Assembly (NCBI GenBank): GCA_023150295.1 | Contig: JAKLLE010000007.1 | Location: forward strand, 14,460 to 78,459 | Origin: Giesbergeria sp. | Lineage (GTDB): Bacteria; Pseudomonadota; Gammaproteobacteria; Burkholderiales; Burkholderiaceae_C | Length of the DNA: 64,000 nucleotides | Reading direction: 5' to 3' | Shown: piece after piece, positions 1-64,000 of the stretch | Layout: the number at the start of each line of letters is the position of its first letter | How positions within the stretch are numbered: position 1 is the first letter of the stretch | The notes under the pieces: generated by a model | What the model saw: only the letters and a program-made list of their open reading frames with translations | Databases searched by the model: none | What the model was told of the DNA's origin: nothing | Program-made: the position numbers and the translations under genes

Positions 1-547
1 TCGGATCGAGCCCGGCAAAGGGCTCGTCGTACATCACCAGCTCGGGATCGAGCGCAATGGCTCGCGCCAGCGCCACGCGCCGGGCCATGCCGCCGGAAAT
101 CTGGCTGGGCATCAGCTCGCGTGCACCGCGCAGGCCCACCGCATGCAGCTTCATGAGCACAATGTCGCGCACCAACGCCTCGGGCAGGTCGGTGTGCTCG
201 CGCAGCGGGAAGGCCACGTTCTCGTACACACTCATGTCCGTGAACAGCGCACCGAACTGGAACAGCATGCCCATGCGGCGCCGCGCCGCATAGAGCTGGG
301 CCTGATCCATGCGGCCCACGTCCTGCCCATCAAAGCACACCTCGCCCTGCTGCGCACGCTGCTGGCCACCGATGAGGCGCAGCACCGTCGTCTTGCCGCC
401 CCCCGAGGCCCCCATGATGGCCGTGACCTTGCCGCGCGGGACGGTCAACGACACACCGCGCAGCACCGGGCGATCGCCATACCCAAAATGGACATTGCGC
501 AGCTCAATCAAAGCGTCGGGAAAAGTGGAGGTGCCGGAAGCAAGCAT
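1..547 (-). CDS. mlaF: ABC transporter ATP-binding protein, MlaF/Ttg2A type (runs off the left edge)
   Basis: Manual translation from ATG at 547: MLASGTSTFPDALIELRNVHFGYGDRPVLRGVSLTVPRGKVTAIMGASGGGKTTVLRLIGGQ..., then signature ISGGMARRVALARAIALDPELVMYDEPFAGLD. Not in the ORF track because no stop lies in the window. Confidence 0.8.
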   Translation of the reverse strand, partial: MLASGTSTFPDALIELRNVHFGYGDRPVLRGVSLTVPRGKVTAIMGASGGGKTTVLRLIGGQQRAQQGEVCFDGQDVGRMDQAQLYAARRRMGMLFQFGALFTDMSVYENVAFPLREHTDLPEALVRDIVLMKLHAVGLRGARELMPSQISGGMARRVALARAIALDPELVMYDEPFAGLDP

Positions 548-693
548 GGTGTGCAAACGCCTGCATGGCAGGGGGCGGGAGCAAGGCGTGCGAAGCCCGC
601 CATCATAGGGGAAAACCCTTTTCCGCTGCCGTAACCGTCTGTTCGCCCCTGCTGGGTATGATGACCGCCAGCCACTTTTTGCAACCACCTTCC

Positions 694-1095
694 ATGCCTG
701 AGCGCCCCCCTTCCACCCGCAGCCCCCTGCCACAGCAGACCAGCGGGCTGCACCTCATCGGTGACTTGCACGGCTGCCAAGGCGGCGGCGCCTGCATGCA
801 GGATGCCCCGGCCCTGGAAGCGCTGTGCCGCGCCGAAGTGGCGGCTGCCGGGCTCACGCCCGTGGGCAGCCTGTTCCACGCTTTTGCGCAGGGCGGTGGC
901 GTGACAGGGGTGGTGGTGCTGGCAGAGTCGCACCTGTGCGTCCACACCTGGCCAGAGGCGGCCTACGTCACGCTCGACGTGTACGTGTGCAACTATTCGG
1001 CCGACAACCGCGCCAAGGCGCAAGCGCTGTTCGCCGCCCTGGTGGCGGCCTTTGCACCGCAGCAGCCGCAGGTGCACAGCGTGGAGCGCGGCTGA
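694..1095 (+). CDS. speD: S-adenosylmethionine decarboxylase proenzyme (pyruvoyl-dependent, SpeD/SpeH family)
   Basis: GLHLIGDL...GGVTGVVVLAESHLCVHTWPE...LDVYVC, with the E|SH autocleavage motif. Start at 694 preferred over 565. Confidence 0.85.
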   Translation: MPERPPSTRSPLPQQTSGLHLIGDLHGCQGGGACMQDAPALEALCRAEVAAAGLTPVGSLFHAFAQGGGVTGVVVLAESHLCVHTWPEAAYVTLDVYVCNYSADNRAKAQALFAALVAAFAPQQPQVHSVERG

Positions 1096-1124
1096 GCCGC
1101 GCTGCCACCCCTGCCTCTCAGCAA

Positions 1125-2603
1125 TCAGCGCGGCAGGTCGCTGGCGCCCATCAGGAACTCGTCCACCGCGCGCGCGGCCTGGCGGCCTTCGCGGATGGCC
1201 CAGACCACCAGGCTCTGCCCACGGCGCATGTCGCCAGCGGCAAACACCTTGGGGGCATTGGTGGCATAGCCGCCGATGAAATCGGTGCTGGCCTTGGCAT
1301 TGCCACGCGCATCCTTCTCGACCCCGAAGGCGTCGAGCACGGCCGCCACCGGGCTCACAAAGCCCATGGCGAGCAGCACCATGTCGGCCTTGTATTCCTT
1401 TTCGGTGCCGGGGATCTCGACCAGCTTGCCGTCCTTGAACTCCACCTGCACTGTCTTCAGACCAGTGACCTTGCCGTTCTTGCCGACAAACTCCTTGGTC
1501 GAGATGGCGAACTCGCGCGTGCAGCCCTCTTCGTGGCTGGAGCTGGTGCGCAGCTTGAGTGGCCAGTAGGGCCAGACCAGGGGCTTGTTCTCCTGTTCGG
1601 GCGGCATGGGCATGACTTCGAATTGCGTCACGCTCTTGGCGCCGTGGCGGTTGCTGGTACCCACGCAGTCGCTGCCGGTGTCACCACCGCCAATCACGAT
1701 CACATGCTTGCCGTCCGCGCGCAACTGGCCCTTGAGCTTGTCGCCACCGTTGACCTTGTTCTGCTGCGGGAGGAACTCCATCGCGAAATGGATGCCGTCC
1801 AGGTCGCGGCCTGGCACGGGCAGGTCGCGGCTTTGCTCGGCACCGCCGGTGAGCAGCACCGCATCGAACTGCGCCTGCAATTGCTCGGGCGTGACGGTTT
1901 CCTTGGCCCAGTTGGTGACCTTGGAGTCCTTGCCCAGGCCGTCCTGCGCTGCACCGACGAACACGCCCGTGCGGATGGTGACACCCTCGGCCTGCATTTG
2001 CTGCACTCGGCGGTCGATGTGCGACTTTTCCATCTTGAAGTCAGGAATGCCATAGCGCAGCAGGCCACCCACGCGGTCGTTCTTTTCGAACAGCGTCACA
2101 TCGTGCCCGGCGCGCGCCAATTGCTGGGCTGCCGCCATGCCGGCCGGGCCGGAACCGACCACGGCCACCTTTTTGCCCGTCTTGAGCTTGGGTAGTTGGG
2201 GCTGTACCCAGCCATGCTCCCAGGCGCGGTCGATGATGGCGTGCTCGATGCTCTTGATGCCCACCGCGTCGTTGTTGAAGTTGAGCGTGCACGCCGCCTC
2301 GCAGGGTGCGGGGCAGATGCGGCCGGTGAACTCGGGGAAGTTGTTCGTCGAGTTCAGCACCGCAAACGCGTTTTTCCAGTCGCTGCGATAGACCAGGTCG
2401 TTGAAGTCCGGAATGATGTTGTTGACCGGGCAGCCGTTGTTGCAGAACGGCGTGCCGCAGTCCATGCAGCGCGCCGCCTGGATCTTGGCCTGTGCGTCAT
2501 CGACGCCGATGACGAATTCCTTGTAGTTCTTCAAGCGCTCGGCCACCGGCAGGTAGCCTTCCTCGACGCGCTCGTATTCCATGAAGCCGGTGATCTTTCC
2601 CAT
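1125..2603 (-). CDS. gltD: Glutamate synthase small subunit
   Basis: [10 protein letters not shown] start, CMDCG..FC Fe-S motif, GSGPAG and GGGDTG dinucleotide-binding motifs; follows gltB. Confidence 0.97.
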
Positions 2604-2644
2604 GTCTGTGTCCTTTTGAATGTGTTCCTTGGCGGTAGGCCCGT

Positions 2645-5600
2645 TCAATGCGCGGTTTTTGCTACATTTTTTGTAGCGTTCGGCGCAGCTTTTTCGGGTG
2701 CCTGGGGCACTTTCTTTGCATTGATTTCAGACAGGGCCCGCTTGTATTCGAGCGGGAACACCTTGACGAACTTGGCACGCGAGGCGGCCCAGTGGTCCAG
2801 CAACTCGCGCGCGCGCTTGCTGCCGGTCCAGCGGTTGTGGTCTTCGAGCAGCTTGCGAAGCTGGGACTCGTCGCTCTGGTCGCGGTGCCAAATGGCACGC
2901 GGGACGCTGACCTCCTGCTCTTCAGCCGACAGCACGCGCTCCAGCGCCACCATGGCCTTGTTGCAGCGCGCCTCGAACTGGCCGTCCTCGTCGTACACAT
3001 AGGCAATGCCGCCGCTCATGCCTGCGGCAAAGTTGCGGCCAGTCTTGCCCAGCACCACCACGGTGCCGCCGGTCATGTACTCGCAACCATGGTCACCCAT
3101 GCCTTCGACCACCGCGGTGGCGCCCGACAGGCGCACAGCAAAGCGTTCGCCTGCCACACCGCTGAAGAAGGCTTCGCCACTGGTGGCGCCGTACATCACG
3201 GTGTTGCCCACGATGATGTTGCGCCAGGCATCACCCCGGAAGTCGATGCTGGGGCGCACCACCACGCGGCCGCCCGAGAGGCCCTTGCCGGTGTAGTCGT
3301 TGGCATCGCCGATCAGGTACAGCGTGACGCCATTGCACAGGAAGGCGCCAAAGGACTGGCCGCCCGTGCCTTCGAGCTGGATGCGGATGGTGTCGTCGGG
3401 CAAGCCATCGGGGTGCACGCGCGTGACGGCACCCGAGAGCATGGCGCCCACCGAGCGGTTGACGTTGCGCGCCACCTCGATGAACTGCACGCGCTCGCCC
3501 TTTTCAATGGCAGGGCGCGAGCGCTCGATGAGCTTGCGGTCCAGCGTGTGGTCGATGTTGTGGTCCTGCTTGTCCACGTGCAGGCGCGGCACTTCGGCTC
3601 CCACCAGGGGTTGCGCAAACAGGCGGGCAAAGTCCAGGCCGCGCGCCTTCCAGTGCTCCAGGCCCTTGCGCATGTCGAGCAAATCGGTGCGGCCGATCAG
3701 GTCTTCGAACTTGCGCACGCCCAGTTGGGCCATGATCTGGCGCACTTCCTCGGCGACGAAGAAGAAATAGTTGACCACGTGCTCGGGCTTGCCCGAGAAC
3801 TTGGCGCGCAGCACCGGATCTTGCGTGGCCACGCCCACCGGGCAGGTGTTGAGGTGGCACTTGCGCATCATCACGCAGCCTTCCACCACCAACGGAGCGG
3901 TGGCAAAGCCGAATTCGTCGGCACCCAGCAGCGCGCCAATGGCAACGTCACGGCCGGTCTTCATCTGGCCGTCGGCCTGCACGCGGATGCGACCGCGCAG
4001 GCGGTTGAGCACCAGGGTCTGCTGGGTTTCTGCCAGGCCGATCTCCCAGGGGCCACCTGCGTGCTTGATGGACGACCAGGGCGATGCGCCCGTGCCGCCG
4101 TCATGGCCGGCGATCACCACGTGGTCGGCCTTGCACTTGGCCACGCCTGCGGCGATGGTGCCCACGCCCACTTCGGACACGAGCTTGACCGAGATGTCGG
4201 CATGGGGCGCCACGTTCTTCAGGTCGTGGATGAGCTGTGCCAGGTCCTCGATGGAGTAGATGTCGTGGTGCGGCGGGGGCGAAATCAAGCCCACGCCGGG
4301 CACGCTGTGGCGCAGCTTGCCGATGTAGTTGGACACCTTGCCGCCGGGCAGCTGGCCACCTTCGCCGGGCTTGGCGCCCTGGGCCATCTTGATCTGGATC
4401 TGGTCGGCCGACGACAGGTACTCAGCGGTAACGCCAAAGCGACCCGAAGCCACCTGCTTGATCTTGGAGCGCAGCGAGTCACCGTCCTGCAGCGGCAGAT
4501 CGACCTCGACGTTCTCTTCGCCGATCACGCTCTTGAGGCTGTCGCCCTGCTTGATCGGGATGCCCTTGAGCTCCTGGCGGTAGCGGCGCTCGTCCTCGCC
4601 GCCTTCGCCGGTGTTGCTCTTGCCGCCGAGTCGGTTCATGGCCACGGCCAGCGTGGCATGAGCCTCGGTGGAGATGGAACCGAGCGACATGGCGCCAGTA
4701 GCAAACCGCTTGACGATGCCCTTGGCGGGCTCGACCTCATCGACCGGAATGGCCTTGGCCGGGTCGAACTTGAACTCGAACAGGCCGCGCAGCGTCATGT
4801 GGCGCTTGGTCTGGTCATTGATGATCTGGGCGTATTCCTTGTAGGTGCTCCAGTTGTTGGCGCGCGTGGAGTGCTGCAGCTTGGCAATCGCGTCGGGCGT
4901 CCACATGTGCTCTTCGCCGCGGGCGCGCCAGGCGTATTCACCGCCGGTGTGCAGCATGGTTTCGAGCACGGGGTCGTCGCCAAAGGCGGCCTTGTGCGTG
5001 CGGATGGCTTCCTCGGCAATCTCGAACACGCCAATGCCTTCCACGCGGCTGGCCGTGCCAGTGAAGTACTTTTGCACGGTTTCGGTGTTCAGACCGATGG
5101 CTTCGAAGAGTTGGGCACCGCAGTAGCTCATGTAGGTGCTCACGCCCATCTTGGACATGATCTTGGACAGCCCCTTGCCGATCGCCTTGACATAGTTGTA
5201 GATGGCTTTTTCGGGCGAGAGGTCGCCGCCCAGCTCCTTGTGCATGTCCACCAGGGTTTCCAGCGCCAGGTAGGGGTGCACGGCCTCGGCGCCATAGCCT
5301 GCGAGCACCGCGAAATGGTGCACTTCACGGGCGGAGCCGGTCTCTACCACCAAGCCTGCTGCGGTGCGCAAGCCCTCACGCACCATGTGCTGGTGGATGC
5401 AGGAGAGCGCCAGCAGCGCGGGGATGGCCACCTGCGCGGAGCTCACACCCCGATCGCTGAGGATCAGGATGTTGGCTCCGCCCCGGATAGCATCCACGGC
5501 CTGGGCGCACAGCGAAGCCAGCTTGGCCTCCACCCCCTCATGCCCCCAGGACAGCGGGTAGGTGATGTCGATGACTTCACTGCGGAACTTGCCCTGCGTG

Positions 5601-7378
5601 TAGTGACCAATGTCGCGCAGCTTGGCCATGTCGGCAAAGTCCAGCACAGGCTGGGACACTTCCAGCCGCATGGGCGGGTTGACCTGGTTGATGTCCAGCA
5701 GGTTGGGCTTGGGGCCGATGAAGCTGTTGAGCGACATCACGATGGCCTCGCGAATCGGGTCGATCGGCGGGTTGGTCACCTGGGCGAACAACTGCTTGAA
5801 GTAGTTGAACAGCGGCTTGTTCTGGCTGGAGAGCACAGCCAGCGGGCTGTCGTTGCCCATGGAGCCGATGCCTTCTTCGCCGTTCTGCGCCATAGGCGCC
5901 ATGAGGAACTTGATGTCCTCCTGCGAATAGCCAAAGGCCTGCTGGCGGTCCAGCAAGGGCATCTCAGCCTTTGGCGCAGAAGCGGCCTGGCCGTCGGCCT
6001 CGATGTTGTCCAGCTTGATGCGCAGGTTCTCGATCCACTGCTTGTAGGGCTTGGTGTTGACGATGTTGGCCTTGAGCTCGTCGTCTTCGATCAGGCGGCC
6101 CTGCTCCAGGTCGATGAGGAACATCTTGCCCGGCTGCAGGCGCCATTTGCGCACGATCTTGTTCTCGGGCACGGGCAGCACGCCCGACTCGGATCCCATG
6201 ATGACGAGGTCGTCATCGGTGATGCAGTAGCGCGAGGGACGCAGGCCATTGCGGTCCAGCGTGGCGCCGATCTGGCGGCCGTCAGTAAACACGATAGAGG
6301 CCGGGCCGTCCCAGGGCTCCAGCATGGCGGCGTGGTACTCATAGAAGGCGCGGCGGCGCTCGTCCATGGTGGTGTGTTGCTCCCAGGGTTCGGGAATCAT
6401 CATCATCACGGCCTGGCTGATGGGGTAGCCCGCCATGGTCAGCAGCTCCAGACAGTTGTCGAACGTGGCCGTGTCGGACTGGTCGGCAAAGCTGATGGGG
6501 TAGAGCTTTTTCAGGTCGGCTGCCAGCACGGGCGAGGACATGACGCCCTCGCGCGCCTTCATCCAGTTGTAGTTGCCCTTGACGGTGTTGATTTCCCCGT
6601 TGTGCGCCACATAGCGGTAGGGGTGGGCCAGCGGCCATTCGGGGAAGGTGTTGGTGGAAAAGCGCTGGTGCACCAGACCCACGGCCGACACGCAGCGCTC
6701 GTCCTGCAGGTCCAGGTAGTACTGGCCCACCTGGTCGGCCAGCAGCAGCCCCTTGTACACCACGGTGCGGCTGCTCATGCTGGGGACGTAGTATTCCTTG
6801 CTGTGCTTGAGGCCCAGCGCCTGGATGGCGGCACTGGCCGTCTTGCGGATCACGTAGAGCTTGCGTTCCAGCGCGTCCTGCACGATCACATCGGAACCAC
6901 GACCGATGAACAGCTGGCGCAGGATGGGCTCCTTGGCGCGCACCGTGGGCGACATGGGCATGTCGCGGTTCACAGGCACATCGCGCCAGCCCAGCAGCAC
7001 CTGGCCTTCGGCCTTGATGGCGCGCTCCAGCTCCTGTTCGCAGGCCAGGCGAGAAGCGTGCTCCTTGGGCAGGAACACCATGCCCACACCATATTCGCCT
7101 GCCGGGGGCAGCGCCACGCCTTGCTTGGCCATTTCTTCGCGGTAAAGCTGGTCAGGAATCTGGATCAGGATGCCCGCGCCATCGCCCATCAGCTTGTCTG
7201 CACCCACAGCGCCACGGTGGTCGATGTTTTCCAGGATCTTGAGCGCCTGCGTCACGATGTCGTGGCGCTTGACGCCCTTGATGTGCGCCACAAAGCCCAG
7301 GCCGCAGGCGTCGTGTTCGTGGGCGGTCGAATACAGACCGTGCTCTTTCAGGTGTTCAATCTCGGCAGCCGTGGTCAT
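2645..7378 (-). CDS. gltB: Glutamate synthase large subunit
   Basis: 1577 aa; HDACGLGF Ntn catalytic Cys, [35 protein letters not shown] 3Fe-4S motif. Confidence 0.98.
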
Positions 7379-7421
7379 GGCGCACTCCTCTTTTCATTCG
7401 CGGGAACGCAAGCTTAGTGCA

Positions 7422-7509
7422 TTGCAACATCTTGTGGCAAGCAGAATAAATGGGGTCAGATACTAATACAGAATCAAAATCGAATTTTGCAAATTAATTG
7501 GGGACACAT
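7422..7509. promoter_or_regulatory. AT-rich gltB upstream region with an imperfect palindrome and two direct repeats
   Basis: TTGCAACA-tct-TGTGGCAA at 7422-7440; AAATGGGGTCAGAT (7448-7461) and AATTGGGGACACAT (7496-7509), 48 bp apart. Confidence 0.4.
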
Positions 7510-7544
7510 TAAAACTTCACGCTATTCGGGCCAGCGGATGCTTG

Positions 7545-8246
7545 TTATGCCGCAGCGGGTGGGCGTCGCGGCCGCCCAGGGCGGGCTTGCGTGAGTCTGC
7601 GTGTAGGCCCCTGTGCAGCCAATGCCGCCAGGTACGCTGGACTGCCCAAAGCCCACCCGCCACGCACTGCACTCTCCATGCGGTGCCACTGCGTTTCCGC
7701 CAAACCGTTGCGTACCTGCTCGGCGTAGGCGTTTTCGCGGTCAAAGGGGGTGTTTCCCAAGGCCCAGTACAACGCATGGGGTGTGACCACACGATCCGTC
7801 CACACACCTCGGTAATGCGAATGGCTGGACCAGGGCCAGTCTTGCGCCTGGGCGGCCAGCCCTTCGCGCACCGGCGCCAGATCCATGCCCACCATGGTCT
7901 GCAGCAAATAGGCTTCGGCCTCCAGCACCGACGAGCGAAAGCGCCCCTCCCACAGGGTGCCGCTGCGCCCGTGCCGCCGGTTGAAGTAACGCACATAGCT
8001 GCGTCCCAGCGCCTGCACCATCATCGACACCCCTTGCGCCGACGTAGGGGTGACCAGCAGGTGGTAACGGCTTTCCAGCAGCACATAGGCATGTACCGCC
8101 ACTTGATACTGGCGAGCGCATTCCGCCAAGGTGTGCAGAAAGGTGTCTCGATCCTCGGCGTCCAGAAAAATAGGCTGCCGGTTGTTGCCCTGCTGCAGCA
8201 CATGGTGCACTTGTCCTGGCAGGGAGAGTCGGGAGAGTCGGGCCAT
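7545..8246 (-). CDS. RAYT / IS200-like Y1 tyrosine transposase homologue, catalytic motifs apparently degenerate
   Basis: MARLSRL..PGQVHHV.QQGNNRQPIF, HAYVL..., YFNRRHGRSGTLWEGRF, DWPWSS motifs. HuH reads SRYH and the expected YxxxNP segment reads GMDLAP. Confidence 0.8.
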   Translation of the reverse strand: MARLSRLSLPGQVHHVLQQGNNRQPIFLDAEDRDTFLHTLAECARQYQVAVHAYVLLESRYHLLVTPTSAQGVSMMVQALGRSYVRYFNRRHGRSGTLWEGRFRSSVLEAEAYLLQTMVGMDLAPVREGLAAQAQDWPWSSHSHYRGVWTDRVVTPHALYWALGNTPFDRENAYAEQVRNGLAETQWHRMESAVRGGWALGSPAYLAALAAQGPTRRLTQARPGRPRRPPAAA

Positions 8247-8320
8247 GGGTCAAAAATGGGCGCCGGATCGGCGCATCAAGCTTGCGGCTCCATGCCATAC
8301 TCCCGGCACAGGAGAGCGAC

Positions 8321-8647
8321 ATGAAAACCTTGCACATTGCACTGATCTCTTTGGTGGCCGCCACTGCCCTCGGCGCTTGCACCTCCAACGGCACCTACGT
8401 TGCCAGCCCCCACGAGCGGCACCGCGCCGCCGCCATGGATCTGGACACCGCGGCCCGGGTCAAGGCACGTATCCGCGCCGATGAGCGGCAAGTTTTGCGC
8501 GACACCGTGCATGTCAACGTCGTGAACGGCCAGGCCGAACTGCTTGGCGAAGCCCGCTCTGCCGAAGAGCGCCAGATGGCCGAGACAGTGGCCCTTCAGA
8601 CGCATGGCATCAAGGGTGTCAAAAACCTCATGACGCTGCGCCGCTGA
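8321..8647 (+). CDS. BON-domain lipoprotein (OsmY-like)
   Basis: GGAG SD, lipobox-like ALGAC, then D..TAARVKARI...VHVNVVNGQAELLG...A...HGIKGVKN BON pattern. Confidence 0.75.
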   Translation: MKTLHIALISLVAATALGACTSNGTYVASPHERHRAAAMDLDTAARVKARIRADERQVLRDTVHVNVVNGQAELLGEARSAEERQMAETVALQTHGIKGVKNLMTLRR

Positions 8648-9542
8648 TCTCGGCACTGCCGTCCTCCGCCAGCCCAAAACGGGGGGCCATCGCCCGCTCC
8701 AACCCGAACTGCTGCAGGATTTCCTGCAGGCGTTCTCGTGCGCTGCGTTTGCGCTGGCCCGTGTAGCGCGCAATGATGAGTTCGTTCTTCATGCTGTGCT
8801 CCCAACCCACCAACTCGGTGACGGTCACCTGGTAGCCACTGGCCTCCAAGTACAGGCATCGCAGCACATTGGTGATTTGGCTGCCGATTTCCCTGGTGTG
8901 CAAGGGGTGGCGCCACAGCTCTGCCAGCGGAGTGCGCGCCAGTTGCAGGGCTTTGTTGCGCCGCAAATGGGCTGCCGCCTCGGCTTGGCAGCAGGGAACG
9001 ATGGCCATGGCCCGTGCATGCTTGCGCAAGCCAAAGGCTATGGCATCGTCGGTGGCGGTGTCGCAGGCATGCAGCGCTGTCACCAGATCGATACGATCGG
9101 GCAGCGTTTCGGATTCCGTGGCCTGTGCCACCGAGAGGTTCAGAAAGGACATGCGCCCGAAGGCCAATCGCTCGGCAAGTTGGCGCGAGTGATGCACGAG
9201 TTCCTGGCGCGACTCGATGCCATAGATGTGCCCACGCCCCAGCGGCTTGAAAAACAGGTCGAACAGGATAAACCCCAAGTAGGATTTTCCAGCGCCATGG
9301 TCCGCCAGGCTGGGCGCATGCCCGTCTTCAGACAAATCCTGCAACAAGGGCTCAATGAACTGGTACAGGTGGTAAACCTGCTTGAGCTTGCGGCGGGAGT
9401 CCTGGTTCAGACGCCCATCGCGCGTCAAAATGTGCAGCTCTTTCAACAACTCGACTGACTGCCCGGGTCGCAGTGAGGGCAATAGCTCTTGCAGCGGAGT
9501 TTCCGTTCGGGCCTTGGCGGTCTTGGGGGCAGTGGGTTTCAT
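8628..9542 (-). CDS. SAM-dependent methyltransferase (Methyltransf_32-like)
   Basis: DHGAGKSYLG motif I, ALHACDTATD, VPCC motifs. The 3' end overlaps the convergent BON gene by 20 nt. Confidence 0.8.
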   Translation of the reverse strand: MKPTAPKTAKARTETPLQELLPSLRPGQSVELLKELHILTRDGRLNQDSRRKLKQVYHLYQFIEPLLQDLSEDGHAPSLADHGAGKSYLGFILFDLFFKPLGRGHIYGIESRQELVHHSRQLAERLAFGRMSFLNLSVAQATESETLPDRIDLVTALHACDTATDDAIAFGLRKHARAMAIVPCCQAEAAAHLRRNKALQLARTPLAELWRHPLHTREIGSQITNVLRCLYLEASGYQVTVTELVGWEHSMKNELIIARYTGQRKRSARERLQEILQQFGLERAMAPRFGLAEDGSAEISGAAS

Positions 9543-9577
9543 GTGCGGTGATTTCGGGGGTGCACACCTTGCGGGCA

Positions 9578-10750
9578 TTACCCCAGCAGGCGCTGACCGG
9601 TCAACCGCTCGTGCTCTTTCACGGCAAAGCGGTCGGTCATGCCAGCGATGAAGTCTGCCACAACCCGCGCACGCTCCGAGGCGGTGTTTGCCTCAGCCCA
9701 ACGCTGCAAAAAAACGGGCTTCATGGCCTGCGGTTGCTGCGTGTAGGCGGCGAAGAGCTCACGCACCACTTGGCGTGCGCTGTCCGTGGTCTGCACCACC
9801 TGCGGGTGGCGATACAGGTGGGCAAACAAAAAACGTTTGAGCGCCTGCGATTGGTCGTGCATTTCTGAGCTGAAGCGCACGAGCACGGGCATGGTGCGTA
9901 CCTCGCTCACATGGCCCGGGCAATGGTCCTGCAAGGCCTGCCGGGTGGCATCTATCACGTCATACACCTGGGCGCTGAGCATACGCCGTATCGTCTCGTA
10001 CAACAGACGGTGCTGCGACCCGGCAGCCGCCAGAGCAGGATACTCCGCAAGTGCCTGCTGCCTGCGTGTTTCAAACAAGGGGATGGCCTGGAGCTGCTCC
10101 AGAGTGAGAAGGCCCGAGCGCACGCCATCGTCGATGTCGTGGGCGTTGTAGGCGATTTCATCGGAGAGGTTACACAACTGCGCTTCCAGGCTGGGCTGTT
10201 GGCGCAACAGGAATCGGGCTCCCACACCGCCGGGCTCGTCCACCTCCAACACCCGCGCGTGCGTAGCCGAGCAGTGCTTCAAAATCCCTTCGCGGGTTTC
10301 GAAGCACAGGTTGAGCCCATCGAACTGGGGGTAGCGCCGCTCCAGCCGATCCACCACCCGCAGGCTTTGGAGGTTGTGTTCGAAGCCCCCATGCTCCGCC
10401 ATACAGGCGTGGAGTTGATCCTGCCCTGCGTGCCCAAAAGGCGTGTGCCCCAGGTCGTGCGCCAGGCAGATCGCCTCGACCAGGTCTTCATTCAAACGCA
10501 GGGAACGCGCGATGGAGCGCCCCAATTGGGCCACTTCAATCGAATGGGTGAGCCGGGTGCGAAACAAGTCGCCCTCATGATTCAGAAAAACCTGTGTTTT
10601 GTAAACCAGGCGCCGGAATGCCGTGGAGTGAACAATGCGGTCGCGATCCCTCTGGTACGGCGTACGGGTCGGCGCGGGCTCTTCGGGATACCGGCGCCCT
10701 CGCGACTGCTGGGGATCGCACGCGTACGGCGCAAGGCCCGCTTCATGCAT
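9578..10750 (-). CDS. dgt: Deoxyguanosinetriphosphate triphosphohydrolase (HD family)
   Basis: RDRDRIVHSTAFRRL, RTRLTHSIEV, HDLGHTPFGH, DFIAGMTDRFA. Confidence 0.93.
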   Translation of the reverse strand: MHEAGLAPYACDPQQSRGRRYPEEPAPTRTPYQRDRDRIVHSTAFRRLVYKTQVFLNHEGDLFRTRLTHSIEVAQLGRSIARSLRLNEDLVEAICLAHDLGHTPFGHAGQDQLHACMAEHGGFEHNLQSLRVVDRLERRYPQFDGLNLCFETREGILKHCSATHARVLEVDEPGGVGARFLLRQQPSLEAQLCNLSDEIAYNAHDIDDGVRSGLLTLEQLQAIPLFETRRQQALAEYPALAAAGSQHRLLYETIRRMLSAQVYDVIDATRQALQDHCPGHVSEVRTMPVLVRFSSEMHDQSQALKRFLFAHLYRHPQVVQTTDSARQVVRELFAAYTQQPQAMKPVFLQRWAEANTASERARVVADFIAGMTDRFAVKEHERLTGQRLLG

Positions 10751-10806
10751 AAAATACGCTCACAAAGCCCATCAATAAAGCGCAAGCAGCTATAATTTTT
10801 ATAGCA
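10751..10806 (-). repeat. 56-bp REP-like double-hairpin element, copy 1
   Basis: TGCTAT-N7-ATAGCT...GCGC-N11-GCTT; fills the aroB-dgt gap. Confidence 0.75.
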
Positions 10807-10807
10807 A

Positions 10808-11917
10808 TCAACAGCATGCATCGATGACATCGCGCACCAAGGCATCCGGTGCCGCACGCAGCACCGCCTTGCCCGGCCCATCGATCAGCACAAAGCGGAT
10901 CTCGCCAGATTCCGCCTTCTTGTCCACACGCATGAGTTCCAGGTAGCGGCCCGCATTGTCAGCAGCGTCCAGTACCGGCGCCTTCACCGGCAAGCCCGCA
11001 CGCGCGATCAGGGAGCGAAGACGCTGCACAAACGCCTGATCCACCAGACCCATGCGCATGGACAACTCGGCCGCCATGACCATGCCCGCGCCCACCGCCT
11101 CACCGTGCAGCCAGACACCGTATCCCATGCCTGCCTCGATGGCGTGGCCAAAGGTGTGGCCAAAGTTGAGAATGGCACGCAAGCCCGATTCGCGCTCATC
11201 CTGCCCCACCACCCAGGCCTTGATTTCACAGCTGCGTCGCACCGCATGGGCAAGCGCTGCGCGATCCCGCGCACGCAATGCCTCCATCGCGCCCTCCTGC
11301 CAGGCCATGAATTCCATGTCGGCAATCGGACCGTACTTGATGACCTCCGCCAAACCGGCTGACAGCTCACGTTCGGGCAAGGTATCCAGCGTCGCCAAAT
11401 CACACACGACCAGGCGCGGCTGGTAGAACGCACCAATCATGTTCTTTCCCAGCGGGTGGTTGATGCCGGTTTTGCCACCCACCGACGAATCCACCTGCGC
11501 CAGCAACGTGGTCGGCACCTGCACAAACGGTACGCCACGCATATAACTGGCGGCGGCAAACCCTGTCATATCACCCACCACCCCGCCACCCAAGGCAAAC
11601 AGCACCGTTTTCCGGTCACATCCATGCTGCAGCAAGGCGTCAAAGATGAGGTTCAGGGTTTGCCAGTTTTTGTGCTCTTCTCCGTCAGGAAGTTCAAGGG
11701 TATGAACAACGGAATAGCGATGCTTCAAGGTATTCACCAACCGCTCCCCATACAGCGGACCTACCGTTTGGTTGGTGACCACAAGCGCCTGGGCTGACGC
11801 GGGCAATGCCGGATGCTCGTGGACAGCATCCATGGCATCGCCTCGCACAAGAATTTCATAGCTTCTCTCTGCGAGATCTATGACCAGCTTTTCATCGGAT
11901 GGGGTGGAACAGTGCAT
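10808..11917 (-). CDS. aroB: 3-dehydroquinate synthase
   Basis: [55 protein letters not shown]. Start is 11917 (ATG) or 11929 (TTG). Confidence 0.96.
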
Positions 11918-11946
11918 GACCTTCGACAAGCAAATCTAAAGGCAGA

Positions 11947-11985
11947 GAAAACAAAACAGCCCCTCGGAGTGTATCCAAGGGGCTG
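11947..11985 (-). terminator. Intrinsic terminator downstream of pilMNOPQ and the Ig gene
   Basis: Minus strand CAGCCCCT...AGGGGCTG stem (11957-11985) followed by TTTTGTTTT. Confidence 0.7.
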
Positions 11986-12068
11986 AAGATCTCTGCTGAA
12001 CAGGTCGGATTTAGTGAAGATTCAGCACCCACCCGACCCAAGACACACAGAACAGAGGATCACATCGG

Positions 12069-13499
12069 TCAACTGACAACGATTTGAACCTGTCGACTCA
12101 CTTTCAGGCTTCCACGCGTCGCGGTCAAAATAAATGTGTAAGTGCCTGGAGGTGGTAACGGTGTGCCGGAAATGGTTCCGTTCGCATCCATGGTCAGACC
12201 GCTTGGCAGATTACCGGTGATTGTCCATACCACCGGCACCGACGGATCACCTATCGAGAAGGACAGAGTATAGGAATAGACCTCGCCAACTTTTGCCGCA
12301 GGCAGGGAACATGGCGCACTCACGTCGCTCGTGCAACCATCAATCGCCAATTCGCCCTCAACCATGATTGTGATGTTTTTGGTCACCGGGCCCACCTCAT
12401 CATTGACGGTGACCACCACCTTGTACGAGCCCTTGGGAGCAGTAGGTGTCCCAGAGATCACACCATCAGCACTCAATGTCAAACCTGTAGGCAACCCACT
12501 TGCTGACCATGTGTAGGGTGGAACGCCCCCTTGTGCTGTCAGCGCATAGGAGAACGGCAAACCGTTGGTGACAGTAATTTCCGAATCAGAGATCGCCAAT
12601 GGGGCAGTGCGCACTGCTTTGTGCACGCTGACAGCCATCAGTTGCATGACCGCATCCTGAATACCGTTGGACACATTGTTGTCCAATCGATCCGTCGTCA
12701 ACTCCAGCAGGATAACACCCGCGCTCGGACCAGCGGACAGTGAGAACTGTCCCTCGCCACCGATGGTCTTGACCTGCACCGACGTCCCAGACTGGCTACC
12801 CGCCAAAAGTCGAGCACCTGCCGAGGCACCGAAGGGGCGAATGTTGACTTGCAAATTGGCAGCGGACGGCGCAGGAACCGGCTGGTTGGCATCGTCCATG
12901 ATCAGCGCACTGATGGCGACGTTGTTGCGCAGATTTTGAGTGTTAGTGCTGGTTCCGAGATACCCCGGAGCCTGAGCCGTGGCGAGCACGTTGGCAGGCT
13001 GACCTGTTTGGGCTCCAACGACAATATCCACGCTTGCACTGGAAACCTGCTTGTCTGCAGGGTTGGTCACAGAGCAGGTGATGCGCGCCGTACCGGCTTT
13101 GTCGCCCGCATGGAAATGGAATGAGGCCGCGCCCGAATTGGCGTCCAAGGTGATGGAACGGAACGCAGCCGGATTGCCGTCTTCGTCCTCGTGCTCGTCA
13201 TCCAAGTAATAAAGTGCACCAGAATCCAATCCTTGAACGATCATGCATCCAAAGATATCTTCTCCCCCCTGGATGGGTGCACTGCCTTCACGCGCCTCAA
13301 CATACAGTGTGGTGGTATACCGTGCGTAGGCGCCAATGCTCACCCGCTCATTCACCAGGTTGATGGGCAATTGGGGTTTTGCCGCCGTGACTTTGATGGT
13401 GTAGGGCAAATTGGTATCGCCTGAACTACCACCACCACCACCACAGGCCGCAACTGCCGTCACTACCGACAGCGCCAGAAATTTGAATAATTTCCGCAT
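12069..13499 (-). CDS. Putative Ig-domain (He_PIG-like) lipoprotein
   Basis: Lipoprotein signal MRKLFKFLALSVVTAVAA|CGGGGG; two C-terminal repeats of the ...YTW...GLPTGLTL...GVISGTP... putative-Ig pattern. Confidence 0.75.
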   Translation of the reverse strand: MRKLFKFLALSVVTAVAACGGGGGSSGDTNLPYTIKVTAAKPQLPINLVNERVSIGAYARYTTTLYVEAREGSAPIQGGEDIFGCMIVQGLDSGALYYLDDEHEDEDGNPAAFRSITLDANSGAASFHFHAGDKAGTARITCSVTNPADKQVSSASVDIVVGAQTGQPANVLATAQAPGYLGTSTNTQNLRNNVAISALIMDDANQPVPAPSAANLQVNIRPFGASAGARLLAGSQSGTSVQVKTIGGEGQFSLSAGPSAGVILLELTTDRLDNNVSNGIQDAVMQLMAVSVHKAVRTAPLAISDSEITVTNGLPFSYALTAQGGVPPYTWSASGLPTGLTLSADGVISGTPTAPKGSYKVVVTVNDEVGPVTKNITIMVEGELAIDGCTSDVSAPCSLPAAKVGEVYSYTLSFSIGDPSVPVVWTITGNLPSGLTMDANGTISGTPLPPPGTYTFILTATRGSLKVSRQVQIVVS

Positions 13500-13524
13500 T
13501 TTCTTTCCTATCACAGTTAAACCA

Positions 13525-15660
13525 TCAACGCACCGAAACGCGGTCCGTGATTACCTTGGGAGTGATGAAAACCAGCATCTCCCGCTTTTTGCTCTCTTTG
13601 TTGGAGGTTTTGAAGAGATTTCCTACCACCGGCACATCGCCGAGGAAAGGAATCTTGGTATCCCCATCGGTCTCTTCAATTTCGAATATGCCACCAATCA
13701 CCACCGTTCCACCATTTTCAACCAAGACTTGCGTCTTAACGCGCTTGGTATTGATGGCACGGACGTTTTGCAGGATTTCACCAGGACTGTCTTTGTTGAC
13801 CGTCAGATCCATGATGATGTTGCCCTCGGGGGTGATTTGCGGAAGCACTTCCAGCTTCAGCACCGCCTTTTTGAAGGCAATGACCGTCGCACCGTTCGGC
13901 GCAGTCACGGGGTACGGAAACTCGGTACCCTGCTCAATTTCAGCCTTGGTCTGGTCGGCAGTCACCACCCGTGGACTGGAAACAACCTTGCCCTTTCCAT
14001 CGGCTTCGAGCGCAGAAATCTCCAGGTTGAGAAAACGATTCGCCGCCGAATTGAAAATGGAAATTGCAAAACTTCCAGGATCGTAGCCTCCAATGGCCTG
14101 CGCGGGCAGATTGACAAAGTTACCAAGTGTGTTGGTCAAGCCGCCGGCGCCCGTAGAAGCAACTGCGTTGCTGTACCCCGTTCCGAACGCCACCCGGTTG
14201 TCACCACTGAGCGCATAGCCACCCGTTCCGCCGCGGTTGGCACGCAAATCAGTAGCACCAAGGCGCACGCCCAGCGACCGGCCAAAGGTATCGGACGCTT
14301 CGACAATTCGCGCCTCAATCATCACCTGACGCACAGGAACATCCAAGGACGCAAGCAACTGACGCACCTCTTCAAGCTTGGTGGGGGTGTCGGTCACAAA
14401 GATCTGGTTGGTACGTGGCTCGGCAATGGCAGTACCACGCTCAGACAGAAAGCGGTTGCTGGTGCTTCCAGAGCTGCCGCTGGTGGTCGTGAGTTGGGTC
14501 ACCATGTCCACGGCCTTGGCGTAATTCAACTGAAAGGCCTGGGTACGCAGGGGTTCGAGCTTCAGAATGGTCTGCGCTGCCTCGAAATCCTTCTTCATCC
14601 GCTCATCAATTTCATCCTTCGGCGCGATCCAGAGCACGTTGCCTGTCTTGCGCATGCCCAAGCCCTTGGCTTCCATGATGATCTGGAGGGCGTGATCCCA
14701 GGGAACATCCTGCAATCGAAGCGTCATCGCCCCGGTCACCGTGTCGGACGTCACAATGTTGATGTTGGTGAAGTCTGCAAACACCGCCAGCAAGGAGCGC
14801 AGGTCGATGTTCTGGAAGTTGAGCGACAGCTTTTCGGTGCTGTAACCCGGGCCTTGGGTGAGCTTGTTCAGATCCACTTTCTTCTGGCGCACCTCAACCA
14901 CGAACTGGTTGTCACTTTGGTAGGCACTGTGCTCCCATTCGCCCACCGGCTCAATGACCATACGAACCTTGTCACCCTGCTGGGTGGTGGTCACGGATTG
15001 CACGGGCGTACCGAAATCGGCGACATCCAACCTGCGGCGCAACCCTTCAGGCAAAGAGGAACGGATGAACTCCACCGTCAGTCCCTTGCCCAGCTGGCGC
15101 AAATCCACACCGACCTGGTTGCTGGCCAAACCGATGACAATCCGTCCGGCACCGTCCGCGCCCCTGCGGAAATCGACATCCTTGATGGGCAGGACGTCCG
15201 AATGACCACTTTCGGCAAAAACCGCTGCCTGCGGCGCCTGGGCTGCTGCCACTGCGGCAACCGGATCCAACTGGATCAGTACCGCCTTGCCCTGCAACTC
15301 TGCACGGTAGCTGGTGGGTTGTTTCAGGTTCAAAACGACTCTGGAACGGCCGCCCGCTTCCACGACGTTGACCGACTTCAGGTTGCCTTGATTGACCTCG
15401 ATCGCCGAACGGCCCATGGCGTTGGTAGATCCCGGAAAATCCAAGGCAATGCGCGCTGGTGACTGCGTGGCAAACCCGTTGGGCACGGCGGCCAAGGGCT
15501 CCGACAGATCGATGCGCACCACCTCGGCACCCCCCTGAAGGGACCCCGTGACTGCTTCAATCGCTGCCTGCGCCCAAGTGGCCGTGGAACACAGTGCGGC
15601 AGCGGTCGCCAAGACGCCGTGCTGCATCCATTTCATCATTGAGGTTCGTTGGTGTTTCAT
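13525..15660 (-). CDS. pilQ: Type IV pilus secretin
   Basis: AMIN-like N-terminus, LSLNFQNID, VPVRQVMIEARIV, VLIENGGTVVIGG-like segment, IPFLGDVPVVGNLF secretin motif. Confidence 0.96.
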   Translation of the reverse strand: MKHQRTSMMKWMQHGVLATAAALCSTATWAQAAIEAVTGSLQGGAEVVRIDLSEPLAAVPNGFATQSPARIALDFPGSTNAMGRSAIEVNQGNLKSVNVVEAGGRSRVVLNLKQPTSYRAELQGKAVLIQLDPVAAVAAAQAPQAAVFAESGHSDVLPIKDVDFRRGADGAGRIVIGLASNQVGVDLRQLGKGLTVEFIRSSLPEGLRRRLDVADFGTPVQSVTTTQQGDKVRMVIEPVGEWEHSAYQSDNQFVVEVRQKKVDLNKLTQGPGYSTEKLSLNFQNIDLRSLLAVFADFTNINIVTSDTVTGAMTLRLQDVPWDHALQIIMEAKGLGMRKTGNVLWIAPKDEIDERMKKDFEAAQTILKLEPLRTQAFQLNYAKAVDMVTQLTTTSGSSGSTSNRFLSERGTAIAEPRTNQIFVTDTPTKLEEVRQLLASLDVPVRQVMIEARIVEASDTFGRSLGVRLGATDLRANRGGTGGYALSGDNRVAFGTGYSNAVASTGAGGLTNTLGNFVNLPAQAIGGYDPGSFAISIFNSAANRFLNLEISALEADGKGKVVSSPRVVTADQTKAEIEQGTEFPYPVTAPNGATVIAFKKAVLKLEVLPQITPEGNIIMDLTVNKDSPGEILQNVRAINTKRVKTQVLVENGGTVVIGGIFEIEETDGDTKIPFLGDVPVVGNLFKTSNKESKKREMLVFITPKVITDRVSVR

Positions 15661-16202
15661 TTCTTCGCCTCCTCCTGCAACTCGAGCGTAGTGGTGCGTT
15701 CTATCCAGTCCCCTGCCGGGTCCTGCACTATTTCGCGCAGTTGGATGGATGTCTCATTGATGGCGACAATTCGCCCGTAATTCTGACCCAGGTAGTTGCC
15801 TGCCTGTACTTGGTAGAGCAGTTTGTCGACCTTCAGGAGAGCCGTCGGTTTGCCCTGCTTGTTGAGGCTGCCCACCATGGCAACGGCATCCAGCGGAAAA
15901 ACCTCCAGCGGCTCTTTTCTACGCGCCAGTTCAGGCGCGATGAGTGCCGCATTGGAAGCCATCTGTGCGGACTCCCGGCGCAATGCCTGGGTGAGCTTCA
16001 TTGGATCGAACGGATCGATCTCCGAGTTCACCTCATAGCCGACTGGCTGAAACTGCTTGGGCTCCGTCAACGGTGTGACACGGGGCCTTGCCTGGGCACG
16101 CTCACTGGCCATCCAGTCACGCAACACGCTTTCATCCGACGAGGTGCAACCAACCAGGGAAATCAAAGCCAAAGAGACCGCTGCGATCCGAGGTGATGTC
16201 AT
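15657..16202 (-). CDS. pilP: Type IV pilus lipoprotein
   Basis: Lipobox LVGC, RRKEPLEVFPLD..MVGSL, GNYLGQNYGRI; ATGA overlap with pilQ. Confidence 0.94.
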   Translation of the reverse strand: MTSPRIAAVSLALISLVGCTSSDESVLRDWMASERAQARPRVTPLTEPKQFQPVGYEVNSEIDPFDPMKLTQALRRESAQMASNAALIAPELARRKEPLEVFPLDAVAMVGSLNKQGKPTALLKVDKLLYQVQAGNYLGQNYGRIVAINETSIQLREIVQDPAGDWIERTTTLELQEEAKK

Positions 16203-16894
16203 TTCTTGGCCCCTTTCGGATCCTTCGCTGCAGCACGCTGGGCCTGTACTTCTTCGTTGTCCAGATACCTGAACGTACGCGCCGTCGCATCCATGATCAG
16301 ACTGCCGGAGAATTTCTCCTTGTCCTTGGCTGGGACGCTGATCGCCACATCGTTGAGCGTCACGATCCGCGAGAGATGCGCAACATCGGATGCGAACGCC
16401 CCCATGTCGTGGTAGCGTCCAGTGACACGGATGGCAATGGGCAGCTCTGCATAGTATTCACGCACGACAACCTGCCCTGGCTTGAAACGATCAAACTGCA
16501 GGCTCCTCCCCAGGCCCGCCTGGTTGATGTCCGAAAGCAGTGCAGACATCTCCGCCTTGCTGGGCAATTGCTTCTCCATCTGCAACACGTACTGCTGAAC
16601 CTGCTCACGCTGCTTCTTGAGCAACTCCAGGCTGACCGCTTTTTGCAGTTTCTTCTTGTAATCCTCTCGCAGGCTGACTTCCTTGGCACGCTCGGTTTCC
16701 AACTCCGCCTGGTAATCGGTCAGTTTGACGTACCACAGTGCCACAGCCACAGCGGCTGCAATGAAGATGCACAGCAAGACGCGTGGCAGGATGGGCCACA
16801 GCGAGGGATCTTTGGTATCCAGATTGGTGAACTGGCGCTGCAACTGCTCCTGCAGTTGCGCCATGTCGATCTTGGGCGTTTTCGTCTTGGCCAT
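16199..16894 (-). CDS. pilO: Type IV pilus alignment protein
   Basis: One TM helix, coiled coil, QLPSKAEM..LLSDINQAG, YYAELPI. Confidence 0.94.
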   Translation of the reverse strand: MAKTKTPKIDMAQLQEQLQRQFTNLDTKDPSLWPILPRVLLCIFIAAAVAVALWYVKLTDYQAELETERAKEVSLREDYKKKLQKAVSLELLKKQREQVQQYVLQMEKQLPSKAEMSALLSDINQAGLGRSLQFDRFKPGQVVVREYYAELPIAIRVTGRYHDMGAFASDVAHLSRIVTLNDVAISVPAKDKEKFSGSLIMDATARTFRYLDNEEVQAQRAAAKDPKGAKK

Positions 16895-16897
16895 CGC

Positions 16898-17503
16898 TTA
16901 CTTCCCTGCCGCGCTGGCGGTTTCCATCGCCTTCTTGGCCTCGCTGGAGCGAACCAATTGAAAGCGCAGATTGAATTCAGAGGCCCGGCGCAAGTCCCGT
17001 GGGGACAGCGCCACGTTCTTGGCAACGATCTCCACGAGTTCCGGCTTGGACAACCAAGGGGTATTGCTGGACAAGTTGCGCAGCAATTCCGACACCCGCT
17101 CGTTGGACTGCGCCATGCCTTTCATCTCGACCGTCTGGTTGGTCTGTTTGAGCATGGTGATGTACACGCCGTCCGGAAGCTGCTCGACCAATTCGCTCAG
17201 CAAATGCACGGGCAGATTGCGATCCGACTGCAAGTCTTCCACCGCTTTCTGCCGCGCACGCAAAGACGCGATTTCCTCTTCAATGGTGGCAATTTCCTTG
17301 ATCTGGCCCTCAAGCACCGTGATTTCACTCTGCAGAAAACTGTTACTAGCCTGCTGACCCTCGATCATCATCTGGAACCACCAGTAAATGCCGCCAGCAA
17401 TGAGCATGCCTGCCAAGGCTGCGCCCAGCATGGCGGCCTGGTATGTTTCACGCCGACGCTTGCGTGCGGCCTCCCTGTGGGGAAGAAGGTTGATAAGAAT
17501 CAC
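16898..17503 (-). CDS. pilN: Type IV pilus alignment protein
   Basis: INLLP N-terminal motif, TM helix, GTGA overlap with pilM. Confidence 0.94.
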   Translation of the reverse strand: MILINLLPHREAARKRRRETYQAAMLGAALAGMLIAGGIYWWFQMMIEGQQASNSFLQSEITVLEGQIKEIATIEEEIASLRARQKAVEDLQSDRNLPVHLLSELVEQLPDGVYITMLKQTNQTVEMKGMAQSNERVSELLRNLSSNTPWLSKPELVEIVAKNVALSPRDLRRASEFNLRFQLVRSSEAKKAMETASAAGK

Positions 17504-18579
17504 TGCATGAACCTCCGCATGGCCAAGCCGCAGGACGTCAGGTAGGACGGCGCCTCACGCACCATTTTTTTCATCCGGACGGAACTCCCCATCTCCATGC
17601 CGTCAAAAGGATTGACAACAGAGCATGGAAAACCAGTGTGCTGCGTGACCGACTCGGTCAAACCTTGCAACGGCGCGGAACCGCCCGCCAGCATGATGTG
17701 ATCGACACGGTTGTGCGGGGTGCTGGTAAAGAAAAACTGCAAGGCCCTGCCGATTTCCTGGGAAAGACTCTCCACAAATGGACGAAGCACTGCACTGGCG
17801 TAGTCATCTGGCAGGTCGCCATTGCGCTTTTTGCTTTCCGCCTCTTCGGGCGAAAAGCCGTACTGACGAACAATCAGTTGCGTCAGCTGCGCACCACCAA
17901 AAGCCTGGTCTCGGTCATACAACACTTCATCGTTGCGAATGACCTGCATGCTCGTGGTCAAGGCTCCCATCTCAAACAAGGCCACCATGGTGTCCACACC
18001 CTTGTTGGGCAGCCCCTCGATCAACCGACTGGTCGCCAGCCGGGAAGCGTAGGACTCCACGTCGATGATGACCGCCTTGAGCCCCGCAGCCTCCGCCAGG
18101 CCCTGCCGATCCTGCACCTTTTCGCGGCGAGATGCTGCAATCAGCACATCCACATCCCCTGGAGAGCTCTTGCACGGCCCGATCACGCAAAAGTCCAAGC
18201 TGACCTCGTCCAGTGAAAAAGGGATGTACTGGTTGGCCTCGGATTCCACCTGAACCTCAAGCTCCTGATCGTTCATGCCCGCAGGCAACACGATCTTCTT
18301 GGTGATCACCGCCGAAGGAGGCAGGGCCATGGCCACATTTTTGGTCTTGGCGCCGCTCTTCTTGACGACGCGACGCACGGCATCGGCCACCTCATCGAAT
18401 TTCTCGATGTTGCCATCCGTGATCCAACCGCGCTCCAGCGGCTCAATGGCGCAACGCTCCAACACCAGCGCCCCCGCCTTGTCACGCCCAAGCTCAACCA
18501 GTTTGACACTAGAGGAACTGATGTCGATTCCCAGCAGCGGCGCAGGCTGGCGACTGAACAAAGATCCCGTGGAGATCAA
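17500..18579 (-). CDS. pilM: Type IV pilus assembly actin-like protein
   Basis: LLGIDISSSSVKLVEL, IMLAGGSA, CGLAMR. A TTG start at 18579 follows a G-rich SD. Confidence 0.94.
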   Translation of the reverse strand: MISTGSLFSRQPAPLLGIDISSSSVKLVELGRDKAGALVLERCAIEPLERGWITDGNIEKFDEVADAVRRVVKKSGAKTKNVAMALPPSAVITKKIVLPAGMNDQELEVQVESEANQYIPFSLDEVSLDFCVIGPCKSSPGDVDVLIAASRREKVQDRQGLAEAAGLKAVIIDVESYASRLATSRLIEGLPNKGVDTMVALFEMGALTTSMQVIRNDEVLYDRDQAFGGAQLTQLIVRQYGFSPEEAESKKRNGDLPDDYASAVLRPFVESLSQEIGRALQFFFTSTPHNRVDHIMLAGGSAPLQGLTESVTQHTGFPCSVVNPFDGMEMGSSVRMKKMVREAPSYLTSCGLAMRRFMQ

Positions 18580-18846
18580 GATAGCCCCCTGAAAATTGTC
18601 ATCCTGACACAACAAAACTTAACATTTCACATGAATGCTATCAGTAAGATACTTCTCCAGCAAAGGCTTTTCCGGCTTTGGTCTCCTTTGAACGTTGTCA
18701 AAAGCAGACGTTTGCAAGGCCGCTTGGTCGTTGAGGGCATCCACTTGTCGCGACTTCGTCGGTATTGATTACCCTCACCCATCCAGCACGCCATTTCTGA
18801 ACAGTGTCCATTTTTATAATGGGCAGCTTTGCCATTTCGGAGCGTT

Positions 18847-21225
18847 ATGCCGCCGTCTGCCTCGTCCAAGTCGCCCGACCCCACCCCCTCCTCAACGCGC
18901 CCCCGCTGGCTGCGCTGGCTGCTGCGCCTGTTGGCGTGGTCGGTCGGGCTGGCGGTGGCAGGTGCCGTGGCCGTGGTTCTGGGCATTGCCATCGCGCTGG
19001 CCATGGCTTACCCCAACCTGCCCGACATCTCGGATCTGGCGGACTACCGCCCCAAGCTGCCCATGCGGGTGTATTCCGCGGAGGGCGCGCTACTGGGCGA
19101 GTTTGGAGAAGAGCGCCGCAACCTGACACCCATCGCCGAAATCCCCAAGGTGATGAAGGATGCCGTGTTGGCGATTGAAGACGCCCGCTTCTTCCAGCAC
19201 GGTGGCGTGGACTACAAGGGCATGCTGCGCGCCGTACTGGCCAATCTGGGCAAGATGAAAAGCCAGGGGGCTTCCACCATCACCATGCAGGTGGCGCGCA
19301 ATGTGTACCTCTCCTCCGAGAAAACAATTACACGCAAAATTTACGAAATATTACTAACCTTCAAGTTGGAGCATTTTCTGACCAAGGATCAGATTCTTGA
19401 GATTTACATGAATCAGATCTTTCTCGGTAATCGGGCCTATGGATTTGCCGCTGCTTCGGAGGTCTATTTTGGCAAGCCCCTCAAATCCATCTCGATTGCC
19501 GAGGCAGCCATGCTTGCCGGGCTGCCCAAGGCGCCTTCTGCCTACAACCCCATCAGCAACTTCAAGCGCGCCCGTGTGCGGCAGCTGCACATCATTGACC
19601 GCATGGAAGAAAACGGCTTCATCACCGCCGACGAAGCCCAGCAAGCCCGGGAAGAGAAACTCAGGATCCGCACGCACTCCGACAGCACGCGCGTGCATGC
19701 TGAGTACGTCGCGGAAATGGCGCGCCAGCTGATCTATGCCCAGTACGGCAACGAGGCCTACACCCGAGGTCTGAATGTCTACACCACCATCAATGCCGGC
19801 GAGCAGGACGCCGCGTACCAAGCCTTGCGCCAGGGCATCATGACCTACGAGCGCAGGCAGCATTACCGGGGGCCGGAAAAGTTCGTCACTCCCCCGGCCA
19901 ACGCCGCCGACCTGGAAGAACACATCGACGACCTGCTGGCCGACCACCCCGACAATGGCGATGTGCTGTCTGCTCTGGTGCTGGAGGCCAATGCCAAAAA
20001 GATTGCCGCCATGCGCCCCAATGGCGACGTGCTGGAAATCACCGGCGAGGGGCTCAAGCCCGTGCAATCCGGGCTCAGCGACAAGGCACCGCCGAACATC
20101 AAGATACGGCGCGGCGCCATCATCCGCGTGGTGCAAACACCCAAGAAAACCTGGGAGGCCACCCAGTTGCCCGAAGTCGAAGGCGCCCTGGTGGCCATCG
20201 ATCCGCGCAACGGTGCCATCCGCTCGCTGGTGGGTGGCTTCGACTTTGACAAGAACAAGTTCAACCATGCCACCCAGGCGTGGCGTCAGCCGGGCTCGAG
20301 CTTCAAACCCTTCATCTATTCCGCCTCCCTGGAGAAGGGTTTCACGCCCGCCACGGTCATCAACGACGCCCCCTTGTTCTTCGACGCCGGCTTCACCGGC
20401 GGAAAGCCCTGGGAGCCCAAGAACTACGACGGAAAATTCGATGGCCCCATGACCATGCGCTCAGCCCTGGCGCGCTCCAAGAACATGGTGTCCATCCGCA
20501 TCCTGCAGGCCGTGGGCGCCCGCAATGGCCAGGAGTGGGCCACGCGCTTTGGCTTTGAGGCGGACAAGCACCCGCCCTTCTTGACCATGGCCCTGGGGGC
20601 TGGCTCGGTCACGCCGATGCAAATGGCGGTGGCCTATTCGGTGTTTGCCAACGGCGGCTACCGCGTGAACCCATGGCTGGTGACGCGGGTGACCGACCAC
20701 AAGGGCAAGGTGCTGACCGAGTTCACGCCGCCCGCAACCGAGGAGCACGAACGCGCCATCGACGCGCGCAACGCCTTTGTGATGAACAGCCTGCTGCAGG
20801 AAGTCACCCGCTCCGGCACCGCCGCGCGCGCGCAGGGCACGCTCAAGCGGCCCGACCTCTATGGAAAGACCGGCACCACCAACGACGCCTGGGACGCCTG
20901 GTTCGCCGGGTTCCAGCCCACGGTGGCCGCCGTGACCTGGATCGGCTACGACACGCCGCGCAACCTGGGAAGCCGCGAAACCGGCGGCGGCCTGAGCCTG
21001 CCGGTCTGGATCAGCTACATGGAGAAGGCCCTCAAAGGCGTGCCGGTGATGGAGCCCACCGTGCCCCCCGGCCTGGTGAACGTGGCGGGCGAGTGGTACT
21101 ACGAAGAGTACGCGCGCAACACCGGCATCTCCAGCCTGGGCCTGGAGGCAAGCGCGCCAGGTGCCGCCGCCCAGCCCCCGGCGCCCGAGGAGCGCAACCA
21201 GATCCTGGATCTGTTCCGCAACTGA
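18847..21225 (+). CDS. mrcA: Penicillin-binding protein 1A
   Basis: Transglycosylase EDARF and GASTITMQ; transpeptidase SSFK, SKN and KTG motifs; divergent from pilM as is typical. Confidence 0.95.
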   Translation: MPPSASSKSPDPTPSSTRPRWLRWLLRLLAWSVGLAVAGAVAVVLGIAIALAMAYPNLPDISDLADYRPKLPMRVYSAEGALLGEFGEERRNLTPIAEIPKVMKDAVLAIEDARFFQHGGVDYKGMLRAVLANLGKMKSQGASTITMQVARNVYLSSEKTITRKIYEILLTFKLEHFLTKDQILEIYMNQIFLGNRAYGFAAASEVYFGKPLKSISIAEAAMLAGLPKAPSAYNPISNFKRARVRQLHIIDRMEENGFITADEAQQAREEKLRIRTHSDSTRVHAEYVAEMARQLIYAQYGNEAYTRGLNVYTTINAGEQDAAYQALRQGIMTYERRQHYRGPEKFVTPPANAADLEEHIDDLLADHPDNGDVLSALVLEANAKKIAAMRPNGDVLEITGEGLKPVQSGLSDKAPPNIKIRRGAIIRVVQTPKKTWEATQLPEVEGALVAIDPRNGAIRSLVGGFDFDKNKFNHATQAWRQPGSSFKPFIYSASLEKGFTPATVINDAPLFFDAGFTGGKPWEPKNYDGKFDGPMTMRSALARSKNMVSIRILQAVGARNGQEWATRFGFEADKHPPFLTMALGAGSVTPMQMAVAYSVFANGGYRVNPWLVTRVTDHKGKVLTEFTPPATEEHERAIDARNAFVMNSLLQEVTRSGTAARAQGTLKRPDLYGKTGTTNDAWDAWFAGFQPTVAAVTWIGYDTPRNLGSRETGGGLSLPVWISYMEKALKGVPVMEPTVPPGLVNVAGEWYYEEYARNTGISSLGLEASAPGAAAQPPAPEERNQILDLFRN

Positions 21226-21252
21226 AACGGCACCGCTCGGCTGGCGTGGGTG

Positions 21253-21585
21253 TCAGGCACTGGCAAAAACCAGCACCTGCCCTGCCTGGGCACTGGCCTC
21301 GCGGCTCAGGCAGGCGAAGAACTCTCCGGCACCCTTGGTATCCAGCCACTGCGTGCCGTCATGGCGGAAGTGGTAGCCTCCCGAGCGCGCGGCCATCCAC
21401 ACCTCGTGCAACGGCTTTTGCAGGTTGACCACGATCTGGCTGCGGTTGGCAAACACCAAGGTAACCATTCCGCCGGTACGCTGGTTATCCACATCGGCAT
21501 CGCTGTCGTCGTTGATGCGGTCGCAGCTGCGCTCCACAGCCTTGAGCAACTGCTCTGCTCGGTCCATGTATTCAAGGTCGGTCAT
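21253..21585 (-). CDS. cyaY: Frataxin-like iron donor
   Basis: MTDLEY..., [23 protein letters not shown]. Confidence 0.93.
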
Positions 21586-21597
21586 TACAATTTCTGT

Positions 21598-21774
21598 ATG
21601 TTGAAAGCTCCCCAAATTCTAGTGAGGGCCATTGGCCTTGGTGTCGGCATGGCATGTCTGGCCGCCTGTGGACAACGCGGCCCCCTGTATTTGCCCCAGC
21701 CCCAACCACAGGCCAGCGCCCCGGCACAGCCCGCCCCTTCCCCTGCCTCGACCGCATCCCAATCCACACCATGA
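21598..21774 (+). CDS. Small lipoprotein, LppL/YifL (LptM) family
   Basis: LAA|[10 protein letters not shown] motif plus Pro-rich tail; ATGA overlap with lysA. Confidence 0.8.
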
Positions 21775-23051
21775 CGACACCCACCTTGCCCGGACACCCC
21801 CATATCGCCTACCGGGACGGCGAGCTGTGCGTGGAGGGTGTGCAGGTGCACGCCCTGGCGCAGCAATACGGCACGCCGCTGTTCGTGTATTCGCAAGCCT
21901 CCATGCGCGACGCGCTGGCGGCCTACCAGCGTGGTTTTGCGGGTCGCAAGGTGCAGATCTGCTACGCCATGAAGGCCAACTCGTCGCTCGCGCTGCTGCA
22001 ATTCTTTGCACGCCAGGGCTGCGGCTTCGACATCGTCTCGGGCGGTGAGCTCGAACGTGTGCTGGCCGCTGGCGGCGACCCTGGCAAGGTGATCTTCTCG
22101 GGCGTGGGCAAGACCCGCGCAGAGATGCGCCAAGCCCTGCGCGCGGGCATCCGCTGCTTCAACGTGGAGAGCGAGACCGAACTGGAAGTACTCAACACCG
22201 TGGCACTGGCCGAAGGCAGCCGCGCCCCCGTGAGCATCCGCGTCAACCCCAACGTGGACCCCAAGACCCACCCCTACATCTCCACGGGCCTCAAGGGCAA
22301 CAAGTTCGGGGTGGCGCACGAGCGCACCGTGGCGGTGTACCGCCACGCGGCCTCGCTGCCGGGCTTGCGCGTGGTGGGCATCGACTGCCACATCGGCTCG
22401 CAGATCACCGAGGCAACCCCCTACCTTGACGCGACCGACCGGCTGCTCGACCTGGTGCAAGCCATCGAGGCCGAGGGCATCCCCATCCACCACATAGACT
22501 TTGGCGGCGGCCTGGGTATCGACTACAACGGCGACACACCGCCCGCCGCCGACGCCCTGTGGCACCAGTTGCTGGCCAAGCTCGATGCGCGCGGTTTTGG
22601 CGAGCGCGAGTTCCTGATCGAACCCGGTCGCTCGCTGGTCGGCAACGCTGGGCTGTGCGTGACCGAGGTGCTCTACCTCAAACCCGGCGACGCCAAGAAC
22701 TTCTGCATCGTGGACGCAGCCATGAACGACCTGCCGCGCCCGGCGATGTACCAAGCCTTCCACGCGATCGTGCCGGTGCAGGCGCGCGCAGGCAACGCAG
22801 CGCAGCTCTACGACGTGGTGGGCCCGGTGTGCGAAAGCGGCGACTGGATCGGGCGCGAGCGCAGCCTGGTGGTGCAGCCGGGCGACCATCTGGCCGTGCT
22901 GTCGGCCGGGGCGTACTGTATGTCCATGGCCAGCAACTACAACACCCGGGGCCGCGCGGCCGAGGTGCTGGTCGATGGCGAGCGGGCCCAGGCCATCCGC
23001 ACGCGCGAAACGGCGGCAGACACCTTTCGCTCAGAAATTTTGCTCAAATAG
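21771..23051 (+). CDS. lysA: Diaminopimelate decarboxylase
   Basis: YAMKANS, HIGSQI, GGGLG, EPGRSLV, GPVCESGD, SNYN. Confidence 0.96.
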   Translation: MTTPTLPGHPHIAYRDGELCVEGVQVHALAQQYGTPLFVYSQASMRDALAAYQRGFAGRKVQICYAMKANSSLALLQFFARQGCGFDIVSGGELERVLAAGGDPGKVIFSGVGKTRAEMRQALRAGIRCFNVESETELEVLNTVALAEGSRAPVSIRVNPNVDPKTHPYISTGLKGNKFGVAHERTVAVYRHAASLPGLRVVGIDCHIGSQITEATPYLDATDRLLDLVQAIEAEGIPIHHIDFGGGLGIDYNGDTPPAADALWHQLLAKLDARGFGEREFLIEPGRSLVGNAGLCVTEVLYLKPGDAKNFCIVDAAMNDLPRPAMYQAFHAIVPVQARAGNAAQLYDVVGPVCESGDWIGRERSLVVQPGDHLAVLSAGAYCMSMASNYNTRGRAAEVLVDGERAQAIRTRETAADTFRSEILLK

Positions 23052-23100
23052 GCCTCCAGCACCCATGGATAGGGCGCAAGCAGCTATCAATATAATAGCA
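23045..23100 (-). repeat. 56-bp REP-like element, copy 2
   Basis: TGCTAT-TATATTG-ATAGCT GCTT GCGC-N11-GTGC...GGCCTATTTG; overlaps the lysA stop. Confidence 0.8.
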
Positions 23101-23102
23101 AA

Positions 23103-23738
23103 TCAGGAAGGCGCCAGAGGCTTGCTGCGCGGCCAGGCGCGCCACAAGCGCCAGGCCAGCAAGCCCCCCAGCACCACTGCGTACACCAGCACCTCGGCGT
23201 GATCGTTCTTTCCTGAGCGCATCCAGTAAAAGTGCAGCAGCGCCAGCAGCGCCACGGCATACACGCTGCGGTGCAGCGCCTGCCAGCGCCGCCCGCCAAG
23301 CCAGCGCATGGCCCGCTGGAACGACGTGGCAGCCAGCACGGCCAACAGCAGCCAGGCCAGCATGCCCACCAGGATAAAAGGGCGCTTGGCACCGTCGCGC
23401 GCCAGCTCCGGCAGTTCCAGGCCCATGTCGAACCAGGCATAGGCCAGCAGGTGCAGCAGGGCATAGAAAAACACGAACAAGCCCAGCATGCGCCGAAAGC
23501 GCACCAGCGCCGGCCAGCCCGCCCACACGCGCAGCGGCGTGACCGCCAGCACCAGGCAAAGAAAGCGCAGCGTCCAGTCGCCCAGGGCGCGGATCAAGGC
23601 CTCTGCCGGGTTGGCCCCCAGGCCGCCGCCCACAGCCCCCGCCACCAGCCACACCAGGGGCAGCAGGGCCAGCACAAACACCACGGGCTTGGCCACCGGG
23701 TGCTTTAACCACGCCTGGGCACCGGTGCTGTTGGACAT
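23103..23738 (-). CDS. msrQ: Methionine sulfoxide reductase heme membrane subunit
   Basis: LGDWTLRFL..LAVTPLR, RRMLGL..FFYALLH, WQALHRSVY. Confidence 0.92.
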   Translation of the reverse strand: MSNSTGAQAWLKHPVAKPVVFVLALLPLVWLVAGAVGGGLGANPAEALIRALGDWTLRFLCLVLAVTPLRVWAGWPALVRFRRMLGLFVFFYALLHLLAYAWFDMGLELPELARDGAKRPFILVGMLAWLLLAVLAATSFQRAMRWLGGRRWQALHRSVYAVALLALLHFYWMRSGKNDHAEVLVYAVVLGGLLAWRLWRAWPRSKPLAPS

Positions 23739-24733
23739 CAGAAGTGCTTTTTCAGATCCATGCCCGCATACAAGGCGGCAACCTGCGCCTCGTAGCCATT
23801 GAACAGGAGCGTCTTGCGCTTCTTGGCAAACAGGCCGTCCTCGCCAATGCGCCGCTCGGCGGCCTGGCTCCAGCGCGGGTGGTCCACCTGCGGGTTCACG
23901 TTGGAATAGAAGCCGTACTCCTGCGGCGCTGCCTTGTTCCACGAAGTGGAAGGCTCGTGCTCGGTGAAACGGATCTTCACGATGCTCTTGGCGCTCTTGA
24001 ACCCGTACTTCCAGGGCACCACCAGGCGCACGGGCGCGCCATTTTGGTTTGGCAACACCTCGCCGTACATGCCAAAGGCCAGCAGCGTCAGCGGGTGCAG
24101 GGCCTCGTCCAGCCGCAGCCCTTCCACATAGGGCCAATCGAGCACCCGTGAGCCCAGGCCTGGCATCTGCACCTTGTCCGCCAGCGTGGTGAACTCTACA
24201 TACCTGGCACTTCCCAGGGGCTCCACGCGCCGGATCAACTCGGCCAGCGAATAGCCCACCCACGGGATCACCATGGACCAGCCTTCCACGCAGCGCATGC
24301 GGTAGATGCGCTCTTCCTGCGCCGAGAGCTTGAGCAGATCGTCCAGCGCCCAGGGGCCGGGCTTTTTCACCAGGCCCGAGACTTCCACCGTCCAGGGCCG
24401 GGGCTTGAGGGTGTGGGCGTTGCGCGCCGGGTCGGTCTTGTCGGTGCCGAACTCGTAGAAATTGTTGTAGCCGCTCGCGTCCTGGTAGGCCGTGGGCTTG
24501 TCCAGCGTGCTGGCACCGGGCACGCCCGAGGGCACGGCGGCCAGGGGTGCCAGCTTGCCTGGGCGCGTGGTGGCCTGCGCCAGCGCGTCGCGCCCAGCCC
24601 AGGCCGCAAGCGCCGCGCCTGCGCCGCCCAGCGCCATGGTCTGCAGAAGGTGGCGGCGGCCCTCGTACACCGTGCGGGGCGTGATGTCCGAAGCGATGGG
24701 GTGGACAAACCCCTTGTCACGGGAAAAATGCAT
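23738..24733 (-). CDS. msrP: Methionine sulfoxide reductase molybdopterin catalytic subunit
   Basis: Tat-like RRHLL signal, [31 protein letters not shown]. Confidence 0.95.
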
Positions 24734-24864
24734 GTCGGGCTCCTGCGATGGGCGGTGAATGCATGGCAGCAGCGCCATGGCATGCCTTGCTATTCGTACC
24801 GCCAGCGCCGCAGGTTACAGCGCACAGCCCCTGGGCGTTGCACCGTGCGGTGCAAGACCCTACA

Positions 24865-26208
24865 TCACAGATTGCCGTAGCTGTGCAGGCCGCTGAGGAA
24901 CATGTTGACGCCCAGGAAGGCAAAGGTGGTCACCACCAGCCCCACCAGCGCCCACCAGGCCGACACGGTGCCGCGCAGCCCCTTCATCAGGCGCATGTGC
25001 AGCCAGGCAGCGTAGTTGAGCCAGACAATCAGCGCCCAGGTTTCCTTGGGGTCCCAGCTCCAGTAGCCGCCCCAGGCCTCGGCGGCCCAGAGTGCGCCCA
25101 GCACCGTGGCGATGGTGAAGAAGGCAAAACCAACGGCGATGGACTTGTACATCACGTCGTCCAGCACCTCCAGCGACGGCAGGCGCTCGCCGATGCGCTT
25201 GCGCCCCAGCAAGATACCCGCCACCGCCAGGGCCGACACGCCGAAATACACCATCCAGTAGCTGCTGCCCGCCTCGGTGGAGCCCTGACGGAAGACCAGC
25301 GGCTCGAAGCACAGCACCACGCCCAACAGCCACAGCGGTGCCAGCTTGTACCAACGCGTTTCCTGGGCCTGCTGCTTGATGAGATAGGCAAACGCCACCA
25401 TGGCGGCCAATGCAAAAGTGCCGTAGCCAATGAAGTTGGCCGGCACGTGCAGCTTCATCCACCAGCTTTGCAGCGCGGGCACCAGGGGCTGGATCTCATG
25501 GGCTTCGCGCACCACGGTGTACCAGAGCAAAAAGCCCACGGCAGCGCTGACCACCAGCATCACGAAACCGCCCAGGGCGCGGGTCTGGTACTGCGCCTCG
25601 TAGTACAGGTAGAACAGCGCCGTCATCCAGCAGAACATCACGAACACTTCGTAGAGGTTGCTCACCGGGATGTGGCCCACGTCGGGGCCGAGCAGGTAGC
25701 TCTCGTACCAGCGCACCATGGTGCCGATCAGCGCCATGGCCACCGCCACCCACGCCAGCCGCGAGCCCAACAGCGACAGGGCAGTGCCCTCACCGCGCGA
25801 GAACATGGCAATCCAATAGAACAGCGTACTCATGAAGAACACCACGCTCATCCACAGAATGGCAGACTGGCTCGACAGAAAGTACTTGAGTCCGAACACC
25901 GCCTCGGCGCGTGCCAGGCTGCCCGCACCGTCCTGTTGGTACAGGGCGATGGCCATGAGCGAAAACACCGCCACTGAGAGCATCAGGGTGCGCAACGGGC
26001 GCCAGAACCACCCCAGCCAGACCAGTGTGGGCACGGCTCCCAGCAAGATGCCTTTTTCGTAGCCATCCATGAAGCTGCCATAGCGCTGCAGCGCAAACAG
26101 ACCGCCCGCCACCACCAGCGCGGCAAACAGCCAGTCGAACCAGTTGCGACGGGACCAATAGCCCTCGTTCAGGGTGATGGTGGTGGTGTGGGTGGATGCC
26201 GTGGTCAT
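24865..26208 (-). CDS. ccsA: Cytochrome c biogenesis system II heme lyase (ResC/CcsA type, WWD domain)
   Basis: WAAEAWGGYWSWDPKETW WWD motif; multiple TM helices. Confidence 0.93.
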   Translation of the reverse strand: MTTASTHTTTITLNEGYWSRRNWFDWLFAALVVAGGLFALQRYGSFMDGYEKGILLGAVPTLVWLGWFWRPLRTLMLSVAVFSLMAIALYQQDGAGSLARAEAVFGLKYFLSSQSAILWMSVVFFMSTLFYWIAMFSRGEGTALSLLGSRLAWVAVAMALIGTMVRWYESYLLGPDVGHIPVSNLYEVFVMFCWMTALFYLYYEAQYQTRALGGFVMLVVSAAVGFLLWYTVVREAHEIQPLVPALQSWWMKLHVPANFIGYGTFALAAMVAFAYLIKQQAQETRWYKLAPLWLLGVVLCFEPLVFRQGSTEAGSSYWMVYFGVSALAVAGILLGRKRIGERLPSLEVLDDVMYKSIAVGFAFFTIATVLGALWAAEAWGGYWSWDPKETWALIVWLNYAAWLHMRLMKGLRGTVSAWWALVGLVVTTFAFLGVNMFLSGLHSYGNL

Positions 26209-28364
26209 GCAGAACCTCCGTGGCGGGGCGGCGTGGGGGCCACGCCGATGAGTTTTTCAGTCAGATGGGCGAATTCACGGTCGCCATCCATGGTTTTGCG
26301 GTTGGTGGACAGCGCCATCATGGCGTGCGTGGCCCCCTCGCGGGGCGTCACCCAGACCCACACCCTGCGCTCGCGAATGTAGAGCATGGCAAACACCCCC
26401 AGGATAAGCAGGGCGCAACCCAGGTACACGATGTTCTTGCCCGGCGCGCGCGCCACTTGGAACACGCTGGCCTGCACCTGGGTGAAGTCCTGCAACCCCA
26501 GCAGCATGGGCGCCGGGTAGAACTGCACATCGCTCAGCGCCAGCACGGCCTGGGTCATGAACCCCAGGGTCTGCTCATTGTTGGGCAATGGAGCCAGCCC
26601 GGCACGCTCTCGGGTGAGCTGCGCCAGCTCGAACAATGCGCCGTTGAGCACCCGCATCAGCACTTCGCCAGCGCGGTCGCGTTCGGCCTCTGGCACGTTG
26701 GTTTCCAGGAACTGCGCCACGGCGGCCAGCCCCCCTTCACGCTCCCCTGGGGCCTTCACACGCCCGGCAAACATGGACAGCGACCGGGAGGCCGACTCGG
26801 CCAACTGCTCGGCCAGTTGCTTGCGCGACGGATCGATGGCGCGCGCCACATAGCGGCGCACGGCCTCATCGCGCAGGGCGGGGCTGGCCAGCGCGCGGTG
26901 CAGGCGCAGAAAGCCATCCATGCTGCCCTGGTCGTCCACGGGAATGCGCAGGTAGCGGAAGGGCTCGGAAGGCTTTTCCCGCACACCGTACAGGAACATG
27001 GGCGCACCGCCCTCGCCCAGGTCGACCGGCAACATGTAGTTGTGGAATTCGCGCGCCTGGCCCGCGTTGTCGCGCAGCTTGTAGCCGATGCTGGGGCCCA
27101 CGTTGCGCAGGTTCTTGTTCTCCACCGTCTTGTTGGCCGCGCCCAGGCGCGCGTCGATCGAGGACCGCAGATCGACCGCCCGCACATCTGCGCCCGAACC
27201 CTCGGCGCCCGCGCCCATGTTCTCCACGTTGATAACCCGCAGCGAGGTGAACTCCAGCACCAGGGATTCCGGCGCGCCCTCGGGGCCCAGGGTGGATTTG
27301 CCCCCGACAACGCCCTTGACCTCGAACGGCGCAGCGGTCTCCGAGCCCAATGGCATGCCACGCAGCACCACCGACGAGCCCCCGTCGTCAAAGCTCGACT
27401 GGTAGATCTCGATGCCCTTGTGGTGCGCGGGCTTGTTGACCTCGATGCGCGTTGCCGTGGCTTCGCCCGTGGCCTTGTCGTGGATCACCACCTCGCTGGC
27501 AAACAGCTTGGGCATGCCCGAGGGGTAGTGCTCGATGATGAACTTCTTGAGCTCCACGGAAAAAGGCAGTTCCTGCAGCAACACGCCATCGGACTGGCTC
27601 AGGATGGCCGTGCTGGCGCGCGCGCCCTCGGTCACCACCAGGTTGCCCCGGAAAGTGGGGTTGCGCTCGCTGAGCCGGTGCTCGGGGCCCACGTCGGCAA
27701 TCATGCCGCCACCGGGGAAGGCGCTCTTGCCGCCCCACCACATCTGTGCGCGCACGATCAGGTCGCCATCGAGCAGGCCGCCCACGCACACCAGCACGAT
27801 GGCGCTGTGCGCGGCGATATAGCCGATCTTGTTGGCCGCACCCGCCTTGGCCGCGACCATCCAGCCGGTGCCAGGACCTGCGGCCGTGTCGCGCTGCTGC
27901 AGTTTGACCTTCCAGCCGCCGCCGGCCAGCATCTGGCCAATGCGCCGCGCCTCGGTGCCAGCATCCTGTGCCAAGGTCGCCTCGGCCTTGTGGTGGAACG
28001 AGCGCAGGTTCTGCTCGCGGATATTTTCCTTGTAGGTGCGCAGGTCCACCAAAATCTTGGGCGTGTTGCGCGCAATGCACAGCGAGGTGCTGATGACCAG
28101 GAACGCCAGAATCAGCAAGAACCACCAGGCGCTGTACACCGCATGCAGCTGAAGCCGCGCAAACAGCTCGGCCCAGAAAGGCCCGAACTGATTGACGTAG
28201 TTGATCGTGGGCTCGTTCTGCTTTAGCACCGTGCCGATGACCGAGGCAATGCAGATCACCGTGAGCAGGGCAATGGCAAAGCGCATCGACGACAGCAGTT
28301 CGATGCTGGAGCGCAGCGCCTGGGAGCCGTTGCGGATACGGACACCGTGGGTGGTCTCGGACAT
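26205..28364 (-). CDS. ccsB: Cytochrome c biogenesis system II protein (ResB/Ccs1 type)
   Basis: LSSMRFAIALL..ICIASVIGTVL, YSAWWF, IEVNKP, YQSSF; coupled to ccsA. Confidence 0.92.
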   Translation of the reverse strand: MSETTHGVRIRNGSQALRSSIELLSSMRFAIALLTVICIASVIGTVLKQNEPTINYVNQFGPFWAELFARLQLHAVYSAWWFLLILAFLVISTSLCIARNTPKILVDLRTYKENIREQNLRSFHHKAEATLAQDAGTEARRIGQMLAGGGWKVKLQQRDTAAGPGTGWMVAAKAGAANKIGYIAAHSAIVLVCVGGLLDGDLIVRAQMWWGGKSAFPGGGMIADVGPEHRLSERNPTFRGNLVVTEGARASTAILSQSDGVLLQELPFSVELKKFIIEHYPSGMPKLFASEVVIHDKATGEATATRIEVNKPAHHKGIEIYQSSFDDGGSSVVLRGMPLGSETAAPFEVKGVVGGKSTLGPEGAPESLVLEFTSLRVINVENMGAGAEGSGADVRAVDLRSSIDARLGAANKTVENKNLRNVGPSIGYKLRDNAGQAREFHNYMLPVDLGEGGAPMFLYGVREKPSEPFRYLRIPVDDQGSMDGFLRLHRALASPALRDEAVRRYVARAIDPSRKQLAEQLAESASRSLSMFAGRVKAPGEREGGLAAVAQFLETNVPEAERDRAGEVLMRVLNGALFELAQLTRERAGLAPLPNNEQTLGFMTQAVLALSDVQFYPAPMLLGLQDFTQVQASVFQVARAPGKNIVYLGCALLILGVFAMLYIRERRVWVWVTPREGATHAMMALSTNRKTMDGDREFAHLTEKLIGVAPTPPRHGGSA

Positions 28365-28390
28365 GGGGGTGGAGTATGCAGCGCCGAAAG

Positions 28391-28424
28391 AAAAAAGGCG
28401 GGGCCATCGTTCGATGGGCCCGCC
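28391..28424 (-). terminator. Intrinsic terminator after the cytochrome c4 gene, upstream of ccsB
   Basis: Minus strand GGCGGGCCCATCG-AA-CGATGGCCCCGCC followed by TTTTTT. Confidence 0.75.
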
Positions 28425-28490
28425 CGGCTTAGGGTTTGATTGTCAGCAATTGGTTCCGCCAGGCCCCTCAGGAGCCTGGGCGGGAAGCGC

Positions 28491-29120
28491 TCACCGCAGG
28501 CCGGCGATGTAGTCCGACACAGCCTTGATTTCGCGGTCGTTCAGCTTGGCAGCCACGCCGGTCATCTGCAGATTGTTCTTGCGCACGCCGTCGCGGAAGG
28601 CCTTGAGCTGCGCTTCGGTGTAAGCCGCATGCTGGCCTGCCAGACGCGGGTACTGCGCAGGAATGCCAGCGCCATTGGGGCTGTGGCAGGCGGCGCAGGC
28701 GGCGATGTTGCGGTCGGCAATACCGCCACGGTAGATCTTTTCGCCCAGGGCCACCAGGGCCTTGTCGGTGGCTTCGCCAGGCTTGGCGGGCTTGCTGGCC
28801 AGCCAGGCCGCAATGTTCTGCATGTCCTGGTCTTCCAGCATGCCGGCAAAGCCCTGCATGATGGCGCTTTCGCGTTTGCCGCTCTTGAATTCCTGCAACT
28901 GCTTCACCAGGTACTGGGGATGCTGCTGGGCCAGCTTGGGGTTTTCGGCCAGGCTGGAGTTTCCATCTTCGGCGTGGCAGGCCACGCAGACCGTGCCGTA
29001 GCTGGCCGCGCCCTTTTCGAGGTCGGGCTTGGCCTGTGCGGGAGCCGGACCAGCAGCGAAGGCCGCAGTGGCGGGTGCTGCCAGCGCGGCAGCCATGAGC
29101 AGGGGGGCGAGCAACTTCAT
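28491..29120 (-). CDS. Diheme cytochrome c4/c553
   Basis: Signal peptide; CVACH and CAACH heme motifs; P.LA.Q...YL..QL repeats. Confidence 0.92.
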   Translation of the reverse strand: MKLLAPLLMAAALAAPATAAFAAGPAPAQAKPDLEKGAASYGTVCVACHAEDGNSSLAENPKLAQQHPQYLVKQLQEFKSGKRESAIMQGFAGMLEDQDMQNIAAWLASKPAKPGEATDKALVALGEKIYRGGIADRNIAACAACHSPNGAGIPAQYPRLAGQHAAYTEAQLKAFRDGVRKNNLQMTGVAAKLNDREIKAVSDYIAGLR

Positions 29121-29193
29121 ATCGAGGGTCTTGTTAATGGTGGCGCAAAACCCCGCGATTCTACAATGCGGTTCCACACCCATCTATTGATCC

Positions 29194-29931
29194 ATGACAC
29201 GCTTCGTTACTGCGCCCGATGCCAGCGCCCCCGCTCCCGGCGGCGACGCCCGCTCCGCCCTGGGCTGGATGCACACGGCGCGCTTCCTCACCACGGCCGC
29301 GCAACTGAACCAGTTGCCCGCCGTCGAAGTGCCTGAAATCGCCTTCGTGGGCCGCTCCAACGCGGGCAAATCCACCTGCATCAACACGCTGACGCAGCAA
29401 AAGCAACTGGCCTTCGCCTCCAAGAAGCCCGGCCGCACGCAGCACATCAATCTGTTCTCGCTCGGCCGCCAGGGCCAGACCGACGCCGTGCTGGCCGACC
29501 TGCCCGGCTACGGCTATGCAGCCGTCTCGCGCTCGGACAAGGTGCGCTGGCAGCAGGTGATGGTGAACTACCTGGTCAGCCGCACCAGCCTCACCGGCAT
29601 CGTGCTGCTGTGCGACCCGCGCCTGGGCCTGACCGAGCTGGACGAGGCGCTGCTCGAAGTGGTGCGCCCGCGCGTCGAAGAGGGCCTCAAGTTTCTGGTG
29701 CTGCTGACCAAGGCAGACAAGCTCACGCGTGCCGAACAGGCCAAGGCGCTGTCGATTGCGCGACTGCAAGCGGGCGGCGGCGAGGTCAAGATGTTCTCCG
29801 CGCTCAAGAAACAGGGCGTGGAAGAAGCCGCACAGCTCCTGTGGCAGTGGGCCCACCCGGCCCCAGCCCCCAGCACCGACGCCGACACAGCCCCCGCGCC
29901 CAGCCCCGCACCCGAGGCAGGCCCCGGCTGA
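29194..29931 (+). CDS. engB: Ribosome biogenesis GTPase YihA/EngB
   Basis: GRSNAGKS, PGRTQ, DLPGYG, TKAD. Confidence 0.95.
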   Translation: MTRFVTAPDASAPAPGGDARSALGWMHTARFLTTAAQLNQLPAVEVPEIAFVGRSNAGKSTCINTLTQQKQLAFASKKPGRTQHINLFSLGRQGQTDAVLADLPGYGYAAVSRSDKVRWQQVMVNYLVSRTSLTGIVLLCDPRLGLTELDEALLEVVRPRVEEGLKFLVLLTKADKLTRAEQAKALSIARLQAGGGEVKMFSALKKQGVEEAAQLLWQWAHPAPAPSTDADTAPAPSPAPEAGPG

Positions 29932-29964
29932 GCCAGCGCACGGGCAGGCGCAGCGGTTAAGAGT

Positions 29965-30020
29965 CAAATTGGCCGCTAGCGCCCATCAATCAAGCGCTAA
30001 CAGCTATTATTTTCATAGCA
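29965..30020 (-). repeat. 56-bp REP-like element, copy 3
   Basis: TGCTAT-GAAAATA-ATAGCT GTTA GCGC-N11-GCGC TAGCGGCCAATTTG. Confidence 0.85.
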
Positions 30021-30022
30021 CA

Positions 30023-30931
30023 ATGAGCGCTCATACCGACATCACCCTGCCCCACGGCACCCGGCTGCACTGCCACACGGCTGGTGAGCGGGGTCGGCCC
30101 GTGCTGCTGTTTCTGCACGGTTTTCCCGAAGGCGCCTTCATCTGGGACGGGCTGCTGGAGCATTTCTCGCAGCCCGCGCACGGCGGCTACCGCTGTGTGG
30201 CGCCCTACCTGCGGGGCTTTGGCGCATCCAGCAGCCCGGTGGACGTGGCGGCCTACCGCCCCAAGTTCCTGGTGCAGGACCTGGCCGCCCTGATTGCTGC
30301 CGAATGCGGCGAGGGCGCGCCCCTGGAATGCCTGGTCGCGCACGACTGGGGCGGCGCCGTGGCCTGGAACCTGGCCAACCAGCACCCGCAGTTGCTGCGC
30401 CGCCTGGCCATCGTCAACTCGCCCCACCCTGGCGCCTTTGTGCGCGAGCTGCAACACAACGCCGCACAACAGGCCGCCAGCCAGTACATGCACTTCCTGT
30501 GCCGCCCGGACGCAGAGGCACTGCTCGCCGAGGACGATTTCCGCCGCCTGTTCGCCTTCTTCGACGCCCCCGACGGCACACCGCCCGCCTGGCTGACGCC
30601 TGCAGTGCGCCAGCAGTACCGCGCCCTGTGGCAACAAGGTTTGACGGGCGCCTGCAACTACTACCGCGCCAGCCCCCTGCGCCCGCCACGCGAGGGCGAT
30701 CCCGGCGCTGCCGCCGTGAGCCTGCCCGAATCCATGCTGCAGGTGGCGGTGCCTACACTGGTGCTGTGGGGCATGGACGATCCAGCGCTGTTGCCGGGTT
30801 TGCTCGATGGCCTACCAGGCTGGGTGCCGCAACTGCAATTGCAGCAGATGCCGGGGGCATCGCACTGGCTGGTGCATGAGCAGCCTGAGCGGCTGGTGCG
30901 GGCGCTGGGTGGATTTTTGCTATGCAATTGA
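30023..30931 (+). CDS. Alpha/beta hydrolase, epoxide hydrolase-like
   Basis: HGFP oxyanion motif, AHDWG nucleophile Asp, LWGMDD, C-terminal His (SHW). Confidence 0.88.
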   Translation: MSAHTDITLPHGTRLHCHTAGERGRPVLLFLHGFPEGAFIWDGLLEHFSQPAHGGYRCVAPYLRGFGASSSPVDVAAYRPKFLVQDLAALIAAECGEGAPLECLVAHDWGGAVAWNLANQHPQLLRRLAIVNSPHPGAFVRELQHNAAQQAASQYMHFLCRPDAEALLAEDDFRRLFAFFDAPDGTPPAWLTPAVRQQYRALWQQGLTGACNYYRASPLRPPREGDPGAAAVSLPESMLQVAVPTLVLWGMDDPALLPGLLDGLPGWVPQLQLQQMPGASHWLVHEQPERLVRALGGFLLCN

Positions 30932-30973
30932 TAGCTTGCAGCGCTCTATTGGCATGCACAAAGAGCCTAATTT
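30918..30973 (+). repeat. 56-bp REP-like element, copy 4
   Basis: TGCTAT-GCAATTG-ATAGCT TGCA GCGC-N11-GCAC...GCCTAATTT; contains the hydrolase stop codon. Confidence 0.75.
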
Positions 30974-30994
30974 TCTATATTTTTTTTGGGGGAT

Positions 30995-31638
30995 GGCTGG
31001 CCGGGTCTCGCCCCGGCGGGCGACTCACTTTCTTTCGCTTCGCCGAAAGAAAGTGAGCAAAGAAAGGGCGACCCTGCTGCCCGTGACCCCCACGCTGCGC
31101 GCGGGGGCAGCCTGCGATGCCCGTTCGCGGGGCGTGCTGCGGAACTCACGGCGCGCCTGCGGCGCTTCGTTCGGACAACCGCAGCAAGTCAGACCACAAA
31201 GGCGTGTGTCCTGCGGCACACGCCCGCCCAACGCCCTGCGCTTTTCGGCACGGGCAAAAGGGCTTGGCAGATTCCGTGCCACCGCTGCGCTCGGCCTGGC
31301 ATGCGTGGCGCGCAGCGCCTGCGCCCCGCGGGGCCGAGCGCAGCGATGGCCCGTGTTCTTTTCACCCCCTTCTGGCTGCGCCTGCGGCGGGGCGCTTGCG
31401 GGGTGGGCATGCGCGTCGCAGCGCGCATGCTTCGTCATCTGACTCGCCGGGGTTGTCCGAACGAAGCTGCGCAGCAGCGCAGTGAGTTCCACGGCGCACC
31501 CTGCAAACGCCCCGACGCAGGTTTGCCCCTTCGCACCGCGAAGGGGTCGCAGACTGCAGGGTCGCCTTTCTTTTGGGTACTTTTCTTTGGCGAAGCAAAG
31601 AAAAGTACCTCGCCCGCCGGGGCGAGACCCGGCCAGCC
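30995..31638. mobile_element. 644-bp non-coding palindromic (MITE-like) element
   Basis: Perfect 29-bp terminal inverted repeat (30995-31023 / 31610-31638); roughly 260-bp imperfect inverted arms; central hairpin; no transposase. Confidence 0.7.
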
Positions 31639-31667
31639 GCCCTTAGCAAAGCCAAAACCACAGCAGA

Positions 31668-31723
31668 AACTATCAAAACAATAGCTACCAGCGCTTACCC
31701 AATAAGCGCCAGAAGCCAATCTC
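31668..31723 (+). repeat. 56-bp REP-like element, copy 5
   Basis: AACTAT-CAAAACA-ATAGCT ACCA GCGC-N11-GCGC CAGAAGCCAATC. Confidence 0.75.
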
Positions 31724-32594
31724 ATCGATAAACCGAAGGCTCCCCCTCAGGCCGCGTCTTGAACCGCTTGTGCACCCAGTAGTACTGCCCCGGCATGGTG
31801 AGAATGGCGGCCTCCAGCTCTCGGTTCATGCGCGCGGTGTCGGCCTGTACGTCCTCGGTGGGGAAATCCGCCCAGGCGGGGGTGAGCTCGGCGACATAGC
31901 CCGTGGGCGTCATGCGTGTGTACATGCCCAGCACCTTGGCACGGCCCAGGCGGGCAAAGCGCGAGAGCGACGGCACGGTGGCCGTGGGCACACCAAAAAA
32001 GGGCGCAAAGATCGACTCCCCAGGGCCGAAATCCATGTCGGGCAGCAGGTAGAGCAAGCCCCCCTTGCGCAGGTTGGAAAGGATGGGCTTGACCCCATCG
32101 GCCCGGTTGAGCATGCGCACATCGCCAAAACGCTGGCGCCCGGCCATGAACCAGGCGTCCACGGCCGGGTCGGGGTGGGTGGAAAAAATCGAGGTGAACG
32201 CGCGCTGCGTGCGCAGCGGCAGCGCCAGGCCGCCTGCGTCCATGCCATAAAAATGCGGCGCGAAGATGATGGTGGGCGTATCGCCGTCGAGCTCGTGCAG
32301 CGCGCCCACCAGTTGCACACGTTGCTCGACCACCGCACGCGGCGCGGCCCACAGCCAGCTGCGGTCCAGCCAGGTTTGGCAGAACACCACGAACGTCTCG
32401 CGCGCCCAGGCCTTGCGCTGCGCAGCCGTTGCCTGCGGAAAGCACAGCTCCAGGTTGCGCAGCGCCACGCGCCTGCGCGGTGCTGCCAGCACAAACAACA
32501 CCCTGCCAATGGCCCAGCCCAAGGCGCGCAGCACCGGCAGCGGCAGGCGTGCCAGCACCCGCTGCATGAACCCAACACCCATGCGCGCGATCAT
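31722..32594 (-). CDS. Lipid A biosynthesis acyltransferase (LpxL/HtrB family), paralogue 1
   Basis: HFYGMD catalytic HxxxxD, LLPDMD, QYYWVHKRFKT. Confidence 0.9.
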   Translation of the reverse strand: MIARMGVGFMQRVLARLPLPVLRALGWAIGRVLFVLAAPRRRVALRNLELCFPQATAAQRKAWARETFVVFCQTWLDRSWLWAAPRAVVEQRVQLVGALHELDGDTPTIIFAPHFYGMDAGGLALPLRTQRAFTSIFSTHPDPAVDAWFMAGRQRFGDVRMLNRADGVKPILSNLRKGGLLYLLPDMDFGPGESIFAPFFGVPTATVPSLSRFARLGRAKVLGMYTRMTPTGYVAELTPAWADFPTEDVQADTARMNRELEAAILTMPGQYYWVHKRFKTRPEGEPSVYR

Positions 32595-32724
32595 TGGATA
32601 ACCTCCGTGCTGCGCACTGCGGTGCGAGCTTGCTTGGGAGCGGCCCGGCGCGCGCTCATTGAAAAACCTCCGTGCTGCGCACTGCGGTGCGAGCTTGCTT
32701 GGGAACGGCCCGGCGCGCGCTCAT
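32591..32724 (-). repeat. Tandem 65-bp-period repeat encoding two chained 22-aa mini-ORFs
   Basis: 32600-32659 equals 32665-32724 with one mismatch. Minus-strand ORFs 32724-32656 (MSARRAVPKQARTAVRSTEVFQ) and 32659-32591 (MSARRAAPKQARTAVRSTEVIQ), joined by ATGA overlaps. Confidence 0.85.
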
Positions 32725-33569
32725 GCGCCCCCTCCGGCCTGTGGCATGGGGCGCGGCTGCTTGTAGCGCGCATAGCCCCACAGGTACTGCTGTGGGCACT
32801 GGCGAATGGTCTGTTCCATGGCCAGGTTGATTTGTTGCACAGCCAGCTCCAGCACGTCAGACAGAGGTGCGGCCAGTTCCTCCAGGTACAGGCAATAGCC
32901 CCGGCCCCAGGGCTCACGCTCGCAGCGCGCCAGCACCACGGCAGCGCCTGTCTGCTGCGCCAGGCGTGCTGCCAGCGTCATGGTGTAGGCGCTGCGCCCG
33001 AAGAACGGTGCCCACAGGCCCTGCCCGTCGGGCGGCACCTGGTCGGGCAGCAGGCCCACGGCCTCGCCCCGGCGCAAGGCCTTGATCATCTGGCGCACGC
33101 CCATCAGCTCGGTGGGCACGGCCTGCACGCCGGGGCGGTTGCGTGCGGTGCGCATCACCTCGGCCAGCCAGGGCTGGCGCGCCGGGCGGTACAGGATGGT
33201 GATGGGGCCGTGTGCGGCGCTCCAGCGCTGGGCGGCGGCCTGCACCGACATCTCGAAGCACCCCAGGTGCGGTGTGAGGAACACGATGCCCTTGCCCGCC
33301 GCCCAGGCGCGCTCGACGCATTCGGTATTCTCGAATCGGCACACCGGCAGTGCGCCCAGCCAGAGCCGGGGCAGCTCGGCCACCATGCGCCCGGCATGGG
33401 CCACGGCAGCACGCACCTGCGCGAAGCGGTAGCCCGCCAACTGCGCATTGGCCAGAAAGCGCCGCCGGTAGGTCGGCGATGCGCAGAACGCCACCCAGCC
33501 CAGGGCAGCGCCCAGACCGTGCAGCAGCCACAGTGGCCACAGGGGCAAAAATCGCAAGAGGAAAGACAT
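32721..33569 (-). CDS. Lipid A biosynthesis acyltransferase (LpxL/HtrB family), paralogue 2
   Basis: HLGCFE HxxxxE, LLPDQVP, QYLWGYARYK. Confidence 0.9.
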   Translation of the reverse strand: MSFLLRFLPLWPLWLLHGLGAALGWVAFCASPTYRRRFLANAQLAGYRFAQVRAAVAHAGRMVAELPRLWLGALPVCRFENTECVERAWAAGKGIVFLTPHLGCFEMSVQAAAQRWSAAHGPITILYRPARQPWLAEVMRTARNRPGVQAVPTELMGVRQMIKALRRGEAVGLLPDQVPPDGQGLWAPFFGRSAYTMTLAARLAQQTGAAVVLARCEREPWGRGYCLYLEELAAPLSDVLELAVQQINLAMEQTIRQCPQQYLWGYARYKQPRPMPQAGGGA

Positions 33570-33584
33570 TAAAATGGAATGACA

Positions 33585-33640
33585 GTCGCTGAGTTAACCG
33601 AGCAACTTGCAGGGCGACGATAAACAAATCTGCTAAAGCG
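33585..33640 (+). promoter_or_regulatory. SAM-II riboswitch upstream of metK
   Basis: GTCGC(T)-GAGTTAACCG...TTGCA-GG-GCGAC-GATAAA...TGCTAAAGCG follows the SAM-II motif order (P1 33585-33589 / 33614-33618) and precedes a SAM synthetase. Confidence 0.8.
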
Positions 33641-33702
33641 TTCGCCAAGGCTCCAGCGGCCAGGGCAACGCCCAAGACAACGCAACACTGGAGTTTATTC
33701 AA

Positions 33703-34884
33703 ATGGCGAACGACTTTCTCTTTACCTCCGAATCTGTGTCCGAAGGCCACCCCGACAAGGTGGCCGACCAGATCTCGGACGCCATCCTCGACGCAATCTT
33801 CACGCAAGACCCGCGCTCACGCGTTGCCGCCGAAACGCTGTGCAACACCGGCCTCGTGGTGCTGGCCGGTGAAATCACCACCAACGCCCATGTGGACTAC
33901 ATCCAGGTAGCGCGCGACACCATCAAGCGCATCGGCTACGACAACACCGAATACGGCATCGACTACAAGGGCTGCGCCGTGCTCGTGGCCTACGACAAGC
34001 AGAGCAACGACATCGCCCAGGGCGTGGACCACGCGAGTGACGACCACCTCAACACCGGCGCAGGCGACCAGGGCCTGATGTTCGGCTACGCCTGCGACGA
34101 AACGCCCGAGCTCATGCCCGCGCCCATCTACTACGCGCACCGCCTGGTGGAGCGCCAGGCCCAGCTGCGCAAGGACGGTCGCATGCCCTTCCTGCGCCCC
34201 GACGCCAAAAGTCAAGTGACCATGCGCTACGTGGACGGCAAGCCCCACAGCATCGACACCGTGGTGCTCTCCAGCCAGCACAGCCCCGAGATGAGCGACG
34301 GCACGCACATGAAGCCTGCCTTCATCGAAGCGGTGATCGAAGACATCATCAAGCCCGTGCTGCCCAAGGAGTGGATCACGGCCGACACCAAGTACCTCAT
34401 CAACCCCACGGGCCGCTTTGTCATCGGCGGCCCGCAGGGCGACTGCGGCCTCACCGGCCGCAAGATCATCGTGGACACCTACGGCGGCGCCTGCCCGCAC
34501 GGCGGCGGCGCGTTCTCGGGCAAGGACCCGACCAAGGTGGACCGCAGCGCCGCCTACGCCGCGCGCTATGTGGCCAAGAACATCGTGGCGGCGGGCCTGG
34601 CACGCCAGTGCCAGATCCAGGTGGCCTACGCCATCGGCGTGGCACGGCCCATGAACGTGACGGTCTACACCGAAGGCACGGGCGTGATCCCCGACCACGA
34701 AATCGCCAAGCTGGTGCAGGAACACTTCGACCTGCGCCCCAAGGGCATCATCCAGATGCTCGATCTGCTGCGCCCCATCTACAGCAAGACCGCCGCCTAC
34801 GGCCACTTCGGCCGCGAGGAGCCCGAGTTCACCTGGGAGCGCACAGACAAAGCCCAAACGCTGCGCGCAGCGGCCGGGCGATAG
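33703..34884 (+). CDS. metK: S-adenosylmethionine synthetase
   Basis: [27 protein letters not shown]. Confidence 0.98.
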
Positions 34885-34907
34885 ATGTCGGCTCTGAAAG
34901 CGCGTGA

Positions 34908-35930
34908 ATGCTTGACGCCGCCGTCCTGATTGGCCGTTTCCAGCCCGTGCACCAGGGGCACCTGGCTTTGGTGCACGAAGCCCTGGCGCGGGCGCCACGG
35001 GTGTTCATTGTGGTGGGATCCGCCTGCCAGGCACGCTCGCCCAAAAACCCCTTCACCTGGCAAGAGCGCGCCGCCATGCTGCGCGAATGCGTGCCCGAGA
35101 CCGAACGCCATCGGCTGACGGTACTCCCCATCCGCGACCACTACAACGAACCGCTCTGGGCCCAGGCGGTGCAGCAGGCAGTGGCCGCGCACACGCGCCC
35201 TCAGGCACGCATCGCGCTGGTCGGCCACTTCAAGGACGCCAGCAGCAGCTACCTGGCCGCCTTTCCAGACTGGACGCTGATCCGCATGCAGCGCCAGGGC
35301 GACATGGATGCCAACACCATCCGCGACGCCTACCTCGGCGCCGCCCCTGGCGCGCTTGATGCCGCGCTCTCCCCCCTGGCAGAAGGCGTGCCTGCCGCAA
35401 CGCGCCGCTGGCTCGCAACGTTTTCGCAGACACCGCAGTACGCCCCTCTGCAGGAAGAATGGCGCATGCTGCGCGACTACCGCGCATCCTGGGCATGCGC
35501 GCCCTACCCGCCAATCTTCGTCACGGTGGACGCGGTGGTTCAATGCCAGCAACAGGTCTTGCTCATCCAGCGCGCACACGCGCCTGGCAAAGGACTGTGG
35601 GCCTTGCCTGGCGGCTTTCTGGAGCCACACGAAACGCTCTGGCAATCGTGCCTGCGCGAACTGGCAGAAGAAACCCATTGCGAGCTGCCCGAACCCACCT
35701 GGCGTGCCGCCCTGCAGCAGATCCGCGTATTCGACCACCCCGACCGCAGCCAGCGTGGACGCACCATCACCCATGTGCATCGCTTTGACCTGGGCAATAC
35801 CCCTGTTCCCCCCGTGCGTGCTGACGACGACGCAGCCCTGGCCACCTGGGTACCCATCGACCAGGTAGCCCCCCTGGAAGAACAGTTCTTTGAAGACCAC
35901 TTCCATCTGGTCTCCCAGATGCTGTCATGA
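34908..35930 (+). CDS. Bifunctional NMN adenylyltransferase / Nudix hydrolase (NadM-Nudix)
   Basis: IGRFQPVHQGH nucleotidyltransferase motif, KNPFT..ER, Nudix box GGFLEPHETLWQSCLRELAEET, FEDHFH end. Confidence 0.88.
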   Translation: MLDAAVLIGRFQPVHQGHLALVHEALARAPRVFIVVGSACQARSPKNPFTWQERAAMLRECVPETERHRLTVLPIRDHYNEPLWAQAVQQAVAAHTRPQARIALVGHFKDASSSYLAAFPDWTLIRMQRQGDMDANTIRDAYLGAAPGALDAALSPLAEGVPAATRRWLATFSQTPQYAPLQEEWRMLRDYRASWACAPYPPIFVTVDAVVQCQQQVLLIQRAHAPGKGLWALPGGFLEPHETLWQSCLRELAEETHCELPEPTWRAALQQIRVFDHPDRSQRGRTITHVHRFDLGNTPVPPVRADDDAALATWVPIDQVAPLEEQFFEDHFHLVSQMLS

Positions 35931-37753
35931 CAGCCCCCACCGTCCTGCATGTCGGCAAGTACTTTCCACCCTGTGCGGGAGGGATGGAGGTGTTCCTGGC
36001 AGACCTGATTGCCGAGCAGCGCAGCCAAGGCATCAATGCCCACGCCCTGGTGCACGGCGATCCGCTGCCGGACGACCCCCCCTGGCTCCACCGCGTTCCG
36101 GTGCAAGGCACCATCATCTACGCCCCCATTGCCGTGGGGTTCCGGCGGGCACTGCGGCGCGCCATCCAAGCCCTCCGCCCCGATGTGCTGCACCTGCACA
36201 TGCCCAACAATGCGGTGTTCTGGGCGCTCACGCTGGCGCAGGCCCGCACCATTCCCTGGGTGGTGCACTGGCATGCAGATGTGGTGGCCTCCAGCATCCG
36301 GCTTGCGGTCAAGCTGGCCTATCGCCTTTACCGGCCGTTCGAACAGGCCGTGCTGGAGCAGGCCGAGCGCATCATTGCCACATCGCCCCCCTACCTGCAG
36401 GCCAGCGAACCCCTGGCACCATGGCGCCACAAATGCAGCGTGGTACCGCTGGGGCTCACCGTCCAGCCACCCGCCCCCCCCGATAGTTCGCAGCAACACG
36501 CGCACCCTTGGTCGGCAAACAGTTTCAAACTGCTCGCCATCGGTCGCCTGGCCTACTACAAAGGGTTTGAAACCCTCATTCAGTCCTTGGCCGACCTCCC
36601 CGAGGTCGAACTGGTCATCGCAGGCGAAGGGGAATCCCGTGCAGCGCTGCAGTCGGCCATTCGATCCATCACCCCGGCACGGGGTACCCCACGCGTTCAC
36701 CTGCTGGGCCATGTGGACGACACCCTCAAGTACGCCCTGCTCGCCCGGTGCGATGTGTTTTGCCTGCCATCACGCGAAAGAACCGAGGCCTTTGGACTGG
36801 TGCTGCTTGAAGCCATGTCACAGTCGCGCCCCTGCATTGCGTCGAATTTGGCCGGCTCGGGCATGCCCTGGGTGGTCACCCAGGCACAGGCAGGGCTGCT
36901 GGCCCAGCCCGAAGACCCTGCCAGCTGGGCACAAGCCATTGTCAGCCTGCGACGCAACCCTGCCCTGCGCACAGAAATGGGCCAACGGGGCCACCAGGCA
37001 TTGCAGCAGCAATTCAGCATGGCAGCCTGCGCGCGCCAGTTGCACCGCCACTACGCCACGGCAATGCCCGATGCGGTCTCGCAAGGCCGCCCCCGCGACG
37101 TCCTTATCGTCATCCCTGCCAAAGATGAAGCCACCACCATTGGTGCCATGCTCCAGCAACTGCACGAGGCGGGCTGGAAAGACGTGCTCGTCATTGACGA
37201 CCAAAGCACCGACGGCACCGGCGACATTGCACGGGCGGCCGGTGCACGCGTGCTGCAACCCGTGTTGCCCGTGGGTGCCTGGGGCGGAATGCAGGCAGGC
37301 CTGCGCTACGGCATGCGCCACGGGTTTCGATCCGTCATCACCATGGATGCCGACGGGCAGCACGAGGTGCATGAAATCACCTCCTTGCTCAGCGCCCGGG
37401 CGCAGGCCGATGTGGTCATAGGCTCCTTCCCAGAACGCGCAAGCCGCATGCGAAGAATCGCCTGGGAATGGTTCAGGCGCTTGGCCGGGTTTGACCTGCG
37501 CGATCTGACCTCGGGATTCCGCCTCTACAACCGCCAGGCCATGGCCGTGCTGGCGTCACACCAAGCCACAATGTTGGACTACCAGGACCTGGGCGCCCTG
37601 CTCCTTGTGCGCCGCGCAGGACTCACTATTCAGGAAGTGCCCGTCTCCATGAACCTGCGCAGTGTCGGCGCATCGCGCATCTTCCATTCCTGGCTTAGCG
37701 TTGCACGGTACATGGCAGCCACCACATTGCTGTGCCTGGCACGCTGGCGCTAG
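35927..37753 (+). CDS. Fused glycosyltransferase: GT4 (GT-B) N-terminus plus GT2 DPM-synthase-like C-terminus
   Basis: GGME, EAFGLVLLEAM (GT4); VIPAKDEA, VIDDQSTD, TMDADGQH, DLTSGFR (GT2). Confidence 0.85.
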   Translation: MTAPTVLHVGKYFPPCAGGMEVFLADLIAEQRSQGINAHALVHGDPLPDDPPWLHRVPVQGTIIYAPIAVGFRRALRRAIQALRPDVLHLHMPNNAVFWALTLAQARTIPWVVHWHADVVASSIRLAVKLAYRLYRPFEQAVLEQAERIIATSPPYLQASEPLAPWRHKCSVVPLGLTVQPPAPPDSSQQHAHPWSANSFKLLAIGRLAYYKGFETLIQSLADLPEVELVIAGEGESRAALQSAIRSITPARGTPRVHLLGHVDDTLKYALLARCDVFCLPSRERTEAFGLVLLEAMSQSRPCIASNLAGSGMPWVVTQAQAGLLAQPEDPASWAQAIVSLRRNPALRTEMGQRGHQALQQQFSMAACARQLHRHYATAMPDAVSQGRPRDVLIVIPAKDEATTIGAMLQQLHEAGWKDVLVIDDQSTDGTGDIARAAGARVLQPVLPVGAWGGMQAGLRYGMRHGFRSVITMDADGQHEVHEITSLLSARAQADVVIGSFPERASRMRRIAWEWFRRLAGFDLRDLTSGFRLYNRQAMAVLASHQATMLDYQDLGALLLVRRAGLTIQEVPVSMNLRSVGASRIFHSWLSVARYMAATTLLCLARWR

Positions 37754-37828
37754 TGTGGCGCGTAAAAAGTAGCTTGAACTATTTTCCGGCAAATCACCGA
37801 TGCCGAGCGAGCCCAGGTCAAGATGCAC

Positions 37829-39187
37829 TTATTGCATAAGCCATCTGTCGATTTCCTGAATATTCTGCTCGACCTCAGCGCCTGCCAAAGCTTTGAGGCG
37901 TACGCGCGCCAGCAAATACCGGTACCGTGCCTCGGCCAAATCGCGCCGTGTCGTCTGTAACTGTTGCTCCGCGTTGAGAACATCTAGCAAAGAACGGCTT
38001 CCGACTTCTTGCGAACGACGACTTGATTTGACCAACTGCTCACCGGAGCGTTCAGCCTGTTCAAGCGCGCGGATTTTCAAGATGCCCTCGCTCACTCCTC
38101 GGTATTCGCCATGTACCCGTACAGCCAGGTCGCGGCGTGCAGCCTCCAGGTTCTCTTGCGCACGAACCAGTTCTGCAACAGCCTGTCGCACAGTGGATTG
38201 GGTGTAGCCACCGCTGAACAATGGAACATTCAGCTGCAACCCCAATGTGCGGTTTGTGTAGCGTGACCCAGGTGAAGTGACGTTCTCACTTGCACTGCGG
38301 GTCAACTGCGCCACAGCGTCAAGCGTAGGGAAATGGCCTCCCTTGGCCTTCTCTATTTCCGCTTGTGCGCTTTCCACACGCGCCTGGAACGCACGCACTT
38401 CAGGGCTGTATGCTTGCGCCTGGGTAACCCAATACTCTACGCTGGCGGGTTCAGGTGCCAAGAGCGGCAGGCGGACTGTGTCCACACTGGCCAAACTTGT
38501 GACTGGTTGGGCAATAATGATTTCAAGCTGCTGTTTCGACTGCGCAAGTTGCTGGCGTGTACTGACAACGTTGGCATTGTCCATGTCCAGGCGAGCCTGT
38601 ACTTCATCAACATCGGTTCGCGTGCCATTGCCAGCAATAAGTGACTTCTTTGCAGCGTCCAGTTGGGTGGTGGTTACAGATTGTTTTTTTTCCGCAAGCG
38701 TCAGTGCCTCCTGGGCGAGAAGTGCCTCCATATAAGCGCCGGTTACTCGCGTTGCCAATTCTTGCTCTTCGCGTTCCAGCGTCGCCTGTGCATCTTCCAC
38801 GATAAAGCCAGCCTGGCGAAGGCCCTCCCATAGTGGCTTGCGATACAAAGGCTGCCGAATTTGCAGGGTCTGATTGTAACTGATGTACCTGTCGCTGCTT
38901 GGTACTTCATTGCCCAGAAGGTTCTTTTGTACTTGATCCAGATCGTTCTTGTAGCGGGCTGCGCTCGCAGTAATACTGGGCAACAACTGCGAACGAGCCT
39001 GCGGTATCCGCTCCAAGGCAGCATCGCGACCTGCCCGCGCCGCTCGTATCCGCGGATCTTGCTCTTGCGCCGCTTTGTAAGCCTCAGAAAGGCCAAGGCT
39101 CCACACCGGTAGGCTGGATGCTATGAGCGCCCCCCCAACGACAGAAGCACATACCCATTGTGGGATCGTTTTCAGAAACATGGTCAC
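37829..39187 (-). CDS. Type I secretion outer-membrane protein, TolC/PrtF family
   Basis: Signal peptide, A...LLPSIT, GTRTDV, G.RSLLDVLNAE OEP repeats. Confidence 0.92.
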   Translation of the reverse strand: MTMFLKTIPQWVCASVVGGALIASSLPVWSLGLSEAYKAAQEQDPRIRAARAGRDAALERIPQARSQLLPSITASAARYKNDLDQVQKNLLGNEVPSSDRYISYNQTLQIRQPLYRKPLWEGLRQAGFIVEDAQATLEREEQELATRVTGAYMEALLAQEALTLAEKKQSVTTTQLDAAKKSLIAGNGTRTDVDEVQARLDMDNANVVSTRQQLAQSKQQLEIIIAQPVTSLASVDTVRLPLLAPEPASVEYWVTQAQAYSPEVRAFQARVESAQAEIEKAKGGHFPTLDAVAQLTRSASENVTSPGSRYTNRTLGLQLNVPLFSGGYTQSTVRQAVAELVRAQENLEAARRDLAVRVHGEYRGVSEGILKIRALEQAERSGEQLVKSSRRSQEVGSRSLLDVLNAEQQLQTTRRDLAEARYRYLLARVRLKALAGAEVEQNIQEIDRWLMQ

Positions 39188-40533
39188 TCCTCCTTCATAG
39201 AGGCAGCCAAGCGCTTGGTCAGCGGGTTGAGCAAATAAGTGAGCATGGAACGCTCCCCCGTCTTGATCACCACCTCTGCTTGCATACCGGGCTGCAGACG
39301 ACGCTGACCCAGAGTCTTCATGCCTTCGGGGGTGACCTTGACACGCGCAAGGTAGTAAGAAACCATCGTGCTGCCCACTTGTTCGTTCAGCAAATCGTTG
39401 GACAAGGACAGCAATTCACCTTCCACAACCAGTTGCGGAGAGTGCGCAAAGGCAGTGAATCGAACATCGGTCTTCAACCCCGGATGTACACGATCGATAA
39501 AGTGTGGATCAATACGCGCCTCCAGGAGCAAGGGCTCATCCTCTGGAACAATATCCATGAGTTTTTGCCCTGGCTGGATGACCCCTCCAACGGTTTGCAC
39601 CGCCAAACCTATGACCTGGCCTGTTGCAGGTGCACGAATTTCAGTACGTTCCAAGTCGGCGCGAACGGCATTCAGCTTTTCTGCATCAGACTGCACCTCG
39701 CGTAGCACCTCGGCAAGCTGTGTCTCCACTTCTTTTCGATACTCTTGTCGTCTCAGGAGACTTTGCTGACGCAGTTCAGCCTTGGTACGCAAAGCGCGCT
39801 GGATATTTCCCTGTAACTCAATGCTAGAAGCATTGATGTCGGCCACCTGACGCTCCAGCTCCAATTGGCGGTTTCTGGGCGCGTAGCCCTCAGATACCAG
39901 AGAGCGGGTGTTTTTTAGCTCCTCTTGCATCAACGCAAGCTGGTTGCGCCGCTGTACAAGCATGCCTTCGTAGGTTTCCAACATCCCCTGCTGGTTTTGC
40001 ATGCTTTCTTCAATGGCTTGAAGGGCGGCACGCAGAGCAAAGCGTCGCGTCTGCAGAAGCTGATTCTGCGTTTGCATTTGTACCTGAATTAGCGGATCGG
40101 AGGCGGCGCTCAGAAGATCGGGGTGAAATTCAATCCGCTCCTTATCGGCTTGTTCGGTCTGCAATCGGCCCTGCATGGCCCGGAGGCTCAAATAACGCTG
40201 GCGGACGCTTTCGTAATTGGCGCGCATGGTTGCAGCATCTAGTTTGATCAGGGGCTGCCCCTCCTGAACATGCTGGCCTTCATGCACCATGACTTGGTGG
40301 ATGATGCCACCGCTCAAGTGCTGCACCGCCTTGCGCTTGGTGTCGATCATCACCGTGCCCAAGCTGGGAACCCCCTCATCGAGCGGTGCCAGTGCCGCCC
40401 AAAGCAAAAAGCCACCAAAACCCAAGCCCAGTGCCCACAAACCAATGCGGGCGGCATGACCTGTGCTGGCGGAGAGAGGGACAGACCCGCTCGCAGGGGC
40501 TGGTATAAGTGAGGGACGTTCGGAATTGGCCAT
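39184..40533 (-). CDS. Type I secretion membrane fusion protein, HlyD/PrtE family
   Basis: TM anchor, KAVQHLSGGII..V.V.EG, IRAPATG, GVIQPGQKLMDIVP, IKTGERSML.YLL.P. Confidence 0.94.
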   Translation of the reverse strand: MANSERPSLIPAPASGSVPLSASTGHAARIGLWALGLGFGGFLLWAALAPLDEGVPSLGTVMIDTKRKAVQHLSGGIIHQVMVHEGQHVQEGQPLIKLDAATMRANYESVRQRYLSLRAMQGRLQTEQADKERIEFHPDLLSAASDPLIQVQMQTQNQLLQTRRFALRAALQAIEESMQNQQGMLETYEGMLVQRRNQLALMQEELKNTRSLVSEGYAPRNRQLELERQVADINASSIELQGNIQRALRTKAELRQQSLLRRQEYRKEVETQLAEVLREVQSDAEKLNAVRADLERTEIRAPATGQVIGLAVQTVGGVIQPGQKLMDIVPEDEPLLLEARIDPHFIDRVHPGLKTDVRFTAFAHSPQLVVEGELLSLSNDLLNEQVGSTMVSYYLARVKVTPEGMKTLGQRRLQPGMQAEVVIKTGERSMLTYLLNPLTKRLAASMKEE

Positions 40534-40643
40534 ACGACAGTAAAAAATTGGACGGTACAAGAGTTATTTGGTGGGCACCAAGGGAACCAACGCATCTTGA
40601 GAAAATTCAGGATCAGAGACGGTCAGCGCAACTTAGCCAAATT

Positions 40644-42425
40644 TCAGGCAGCTTGAGGAAGATGACCGCTGGAAGCATGGTTCTGCGCAGCCAATGCAGC
40701 TTGCTGCTGTACTTGCTGTCTCAAGTGGGCAAGCACCGCATCACGTGGCCCTTGCACTTGAATATGACCATCATGCATCACCACCAATTGATCAGCTACT
40801 GAGATCGCGTGAGGGCGGTGGGTGATCAAAAACACTGTGGCGCCACGGTTTTTGAGTTCGCGCACTGCACGCATCAATGCCTGTTCACCCACATCATCAA
40901 GATTGGCATTGGGCTCATCAAGCACAACCAATGCCGGGCATCCGTAAAGGGCACGGGCCAGACCCACACGCTGGCGCTGACCACCAGAGAGCATCCCACC
41001 AGCTTCACCTATAGGGGTGTCGTAACCTTTGGGAAAACGCAAAATCATTTCATGCAAACCCGCGCAGCGAGCAGCGTCTATCACCTTATCAGAGTCCATT
41101 TCACCAAAGCGCGCTATATTCTCCGCTATGGTGCCGTCAAACAGCTCAATGTCCTGGGGTAGATAACCAAGGTATGGCCCCAACTCCGTACGATCCCAGC
41201 TATTCAGAGGAATTTCATCCAGTAGCACTTCGCCCTTGACATCGGGCCAAATGCCCATGAGGACTCTGGCCAAAGTAGATTTTCCAGAACCTGAAGGGCC
41301 TAGCACCACCGTGACTGACCCTGTGGACGCTTGCAGATTGATGCCTTTGAGGATGGGCTGGATACGTTCAGGGGCACTTGCAAACACATTTTGCAGTTCC
41401 ACGGCTCCTTTTGGAGCCACCCTCGACAATGCCTGATCACGCTCGGGATGCAATTCGAGCAAGGTTTGCAAACGCACAAAAGCTTGGCGCGCACCCAAAT
41501 AGTTTCTCCAAGTGCCACCAATTTGATCGATAGGTGCCAGAGCGCGCGTCATCAGCACGTTGGCAGCAATCATGGCGCCAGCCGTCAACTGACCATCGAT
41601 GACCAGTAACGCTCCCGCAGCAAGCGCAAGTGACTGTTGGCAGTAACGAACCCACTTGCTAATAGCGCCGATACGGTGCGAAAGCGCTTGCGCGCATCCC
41701 TGCTCATACATTGCATGGGAATGACGCACCACCCAGCGTTGCCGAAGCCCCGCCAGCATTCCCATGGACTCGACGACTTCGGTATTGCGAAGCTTGGCCT
41801 GCAAGAAATGATTTACTTCGAGCAGCGCTTTGGAGGCCTTTTCTGAGGGAGCTACCGTGCGCCGATGGCCGAACCAAGCCAGCGCCATTTGCACCGCAGT
41901 AAATCCCAATGCAACCCAACCCAAAAATGGATGCAAGAAAAACAGCACTGCAAGGTAGATGGGCATCCAGGGCAAATCAAAGAACGCAATTGTTCCATTG
42001 CCCGTCAAGAATTGACGCAACTCGATCAAGTCGTGAAAAGCCCGCTGCGCTGGAGCGCCAGATTGACTGAGGTTGGCCTCAAAACTTGCATTAAATACAC
42101 GCGTACTCAACAGTGCATCCAGTTTGACTCCCGTGCGCACCAAAAGACGCGATCTCGACCATTCAGCAAAAGCCATGACCGCAAATAAAAACAAGGTGAT
42201 CAGCGATACGAAAACCAATGTCACTTCACTGCGGCTCACCAGGACACGGTCATAGACCTGGAGCATGTATAACGTGGGTGCCAGCATGAGCACGTTGACA
42301 ACCATACTGAACAAGCCAACGACGATAAATTCACGTCGAAATGTGAACAGCGCGTGTGCCAGTTCGGTGCGCCGAATAGAACCAGATGTGCGGGGAGGAG
42401 GAGCCATGATGGGGTTTGCCTGCAT
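40644..42425 (-). CDS. Type I secretion ABC transporter, PrtD family, paralogue B
   Basis: LYMLQVYDRV, GPSGSGKS, LSGGQRQR, LDEPN, HRP. Confidence 0.94.
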   Translation of the reverse strand: MQANPIMAPPPRTSGSIRRTELAHALFTFRREFIVVGLFSMVVNVLMLAPTLYMLQVYDRVLVSRSEVTLVFVSLITLFLFAVMAFAEWSRSRLLVRTGVKLDALLSTRVFNASFEANLSQSGAPAQRAFHDLIELRQFLTGNGTIAFFDLPWMPIYLAVLFFLHPFLGWVALGFTAVQMALAWFGHRRTVAPSEKASKALLEVNHFLQAKLRNTEVVESMGMLAGLRQRWVVRHSHAMYEQGCAQALSHRIGAISKWVRYCQQSLALAAGALLVIDGQLTAGAMIAANVLMTRALAPIDQIGGTWRNYLGARQAFVRLQTLLELHPERDQALSRVAPKGAVELQNVFASAPERIQPILKGINLQASTGSVTVVLGPSGSGKSTLARVLMGIWPDVKGEVLLDEIPLNSWDRTELGPYLGYLPQDIELFDGTIAENIARFGEMDSDKVIDAARCAGLHEMILRFPKGYDTPIGEAGGMLSGGQRQRVGLARALYGCPALVVLDEPNANLDDVGEQALMRAVRELKNRGATVFLITHRPHAISVADQLVVMHDGHIQVQGPRDAVLAHLRQQVQQQAALAAQNHASSGHLPQAA

Positions 42426-44198
42426 TCAAGCCGCAGGGGCTGCGAGAGTGGTTAGGGTTGCTGCGGCGGAGGCTTGCGTCTGTTCGGACGCTTGCTGGCT
42501 TGCTGGATTGAGCGCAGCCAACACCTCATCTCGCGATCCAAAGGCATGTTGCACGCCCTCGCGCAGCACCAGCATCTTGTCGACAACACCCAGCACGCTC
42601 ATACGATGAGTCATCACCACAAAGGTGGTGCCGCGGGCTTTCATATGGGCAATTGCATTCAACAAGGCTCTGTCCCCAGCCTCGTCCAAACTGGAGTTGG
42701 GTTCGTCCAGCACGACGAAGACGGGTTCCGAATAGAGTGCTCTGGCCAGGGCAACGCGTTGACGTTGACCACCTGAAAGAATGGCACCATCGCGCCCGAC
42801 GGAGCTGTCGTAGCCCGAAGGGAGCGAGAGAATGAAATCGTGCAGTCCAACCAGTTTTGCGGCGGCCTCCACCTTGGTTCTATCAATTTCACCAAATCGC
42901 GCAATGTTTTCGGCAAGAGTGCCTTCAAGCAATTCCACGCCCTGAGGTAGATAGCCAAGGCTGGGACCAAGCTCCTGCTTGTTCCACGAAAACACATCCA
43001 CACCATCCAATCGCACCTTGCCCCCCATGGAAGGCCAGAGCCCCACTAGCAGGCGCGCCAAAGTCGATTTACCAGATGCCGAGGGCCCCACTACGCCCAG
43101 AACCTCACCAGGAGACAGTGCAAAAGTGACGCCGCGCAAAATAGGAGCGCTGCTGCCTGGTGCCGTGGCCACCACACCCTCTACCGTCAAATGCCCCTTG
43201 GGTGCTGGCAAGGGCATGTTTTCGTCCGGCTCGGGCACAGTGCTCAACATACCGTCCAATCGCCTCCAGGCATCACGCAAGTTGACCACTGCGCGCCACT
43301 GGCTCACTGCCATCACCAGAGGCGCCAACATGCGTCCGCCCAGAACAGAAGCGACAATCATCATCCCAGCACCGCCAGCCAAAGTGTTTTGCAACACGAG
43401 CCAAGCTCCCAGACCCAGCAGCGCCGAGCCCATGACCGTTTGCAAGAACTTGCTCCCCGCCTGGAAAGCACCGCCTTTGTCCGAAGCTTGTGCCTGCAAG
43501 TTCAAAAAATCGCGCTGCTTGTCCATCCACAGGCGGTGGATGTGCTTCAGCATCCCCATCGCCTCTATCACTTCCGCATTTCGAAGCGCGCCATCTATGT
43601 AGTGCTGCGCTCCAATGGCAGCGCGGTTGGCTTGCACCAATGGCGGGTTGGTAGCGCGCTCATTGAACCATGCAAGCAGCACCTGAACCACCGCGCCAGC
43701 CACTGCAAACCAACCCAATAACGGGTTGGCAAGAAACAGAATCACCATGAACACCAGCGATACCGGCGACTCCATCACTGCGCCGACGACAGGGTGCGGA
43801 AAAAAATCACGCAGCGTGCGCAAGTCGTTCATGGGCTGAGCACTTGCCTGGCCCAATCGACGCAAGTTGGTTTCGTACATCGCCTGGAACACACGAGGAG
43901 CCATGCGCCGATCAAACACGCTTCCCGCCTCGCGCAGCGTCTCCGAGCGCGCCCAGTCCAGCACTTCCATGACCACATATGCCAGCAACACACCCAGAGT
44001 CAGCATGGCCAGGGTCATGTGGTTTCGGCTGTTAACTACCCGACCGTATACCTCAAACATGTAGAGCGTAGGCACCAAAATCAGCAGTGCACCGATCAAG
44101 GCAAAAAAGAAAGCACGCCTCAAATAGGGCTTCAAATCGAGTATTGCCGCTCGCAACTCGGAAGGGGACGAACCGATCGTTCGTTGCTGAAGATTCAT
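42426..44198 (-). CDS. Type I secretion ABC transporter, PrtD family, paralogue A
   Basis: LYMFEVYGRV, GPSASGKS, LSGGQRQR, LDEPNSSLD, THR. Confidence 0.94.
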   Translation of the reverse strand: MNLQQRTIGSSPSELRAAILDLKPYLRRAFFFALIGALLILVPTLYMFEVYGRVVNSRNHMTLAMLTLGVLLAYVVMEVLDWARSETLREAGSVFDRRMAPRVFQAMYETNLRRLGQASAQPMNDLRTLRDFFPHPVVGAVMESPVSLVFMVILFLANPLLGWFAVAGAVVQVLLAWFNERATNPPLVQANRAAIGAQHYIDGALRNAEVIEAMGMLKHIHRLWMDKQRDFLNLQAQASDKGGAFQAGSKFLQTVMGSALLGLGAWLVLQNTLAGGAGMMIVASVLGGRMLAPLVMAVSQWRAVVNLRDAWRRLDGMLSTVPEPDENMPLPAPKGHLTVEGVVATAPGSSAPILRGVTFALSPGEVLGVVGPSASGKSTLARLLVGLWPSMGGKVRLDGVDVFSWNKQELGPSLGYLPQGVELLEGTLAENIARFGEIDRTKVEAAAKLVGLHDFILSLPSGYDSSVGRDGAILSGGQRQRVALARALYSEPVFVVLDEPNSSLDEAGDRALLNAIAHMKARGTTFVVMTHRMSVLGVVDKMLVLREGVQHAFGSRDEVLAALNPASQQASEQTQASAAATLTTLAAPAA

Positions 44199-44833
44199 AG
44201 ACTTTCTTCCACCATCACATATTCAGGGATTTCAGCATCTTGGGATTGCAATTCAGATGCCGATACATCGTCCGCGCTCACCTCGCCATCGGCGGTGCTG
44301 GGCATCGTCATATCGGAAAAGGAGAACGACAGGCTGTAGGAACCACCACCCGCCTGTGCAAGCACGATCTCACGCAGCTTGTGGGTTTGAAATGCGCTTT
44401 CTGCCTGTGTACCCAGAGTGATTGAAAACCGCATTCTTCCGTCCAAGGTAAACATTGACAATTGCCCACCCTTGATGCTCAAAGTGTGCCTGTCAAAATA
44501 CACAGGGCACGAATCAGCAAAGCGCAACAGCGGCAGCGGCTTTCCATCGAGACGCGAGAGGTGGAACGGACTGTGCGGATGTTGGAATACCACCCTGCAG
44601 GTGCGCGAGACAGAATAGATCGCATTGCACACCATTTGGGAGCCCATCTGCGGAAAGCGCTCACGCAACTGGCGATAGGTCAAGTGATGCAGAGCCACTC
44701 GATTCCATACCCGTGTCTGCTGAACCACCCCAGCCACTGCATTGCAAACCTGAGCAAAGCCCTGCTGCAACGCCTGCAATCGCTGCACCTGCTCGGGCGA
44801 TGTATCCAGCGGGATGGAGAGGGTAAAATTCAT
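44195..44833 (-). CDS. TnpB-like protein with only the N-terminal WED/REC region (no RuvC), acidic C-terminal tail
   Basis: Pattern TLSIPLDTSPEQ..L....F..VCN......WN..ALHHLTYRQLRERFP.MGSQMVCNAI...F......FDRHTLS....LSMFTLDGRMRF...Y.L matches the IS605 OrfB N-terminal half as recalled. No G.D.G RuvC-I or zinc finger. ATGA-coupled to prtD. Confidence 0.7.
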   Translation of the reverse strand: MNFTLSIPLDTSPEQVQRLQALQQGFAQVCNAVAGVVQQTRVWNRVALHHLTYRQLRERFPQMGSQMVCNAIYSVSRTCRVVFQHPHSPFHLSRLDGKPLPLLRFADSCPVYFDRHTLSIKGGQLSMFTLDGRMRFSITLGTQAESAFQTHKLREIVLAQAGGGSYSLSFSFSDMTMPSTADGEVSADDVSASELQSQDAEIPEYVMVEESL

Positions 44834-44870
44834 ATAGGATTTGCATTGTACCGCAAAAATTCATATAGGA
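44825..44870 (-). promoter_or_regulatory. 15-bp direct repeat pair flanking a -10-like TACAAT at the T1SS operon start
   Basis: AAAATTCATATAGGA at 44825-44839 and 44856-44870; minus-strand TACAAT at 44850-44845. Confidence 0.6.
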
Positions 44871-44978
44871 ATCCCCGCCGTTGCCGCACCGACAATTTAG
44901 TGCAATGCTCTGTCGCCCGCGTTGGTGTGACAATCCCCTCTTTGCCTTCCTCCGCAATCTACTCATCCTTGGAGTGAC

Positions 44979-45344
44979 ATGCCGTCCATGCAACTGAGCA
45001 CCAGCCTGATTGGCTTGGCGCTTGCGGTGCTGATTCTTTATCTGGTGCGCCGCGACCACTTGTATCTCATGCATGGGCTGCTGTGGTCTGTGGTCGCCGC
45101 TGGTGCAGCCATCCTCGGCGCGTGGCCCGGGCTGATCGATGCAATAGCGACCCGGCTGGGATTTGCATATCCCCCCGCACTGCTGTTGCTGCTGGCATGT
45201 GCAGTACTGTTGCTGAAGGCCTTGCACTCGGACATGTTGCATACACGCCTGGAACGCGACGTCCGCCGTCTCAACCAACGTCTGGCACTGCTGGAACTTG
45301 AGTTGCAAGAGCGCAAGCACGGAATGGATCGCAACGGGCCCTAG
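44979..45344 (+). CDS. DUF2304-family small membrane protein
   Basis: Three hydrophobic segments, LVRRDHL...LLW, LG..YPP, then RRLNQRLAL coiled tail. Confidence 0.75.
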   Translation: MPSMQLSTSLIGLALAVLILYLVRRDHLYLMHGLLWSVVAAGAAILGAWPGLIDAIATRLGFAYPPALLLLLACAVLLLKALHSDMLHTRLERDVRRLNQRLALLELELQERKHGMDRNGP

Positions 45345-45410
45345 CTGATGCGGAACGAGTGGTGACAACTAACGGTTTGAAATTTCCCTTCTTGCGACAA
45401 GGTCTGATCA

Positions 45411-46898
45411 ATGGTTCTTCATACTTTGCACCCGGTCATTTTGTGTGGTGGTGCAGGCACGCGCCTGTGGCCTTTGTCCCGCGAAGCCTACCCCAAGCAG
45501 TTTTTGGCGCTGCAAGGCGGCACCACCACCATGCTTCAAGACACGGCACTGCGCCTTGATGGCCTGAATGCCAGTGTGCCTCGCCACGCACCCTGGGTCG
45601 TCTGCAACCAGGAACACCGCTTTCTGGCGGCACAACAGCTGCAAGAAGCGGGGGTCGCCGACGCGAAGATGTTGTTGGAGCCATGCGCTCGCAACACCGC
45701 TCCAGCGTTGACACTGGCCGCCTTGGCGGCGCACGCCGCCGATCCGGGTGCAGTCTTGCTTGCGATGCCTGCAGACCACGTGATAGCTAACGCACCCGCC
45801 TTGCACGCCGCGGTCATGGCGGCTTGGCCCATGGCCTGCGACGGCGCGATGGTGACGTTTGGAATTTCCCCGCAGCGCCCAGAAACGGGATATGGCTACA
45901 TCCACCAAGGACGCGCCGTTGCCGATGGTGCAGGACGTGAGATCGCCGGATTCGCCGAAAAACCCAGCGCTGAGAAAGCCTGCGCCTACTTGGAAAGCGG
46001 CGAATATCTTTGGAACGCGGGCTTGTTCATGGTTCGCGCAGATCAATGGCTCAAAGCGCTGCAAGCACTGCAGCCCCAGATGCTGATGCAATGCCAACAC
46101 GCCATGGTGGAGTGCACTCAGGACGCTGATTTCATTAGGCCCCAGGCAACAATCTTTGCCAACTGTCCAGCAGACTCCATCGACTATGCCGTCATGGAGC
46201 ACCTGCCTCATCAGGGTTCCCAGCTTGGGATACCCGCCAGGGTGGTGGCATTGGATGCAGGCTGGTCTGATTTGGGCGCCTGGGACGCATTGTGGGAGGT
46301 GCTTGAGCGCGATTCTCAAGGCAACGCTCAGGTTGTGCAGGAGCCGGGTCAGGTGTTGACCGTTGACACCAGCAACACCCTGGTGCTGGCTGAAAGCGCT
46401 CTGGTCGCGACTGTGGGGCTACGCAACGTAGTGGTCGTGCAGACTCCAGATGCCGTCTTGGTTGTCGATAAAAGCCGCACCCAGGATGTAAAGAAGGTGG
46501 TTCAAGCGCTGCAGGCGCAGCCTGCGCAGCGCCGTACGCTGGCCCAGGCCCACCGCAAAGTGCATCGCCCCTGGGGTTGGTACGACAGCATTGATGCTGG
46601 AGACAGATTTCAAGTCAAGCGCATCGTGGTCCATCCGGGGGCCAGTCTGAGCCTACAAATGCACCACCACCGCGCCGAACACTGGGTGGTAGTCAAAGGG
46701 ACTGCAGAAGTCACCAACGGTGAGCGTACTTTCTTGCTAGGAGAGAATGAATCTACCTTCATCCCCCTAGGCCACATCCATCGCCTCAAAAACCCAGGCA
46801 AAGTTCCGCTGGAAATCATCGAGGTGCAGTCTGGAAGCTACTTGGGCGAGGACGATATTGTTCGATATGAAGACTCCTATGGGCGTACCGCGTGCTGA
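45411..46898 (+). CDS. manC: Mannose-1-phosphate guanylyltransferase / mannose-6-phosphate isomerase
   Basis: PVILCGGAGTRLWPLSR..PKQF, EP..RNTAPA, WSDLGAW; C-terminal cupin RPWG, HHHRAEHW. Confidence 0.95.
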   Translation: MVLHTLHPVILCGGAGTRLWPLSREAYPKQFLALQGGTTTMLQDTALRLDGLNASVPRHAPWVVCNQEHRFLAAQQLQEAGVADAKMLLEPCARNTAPALTLAALAAHAADPGAVLLAMPADHVIANAPALHAAVMAAWPMACDGAMVTFGISPQRPETGYGYIHQGRAVADGAGREIAGFAEKPSAEKACAYLESGEYLWNAGLFMVRADQWLKALQALQPQMLMQCQHAMVECTQDADFIRPQATIFANCPADSIDYAVMEHLPHQGSQLGIPARVVALDAGWSDLGAWDALWEVLERDSQGNAQVVQEPGQVLTVDTSNTLVLAESALVATVGLRNVVVVQTPDAVLVVDKSRTQDVKKVVQALQAQPAQRRTLAQAHRKVHRPWGWYDSIDAGDRFQVKRIVVHPGASLSLQMHHHRAEHWVVVKGTAEVTNGERTFLLGENESTFIPLGHIHRLKNPGKVPLEIIEVQSGSYLGEDDIVRYEDSYGRTAC

Positions 46899-47990
<1,092 letters not shown>

Positions 47991-47992
47991 AA

Positions 47993-48910
47993 ATGATGCC
48001 ATCAACGCCAGTCACTCGGCGGGTATTGGTGACCGGACTGGGTGGATTCACAGGGCGCTATGTTCAAGCCGCACTGGAGCAACGCGACTGGGACGTCTGG
48101 GGGTTGGGTGCACAGCCAGCCCCTCAACATGCCGCTCACTATGTGCAGGCGGATCTGACCGACAGTGCCGCCTTGCAACAAGCCTTGGCAGAAGTTCGTC
48201 CCCAGGCGGTCATCCATCTTGCAGCCATTGCATTTGTCGGCCACGACGACGCCGACGCCTTCTACCACGTCAACCTGATGGGCACACGCCATCTGCTGGC
48301 TGCATTGGTGCAGCTGTCGGAGCCGCCAGCCCATGTGCTGCTTGCCAGCAGCGCCAATGTCTATGGCAACCAGACCGGCGGCATGCTGGACGAGGAAACA
48401 ATACCGCAACCTGCCAACGACTATGCCGTCAGCAAACTGGCCATGGAGCACATGGCGCGGCTGTGGTCAACACGCCTGCCCATCACCATCGTTCGGCCAT
48501 TCAACTACACAGGTGTAGGTCAATCGCCTGACTTTTTACTGCCCAAGATCGTAATGCACTTCAAGAGCCGCGCTGCCAGAATCGAACTGGGCAATCTTGA
48601 CGTCTGGCGCGATTTTTCTGACGTGCGTGCCATAGCCGATGCCTATTGCCGCCTACTTGACACGCCCTCCGCCGTCGGTACCACAGTCAACCTCTGTTCT
48701 GGTCAGAGCCACAGTCTGCGGGAAATCATTGGCATGGCTGAGGAAATCACCGGTCATCACATACAAGTACACACCAATCCCGCCTTCGTACGCGCCAATG
48801 AAGTCAGAACGCTGCTGGGCTCCCCGGAGAGGCTGAAAGCGCTCGTTGGACCCGACTGGATGTGCCCACCGCTGCAAGAGACCCTGCGCTGGATGTTGGA
48901 GACAGCGTGA
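47993..48910 (+). CDS. rmd: GDP-6-deoxy-D-lyxo-4-hexulose reductase-like SDR (GDP-D-rhamnose synthesis)
   Basis: TGLGGFTG, HLAAIAFVGH, SSANVYG, YAVSK YxxxK, RPFNYTG; directly after gmd. Confidence 0.8.
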   Translation: MMPSTPVTRRVLVTGLGGFTGRYVQAALEQRDWDVWGLGAQPAPQHAAHYVQADLTDSAALQQALAEVRPQAVIHLAAIAFVGHDDADAFYHVNLMGTRHLLAALVQLSEPPAHVLLASSANVYGNQTGGMLDEETIPQPANDYAVSKLAMEHMARLWSTRLPITIVRPFNYTGVGQSPDFLLPKIVMHFKSRAARIELGNLDVWRDFSDVRAIADAYCRLLDTPSAVGTTVNLCSGQSHSLREIIGMAEEITGHHIQVHTNPAFVRANEVRTLLGSPERLKALVGPDWMCPPLQETLRWMLETA

Positions 48911-50100
48911 CTGTGACCACACTTGGCATCGATCTGATCCTGGGCGCCGACAGCATCAATGCTCCACTCACAGGTATTGGTCGCTACGCGCTGGAGCTTG
49001 CGCGTGGCATGCCAGAGCACCCTGATATCAGGCAAGTTCGCTACTTTGTGCTCAAAGGCTGGGCTCCACTACAGTCATTGCTCAATGCAGAAGGCGGAGG
49101 GGGCGTTCACACTGCTTCCAGCAAGCCCAGCCTCCGCAGCAAACTAGCCGGCAATCGCTTCGCAGTGCGCGCCTACCATGCGCTGGTTCCGCACCTGCAG
49201 CGATGGCAGCTCAAAGACCACGCCAATGCGATCTATCACTCGCCGAACTACTTCCTGCCACCATTCGCTGGTCGCACAGTCGCCACCATCCACGACCTTT
49301 CCCACCATCTATACCCACAGTTCCATCCCGCAGCCCGCATTGACTACATGCGCCGCGCTCTGCCCGAGAGTTTGGGCCGGGCCGATCATTTGATCACCGA
49401 TGCAGAATCCGTCCGTCAAGAACTGATCGAGCACTTTGGCTATCCCGCTGAGCGCATCACAGCCATCCCACTGGCTGCAAACTCGGCATTTCGACCGCAC
49501 TCTGCACAAGAAATTCAGGCCACATTGGCGCCATTGCGCTTGCAGCCACACGGATATAGCCTCTATGTGGGCACCATTGAGCCGCGGAAAAACCTGGATC
49601 GCCTTCTGGCGGCGTACGAGTCTTTGCCCCAAGCACTGCGCATGCGCTACCCACTCGTCATGGCAGGTGGCGCTGGCTGGTGTTCCGAAAATACACACAA
49701 ACGCATGAGCAGCGCTGCCAACGCGGGCTGGCTACACTATCTGCGTTATGTGGCGCAAGCCGATCTACCTGCACTCTACGCGGGTGCCCGGGTCTTTGTT
49801 TACCCTTCGCTGTATGAGGGTTTCGGCCTGCCGGTTCTGGAGGCCATGGCATCGGGGGCCCCGGTCATCACTTCCAACTGCTCATCTTTGCCCGAGGTCG
49901 TCGGCACCGCTGCGCTCCAGGTGCAACCGGAAGACGTCACTCACTTGGCCGCCTCGCTCTCACGCGCCCTGCAAGATGACACGTGGAGGGCCAACGCCCG
50001 TGAAGCAGGATTGGCACGCGCAGCACAATTCAGCTGGCAGCGCTGCATTGATCAGACCGTGCGGGTCTATGAGCGATTGAAAGCCAGTCCACAAAGATAA
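48907..50100 (+). CDS. GT4 glycosyltransferase (WbpX/WbpY/WbdA-like)
   Basis: [32 protein letters not shown]; GTGA overlap with rmd. Confidence 0.88.
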
Positions 50101-50127
50101 GCCCCCCCTGCGAAGAGGGGAGGCTTA
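50098..50127. terminator. Possible terminator hairpin between convergent genes
   Basis: GCC-CCCCT...AGGGG-AGGC hairpin with only short A/T flanks. Confidence 0.4.
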
Positions 50128-50144
50128 CATCTGGCCAAGTGAGA

Positions 50145-53100
50145 TCAGGGGCAGGTATAGGCGACAACTCCTGCCGCCATGTTCGCCATAGTCGTCGGAA
50201 GTCGAGCAATTGCAGCATCGGCTGCAGCATCACCGTTGACACAATTCAGATAGGCCCGACCCAGGGCCAAGCTCTGACCATAGGCATTGGCATATTGTGA
50301 ATTGGCAGCCAGTGCTTTGGTGAATTCCAAAGCCGCACGACGCTTTGCATTGAGGATTGCGCTGTCTGCATCGGCTGCGTTGTAAGCCACGGTATACGCA
50401 ATCTCTGGAACAGAAATCACACCCTGGTTCACCTGCTGTGTCCAATACGTCAGACCAGACGACAAAGGATCGCGGCTGAACAGCTGCCTGAATACCTGCG
50501 TCACCTGTGCCGACACACCCAAACCGCCATAAATGGCCTGTGACTCTGCCGATTTGTAGAAATCGTCTACCAGAATGCGGTAATTACCACCGCTTTGCGT
50601 CATCAGACCCTCGTAGTAAGACTGCCCACTTGCAGCCGCCGGGCGTCCGAAATATCCGGCAAACATCGTAACGACCTGCTGCGTGTAGGCGCTGGTTCCC
50701 CCGGTGAAGTTTGCAGTCACATTCCGTGCGCTGTCCAGCAAAACGGTACAGGTATCTGTCGTGCCGCTGCAGGCCCCCCCCCAACCGGCAAAACTGCTAC
50801 CCGCACTCGCCACAGCACGCAGCGTAATGGTAGTACCCGTATCAACCGTGGCAGAGCATGCACTACCGCAATTGATCAGAGGAGCGCCCAAGGCCAGTTG
50901 GGTGTGCTTTTGTATCCAAGGTTGATAGTTGGCCACCCGGGTGTACACACCGGGGTAGTTGGGCTGGGCGCAGCTATTTCCCCAGCTCACGATACCTGCC
51001 AGTACATGACCACCGCTGCCATTGGACACAACCAAGGGGCCACCACTGTCCCCCTGGCAGGAGTCTTTTCCTCCTGCAGGGTAGCCAGCACAAATCATGT
51101 TGCTGGAAATATTGGTGCTCCCGTATGCCGACTGCGCAGCACAGTCACTGCTGGTCAGCAAGGGCACCTGAACCTGCATCAACATGCTCGAAGTGCTGCC
51201 ACCAGGGCTGGTAGTACCCCAGCCTGTCACTGTAGCCAAGGTATTGGTGGAGGCCAACTGGCTTTCTTGAGATCCAGACAGCGGGGCGACCACATTCACC
51301 GTACTGGACAATGGCATTGCGCCGGACAAGCGCAGCAAGGCAATATCGTTGTCGTAAGTGCTGGGCTCATACGCATGGTGCTTGACGATGCTGCTCACAC
51401 CAAGCACCACGCCGCCGCTGTCTTTTTGCAAAGAACCGGCACGCACAGTGACGCTGGAGGGAGAGACCGTTACACCCGCGTTGTCGATGCAATGCGCCGC
51501 TGTCAACACCCATTGGTCAGACACCAGCGTGCCACCACACAAGAACGAGCCTTGTGCCGTCGTGATATTGAGCCGCACTTGCCACGGCCAAGATCCCAGT
51601 TGAGCGGCTGTGCCACCCACAATTCGCGCATCCACCGCCCCACCGGTGACAGGGAGTTGTGCAGACACGCTGGATGTAGACGAAACCGTACCCTGACCCG
51701 TGCCCGCTTTGCTTACATTCAATGTGACCTTGGATGTCTGCGTTCGGTAGGTCACCCTCAGAGACACCCCACTGTAGGCCGCATAGCCGTTCAGCAAAAC
51801 GTGGTACGTGCCAGCTGCTGGGCTGACAATGCCACAGCTCTCTGTATTGCCGTTGTTCTTCGATGAACAGTCATACGATTGCAACGTCGGTGCAGTGCCC
51901 GCCTTCACAAACAGATCCACATCTCCCGTACCGCCCGATGTGGACACAACCAAATTGGTCGCACCGGCAGGAACCTGCACTGAATAGCTCGCACTGTTGT
52001 TCGTAGCACCAGCAAGACCCGTCTGATTCATCAACGTTACAGAACCGCCCACCACACCGGTAGTGTTGAATACAGCGGACACACTGGAGCTGCTGGTACC
52101 TGCAGCAACCGTGCAACTGCCCGTGCCGCTGCAAGCCCCCCCCCACCCTGCGAAAGTGCTGCCACTGTCGGCCTGAGCGGACAGAGTCACAGCCGTAGAG
52201 GTGGCAAAGTTACCCATTGCGCTAGAGCACGACGATCCGCAGCTCAAGCCACTGGGGCTACTGCTGACAGTGCCGGTGCCACTGCCTGATTTGGAGAGCG
52301 AAATCAAACGCGTGGACGAAGCCAGATTGAAAGTGGCCGTCACATTGCTGGCGCTACTCAAGGTCACATTGCAACTGCTGGAAGTTCCAGAACAAGCGCC
52401 GCTCCAGCCAGCAAACGTGCTGCCAGCCGCCGCTTGGGCCGTCAGGGTGACCTGCGTGTTGGCCGCAAAACTGGCAGAGCAAGTGCTGCCACAGCTGATG
52501 CCTGCAGGCGAGCTGCTGACCGTACCACTGCCAGTGCCCTGGCGCCCCACCGACAGGGTGTAGTTTTGCACTGCACTGTCCAGCGGCAGATTGGCTTGCG
52601 CACTGCTTTGCAACACACTGGCCACTCGCCAGGGATTCACGCCCCGGGTATGGTTGGTGCCGAAATTGAAGCTGACGTTGGCCAAACCCGGGCTCAGCAA
52701 ATTGCAGTAGCTCATGATAGTGCCAGCACCTGTTCCCGACGTCCCCCCGGAGGTAGATCCCACCCCCGGCAAAACACCACTGCGCGAAGTGCCTCCCAGC
52801 TGGGTGACGCACTGTCCACTGGTGCCGGAAACACAGCAATCGATAGCCCCGCCCTGGCTGGAGCCCATCGGCGGATTGTCAAAGTTGTGCGTATGCGTGC
52901 TGCCAAACGCATGGCCTATCTCGTGCGCAACCACCACCGAATCCCACACCACCTGAGGATTGCTGGCCGAGAAACTGCCCGTAATGCTGCCGCTGACGCC
53001 ATAGGCATAGGTCTTGCTGCCGCTATCGAGCGTATCCACATAGGCGATACCGCCGCCCGTGTTGCGCCCACTCAGCAAATGGACATGGTGACGCGCTTGA

Positions 53101-54023
53101 TTGATGCGCGCTGCAGCGTTCCAATACGCCTGCAACTCATCCAGCAAGGCACTGGTGCTGGCGGTACTGCTCCACGGATCCGCCGAACTGCTGGTGTACA
53201 CGTTGATCTGCGTCAGGTTCAAACGCGCACCAATTTCAGTTTGGTACTGCGAACTGGCATACCCCAGCAAATCGGTCACATAGGCATGAACAGCAGCGCT
53301 GCTGCCCAGGCGCTGGTACAACTCATAGTCTGTTTCAATAATGAGGTCGGCGCGTCGCTGCGCACCCAGAGCCTCCACTCCGTTCGCAGCCAGCCCCATG
53401 GTGCCAGAGCGCTGGTTGTTGTCGCGCCACTTTTCCAAAAACGTGGGTGTGGGTGAGACATAGTGCTTGTCCATGAACTCATTGCTGACGCTGCAGACAA
53501 AAGGCTCGCTAGGGGCATCTGCCGAAAAATCCACCTTGCGCGAACGAAGCGCTGCAGTGGACAGGCTGGCCTTGACAGAGGCGTCCGAACCCGCCGGCAC
53601 ACCCACATCGGTAACGAACACCTCATCGCCACGGCGCACGATACCGCGCATGGCCCCCTGGTTATCGATAGACACGAACACCTTGCTGTCCGGCTCACCT
53701 ACCAACTGCCCCGTGAAATGGGCGCGGGGCTCCGGACGCGAGGTGGTCACACCACTATCGGAATGCACGACCAGCAACGCTGTCGTGGAGTCCGCATTGA
53801 TGCGCTGCAAATCGGCGCTCAAGGATGGCGCGCCCTGCTCACCCAGCGCAAGACGTTCAAGGCGCAACTTGCCTCCGGCGGGCAAAGTCAGTGCTTGGCG
53901 CAAATCGGCGCCCCCCCCTCGGGCTTCGGGCAATTGCAAAACCGTCTGCGCCAATGCCGGCGCCAATAGCGCGGCTCCCAACAGCCACGCTGCCAGGCCC
54001 TTGCGCAAGGATGATGAAACCAT
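50145..54023 (-). CDS. Secreted multidomain protease: reprolysin-like (M12B) metalloprotease, InlB-B-like repeats, PPC domain, S1 trypsin, C-terminal S-layer-anchor-like domain
   Basis: Sec signal; HEIGHAFGSTH and IMSY Met-turn; R|IVGG, TAAHC, DIALL, GDSGGP; C-terminus aligns with the N-terminus of the 63358 gene. Confidence 0.88.
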   Translation of the reverse strand: MVSSSLRKGLAAWLLGAALLAPALAQTVLQLPEARGGGADLRQALTLPAGGKLRLERLALGEQGAPSLSADLQRINADSTTALLVVHSDSGVTTSRPEPRAHFTGQLVGEPDSKVFVSIDNQGAMRGIVRRGDEVFVTDVGVPAGSDASVKASLSTAALRSRKVDFSADAPSEPFVCSVSNEFMDKHYVSPTPTFLEKWRDNNQRSGTMGLAANGVEALGAQRRADLIIETDYELYQRLGSSAAVHAYVTDLLGYASSQYQTEIGARLNLTQINVYTSSSADPWSSTASTSALLDELQAYWNAAARINQARHHVHLLSGRNTGGGIAYVDTLDSGSKTYAYGVSGSITGSFSASNPQVVWDSVVVAHEIGHAFGSTHTHNFDNPPMGSSQGGAIDCCVSGTSGQCVTQLGGTSRSGVLPGVGSTSGGTSGTGAGTIMSYCNLLSPGLANVSFNFGTNHTRGVNPWRVASVLQSSAQANLPLDSAVQNYTLSVGRQGTGSGTVSSSPAGISCGSTCSASFAANTQVTLTAQAAAGSTFAGWSGACSGTSSSCNVTLSSASNVTATFNLASSTRLISLSKSGSGTGTVSSSPSGLSCGSSCSSAMGNFATSTAVTLSAQADSGSTFAGWGGACSGTGSCTVAAGTSSSSVSAVFNTTGVVGGSVTLMNQTGLAGATNNSASYSVQVPAGATNLVVSTSGGTGDVDLFVKAGTAPTLQSYDCSSKNNGNTESCGIVSPAAGTYHVLLNGYAAYSGVSLRVTYRTQTSKVTLNVSKAGTGQGTVSSTSSVSAQLPVTGGAVDARIVGGTAAQLGSWPWQVRLNITTAQGSFLCGGTLVSDQWVLTAAHCIDNAGVTVSPSSVTVRAGSLQKDSGGVVLGVSSIVKHHAYEPSTYDNDIALLRLSGAMPLSSTVNVVAPLSGSQESQLASTNTLATVTGWGTTSPGGSTSSMLMQVQVPLLTSSDCAAQSAYGSTNISSNMICAGYPAGGKDSCQGDSGGPLVVSNGSGGHVLAGIVSWGNSCAQPNYPGVYTRVANYQPWIQKHTQLALGAPLINCGSACSATVDTGTTITLRAVASAGSSFAGWGGACSGTTDTCTVLLDSARNVTANFTGGTSAYTQQVVTMFAGYFGRPAAASGQSYYEGLMTQSGGNYRILVDDFYKSAESQAIYGGLGVSAQVTQVFRQLFSRDPLSSGLTYWTQQVNQGVISVPEIAYTVAYNAADADSAILNAKRRAALEFTKALAANSQYANAYGQSLALGRAYLNCVNGDAAADAAIARLPTTMANMAAGVVAYTCP

Positions 54024-54319
54024 CTTCTCACTCCTCTGTCGATGAATTGCACAGACTTTAATGCCGCTGGTTTACATCACCCATGTCGATTTCAACGTTC
54101 GTGTGTAAAACTGCCAAATTTTCAACCGGGAAGATGCAAACATCAAGTGCAAGCTCAGACCAAACCACTCTGCGCACAAATTTTGTCGCCATGGAGCACT
54201 GCTAAAATCTCGCCCCTAGTTGCCCAGCGCTCCAGCCACGGCGCAGAAGCTGCAGAGGCGCCAGCCCTACTGGCTCGGCACAGCCATGCTTCCCCATCAC
54301 TCTTGAACCAGGAGCCTTC

Positions 54320-55123
54320 GTGCCTGGCCTTCTCCTAGACGTTCTCCGGTACCGCGGCTTCATCATCACCAGCACTGCACGCCAGATTCAGGGCCAATAC
54401 CAAGGCTCACTGTTTGGCGTTGCCTGGCTGTTCCTGGGGCCGCTGGCCCTGCTGGCGGTGCACACGGTCATCTTTTCCAACCTGTTCCAGAACCGTCTGG
54501 CAGGTGTGGACTCGGCTTTTTCCTACAGCATTTACCTCTGCGCAGGCCTGCTGCCCTGGCTGTACTTCAGCGACTCTGTCAGCCGCCTGACCGGCACCTT
54601 CGTGGCCCAGGCCGGGCTCATCAAGAAGGCGCAGTTCCCGCGCATCTGCCTGCCCCTCATCGCCATGGGCGTGTCCAGTTTCAATTTTGCGGTCATTGCA
54701 GGCTTGTTTCTGGGCTTTTTGCTCATTACCGGCAACTGGCCCGGAATGGTGCTTCTTGCAGGCCTGCCAGCACTCAGCATTCAAATAATGCTGTCATTGG
54801 GGCTGGGAGTGTTTCTGGGTGTAATAAACGTGTATTTTCGTGACGTCGGCCATCTGGTGGGTGTTGTATTTCAGTTTCTATTCTGGCTCACGCCCATTGT
54901 TTACCCTCTCAATATGCTGCCCGCCTGGGCGCAAGCCGCCATCAAGGCCAACCCCATGACCGTGCTGGTGGAGCACTACCAAAGCGTCATCCTGTATGCC
55001 CGCATTCCCTCGGCCCAGGCGTTCCAGGGCTTGGCGTGGGTGGCACTGCTGGCGGGCGTCTGCCTGTTTCTGGCTTTCAAAATCCACCGCGACCTGGGCG
55101 GCGAAATGGCGGACGAACTCTGA
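54320..55123 (+). CDS. wzm: Polysaccharide ABC transporter permease
   Basis: GTG start after GGAG; YQGSLFGVAW, YFRDVGH, FWLTPIVYP, NPM. Confidence 0.92.
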   Translation: MPGLLLDVLRYRGFIITSTARQIQGQYQGSLFGVAWLFLGPLALLAVHTVIFSNLFQNRLAGVDSAFSYSIYLCAGLLPWLYFSDSVSRLTGTFVAQAGLIKKAQFPRICLPLIAMGVSSFNFAVIAGLFLGFLLITGNWPGMVLLAGLPALSIQIMLSLGLGVFLGVINVYFRDVGHLVGVVFQFLFWLTPIVYPLNMLPAWAQAAIKANPMTVLVEHYQSVILYARIPSAQAFQGLAWVALLAGVCLFLAFKIHRDLGGEMADEL

Positions 55124-55125
55124 GC

Positions 55126-57216
55126 ATGGGACACATCCACATCCACCACCTCGGCAAAGCCTACAAGCGCTACGCCAAAAAATCAGCCCGCATCCTTGAA
55201 TGGATGGGCATGGGCGTACACCACCAGCCCCATTGGGTACTGCAGGACATCAGCTTTCAGATCCAACCTGGCGAGGCCGTAGGCATCATCGGCGTCAACG
55301 GTGCGGGCAAAAGCACCCTGCTCAAGCTCATCGCTGGCGTCATGCAGCCCACCACAGGCAGCATCGAACTGCGTGGGCGCGTAGCGGCGCTGCTGGAACT
55401 GGGCATGGGATTCCAGGGCGACTTCACCGGCCGCCAGAACGTCCACATGTCCGGCCTGCTGGCAGGCATGACCGCCCAGGAACTGCAAGGCAAGATGGCC
55501 GAAATCGAAGCCTTTGCAGACATTGGCGACTACATCGACCAGCCCGTGCGCACCTACTCCAGCGGCATGCAGGTGCGCCTGGCCTTTGCCGTGGCCACCG
55601 CCGTGCGGCCCGACATCCTGATCGTGGACGAAGCACTTGCCGTGGGCGACGTCTTCTTCCAGCAAAAGTGCTTTGAACGCATCCGCAGCTTCCTGCAGCA
55701 AGGCACCACGTTGCTGTTCGTGTCGCACTCCGCCGCCACCGTGTATACCCTGTGCAACCGGGCCATCCTCATCGATGGCGGGTGCGTTGCCCTGGACGGC
55801 AACCCCCGCCAGGTCATCGACCTGTACAACGCCCTGGTCGCCTCGCGCGCCAGCAGCGGCGCGCTGCCCGTCGCCATCACCGGCGCAGCGGCCAGCACAC
55901 ACACGGCCCCGGCAACAGCCCAAGCGGGGGGGGCCATAGGCTCCTACGCCCACAGCGGCGTCACCATCACCAGCGTACAGCTCACCAGCGGCGGGCAACC
56001 CGCACACAGCGTCATCAGCGGCTCGCGCATCACCGCGCGCGTGGTGGTGCAGTTCCACCAGGCCTACAGCGACCCCCACGTGGGCTTTCAGGTCCGCGAC
56101 CGGCGTGGCGAAGCCGTCTTCATGACGCACACCCACGCCATGCACCAGAAAATCGGCCCCGTGCAGGCGGGCGAGCAAGTCGAGGTGCAATACAGCTTCG
56201 ACGTGCCCCTGGTCACCGGCGACTACACCTTCACCGCAGGCGTGGCCCAGGGCGGGCTGATGGGTGGCGCTGTGGCCGACTCCATTGCCCGCACGCAAGA
56301 CGCCTGGGCCTTCCAGATCGTCACCAACCTGGACGACATCCACTGGAACGGCCTGTGCCACCTGAACCCCCGCGTGGCCATACAGCGCCCGGTGCCCACC
56401 AGCCCCACAGGCACCGGCCTGCTGGTCACCACCTCGCACTCGCTCCTGTGGATGGACGCGCTCACCGGCCAGACCCAGCCCCTGCACCGTGGCGCAGGCC
56501 TCTATTACGGCATTGCCTCCGACGCCCAGCGCATCTGCGTGGGTGCGCGCCAGCGGCTGGTATCCTCCGCCGTGCCCGCCAGCCAGGAGCGCGGCGCCAT
56601 CCTCGTGTTCGACCGCCAGCTCCGGCTGCAAGACACCTGGCAAGCCCCCTTTGCGCTGCGCGACATCCACGAAATCGCCCTGCACGAAGGCACCCTGTGG
56701 GTCACCTGCTCGCACGACGACATGGTCGCCCTGCGCCACCCCAACGGCCAATGGCAAGCCTGGTACCCCCTGGGCGAACCCCAGGGCGAGCCGCGTGACG
56801 TGCACCACTACAACTCCTTCGCCTTCACCCCCGGCACCCTGCACCTGCTGGCCCACAACCGGGGCGCCAGCGAACGGCTGGAATTCAGCCTGCCCGACCG
56901 CACCCTGCGCGCACGGCACCCGCTGGGCCAACAAGCGCACAACCTCTGGCAGCAAGGCGCCCAATGGTGCACCTGCTCGTCTGGCGAAGGCCGCCTGCAG
57001 GGCGACAGCGGCTTTGCGCTGGTCACCGGCGGCTTTCCGCGCGGCATGGCCCGGCTGGGCTCGCTCGCCGCCATAGGCATCTCACAGCTGGCCGAGCGCC
57101 AGCAGCGCGACCTCACCGACGGTCAGATCCACATCTACAACGACCAGTGGCAACTGCAGCACCAGTGGACGCTGCCCGGTGAAGGCCTGGTGCTCGACCT
57201 GCGGCCATGCCCTTGA
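55126..57216 (+). CDS. wzt: Polysaccharide ABC transporter ATPase with Wzt-C carbohydrate-binding domain and an extra C-terminal beta-propeller-like domain
   Basis: GVNGAGKSTL, YSSGMQVRLAFA, DEALAVGD.FQ.KC; Ig-like Wzt-C; about 270 extra residues with a repeating beta-strand pattern. Confidence 0.88.
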   Translation: MGHIHIHHLGKAYKRYAKKSARILEWMGMGVHHQPHWVLQDISFQIQPGEAVGIIGVNGAGKSTLLKLIAGVMQPTTGSIELRGRVAALLELGMGFQGDFTGRQNVHMSGLLAGMTAQELQGKMAEIEAFADIGDYIDQPVRTYSSGMQVRLAFAVATAVRPDILIVDEALAVGDVFFQQKCFERIRSFLQQGTTLLFVSHSAATVYTLCNRAILIDGGCVALDGNPRQVIDLYNALVASRASSGALPVAITGAAASTHTAPATAQAGGAIGSYAHSGVTITSVQLTSGGQPAHSVISGSRITARVVVQFHQAYSDPHVGFQVRDRRGEAVFMTHTHAMHQKIGPVQAGEQVEVQYSFDVPLVTGDYTFTAGVAQGGLMGGAVADSIARTQDAWAFQIVTNLDDIHWNGLCHLNPRVAIQRPVPTSPTGTGLLVTTSHSLLWMDALTGQTQPLHRGAGLYYGIASDAQRICVGARQRLVSSAVPASQERGAILVFDRQLRLQDTWQAPFALRDIHEIALHEGTLWVTCSHDDMVALRHPNGQWQAWYPLGEPQGEPRDVHHYNSFAFTPGTLHLLAHNRGASERLEFSLPDRTLRARHPLGQQAHNLWQQGAQWCTCSSGEGRLQGDSGFALVTGGFPRGMARLGSLAAIGISQLAERQQRDLTDGQIHIYNDQWQLQHQWTLPGEGLVLDLRPCP

Positions 57217-59192
57217 CCGAGCGCCGCACAGCGCCTCTGGCACCCCCCCCTTACCGTGCCGACATTGACGGCCTGAGGGCCGTTGCCGTACTTGCGGTAG
57301 TGGTGTTCCATGCCTTTCCGAGTGCACTCCCCGGGGGGTACATCGGAGTGGACATCTTTTTTGTGATCTCGGGCTACCTGATATCCAGCATCATCTACCG
57401 CAGCCTGGAGGAGGGGCGTTTCAGTTTTGCGGCGTTTTATGCAAGGCGAATCCGGCGCATTTTTCCGGCGCTGCTCTGCGTCTTGCTGGCATGTGTGGTT
57501 GCGGGTTGGTATGTGCTGCTAGCCGACGAATACAAACAACTGGGCAAACACACCCTGGCCGGAACAGCCTTCGCCTCCAACATCGTGCTCTGGCGCGAAG
57601 CGGGCTACTTTGACAACGCAGCCGAAACCAAACCCCTGCTGCACCTCTGGAGCCTGGGCATAGAAGAGCAGTTCTACATTGCCTGGCCGTTCCTGGCATG
57701 GGCGGCCTGCAAGCTCGGTTGGGCCCGCCTCATGCTGCCGCTGTTGGTGGCGCTGGCGTCGTTCTGGCTCAACATCCATGGCATGGAGCGCGACGCCTCA
57801 GGCACGTTTTACCTGCCCATGACCCGTGCCTGGGAACTGCTCGCCGGCAGCCTACTGGCTGGGGTGCTCCTGCGCCGCCCCCGCCTGGGCGAACCCTTTA
57901 CAAGCCACGCCATGGCGGTAACAGGCTTTGCCCTGTTGGCGTGGGGGCTTGCCGCCATCGACAAAAATACGGCCTATCCAGGGCCGTGGGCGCTCATCCC
58001 GGTACTGGGGGCCTTGCTCATCATCGCAGCGGGCCCGAGCGCCTGGCTCAACCGGCTGCTTCTGTCGCACAGACTGGCCGCAGGGGTAGGGCTGATCAGC
58101 TACCCCCTCTACCTGTGGCACTGGCCGCTGCTTTCATTTGCCCGGATTGTGCAGAGCACCACCCCCAGCACAACCACTCGCCTGGCTGCGGTGCTGCTGT
58201 CCATCGTGCTGGCCTGGCTGACCTACCGCTGGATCGAACGCCCCATCCGTACCCCAGGGGCGCAGCCACGCACCGTTGCTGTGCTGGGGGTGCTGATGAC
58301 ACTGATGGCCGCCATCGGCCTGGGCCTCTATTTCCAGGACGGCCTGGCCCAGCGCCAAACCCTGGCACACGTCACCCCACCCATAGAACGCCTGACCGAC
58401 GACGACCCCCAGGCCCACGCGGCCTGCTTGGCCACCTACGGCTTGAGCCACGAGAAAATCCGCTACTGCCGCCTGTCGTCCCCAATGGGAGACAAACCGC
58501 GCATAGCCCTTCTGGGCGACTCGCACGCGGCTGCACTCTACCCAGGCCTGTCGGCGCAACTGGCGCAAACCCGCCGTGAAAGCTTGCTGATGATCGGCGG
58601 GCGCGTGTTTGTCAATGTAGCCGCCTACCCCGAGGGCAACCAATTTGAAATGGAAGTCTCCAGAGGCGGCATCAAAGCGGTTCAGTTCGTGGCCCAGGAG
58701 CCCTCCATCCAGACCGTGGTCGTTGTCACGCGAGGCACGGGCTACCTGGCAGGCAACGGCAATTTCTACCTGCCGAACAACCCTGCCATCACCGACCGCC
58801 ACAAAGTGCTCGACCTGGGCCTGCGTGCCACACTGGATCTGCTGCTGCGCAACGGCAAAAAAATCGTGTTTGTGGTCGAACCCCCCACCCTGGACTTTGA
58901 TCCTGCACGCTGCCAGGAAGTGCGCCCCTATCGCCTGACACGCCCCGATGCACAATGCACCATCACCCGCCAAGCCTTTGAAGCCAGCCACGCGGCCTAC
59001 CGCCAATTGGTCTTTGCCATGCTCAAAGACTACCCCCAGGTGAAAATATTCGACAGCGCGCAGCATATGTGCGACGACCAGGTCTGCCACGGCAAGCAGG
59101 GGCAACAAGTACTGTACGGCGACACACACCACCTCTCGGCCGCAGGCTCCGCCTACCTGGCAAAAGAACTGGTCAAGACGGTGGTTGACTAA
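57207..59192 (+). CDS. Acyltransferase-3 / SGNH fusion (OafA-like polysaccharide O-acetyltransferase)
   Basis: IDGLRAVAV..VV.FH, GVDIFFVISG, HLWSL.IEEQFY; SGNH GDSHA and D.HH. Confidence 0.9.
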   Translation: MPLTERRTAPLAPPPYRADIDGLRAVAVLAVVVFHAFPSALPGGYIGVDIFFVISGYLISSIIYRSLEEGRFSFAAFYARRIRRIFPALLCVLLACVVAGWYVLLADEYKQLGKHTLAGTAFASNIVLWREAGYFDNAAETKPLLHLWSLGIEEQFYIAWPFLAWAACKLGWARLMLPLLVALASFWLNIHGMERDASGTFYLPMTRAWELLAGSLLAGVLLRRPRLGEPFTSHAMAVTGFALLAWGLAAIDKNTAYPGPWALIPVLGALLIIAAGPSAWLNRLLLSHRLAAGVGLISYPLYLWHWPLLSFARIVQSTTPSTTTRLAAVLLSIVLAWLTYRWIERPIRTPGAQPRTVAVLGVLMTLMAAIGLGLYFQDGLAQRQTLAHVTPPIERLTDDDPQAHAACLATYGLSHEKIRYCRLSSPMGDKPRIALLGDSHAAALYPGLSAQLAQTRRESLLMIGGRVFVNVAAYPEGNQFEMEVSRGGIKAVQFVAQEPSIQTVVVVTRGTGYLAGNGNFYLPNNPAITDRHKVLDLGLRATLDLLLRNGKKIVFVVEPPTLDFDPARCQEVRPYRLTRPDAQCTITRQAFEASHAAYRQLVFAMLKDYPQVKIFDSAQHMCDDQVCHGKQGQQVLYGDTHHLSAAGSAYLAKELVKTVVD

Positions 59193-59261
59193 GCTGCGCA
59201 CACAAAAAAACCGACGATCCATACCCCTATACACAAACACCCCATACCACCGCACAGGCCC

Positions 59262-60437
59262 ATGCCACAGCTCTACAGCAGCACCGTACATACCGAGCAG
59301 CTTCTTGTCGAAGTGCAGCACCGCTGCCAGAACCCGCCCGCCACACAGCAACCGCCAGCCAGCCCCCCCGCGCAAAAAGCCCAAGGCACGCCCAGCCTGG
59401 CAGTGCGTGCATGGCGCGCATTCCGGGACAGCGGCTACTCCTGGCGCTGGGTTGCGCGCCAGATACCCGGCGTGCTCCCTGCGTACCTGCTGGTACACAC
59501 CGTACTGAACCTGCGCCAGTCCCTGGCCGCACTGGAGCACAACCAACTCGGTGCCCAAAGCGCCTGGAAAGCCCAGCAACGCCAGCTGGAAAAGCAAATC
59601 CATCAACTGCGCCAGCAACAAGAAAAGCTCCAGCGCGAACACATCCACCTGCGCAAGCGGCTGTTGCTTGCAGAAAAACGCGCCCAGCAAAGCCTGGCCG
59701 CGCCCCAGGCCGGGGCCCACAACGCCGCCGCCAGCTCCGAGCCCCTGTCCCAGTGGTACAGCGCCTTTGAAGAATCGCAGCGCGGCGACGTATCGCAAAT
59801 TGCCCAGCGCCAGGCACAGTACATACCGCTGGTCACCCCGGTGCTGCAGGCCCTGCCGCAAGCCCCCGCGCTGGACCTGGGCTGCGGACGCGGCGAATGG
59901 GTGCAACTGCTGGCCCGCCTGGGCCACCCCAGCCTGGGGGTCGACAGCAACACCGCCATGCTGCAACCCGCCGAAGCCGCAGACGCCAACGTGCACTCCC
60001 AGGACATCTTCACCTTCCTGGCCGAACAGCCGCCCGAACACTACGCCCTGGTCACCAGCTTCCAGGTGGTGGAACACCTCCCGCCCGACCAACTACTGCA
60101 ACTGCTGCTGCACGCATGGCGCGTGCTGCGGCCCGGCGGCATGGTGGTGCTGGAAACCCCCAACCCCGAAAACCTGCAAGTGGCCGCCTACAGCTTCTGG
60201 ATGGATCCCACCCACCAGCGCCCCTTGCCCCCACCGCTGCTGCTCAACATGGCCCAGCACGCTGGTTTTGTGGACTGCCACATCCACCGCAGCAGCCCCT
60301 GGCCCGCCGAACACCAAGCCCCAGGCCTGCCCCAACCCCTGGCACAACTGCTTTATGCGGATCAGGACTACGCGCTCATTGCCCGCAAGCCCCACGCCGC
60401 ACCCGCCGCACCAGCCGCCCCCCAGCCCGCGCCATGA
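59262..60437 (+). CDS. Class I SAM methyltransferase with N-terminal coiled coil (possible chain terminator)
   Basis: Q/L-rich heptads, then AFEESQRG, LDLGCGRGEW, FQVVEH, ETPNP, DPTH. Confidence 0.85.
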   Translation: MPQLYSSTVHTEQLLVEVQHRCQNPPATQQPPASPPAQKAQGTPSLAVRAWRAFRDSGYSWRWVARQIPGVLPAYLLVHTVLNLRQSLAALEHNQLGAQSAWKAQQRQLEKQIHQLRQQQEKLQREHIHLRKRLLLAEKRAQQSLAAPQAGAHNAAASSEPLSQWYSAFEESQRGDVSQIAQRQAQYIPLVTPVLQALPQAPALDLGCGRGEWVQLLARLGHPSLGVDSNTAMLQPAEAADANVHSQDIFTFLAEQPPEHYALVTSFQVVEHLPPDQLLQLLLHAWRVLRPGGMVVLETPNPENLQVAAYSFWMDPTHQRPLPPPLLLNMAQHAGFVDCHIHRSSPWPAEHQAPGLPQPLAQLLYADQDYALIARKPHAAPAAPAAPQPAP

Positions 60438-63271
60438 ACCTCCTTGACCACCTGCCAGCCCCCCTGCACAACCGCGCCACCCAAGAGCACCACATCTACG
60501 CCCTGTTTGCCACCGGCAACACCGCGCCTGCGCACCTGCAGGCCCTGCTCGATGGGCTGTGCCAGCTCTCGCCCCTGCCGGCCCAAGTGCACGTGTACTG
60601 CCAAGGCCAGCCCCCCGCACCGTGGCAACACCCCGCCTGCACCCTGCACAACCTGGCAGACCCCGCCAGCGCCGCCGCCCTGGCCCAAGCCGAAGCCGCA
60701 CTGCTGTCCCACGCCCTGTGGGACCAGCGCCACACCCTGGCCGCACTGGCCATACCCACCGTGCTGGACCTGGGCGTGCAAGCCCCTGCCGCCTGGGACG
60801 CCCAAGAGCAAGGCGGCCTGGCCGTGGCTGGCGCCAGCCCACAAGAACTGGCCGCACTGCTGGTGCAACTGGCCACCGACCCCGCCACCCGCCGCCGCAC
60901 CCTGGATGGCCAAACCCCCTGGGAACCCCCTGGCCTGCAACGCCACTGGCGCGTGGAAGGCGTGTTCGACAGCAGCTACAGCCTGGCCATCGTCAACCGC
61001 CACCTCGCCATGGCCCTGCAAGACACCGGCCTGCCCACGGCCCTGTACACCTACGAACAAGGCCCGCAGCCACAGCCACAGTTTGCCGACCTGGAAGACC
61101 CCGCACGCCTGCAGCAGCTGTGGCAACACAGCCAGCACCCCCTGCCACCCGCCGTGGCACTGCGCAACGCCTGGCCCCCCGTGGTGCGCGACATGCGCGG
61201 CCAATGCCGTGCGCTGGGCAACTACGCCTGGGAAGAAACCGAATTCCCCCCCCAGTACGCGGCCGACTTCAACCGCACCCTGGACCTCATCACCGTGGTA
61301 TCGCGCCAAACCCGCGACCTGCTGCAAAACGCTGGCGTCAGCACCCCCATGCCCCTGGTGGGCAACGGCATAGACCACCTCGAACACGAACCCCCCCAGC
61401 CCCTGCCCTGCAGCCTGCCCCAGGGCTACCGCTTTCTGCACATCTCCTCCTGCTTTCCGCGCAAAGGCGTGGACGTGCTGCTGCGCGCCTACGGCGACGC
61501 CTACCGCATCTGGCACGACGTGGTGCTCGTCATCAAAACCTTCCCCAACCCGCACAACACCGTAGAACAAGACCTGGCCGCCCTGCAAAGCGCCGACCCC
61601 GACTACCCCCAGGTTCACCTCATCCAGGAAGACTGGCCCCCCGGCCAGATCGTCAGCCTGTACCAGGCCTGCCAGGCCTTTGTGCTGCCCAGCCGCGGCG
61701 AAGGCTTTGGCCTGCCCGCCGCCGAAGCCATGCTGCACCACCTGCCCGTGATTGCCACCGGCTGGGGCGGGCACACCGACTTCTGCACCCCCCACACAGC
61801 GTGGCAAGTGCAATACACATTACAGCCCGCGCAAAGCCACATGGGCCTGCCCGGCTCCCTGTGGGCCGAACCCGACCGCGCCCACCTGGCCGAACTGCTG
61901 GAAACCCTGCCCACCCTGCCCGCCGCCACCGTGCGCCAGCGCACGCAGGCCGCCCGGCAACTGGTGCAAACCCACTACACCTGGGCCGCCGTGGCACAGC
62001 GCACCCGCCTGGCGCTGGACTACATCCGCCAGCAACCCGGCCCGCAGCGCCCGCCCCGCACCGGCTGGTTCAGCACCTGGGGCTCCCGCTGCGGCATTGC
62101 CGCCTACAGCGCACACATGGTGCGCGGCCTGGCACCAGAGCAACTGCACATACTGGCCGCCATCGAACCCACCGAAGGCACCGACCCCCCGCACGTGCAC
62201 CGCTGCTGGCGCCACGGCCAGGCCGACATGGCCCCCCTGGTGCAGCAGGCCCAGGCCCTGCAACTGGACATGGTCGTCATACAACACCACTGGGGCTTTC
62301 TGGCCCCCCAGGCTCTGGCCAGCCTAGTGCAGCAACTGAGCGACGCAGGCATTGGCGTGGTGGTCGAATTCCACAACACCCGCAGCGCCCCCGAAGCCAT
62401 CGAAGACCCCGCCACCCTGCAAGCCCTGGCGCTGGCCAGTCGCCTCATCGTGCACAACCTGGACGACCTGCACCGCCTGCACCGCTGGGGCCTGCACGAA
62501 CGCAGCATGTGGTTCCCCCTGGCCGTGTACCCCGTGGCCCTGCCCACGCCCGAGCAACAAACCCAGCGCCGCCAAGCCCTGGGCCTGCACGGCAAACGCA
62601 TAGTGGCCACCTACGGGTTTTTGATGCCGCACAAAGGCCTGCTGGAAATGGTGCACGCCATGCCCGCCCTGCTGCGCGAACACCCCGACGCCCACCTGCT
62701 CATGGTCAACGCCTGGTACTCTGAGGCCGCATCTGCCGCCGAACAGCAGCGCCTGCAGCAAGCCATACAAAACCTGGGCCTGGCTGCCCACGTCACGCTG
62801 GACACCCGCTTCTTGCCTGAAGAAGAATGCGCCGCCCTCATCAGCCTGGCAGAGGTGGTGGTCTTCCCGTACCAAAACACCGAAGAATCTGCCTCTGCCG
62901 CCGTGCGCATGGCCCTGGCCACGGGCAGCGCCATTGCCACCACGCCACTGCCCATCTTCAGCGACGTAGCTGCTGCCGCCCACCCCCTGCCCGGCACCAC
63001 CGCGCCAGAGCTGGCCCAAGGCCTGTGCCAGCTGCTGCACAGCTACCGCGACCCCCAGGCACTGGCCCAGGCGCGCCAGCGTGCCAGCCAGCATGCCCGC
63101 CAACAAGGTGCAGTGCAGCTATCCATCCGCCTGGCCCACCTTCTGCGTGGCCTGCACGCCCAACGCAGTCTGCCCGCAGCCCTTGAAAACTATGGCTCCA
63201 GTGAAAAAATTGTTGCAACCTGGCAACAATGTGAAATCCCTCACGCAGCTGACTTCAGCGGCCAGAAATAG
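60434..63271 (+). CDS. Multidomain GT4 glycosyltransferase (polymerase-like)
   Basis: First GT-B: SYSLAIVNR, FLHISSCFPRKG, RGEGFGLPAAEAM. Second GT-B: CGIA.Y, YGFLMPHKG, FPYQ.T.ESAS. ATGA overlap with the methyltransferase. Confidence 0.85.
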   Translation: MNLLDHLPAPLHNRATQEHHIYALFATGNTAPAHLQALLDGLCQLSPLPAQVHVYCQGQPPAPWQHPACTLHNLADPASAAALAQAEAALLSHALWDQRHTLAALAIPTVLDLGVQAPAAWDAQEQGGLAVAGASPQELAALLVQLATDPATRRRTLDGQTPWEPPGLQRHWRVEGVFDSSYSLAIVNRHLAMALQDTGLPTALYTYEQGPQPQPQFADLEDPARLQQLWQHSQHPLPPAVALRNAWPPVVRDMRGQCRALGNYAWEETEFPPQYAADFNRTLDLITVVSRQTRDLLQNAGVSTPMPLVGNGIDHLEHEPPQPLPCSLPQGYRFLHISSCFPRKGVDVLLRAYGDAYRIWHDVVLVIKTFPNPHNTVEQDLAALQSADPDYPQVHLIQEDWPPGQIVSLYQACQAFVLPSRGEGFGLPAAEAMLHHLPVIATGWGGHTDFCTPHTAWQVQYTLQPAQSHMGLPGSLWAEPDRAHLAELLETLPTLPAATVRQRTQAARQLVQTHYTWAAVAQRTRLALDYIRQQPGPQRPPRTGWFSTWGSRCGIAAYSAHMVRGLAPEQLHILAAIEPTEGTDPPHVHRCWRHGQADMAPLVQQAQALQLDMVVIQHHWGFLAPQALASLVQQLSDAGIGVVVEFHNTRSAPEAIEDPATLQALALASRLIVHNLDDLHRLHRWGLHERSMWFPLAVYPVALPTPEQQTQRRQALGLHGKRIVATYGFLMPHKGLLEMVHAMPALLREHPDAHLLMVNAWYSEAASAAEQQRLQQAIQNLGLAAHVTLDTRFLPEEECAALISLAEVVVFPYQNTEESASAAVRMALATGSAIATTPLPIFSDVAAAAHPLPGTTAPELAQGLCQLLHSYRDPQALAQARQRASQHARQQGAVQLSIRLAHLLRGLHAQRSLPAALENYGSSEKIVATWQQCEIPHAADFSGQK

Positions 63272-63357
63272 TGCTATAGAATCCGCGGAGACCTAGGCTG
63301 ACTGTGGTGAGCCGCAAGTGGTCCGTTTTTAATTTTTTTTGAAACTAGGAGCTTCTT

Positions 63358-64000
63358 ATGGCAGCAGCCGATTACTACACCCAGGTTTACACCATGTTTG
63401 TTGGCTACTTCGGTCGTCCACCAGCACAGTCGGGCCTGGATTACTATGCAACCAAAGTCGACGCAGCTGGCGGCAGCCTCGGTGTTGTGATCGACGACTT
63501 CTATAACTCTGCAGAGTCGCAGACCTTCTTTGCGGGCGAGACCATCGAGCAGCAGGTCAACCTGGTGTTCCACAACCTGTTTGGCCGCGACGCTGCTGTT
63601 GAAGGTCTGAACTACTGGACCAACCAGATCGCCACCGGCAATGTCTCCCTGGCGCAAGCAGCCTTCACCATCGCCAACGGCGCGCAAGCGGCCGACGCAG
63701 CCATCCTGGCAGCCAAGATCGACACCGCCAAGCTGTGGGTGGCCAGCCTGGACACCAACACCGAAATCCTGCTGTACTCCACCGACGACGGCCGCGCAGC
63801 AGGCCGTGACTTCCTCAACGGCGTGACTACCAGCACCGCTGCCACGCAGGCAGATGTGGACGCTGCACTGTTGGCCATGGTCAATGGCGGCAACACCGGC
63901 CAGACGTTCAACCTGACCAACGGCACCGACGTGGCCACCGCCAACGTGTTCAATGCGGGCCTGGTCTACACCCCCGGTGGCGACGACCGCATCAACTCCC
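63358..64000 (+). CDS. S-layer protein (RsaA/SapA-like), 5' partial
   Basis: AGGAG SD; manual translation MAAADYYTQVYTMFVGYFGRPPAQSGLDYY...LFGRDA..EGLNYW...GQTFNLTNGTD..., no signal peptide, Ala/Thr-rich, open to the window end. Confidence 0.8.
   Translation, partial: MAAADYYTQVYTMFVGYFGRPPAQSGLDYYATKVDAAGGSLGVVIDDFYNSAESQTFFAGETIEQQVNLVFHNLFGRDAAVEGLNYWTNQIATGNVSLAQAAFTIANGAQAADAAILAAKIDTAKLWVASLDTNTEILLYSTDDGRAAGRDFLNGVTTSTAATQADVDAALLAMVNGGNTGQTFNLTNGTDVATANVFNAGLVYTPGGDDRINS

Follow-up and report, generated by a model that had tools for sequence, protein, structure and literature searches.

What kind of element is the 65-bp repeat that separates two co-directional lipid A acyltransferase genes, and can translation be handed across it from one gene to the next? 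The junction lies on the minus strand of the window, by which we mean the whole 64-kb (64,000 nt) stretch of DNA analysed here. The original prediction described a relay in which both genes are linked via ATGA stop/start overlaps and two 22-codon ORFs with a period of 65 bp, each unit carrying its own SD. Sequence and ORF list confirm this anatomy, and a GGAGG is found 6-7 nt ahead of each ATG (Table 1). The upstream gene terminates with ...GGC GCA TGA, whereby the TGA (32723-32721) overlaps the first ATG (32724-32722). No terminator-like site was found here on the strand of the genes.

Table 1. Features of the acyltransferase junction, listed in the direction of transcription.
Feature	Position	Strand	Basis
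Upstream LpxL-family acyltransferase gene, 282 aa	32721..33569	-	ORF list, NF006487, PF03279
GGAGG within the 3' end of the upstream gene, 6 nt ahead of the first ATG	32731..32735	-	sequence
First ATGA: stop of upstream gene / start of unit A ORF	32721..32724	-	sequence
Unit A with 22-codon ORF A, MSARRAVPKQARTAVRSTEVFQ and stop, 69 nt	32656..32724	-	sequence, ORF list, TRF, nhmmer family profile (E = 1.3e-18)
Predicted hairpin 1, unit A: outer GAGC/GCTC, GC/GC, inner GGG-CCGTT-CCC	32691..32722	-	MFE fold, family covariation
Predicted hairpin 2, unit A: GTGC-GCA-GCAC, directly 5' of the RBS	32672..32682	-	MFE fold, covariation
Unit A GGAGG, 7 nt ahead of unit B ATG	32667..32671	-	sequence
Second ATGA: stop of ORF A / start of ORF B	32656..32659	-	sequence
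Unit B with 22-codon ORF B, MSARRAAPKQARTAVRSTEVIQ and stop, 69 nt	32591..32659	-	sequence, ORF list, TRF, nhmmer (E = 3.3e-18)
Predicted hairpin 1 region, unit B	32626..32657	-	register with unit A in alignment, family homology
Predicted hairpin 2, unit B: GTGC-GCA-GCAC	32607..32617	-	alignment, covariation
Unit B GGAGG, 7 nt ahead of downstream-gene ATG	32602..32606	-	sequence
Third ATGA: stop of ORF B / start of downstream gene	32591..32594	-	sequence, ORF list
Downstream LpxL-family acyltransferase gene, 290 aa	31722..32594	-	PF03279, homologue names

Tandem Repeats Finder reports the region 32583-32724 (period 65, 2.2 copies, 94% matches, score 256) as by far the strongest tandem repeat of the window. 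The repeat continues for 8-9 nt within the downstream gene (ATGAkCGCGCGC). Both the 60-nt unit pattern and a 24-nt core have just two matches in the window at up to 3 mismatches, while none are expected from shuffled sequences, and the nhmmer family profile recovers the same two copies only. Assembled metatranscriptome contigs break at the repeat.

The flanking genes were assigned by profile searches. PF03279 (Lip_A_acyltrans) is present in both proteins, in the downstream one with 185 bits. The upstream protein passes NCBIfam model NF006487 with 325 bits (cut-off 281). Among NCBIfam models, those for lipid A lauroyl acyltransferases match the downstream protein best, with scores that do not reach the cut-offs, and its homologues carry the name KDO2-lipid IV(A) lauroyltransferase. 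Since the two proteins are paralogues with 28% identity, it seems reasonable to label the two genes as late acyltransferases of the LpxL family. Contigs of a metatranscriptome cover these genes together with the units.

Relatives without the insertion had been expected to carry a single, bare ATGA. This is what they show: a 4-nt overlap is present in relatives whose downstream protein is 93, 89, 87, 83 and 82% identical. Among the orthologous loci two units are found in L001, L002, L005 and L018, one unit in L003 and L004, and a bare ATGA in L006 to L015 and in L017, so that close relatives carry one or two units. The empty-site relatives read ...ccGGAGGtgccgcATGA and have a GGAGG at the place equivalent to 32731..32735; this GGAGG is therefore probably the original ribosome-binding site of the downstream gene. 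Comparison of the orthologous loci shows that the site was ancestrally empty and that the element entered an ancestral ATGA overlap between the acyltransferase genes in the lineage of this organism, probably a Giesbergeria species.

A second, independent filled/empty pair was obtained from Variovorax. Variovorax paradoxus NBRC 15149 carries one unit of exactly 65 nt between genes for a FecCD permease and an ABC ATPase, and relatives at 93% and 87% read gtggcATGAGC with a 4-nt overlap and no unit. A decayed remnant of 26 nt still spans from ATGA to ATGA. Searches for further empty sites among plasmids, started from two annotated loci, gave no orthologous ones.

The insertion had also been proposed to duplicate the ATGA. 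A short repeat is indeed present on both sides of the element, but it looks like TGA, sometimes TGAGC, and is not strictly ATGA. TGA is always common to both ends, whereas the preceding base is A in 92% at the 5' end and in 65% at the 3' end. Among the listed copies the 5' start codon is ATG in 92%, and at the 3' end ATG (65%), GTG (20%) and TTG (5%) occur. GC follows the 3' copy of TGA in 58% of the arrays among the listed matches.

Copies of the family were collected by the exact 24-nt core, a procedure that favours well-kept copies, and decayed ones may deviate from the architecture given here. The exact 24-mer occurs in at least 119 stretches from genomes and at least 120 from metagenomes. 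In total at least 257 distinct copies of the core are present in at least 244 arrays of 1-4 units. The hosts among the listed matches are mostly Comamonadaceae and related Burkholderiales, and the core is near-identical across genera. In Alicycliphilus denitrificans (L074) a unit identical to a window unit over 59 nt is located between unrelated genes. Units measure 62 or 65 nt, apart from a few variants of 85-96 nt with extra hairpins, and the unit ORF has 21-22 codons with a start codon and a strong RBS in most copies. Unit length plus 4 is divisible by 3 in 202 of 230 units among the listed matches, and the spacing from GGAGG to the start codon is 7 nt in 206 of 257 listed copies. A GGAGG-like stretch at -12..-8 is found in the upstream flank across the family. 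Copy number differs at 3 of 20 other clusters of orthologous sites. Terminal inverted repeats are absent, the consensus ends TGAGCGCC... and ...GGAGGTTnCCnA not being complementary, and neither a transposase nor a clear target duplication of fixed length was seen. Inverted pairs were not observed among the listed arrays, which are exclusively direct tandem arrays with a strand fixed relative to the genes. No copy was found in viral contigs and phage records. Neither the core as DNA nor the peptide turned up as a string in any paper, and we found no paper describing such an architecture in Betaproteobacteria. Together, this distribution and the two filled/empty comparisons suggest that the element is mobile.

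Further copies had been predicted to be enriched at ATGA junctions, which holds for the family: NTGA stands first in 194 and last in 191 of 209 listed arrays with full ends. When flank frames are called by GC3-phase combined with an open-frame heuristic (with real gene calls in few cases only), a co-directional, in-frame coding flank is found upstream in 149 of 196 and downstream in 154 of 195 listed arrays, and coding flanks on the reverse strand are found 14 times upstream and 6 times downstream. About three quarters of the listed arrays are demonstrably in frame between two co-directional genes. In the deposited annotation of two large replicons, the ends of the CDS fall exactly on the two ATGAs of the element. 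The stop/start chain into the downstream gene is unbroken in 145 of 165 listed arrays, continues via extra small ORFs in another 15 and is broken in 5. The idea that the element stays harmless by preserving coupling is in good agreement with this, as the coupling geometry is kept in 88-97% of the listed arrays and by the 26-nt remnant, and the unit lengths keep the frame.

The secondary structure of the units was evaluated by minimum-free-energy folding and by covariation within the family. Two hairpins are predicted per unit. All pairs of hairpin 1 as seen in unit A are invariant in nine window-like copies; the minimum-free-energy fold of unit B itself favours another pairing. Hairpin 2 has a triloop of the form G-N-A closed by C-G (GCA, GAA, GTA and GGA occur), and its variants GCCC-GCA-GGGC and GCGC-GCA-GCGC preserve pairing. 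An alternative hairpin 2 (CGCAC-CGCA-GTGCG), proposed by RNAalifold for the 65-nt set, was rejected because these two variants compensate only GTGC-GCA-GCAC. Changes on both sides of a stem are found in 64 cells, compared to 19 +/- 3 in shuffles (none of 500 reaches 64) and 2-6 in slid controls; additional covariation is seen within the 65-nt unit types. Neither the region nor single units have a predicted folding energy better than shuffled sequences (z +1.5 to -1.4), and the case for structure is a case from covariation only. For the same reason a REP-like stability was dropped. Stem mismatches are G.T rather than A.C in 17 versus 8 cases, a strand test that is not significant (p = 0.11). 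In predicted folds, pairing beside hairpin 2 extends to the first G's of CGGAGG. A comparison with Rfam at E up to 1 gave no match for the units.

In comparisons between orthologous sites, that portion of the unit which had played no role in detecting the copies shows 95.8% identity and the flanking genes show 91.7% (Fisher p = 0.002). The 5' part of the unit diverges about half as fast as these genes. The slower divergence argues for some constraint at the level of the host, or for gene conversion between copies, beyond mere harmlessness. Moreover, the compensatory changes in the hairpins alter the encoded peptide, which points to a constraint on frame and nucleic-acid structure and not on the peptide.

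Based on these data we consider it probable that the 65-bp unit is a dispersed inter-cistron repeat of Burkholderiales, chiefly Comamonadaceae, which has the architecture of the mycobacterial-type MIRU, preserves coupling and is related in sequence to BRE. Each unit would be passed in the order NTGA start overlap, ORF through the two hairpins, GGAGG, 7-nt spacer and NTGA stop overlap. As judged from this geometry, a ribosome terminating at the UGA of the upstream gene would re-initiate on the overlapping AUG, translate the short ORF and thereby melt the hairpins en route, stop at the next UGA, re-initiate again and finally enter the downstream gene. The GGAGG of each unit could also recruit ribosomes directly. 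In this way translation of the downstream gene and its coupling to the upstream one would survive an insertion, and this would explain why copies persist in exactly this frame and position. The number of units may shift by unequal recombination between them, similar to a VNTR, and local duplication is the likely route from one unit to two.

In two further readings the element does more than survive. Tentatively, the family may be active and its insertion machinery itself may recognise stop/start overlaps (an RBS, 6-7 nt, NTGA, often GC), with selection not acting as the sole filter, and hosts may have co-opted the element as a natural bicistronic-design module whose hairpins and unit number set the translation handed on. 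This would explain the 24-nt core kept across genera as well as the slow evolution in relation to neighbouring genes. A more doubtful proposal takes the hairpins as the function and the ORF as secondary, the unit being a domesticated cis-acting RNA module (for RNase processing or stabilisation, protein binding or masking of the RBS) that sets the output ratio of the neighbouring genes. The compensatory changes in both hairpins, the near-identity of the core, the halved divergence of the 5' part, the pairs reaching CGGAGG and the surplus of G.T in the stems as a hint of the sense strand are all in line with it. However, it leaves unexplained the frame-keeping length, the NTGA at both ends and the unbroken ORF chains in about 90% of the listed arrays; besides, the locus of close relatives works without the element, no Rfam family matches and the strand test is not significant. 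Such a module would be compatible with a coupling-preserving repeat and not opposed to it.

The remaining alternatives concern spread, product and origin of the unit. It seems unlikely that spread depends on a single-strand DNA transposase of the IS200/IS605 or RAYT kind acting in trans, by which a hairpin-bearing, non-autonomous element would insert beside a TGA target while selection keeps insertions at stop/start overlaps. Asymmetric ends without terminal inverted repeats, two hairpins, the G-N-A triloop closed by C-G and a precise insertion beside a fixed short sequence with no long duplication would fit, as would a 5' NTGA that is nearly always ATGA next to a variable 3' start, if the element brings one copy of the motif. 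Yet the arrays are direct tandems and not inverted pairs as in REP doublets, a GTAG-type head is absent, viral contigs and phage records hold no copy, and the bias in frame and gene strand would still require selection. A basic micropeptide had been mentioned as a possible product. That the 22-codon ORFs are real small-protein genes under selection is very improbable, although the ORF is open with a strong RBS and start codon in most copies and the C-terminal half ARTAVRSTEV is common to most of them. This conserved half coincides with hairpin 2 and the RBS, compensation in the stem rewrites residues 2-10 (SAARPPEGA, SPARPPEGA, SLARPPEEA), and the GCCC-GCA-GGGC variant changes TAVRSTEV to TAARRAKV with the stem kept. 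Of the 65 positions, 3 distinguish unit A from unit B, each by a non-synonymous change in the small ORF; the remnant, too, encodes an unrelated 9-residue peptide and keeps the frame from ATGA to ATGA. Finally, the unit could have arisen by a purely local tandem duplication of the acyltransferase junction with no dispersed family behind it, as it opens with 12-13 nt that look like the downstream gene's own start (ATGAGCGCGCGCC vs ATGACGGCGCGCC in relatives) and a collinear similarity to the 3' end of the upstream gene is seen (p 0 to 0.06 in 3 of 6 comparisons). This similarity is weak and inconsistent, and in 172 listed arrays the similarity of the downstream flank to its own unit ends after the first two bases (GC). 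Local origin is refuted by the dispersed family, since other genera carry the unit, with 59 nt identical, between genes unrelated to these and hundreds of related copies exist, and we give it practically no credit.

MIRUs have served as the textbook case of a repeat that persists at operon junctions by maintaining translational coupling. If the coupling-preserving reading holds, a second family of this kind in a different phylum would indicate that the strategy is general, and a functional interpretation would be at hand for the previously unexplained BRE. With many copies across culturable genera (Variovorax, Acidovorax, Alicycliphilus, Rhodoferax, Hydrogenophaga) the family offers a tractable system for termination-reinitiation, for the cost per relay step and for the way in which an element finds stop/start overlaps. 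For annotation it means that apparent 'intergenic' gaps of 61 nt are mini-cistrons, and the arrays provide ready variable-number markers for Comamonadaceae of wastewater and soil. One or two units between the acyltransferase genes could shift the ratio of the two enzymes and hence lipid A acylation. Should the tentative, overlap-targeting and co-opted version be true, the element would be a mobile regulator of protein ratios within operons, tunable by copy number.

Several known systems share single traits with the unit. REPs and REPINs of Enterobacteria and Pseudomonas are short GC-rich hairpin repeats which are transcribed in operons and can alter the expression of neighbours. They are usually placed behind stop codons, may point either way and often form inverted pairs; they are linked to RAYTs and have no ORF, RBS or stop/start overlap. 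The term REP-like used in the original prediction is apt as far as the conserved, covarying two hairpins are concerned, but it does not suit direct tandem arrays without inverted pairs, with a strand fixed relative to the genes and with ORF, RBS and overlaps. The lack of terminal inverted repeats separates the unit from MITEs. Rickettsia palindromic elements and other translated repeats persist by an open frame, in frame inside protein genes, as reviewed in PMC3184786; the Burkholderiales unit likewise keeps the frame, but is a separate mini-cistron between genes. In the synthetic bicistronic design, cited in PMC12548453, a short leader ORF with embedded RBS has a stop overlapping the gene start, which delivers the ribosome and melts structure. 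In contrast to the unit, such cassettes are engineered; they do not occur naturally and are neither mobile nor repeated.

BRE (Hot et al. 2011, PMC3110155) occur in Bordetella and Comamonadaceae, with 29 in Polaromonas sp., in tandem with little or no spacing and in variable number, and some copies overlap ORF ends by a few bases. Bordetella BRE measure 75-91 bp, have an extra GCCCCCC-TCG-GGGGGGC hairpin and terminal T-runs but no ATGA, are also located between convergent genes and have been investigated as a small RNA named BprJ. In the paper they are left without an assigned function, and its main text mentions no small ORF, stop/start overlap or coupling. The head-to-tail arrays of variable number in Comamonadaceae are alike, whereas our units have 62 or 65 nt instead of about 75-91 bp and match the partial forms of 40-60 bp in that paper. 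Pairwise local alignments of units and Bordetella BRE reach z 4-7.7 against shuffles for several pairs, with the common blocks CGCCGGrCCGtCCCAAG and CAAGCTCGCAC..GCGCAGC, and the nhmmer family profile scores Bordetella BRE no better than shuffles and does not pick up the copies. The units thus appear to be related to BRE in sequence, a relation visible by pairwise alignment only.

The closest parallel in architecture is the MIRU. As summarised in PMC12548453 and PMC3184786 (after Supply et al. 1997), MIRUs are repeats of 40-100 bp dispersed in operons in the direction of the genes, often in tandem and in variable number, and their tolerance is ascribed to the preserved coupling. They insert at start codons with the MIRU ORF coupled at -4 nt (PMC12548453), and filled and empty sites with tetranucleotide direct repeats are known (PMC3184786). 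MIRUs belong to Actinomycetota and our family to Betaproteobacteria, so the two are likened by architecture alone, and a relation in sequence would not be expected given the distance of the phyla. Two covarying hairpins, a 24-nt core near-invariant across genera and units of 62/65 nt are special to the Burkholderiales family. In common with the MIRU as portrayed there, it is a repeat at many loci in the same orientation between co-directional genes, its ORF ends overlap the neighbours (-4 nt), filled and empty sites with a short flanking repeat exist at two loci, and the units form tandem arrays of variable number.

A summary of the relay locus is given in the table. Along the minus-strand chain every stop shares an ATGA with the following ATG, in agreement with the ORF table; the upstream gene ends in GCA TGA, whereby the A preceding the TGA is the first base of the ATG. 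GGAGG precedes the first ATG by 6 nt and the other two by 7 nt. Tandem Repeats Finder reports a period of 65 (2.2 copies, 94% matches, score 256), the strongest tandem repeat of the window, which extends 8-9 nt inside the downstream gene. Hence sequence, ORF table and Tandem Repeats Finder confirm the originally noted chain of ATGA overlaps and two 22-aa ORFs with its 65-bp period and GGAGG motifs.

Features of the acyltransferase relay locus (window positions)
Feature	Position	Strand	Source
Upstream acyltransferase gene, 282 aa	32721..33569	-	sequence reading
ORF A, 22 codons, MSARRAVPKQARTAVRSTEVFQ and stop	32724..32656	-	sequence + ORF table
ORF B, 22 codons, MSARRAAPKQARTAVRSTEVIQ and stop	32659..32591	-	sequence + ORF table
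Downstream acyltransferase gene, 290 aa, opened by the last ATG at 32594	31722..32594	-	sequence + ORF table

Both flanking proteins belong to the PF03279 lipid A acyltransferase family and are 28% identical to each other. The upstream one passes the NF006487 cut-off; the best matches of the downstream one are lauroyl acyltransferase models, with scores under their cut-offs. According to pattern searches and the family profile, the unit is confined to this junction within the 64-kb window. No terminator-like site was found on the gene strand at the junction, and one metatranscriptome has contigs covering genes and units alike.

The metK leader (33575-33657, plus strand) weakly matches the alpha-proteobacterial SAM riboswitch RF00521, with 21 bits where the gathering score is 36 (E = 0.16); the match could be fortuitous or reflect a divergent SAM-binding leader. 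A ~640-bp foldback (30995-31638) separates an alpha/beta-hydrolase gene from the downstream acyltransferase gene at the 3' end of the latter; its arms measure 115 nt (78% complementary), 80 nt (79%) and 22 nt (91%), each outer arm containing a perfect 14-nt hairpin. The loci L001-L005 and L018, of the same lineage, share the foldback, relatives at ≤89% identity lack it and have a gap of ~38 nt, and the metagenome locus L227 holds a related copy.

Homologues of the downstream protein occur in Giesbergeria and other Comamonadaceae. The orthologous acyltransferase loci were fetched and their junctions read individually (identities are those of the downstream protein). Close relatives (97-99%) carry two units (L001, L002, L005) or one (L003, L004), and the 91% relative L018 carries two, its third junction being TTGA. 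The single ATGA that had been predicted for relatives lacking the insertion was found, preceded by GGAGG, in L017 and L006-L015 (relatives at 93, 89, 87, 83 and 82%). Read from these junctions, the ancestral state is a bare ATGA, with 65 or 130 nt added exactly at the overlap. In L017 the downstream protein is 93% identical to that of the window, while upstream gene and junction almost exactly match the 87% relative L010; natural recombination or a chimeric assembly accounts for this locus. In L018 (1266-1399) the downstream gene starts with TTGAGCGCGCGCC. Its second codon is that of the unit in place of the ancestral ACG, pointing to gene conversion between gene start and last unit.

A second filled site was found in V. 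paradoxus NBRC 15149, with one unit between FecCD permease and ABC ATPase genes. These genes overlap as gtggcATGAGC in relatives with 93% and 87% identical ATPases, the difference being exactly 65 nt. A 94% relative (L260:1475-1504) shows a 26-nt remnant of the repeat at this junction, ATGAGCGCAGCGCCAAGGGTGCATCA, followed by ATGA, which still forms a 9-codon ORF with ATGA at either end. The remnant resembles, at its 5' end, a subfamily other than that of the NBRC 15149 unit, hence one junction may have been hit twice.

At least 119 reference-genome and at least 120 metagenome stretches contain the exact 24-mer GCACCGCAGTGCGCAGCACGGAGG. Among the matches listed, the genera include Variovorax, Rhodoferax, Hydrogenophaga, Curvibacter, Acidovorax, Alicycliphilus, Simplicispira, Melaminivora, Ramlibacter, Hylemonella, Pseudorhodoferax, Rubrivivax, Aquabacterium and Zoogloea; in several genomes the repeat occurs at two or more loci, and nearly all aligned copies read NTGAGC ... 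GGAGG, 7 nt, NTGA. Statistics were taken over the 257 unique copies among these listed matches. ATGAGC opens 207 of them and GTGAGC 13, and the 3' end is ATGA in ~65%, GTGA in 20% and TTGA in 5%; in 206 copies, GGAGG and start codon are 7 nt apart. The two main unit lengths are 65 and 62 nt, or 69 (108 copies) and 66 (85 copies) with the shared 4 nt; so counted, the length is divisible by 3 in 202/230 units, as for coding sequence. A profile built from the units found 323 copies in the 1.68 Mb fetched; of the 244 unique arrays they form, 199 are single, 35 double, 5 triple and 5 quadruple, and 3 of 20 further orthologous site clusters vary in copy number. Contigs of four community data sets are 5-25x deeper on units than on the flanks, and contigs with different flanks join there, as expected if the family is multi-copy.

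Several loci (L140, L194, L204 and others) have units of 85-96 nt with an extra GC-rich hairpin within hairpin 1, the 5' hairpin of the unit, reminiscent of the ~90-bp Bordetella form of the Beta-proteobacterial repeat element (BRE). Exceptions to the relay design are the arrays L250 (63-nt spacing) and L252 (60-nt spacing), both periods being divisible by 3. The L250 junction is CTGATG with a reading frame continuous across units, so that it could encode a repeat polypeptide; L252 units are without any ATGA (AATTCGCC).

The predicted enrichment of further copies at ATGA junctions holds family-wide: among 209 arrays with complete ends, NTGA stands at the start of 194 and at the end of 191, and most flanks are frame-matched. 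Judged by codon-position GC phase and an 80-codon open frame, 149/196 upstream flanks are same-strand coding sequence ending on the array's first TGA, and 154/195 downstream flanks are coding sequence in frame with the last start codon; reverse-strand coding flanks number just 14 upstream and 6 downstream. ORFs were traced mechanically in 165 arrays. An unbroken chain of stop/start overlaps leads exactly into a long ORF in 145 (88%), 15 reach it via additional small ORFs and 5 are broken. Deposited annotation of a 2.48-Mb Variovorax paradoxus replicon and the Diaphorobacter IncP plasmid pDCB2 concurs, the upstream CDS ending at the first ATGA and the downstream CDS starting at the second, 65 nt on.

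A three-helix model (GAGCNNC...GNNGCTC; inner CGG/CCG; GTGC-GCA-GCAC immediately 5' of GGAGG) was evaluated on 88 units of the 62-nt class, with 500 shuffles and slid partners as controls. Under this model 89.9% of cells are paired. Cells changed on both sides number 64, compared with 19 +/- 3 in shuffles (0/500 reach 64) and 2-6 with slid partners; pairs 7-27 and 8-26 alternate among C-G, G-C, A-U and U-A. Covariation extends to the 65-nt types, where 6-7 copies have GAA/TTC for GGG/CCC and the long outer stem shows changes of C-G to U-A, and hairpin 2, the GTGC-GCA-GCAC element, has the compensated variants GCCC-GCA-GGGC and GCGC-GCA-GCGC, its middle loop base being free to vary. Compensatory changes rewrite the peptides (SAARPPEGA, SPARPPEGA, SLARPPEEA; TAVRSTEV to TAARRAKV). 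Judging from these alignments, frame and nucleic-acid structure are preserved and the amino-acid sequence is not. Predicted folding energies are unremarkable; the minimum-free-energy fold of window unit A matches the family structure. In 14 orthologous pairs, identity is 95.8% in the unit part that played no role in the search for copies, compared with 91.7% in the flanking genes (Fisher p = 0.002), and 89.8% in the 7-nt spacer. Either some constraint therefore acts on inserted copies, or gene conversion homogenises them.

Concerning the target, the upstream flanks of 172 arrays show a GGAGG-like motif at -12 to -8 and C at -1 in 78%, and GC follows the 3' NTGA in 58%. Beyond those bases flanks resemble their own unit no more than other units, hence the resemblance of the unit start to the downstream gene start in the window does not extend to the family as a whole. 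At the 5' end 92% of copies have ATG, compared with a variable start codon at the 3' end; the element therefore probably brings its own ATG, the 3' start codon being that of the resident gene. Duplication of ATGA on insertion had been proposed. A short sequence is indeed shared by both ends, but it is TGA, sometimes TGAGC. The unit family has no terminal inverted repeats, no transposase was identified for it, and no copy was found in viral contigs and phage records.

Geometry, ancestral state, family statistics and covariation are established. By analogy with termination-reinitiation at -4 overlaps (reviewed in PMC12548453) we infer a ribosome relay: a ribosome ending the upstream gene would restart at the overlapping AUG, read 21-22 codons, thereby opening both hairpins, stop at the next UGA and restart again until it enters the downstream gene. 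The GGAGG of the unit could add direct initiation. If an extra unit costs some efficiency, copy number may act as a tuning knob. Taken together, the feature is real and the original prediction essentially right, with ribosome relay and mobility as its putative parts.

A literature search found no paper describing this coupling architecture in Betaproteobacteria. The same architecture is known from mycobacterial interspersed repetitive units (MIRUs), which appear to insert at start codons, with a -4 nt coupling of the MIRU ORF that limits their effect on expression (PMC12548453); filled and empty sites, tetranucleotide direct repeats and ORF ends overlapping the neighbours are reported (PMC3184786). 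BRE, described in Bordetella and counted in Comamonadaceae (Hot et al. 2011, PMC3110155), is probably related in sequence, pairwise alignment to the listed Bordetella units reaching z = 7.7, although the unit-family profile does not detect these. The Bordetella form differs from our units by its greater length, an additional hairpin, T-runs and the lack of ATGA, and is treated as a small RNA (PMC3110155); a term search of the main text gave no mention of ORF, stop/start overlap or coupling (PMC3110155). The element is best filed as MIRU-like, within or neighbouring the poorly characterised BRE family.

Follow-up and report, generated by a model that had tools for sequence, protein, structure and literature searches.

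The first gene of a type I secretion system (T1SS) operon in the 64-kb window, by which we mean the whole stretch of DNA analysed, encodes one half of a TnpB protein. By homology this product, TnpB-N, belongs to the TnpB (IS200/IS605 OrfB) superfamily, of which it represents the WED/REC half. Conserved palindromes at its own promoter suggest that it reads the transposon-adjacent motif (TAM) without a guide and thereby represses the T1SS operon, its own gene included, a reading to which we give somewhat better than even chances on the comparative sequence evidence presented below.

A TnpB-derived gene at the head of a T1SS operon

The predicted open reading frame is present, encodes 212 residues from an ATG start codon and ends in a stop codon that overlaps the start of prtD1 (Table 1). 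The AF2 model of TnpB-N (mean pLDDT of 81.7 over the whole protein, 86–97 in the core blocks) begins with a β-strand (residues 3–8), followed by three helices (13–40, 45–59 and 64–84), a set of β-strands (111–174) and a disordered tail (179–212), which agrees with the WED/REC domain layout proposed originally. A Foldseek search with this model returned exclusively Cas12f, TnpB, Cas12k and Fanzor structures among its top 31 PDB matches (best E 2.9e-6, prob 1.0). The core is basic (pI 9.95, net charge +8) and contains conserved Cys and His residues. As a single sequence, TnpB-N gave zero matches to Pfam, NCBIfam, PHROGs and the PDB sequences.

Table 1. Features of the TnpB-N gene, its promoter and the T1SS operon (window coordinates)
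Feature	Coordinates	Strand	Basis
Outer-membrane efflux protein (OEP, TolC/PrtF-like)	37829..39187	-	PF02321 on the same contig's matching gene; syntenic in all loci
HlyD-family T1SS periplasmic adaptor	39184..40560	-	TIGR01843, E 2.8e-107
prtD2, paralogous T1SS ABC permease/ATPase, 593 aa	40644..42425	-	TIGR01842, E 1.5e-206
prtD1, T1SS ABC permease/ATPase, 590 aa	42426..44198	-	TIGR01842, E 1.5e-190
ATGA stop/start overlap, TnpB-N/prtD1	44195..44198	-	sequence
TnpB-N gene, RuvC-less TnpB derivative	44195..44833	-	ORF, Foldseek, TnpB matches to family profile
Tail motif EIPEYVMVEE, residues 201-210, conserved	44204..44233	-	conservation and dN/dS
Acidic low-complexity linker, variable, residues 173-200	44234..44317	-	pLDDT <50, disordered
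Core, residues 1-172: WED beta1, REC helices, WED beta-barrel	44318..44833	-	AF2 block pLDDT 86-97
Putative operator copy aTCCTATATGAA, spans ATG start codon (44831-44833)	44829..44840	-	similar site in 71/83 unique promoters
-10-like hexamer TACAAT	44845..44850	-	TAnnnT pattern across promoters
Putative upstream operator copy TTCCTATATGAA, at -35 position	44860..44871	-	upstream copy in all clades

Homology at the sequence level emerged from the family profile, which genuine IS200/IS605 TnpBs match at E~1e-25 over profile positions 1–175. Two of these proteins carry both the PF01385 (OrfB_IS605) and PF07282 (TNB) domains (P0255, E 1e-25; P0264, E 2e-23), and a Y1 TnpA adjoins one of the matching full-length TnpBs. 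TnpB-N is about 30–43% identical to the WED+REC lobe of the sister-clade TnpBs, and the segments common to both, NRVxLHxxxYxxxR, GSQMxCNAI and VxxDxxT, map to the REC helices and the adjacent WED strand. Fold and sequence homology thus both bear out the assignment to the TnpB WED/REC half. An N-terminal-only alignment profile found zero TnpB matches among the PDB sequences, and the TAM-contact residues of ISDra2 TnpB were therefore mapped by pattern only; a profile that includes the full-length TnpBs matched PDB entries solely through RuvC.

In the alignment to full-length TnpBs, the last TnpB-N strand, SYSLSFSFSD, lies about 10 residues ahead of the RuvC-I motif GVDxGEN, as expected for a protein said to end where RuvC-I should start. 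The homologous chain stops there, and TnpB-N therefore lacks the D-E-D catalytic triad of RuvC and does not match PF01385. The TNB/zinc-finger domain is missing as well: PF07282 is not matched and the tail is disordered. No tnpA (Y1_Tnp) lies within ±10 kb of the gene and no LE/RE hairpins were detected in the 64-kb window, in keeping with the claim that the gene sits outside any recognizable insertion sequence. The claim of a non-random truncation also stands, since all 48 genuine short representatives share one truncation point and form a single clade, corresponding to one split, whereas broken TnpBs of the sister clade (P0250, P0237, P0269, P0260 and P0265) are truncated at variable positions.

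The family comprises 4,712 intact homologous proteins and is represented in 379 species genomes; cultured carriers include Acidovorax soli, Comamonas granuli, Giesbergeria anulus and a Delftia sp. Purifying selection acts on the core (dN/dS 0.14) and on the tail motif (dN/dS 0.11, with synonymous variation), while the linker between them varies in length and sequence (dN/dS about 0.8). The motif reads EIPEYVMVEE in A1 and [IL]P-x-Y-hydrophobic-x-hydrophobic in A3; in some members it is internal, with about 100 residues beyond it. TnpB-N evolves at the same slow rate as the ABC proteins, and it is single-copy, vertically inherited and fixed in synteny across the 91 loci fetched. A T1SS adjoins the gene in 100% of those loci with enough downstream sequence, and in all sufficiently long loci a PrtD(-PrtD)-HlyD-OEP operon opens with the TnpB-N gene. 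The linkage extends to a 38%-identical member that lies beside a T1SS with a single ABC gene.

The operon itself is a PrtDEF-type T1SS, as identified by two matches to TIGR01842 and one each to TIGR01843 and PF02321. Its proposed coupling to TnpB-N holds across the family: 82 of the 91 loci show the ATGA overlap and most others an equivalent one, and the EE codons of the tail motif double as the Shine–Dalgarno sequence of prtD1. The gap between prtD2 and hlyD was considered as the site of a conserved RNA or small ORF, which was ruled out as the gap itself is unconserved. The prediction of S-layer export found no support: the 64-kb window contains no S-layer or RTX cargo gene, and the polysaccharide genes and the protease that neighbour the operon here are missing from other genera. 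Among the compared loci, neither a cargo gene nor another regulator gene is conserved near the operon.

TAM-bearing palindromes at the promoter and their interpretation

Every TnpB-N promoter contains two or three copies of a 12-bp palindrome, TTC(A/C)TATA(T/G)GAA, which flank the –10 element and span the start codon. This architecture is held in 83 unique promoters and in members of only 33–47% identity. All clades have the upstream copy, though its orientation differs; the copy at the start codon recurs in distant members, where the palindrome is perfectly symmetric (TTCATATATGAA). Spacing between the putative operators is 27, 31 or 40 bp. In a scan of ~1.2 Mb, the exact 11-mer was confined to the TnpB-N promoter (84 of 91 loci), and it occurs twice in the window against an expectation of 0.11. 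The two promoter copies are the only strong sites in the window, where matches with two mismatches remain at background level, giving no sign of a wider regulon there. The start-codon palindrome overlaps codons 1 and 2 (Met-Asn), and its conservation may partly reflect a coding or leaderless-initiation constraint.

A TAnnnT hexamer is found at –17/–16 in 58 of the 83 promoters (TG-extended in 46), and an SD-like sequence precedes the TnpB-N start in none of them. The mRNA is probably leaderless, with a predicted transcription start about 5 nt before the ATG; the RNA evidence consists of metatranscriptome contigs that end at 44808 and 44811 and are too thin to fix this start. A generic sigma-70 scanner found no –35/–10 pair at this promoter, which fits a promoter whose –35 position is taken by an operator and whose –10 is extended. 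Rfam gave no relevant match. An RNA hairpin in which the upstream and start-codon repeats hide the ATG was ruled out: repeat orientation varies, the repeats are direct in the clade of the window, and a G/T variant in one copy is not matched by a compensating change in the other.

The palindrome arms are identical to the TAM of the sister-clade elements, inferred as TTCAT in 23 of 24 left-end junctions, an assignment that could be one base off. Sites containing TTCAT flank both the –10 and the +1 of the TnpB-N promoter. In ISDra2 TnpB, the TAM is read by WED and REC only, while ω-RNA binding requires RuvC (PMC10097598). An ω-RNA covariance model (R1), for which 36 right ends of the sister clade were aligned, scored its controls at 161–164 bits; searches by nhmmer and covariance model detected no ω-RNA-like element in the window or in the loci of 40 relatives. 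The TnpB-N gene also lacks a 3′ UTR because its stop codon overlaps prtD1.

These features suggest how a TnpB half could control the operon. In this reading, TnpB-N is a domesticated IS200/IS605 TnpB of which the WED+REC lobe alone remains, the part that reads the TAM on double-stranded DNA; the entire RuvC/TNB nuclease lobe is lost, and most of the ω-RNA scaffold-binding surface with it. TnpB-N would then need no guide RNA and would bind DNA sequence-specifically, probably as a dimer, at the 12-bp palindromes, in each of which the ancestral TAM occurs twice as an inverted repeat. Occupying two or three sites, which cover the –35 position and the +1/start codon, it would block RNA polymerase and thus autoregulate the leaderless TnpB-N/prtD1/prtD2/hlyD/OEP operon, while the acidic disordered tail with its conserved motif probably contacts a partner or tunes DNA binding. 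From these patterns we infer that TnpB-N binds the palindromes, that it does so as a dimer, in which direction it regulates and what its tail does; the palindrome could instead be bound by another regulator encoded elsewhere. Of the proposal that TnpB-N regulates S-layer secretion, the regulator part gains indirect support from conserved TAM palindromes at its own promoter, whereas the S-layer part is unsupported.

The same sites might be read with an RNA. TnpB-N could be a repressor of the TldR type, in which the protein reads the TAM while pairing with the bases 3′ of each TTCAT (ATAGGAA...) falls to a guide RNA that is novel or comes from another locus. TldRs are likewise TnpB-derived, promoter-targeting and TAM-dependent, some with guides of 9–11 nt, and the ATAGGA following TTCAT is also conserved in Comamonadaceae, where both sites face the –10 element. 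We nevertheless regard this as unlikely: the lobe that provides most ω-RNA scaffold contacts is wholly missing, the ω-RNA searches of the window and 40 loci, like the Rfam search, gave no relevant match, the gene has no 3′ UTR, and the perfect symmetry of TTCATATATGAA in distant members is what sites for protein dimers typically show. That TnpB-N is a decaying fragment lying upstream of a T1SS by chance would fit the broken TnpBs of the sister clade, but the comparative data refute it and leave it virtually no probability, given the number of intact homologues, their constant boundary and low dN/dS, the complete synteny, the conserved promoter and the coupling to prtD1.

Other readings place TnpB-N in the secretion process itself. 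TnpB-N might be a T1SS accessory or secretion-coupled factor: a cytoplasmic adaptor, a chaperone, or, like FlgM and ExsE, a regulator that the transporter sequesters or exports, here via the C-terminal tail. PrtD or the cargo, rather than DNA, would then be its main partner. Strict co-inheritance and translational coupling with PrtD1 favour such a role, as do the acidic disordered tail, whose short hydrophobic motif is under selection, and the lack of a conserved cargo gene beside the operon among the compared loci. It would leave the TAM-bearing palindromes and the near-invariant TAM-reading segments unexplained, however, and the tail motif lies away from the extreme C-terminus in members with about 100 further residues; we therefore grant it only a small chance. 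A composite, in which the TnpB WED-REC unit is an autonomous guide-free DNA-binding domain and the T1SS additionally sequesters or exports this repressor via the acidic tail, has a slim chance of being correct; if true, operon transcription would be coupled to transporter occupancy in an FlgM/ExsE-like checkpoint for type I secretion. Very improbable is that TnpB-N is itself the secreted substrate. HasA and RsaA are T1SS substrates encoded by first genes, and TnpB-N shares with them its leading position; its C-terminus is acidic and disordered, and no rival conserved substrate lies nearby. Its strongly basic core, conserved Cys/His residues and nucleic-acid-binding fold, the absence of RTX or glycine-rich repeats from its sequence, the internal position of the tail motif in some members and an evolutionary rate as slow as that of the ABC proteins all argue against this role.

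Significance and comparison with known systems

To our knowledge, all published TnpB domestications (Cas12, TldR, dCas12f-sigmaE and Cas12k) have kept their RuvC scaffold and remain RNA-guided. If the autorepressor reading is true, TnpB-N took a different route, in which the TAM-reading lobe alone became an ordinary protein transcription factor whose operator still bears the transposon TAM. It would offer a testable case of an RNA-guided nuclease turned protein-only DNA binder, and would define a DNA-binding module that is sequence-specific yet only ~170 aa long. The finding also assigns a likely regulator to the widespread, uncharacterised two-ABC T1SS of the Comamonadaceae, a family common in wastewater and freshwater. 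We found no published description of the TnpB-N family; Pfam has no model for it, and censuses seeded with RuvC would overlook it.

Compared with PrtDEF-, HasDEF- and RsaDE-type systems, the operon has the same set of ABC (TIGR01842), HlyD adaptor and OEP genes with a small gene in front, but contains two paralogous ABC genes. The leading small gene of such operons is a cargo or an acyltransferase; we know of no transposon-derived DNA-binding module described in this position.

Among TnpB derivatives, the TldRs are TnpB-like nuclease-dead repressors (Wiegand et al., bioRxiv 10.1101/2023.11.30.569447; 10.64898/2026.09.22.753285). The original prediction that they keep a mutated RuvC fold is true in part, as many are partly truncated at the C-terminus. 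TnpB-N resembles them as an immobilised, nuclease-dead TnpB derivative fixed next to host genes, and one TldR clade adjoins an ABC transporter operon. TldRs act at TAM-flanked targets that overlap a promoter, TAM-bearing candidate sites lie at the TnpB-N promoter, and steric repression is the likely mode of action. In contrast to TldRs, whose RuvC lobe persists in mutated or partly truncated form and which bind a ~100-nt guide RNA encoded alongside, TnpB-N lacks the whole RuvC/TNB lobe, and neither a 3′ UTR nor an ω-RNA was found locally. Its putative sites are TAM palindromes, its partner is a T1SS exporter, and its gene comes first rather than last.

With the IS200/IS605 TnpBs (ISDra2 TnpB, PDB 8exa/8bf8; sister proteins P0255/P0264), TnpB-N shares a homologous WED+REC lobe with the same REC/WED segments, and the sister-clade TAM recurs in its putative operator; it differs in lacking RuvC, the TNB/Zn finger, ω-RNA, LE/RE hairpins and TnpA. 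The structural neighbours dCas12f-sigmaE and Cas12k (PDB 9n9c, 7pla) are likewise nuclease-dead, type V proteins exapted as DNA binders that recruit or block other machinery, but both are RNA-guided, keep the RuvC fold and have a sigma factor or a transposase as partner. Finally, the halobacterial ‘RuvC-only’ TnpBs of ~220 aa have kept RuvC and lost WED/REC (Altae-Tran et al. 2023, PMC10691335). Like TnpB-N, they are non-mobile, half-sized TnpB derivatives fixed in one lineage, and they form its mirror image, the TnpB-N family having kept WED/REC without RuvC.

Fold and ancestry of TnpB-N

The ORF predicted at 44195-44833 (-) is present, starts with ATG and encodes 212 aa. Its product, TnpB-N, has no match in Pfam, NCBIfam, PHROGs or PDB sequences, and no Pfam model covers its family. 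AlphaFold2, run with 36 homologues, models residues 1-178 confidently (block pLDDT 86-97): a beta strand (3-8) is followed by three long helices (13-40, 45-59 and 64-84) and a domain rich in beta strands (111-174), and residues 179-212 form a disordered tail. The top 31 Foldseek matches in the PDB are exclusively Cas12f, TnpB, Cas12k, Cas12n, TranC and Fanzor chains, in line with the original prediction; the best has an E-value of 2.9e-6, a probability of 1.0 and a TM-score of 0.59, normalised over all 212 residues, tail included.

An exhaustive profile search returned 489 representative clusters, most of 180-240 aa. Profile positions 1-175 also align with two longer proteins, P0255 (380 aa; E-value 1e-25) and P0264 (377 aa; E-value 2e-23), both of which contain OrfB_IS605 and Cas12f1-like TNB domains. 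P0255 represents a genuine IS200/IS605 element, because it adjoins a Y1 TnpA gene and lies between matching subterminal hairpins. Alignment to full-length TnpBs equates the last TnpB-N strand, SYSLSFSFSD, with the TnpB strand that precedes RuvC-I (motif GVDxGEN) by ~10 residues; beyond this strand, the tail stands in place of the nuclease lobe. The proposed anatomy, a WED/REC half ending at RuvC-I, is thus correct.

A 5.8-billion-protein collection contains 4,712 family members, where any names given are 'hypothetical', and the family occurs in 379 species-level genomes. The best 80 loci belong without exception to Comamonadaceae or other Burkholderiales, including Acidovorax, Comamonas, Giesbergeria, Simplicispira, Rhodoferax, Polaromonas, Delftia and Ramlibacter. 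Divergent members, to ~30% identity, all share the terminal strand and then end. In a neighbour-joining analysis that included the N-termini of 67 full-length TnpBs, one split separates these from 48/48 genuine short proteins. Three exceptions are visibly broken TnpBs, and the pattern fits a single domestication event. As anticipated, homologues are consistently RuvC-less and, in 91 loci with enough sequence, T1SS-syntenic, and dN/dS is 0.14 in the core, about 0.8 in the linker and 0.11 in the C-terminal motif.

The tail is acidic (net -11) and carries a conserved motif, [IL]P-x-Y-hydrophobic-x-hydrophobic, in which EE is conserved in part because of the prtD1 Shine-Dalgarno sequence (GAGGAGG). 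Three proteins from the profile search (P0129, P0131 and P0132) have a further ~100-aa Ser/Thr/Gln/Pro-rich low-complexity extension beyond the LPEYV motif, so the tail motif need not be C-terminal.

The type I secretion operon and its surroundings

The predicted stop/start overlap with prtD1 is seen as ATGA at 44195-44198; it recurs in 82 of the 91 loci, with equivalent overlaps in most others. The gene order TnpB-N, PrtD1, PrtD2, HlyD, OEP is the same in all 91 loci whose downstream sequence is long enough to show it, although the genera have different upstream neighbours. A 38%-identical family member heads a single-ABC T1SS, and a PrtD-like gene follows a 33%-identical member in an AT-rich genome.

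Two PrtD-type ABC paralogues stand in tandem throughout Comamonadaceae (40644-44198 (-) in the window), which suggests a heterodimeric exporter; a distant member has a single ABC (locus L092, 2424-4145). In two Giesbergeria/Simplicispira MAGs (loci L013, 8001-8627, and L026, 8001-8633) the usual TnpB-N stop is lost, and the ORF continues over the start region of prtD1 for ~6-8 codons, in a different frame, before it ends in CTGA. Either natural variation or a fault in the assembly may explain this.

The proposed link to S-layer export is not supported: the window contains no S-layer or RTX gene, and the operon's polysaccharide and protease neighbours are missing in other genera. The analogy probably stems from the surrounding polysaccharide cluster, which encodes ManC, GDP-mannose dehydratase/epimerase-type enzymes, several GT4/GT2 glycosyltransferases, Wzm/Wzt (the Wzt ABC ATPase with Wzt_C) and an AT3-SGNH acyltransferase. 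The 1,292-aa protease near the T1SS has no RTX repeats and is possibly a secreted protein; it is missing beside the operon in Giesbergeria and others.

Features of the TnpB-N locus and the surrounding window
Feature	Position	Strand	Details
Palindrome copy, upstream	44871-44860	-	
Palindrome copy, start codon	44840-44829	-	
-10-like hexamer TACAAT	44850-44845	-	
PrtD-subfamily T1SS ABC permease/ATPases (two)	downstream of TnpB-N gene	-	TIGR01842, E 1.5e-190 and 1.5e-206
HlyD-family adaptor	downstream of TnpB-N gene	-	TIGR01843, E 2.8e-107
OEP/TolC-type outer-membrane protein	downstream of TnpB-N gene	-	
DUF2304 membrane-protein gene	44979-45344	+	divergent from TnpB-N promoter region, window clade only
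Polysaccharide/O-antigen-type cluster	45411-50100, 55036-63271, 35927-37753	+	around operon
1,292-aa protease	50145-54023	-	Reprolysin-type metalloprotease, Flg_new_2 repeats, PPC, trypsin domain, C-terminal DUF4214
PilQ-like secretin	13525-15660	-	two AMIN domains; unrelated to TnpB-N
GltB	2645-7378	-	
Class A PBP	18829-21225	+	

Promoter palindromes and the putative sister-clade TAM

Aligning the upstream regions revealed a 12-bp quasi-palindrome, TTC(A/C)TATA(T/G)GAA, that was absent from the original prediction. At least two matches (≤2 mismatches) occur in 83/83 unique promoters: one copy lies across the start codon in 71/83, a second is centred near -28 and a third often near -41. The copies flank a -10 hexamer, TAnnnT, at -17/-16 in 58/83 promoters (TG-extended in 46/83). 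Because none of the 83 has a Shine-Dalgarno-like sequence, the mRNA is probably leaderless or carries a ~5-nt leader. The exact 11-mer is confined to the TnpB-N promoter position (84/91 loci, about 1.2 Mb scanned), with 2 occurrences in the window against 0.11 expected; the 145-nt intergenic region by the DUF2304 gene is otherwise unconserved across genera. The perfect palindrome TTCATATATGAA occupies equivalent places in members of only 33-47% identity. Metatranscriptome contigs from two genuine RNA runs span the TnpB-N gene and the prtD1 junction and end at 44808 and 44811, weakly consistent with the predicted TSS; neither run covers the upstream intergenic region.

The window copies are direct repeats, those of most clades are inverted, and single-base variants between copies are uncompensated. 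Given this varying orientation and lack of compensation, an RNA hairpin between copies is unlikely, and predicted protein-binding sites are the better reading.

In 80 loci of the sister clade of full-length TnpBs we identified the LE and RE hairpins, which are near-identical (GCGACTTCAGTCGCGGG; L095 1-1894, L100-L179). TTCAT directly precedes the conserved element start in 23/24 left-end junctions, with unrelated flanks further upstream, and the right end finishes ...GGGTTATTTAC. The boundary is fixed by one element that is present twice, with different flanks (L120 and L121). The putative TAM, TTCAT, is identical to the palindrome arms. In ISDra2 TnpB, the TAM duplex is contacted only by WED and REC residues (Y52, S56, K76, F77, Q80, T123, N124), and the omega-RNA scaffold is gripped by WED plus RuvC (PMC10097598). 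Residues invariant between the family and sister TnpBs are concentrated in two REC helices and the following WED strand (N44-R45-V46-x-x-H49-x-x-x-Y53-x-x-x-R57, G64-x-Q66-M67-x-C69-N70-A71-I72 and V111-x-x-D114-x-x-T117); as a pattern match, they are spaced similarly to the residues that contact the TAM in ISDra2.

Candidate mechanism and related systems

We consider it somewhat probable that TnpB-N is a palindrome-binding autorepressor of its own T1SS operon, acting without a guide RNA. Its core is basic (pI 9.95, net +8; family median +8) and would bind the TAM-derived palindromes at the -35 and +1 positions of the TnpB-N promoter, probably as a dimer, repressing the operon in negative autoregulation. 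Translational coupling would tie PrtD1 synthesis to TnpB-N, and the likely role of the acidic tail is partner docking or modulation of DNA binding.

A repressor guided by a trans-encoded or novel RNA appears improbable. The sister omega-RNA region is ~155 nt, well conserved and has 38 predicted base pairs; a profile and a covariance model (R1) from 36 right ends, with controls scoring 161-164 bits, matched nothing in the 64-kb window or 40 T1SS-linked loci. Rfam gave no guide-RNA match either, and the TnpB-N gene has no 3' UTR. We accord the same low probability to a mainly T1SS-accessory or secretion-coupled role. That TnpB-N is T1SS cargo is very doubtful, and that this family, with its common end point and core dN/dS, is a decay product is practically negligible.

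Published TnpB exaptations comprise the TldR clades (fliC, csrA, oppF) and Sigma-, SpoIIE-, flagellin-, DppD-, RHH/MazE-, PrimPol- and GATase-TnpB; a halobacterial RuvC-only form has also been published. A literature text search yielded nothing relevant on TnpB with type I secretion or on RuvC-less TnpB. We class TnpB-N with the TnpB-derived regulators. Unlike TldR, it has neither a RuvC scaffold nor an adjacent guide RNA, and whereas none of the published exaptations is entirely without RuvC and none is T1SS-linked, TnpB-N is both.
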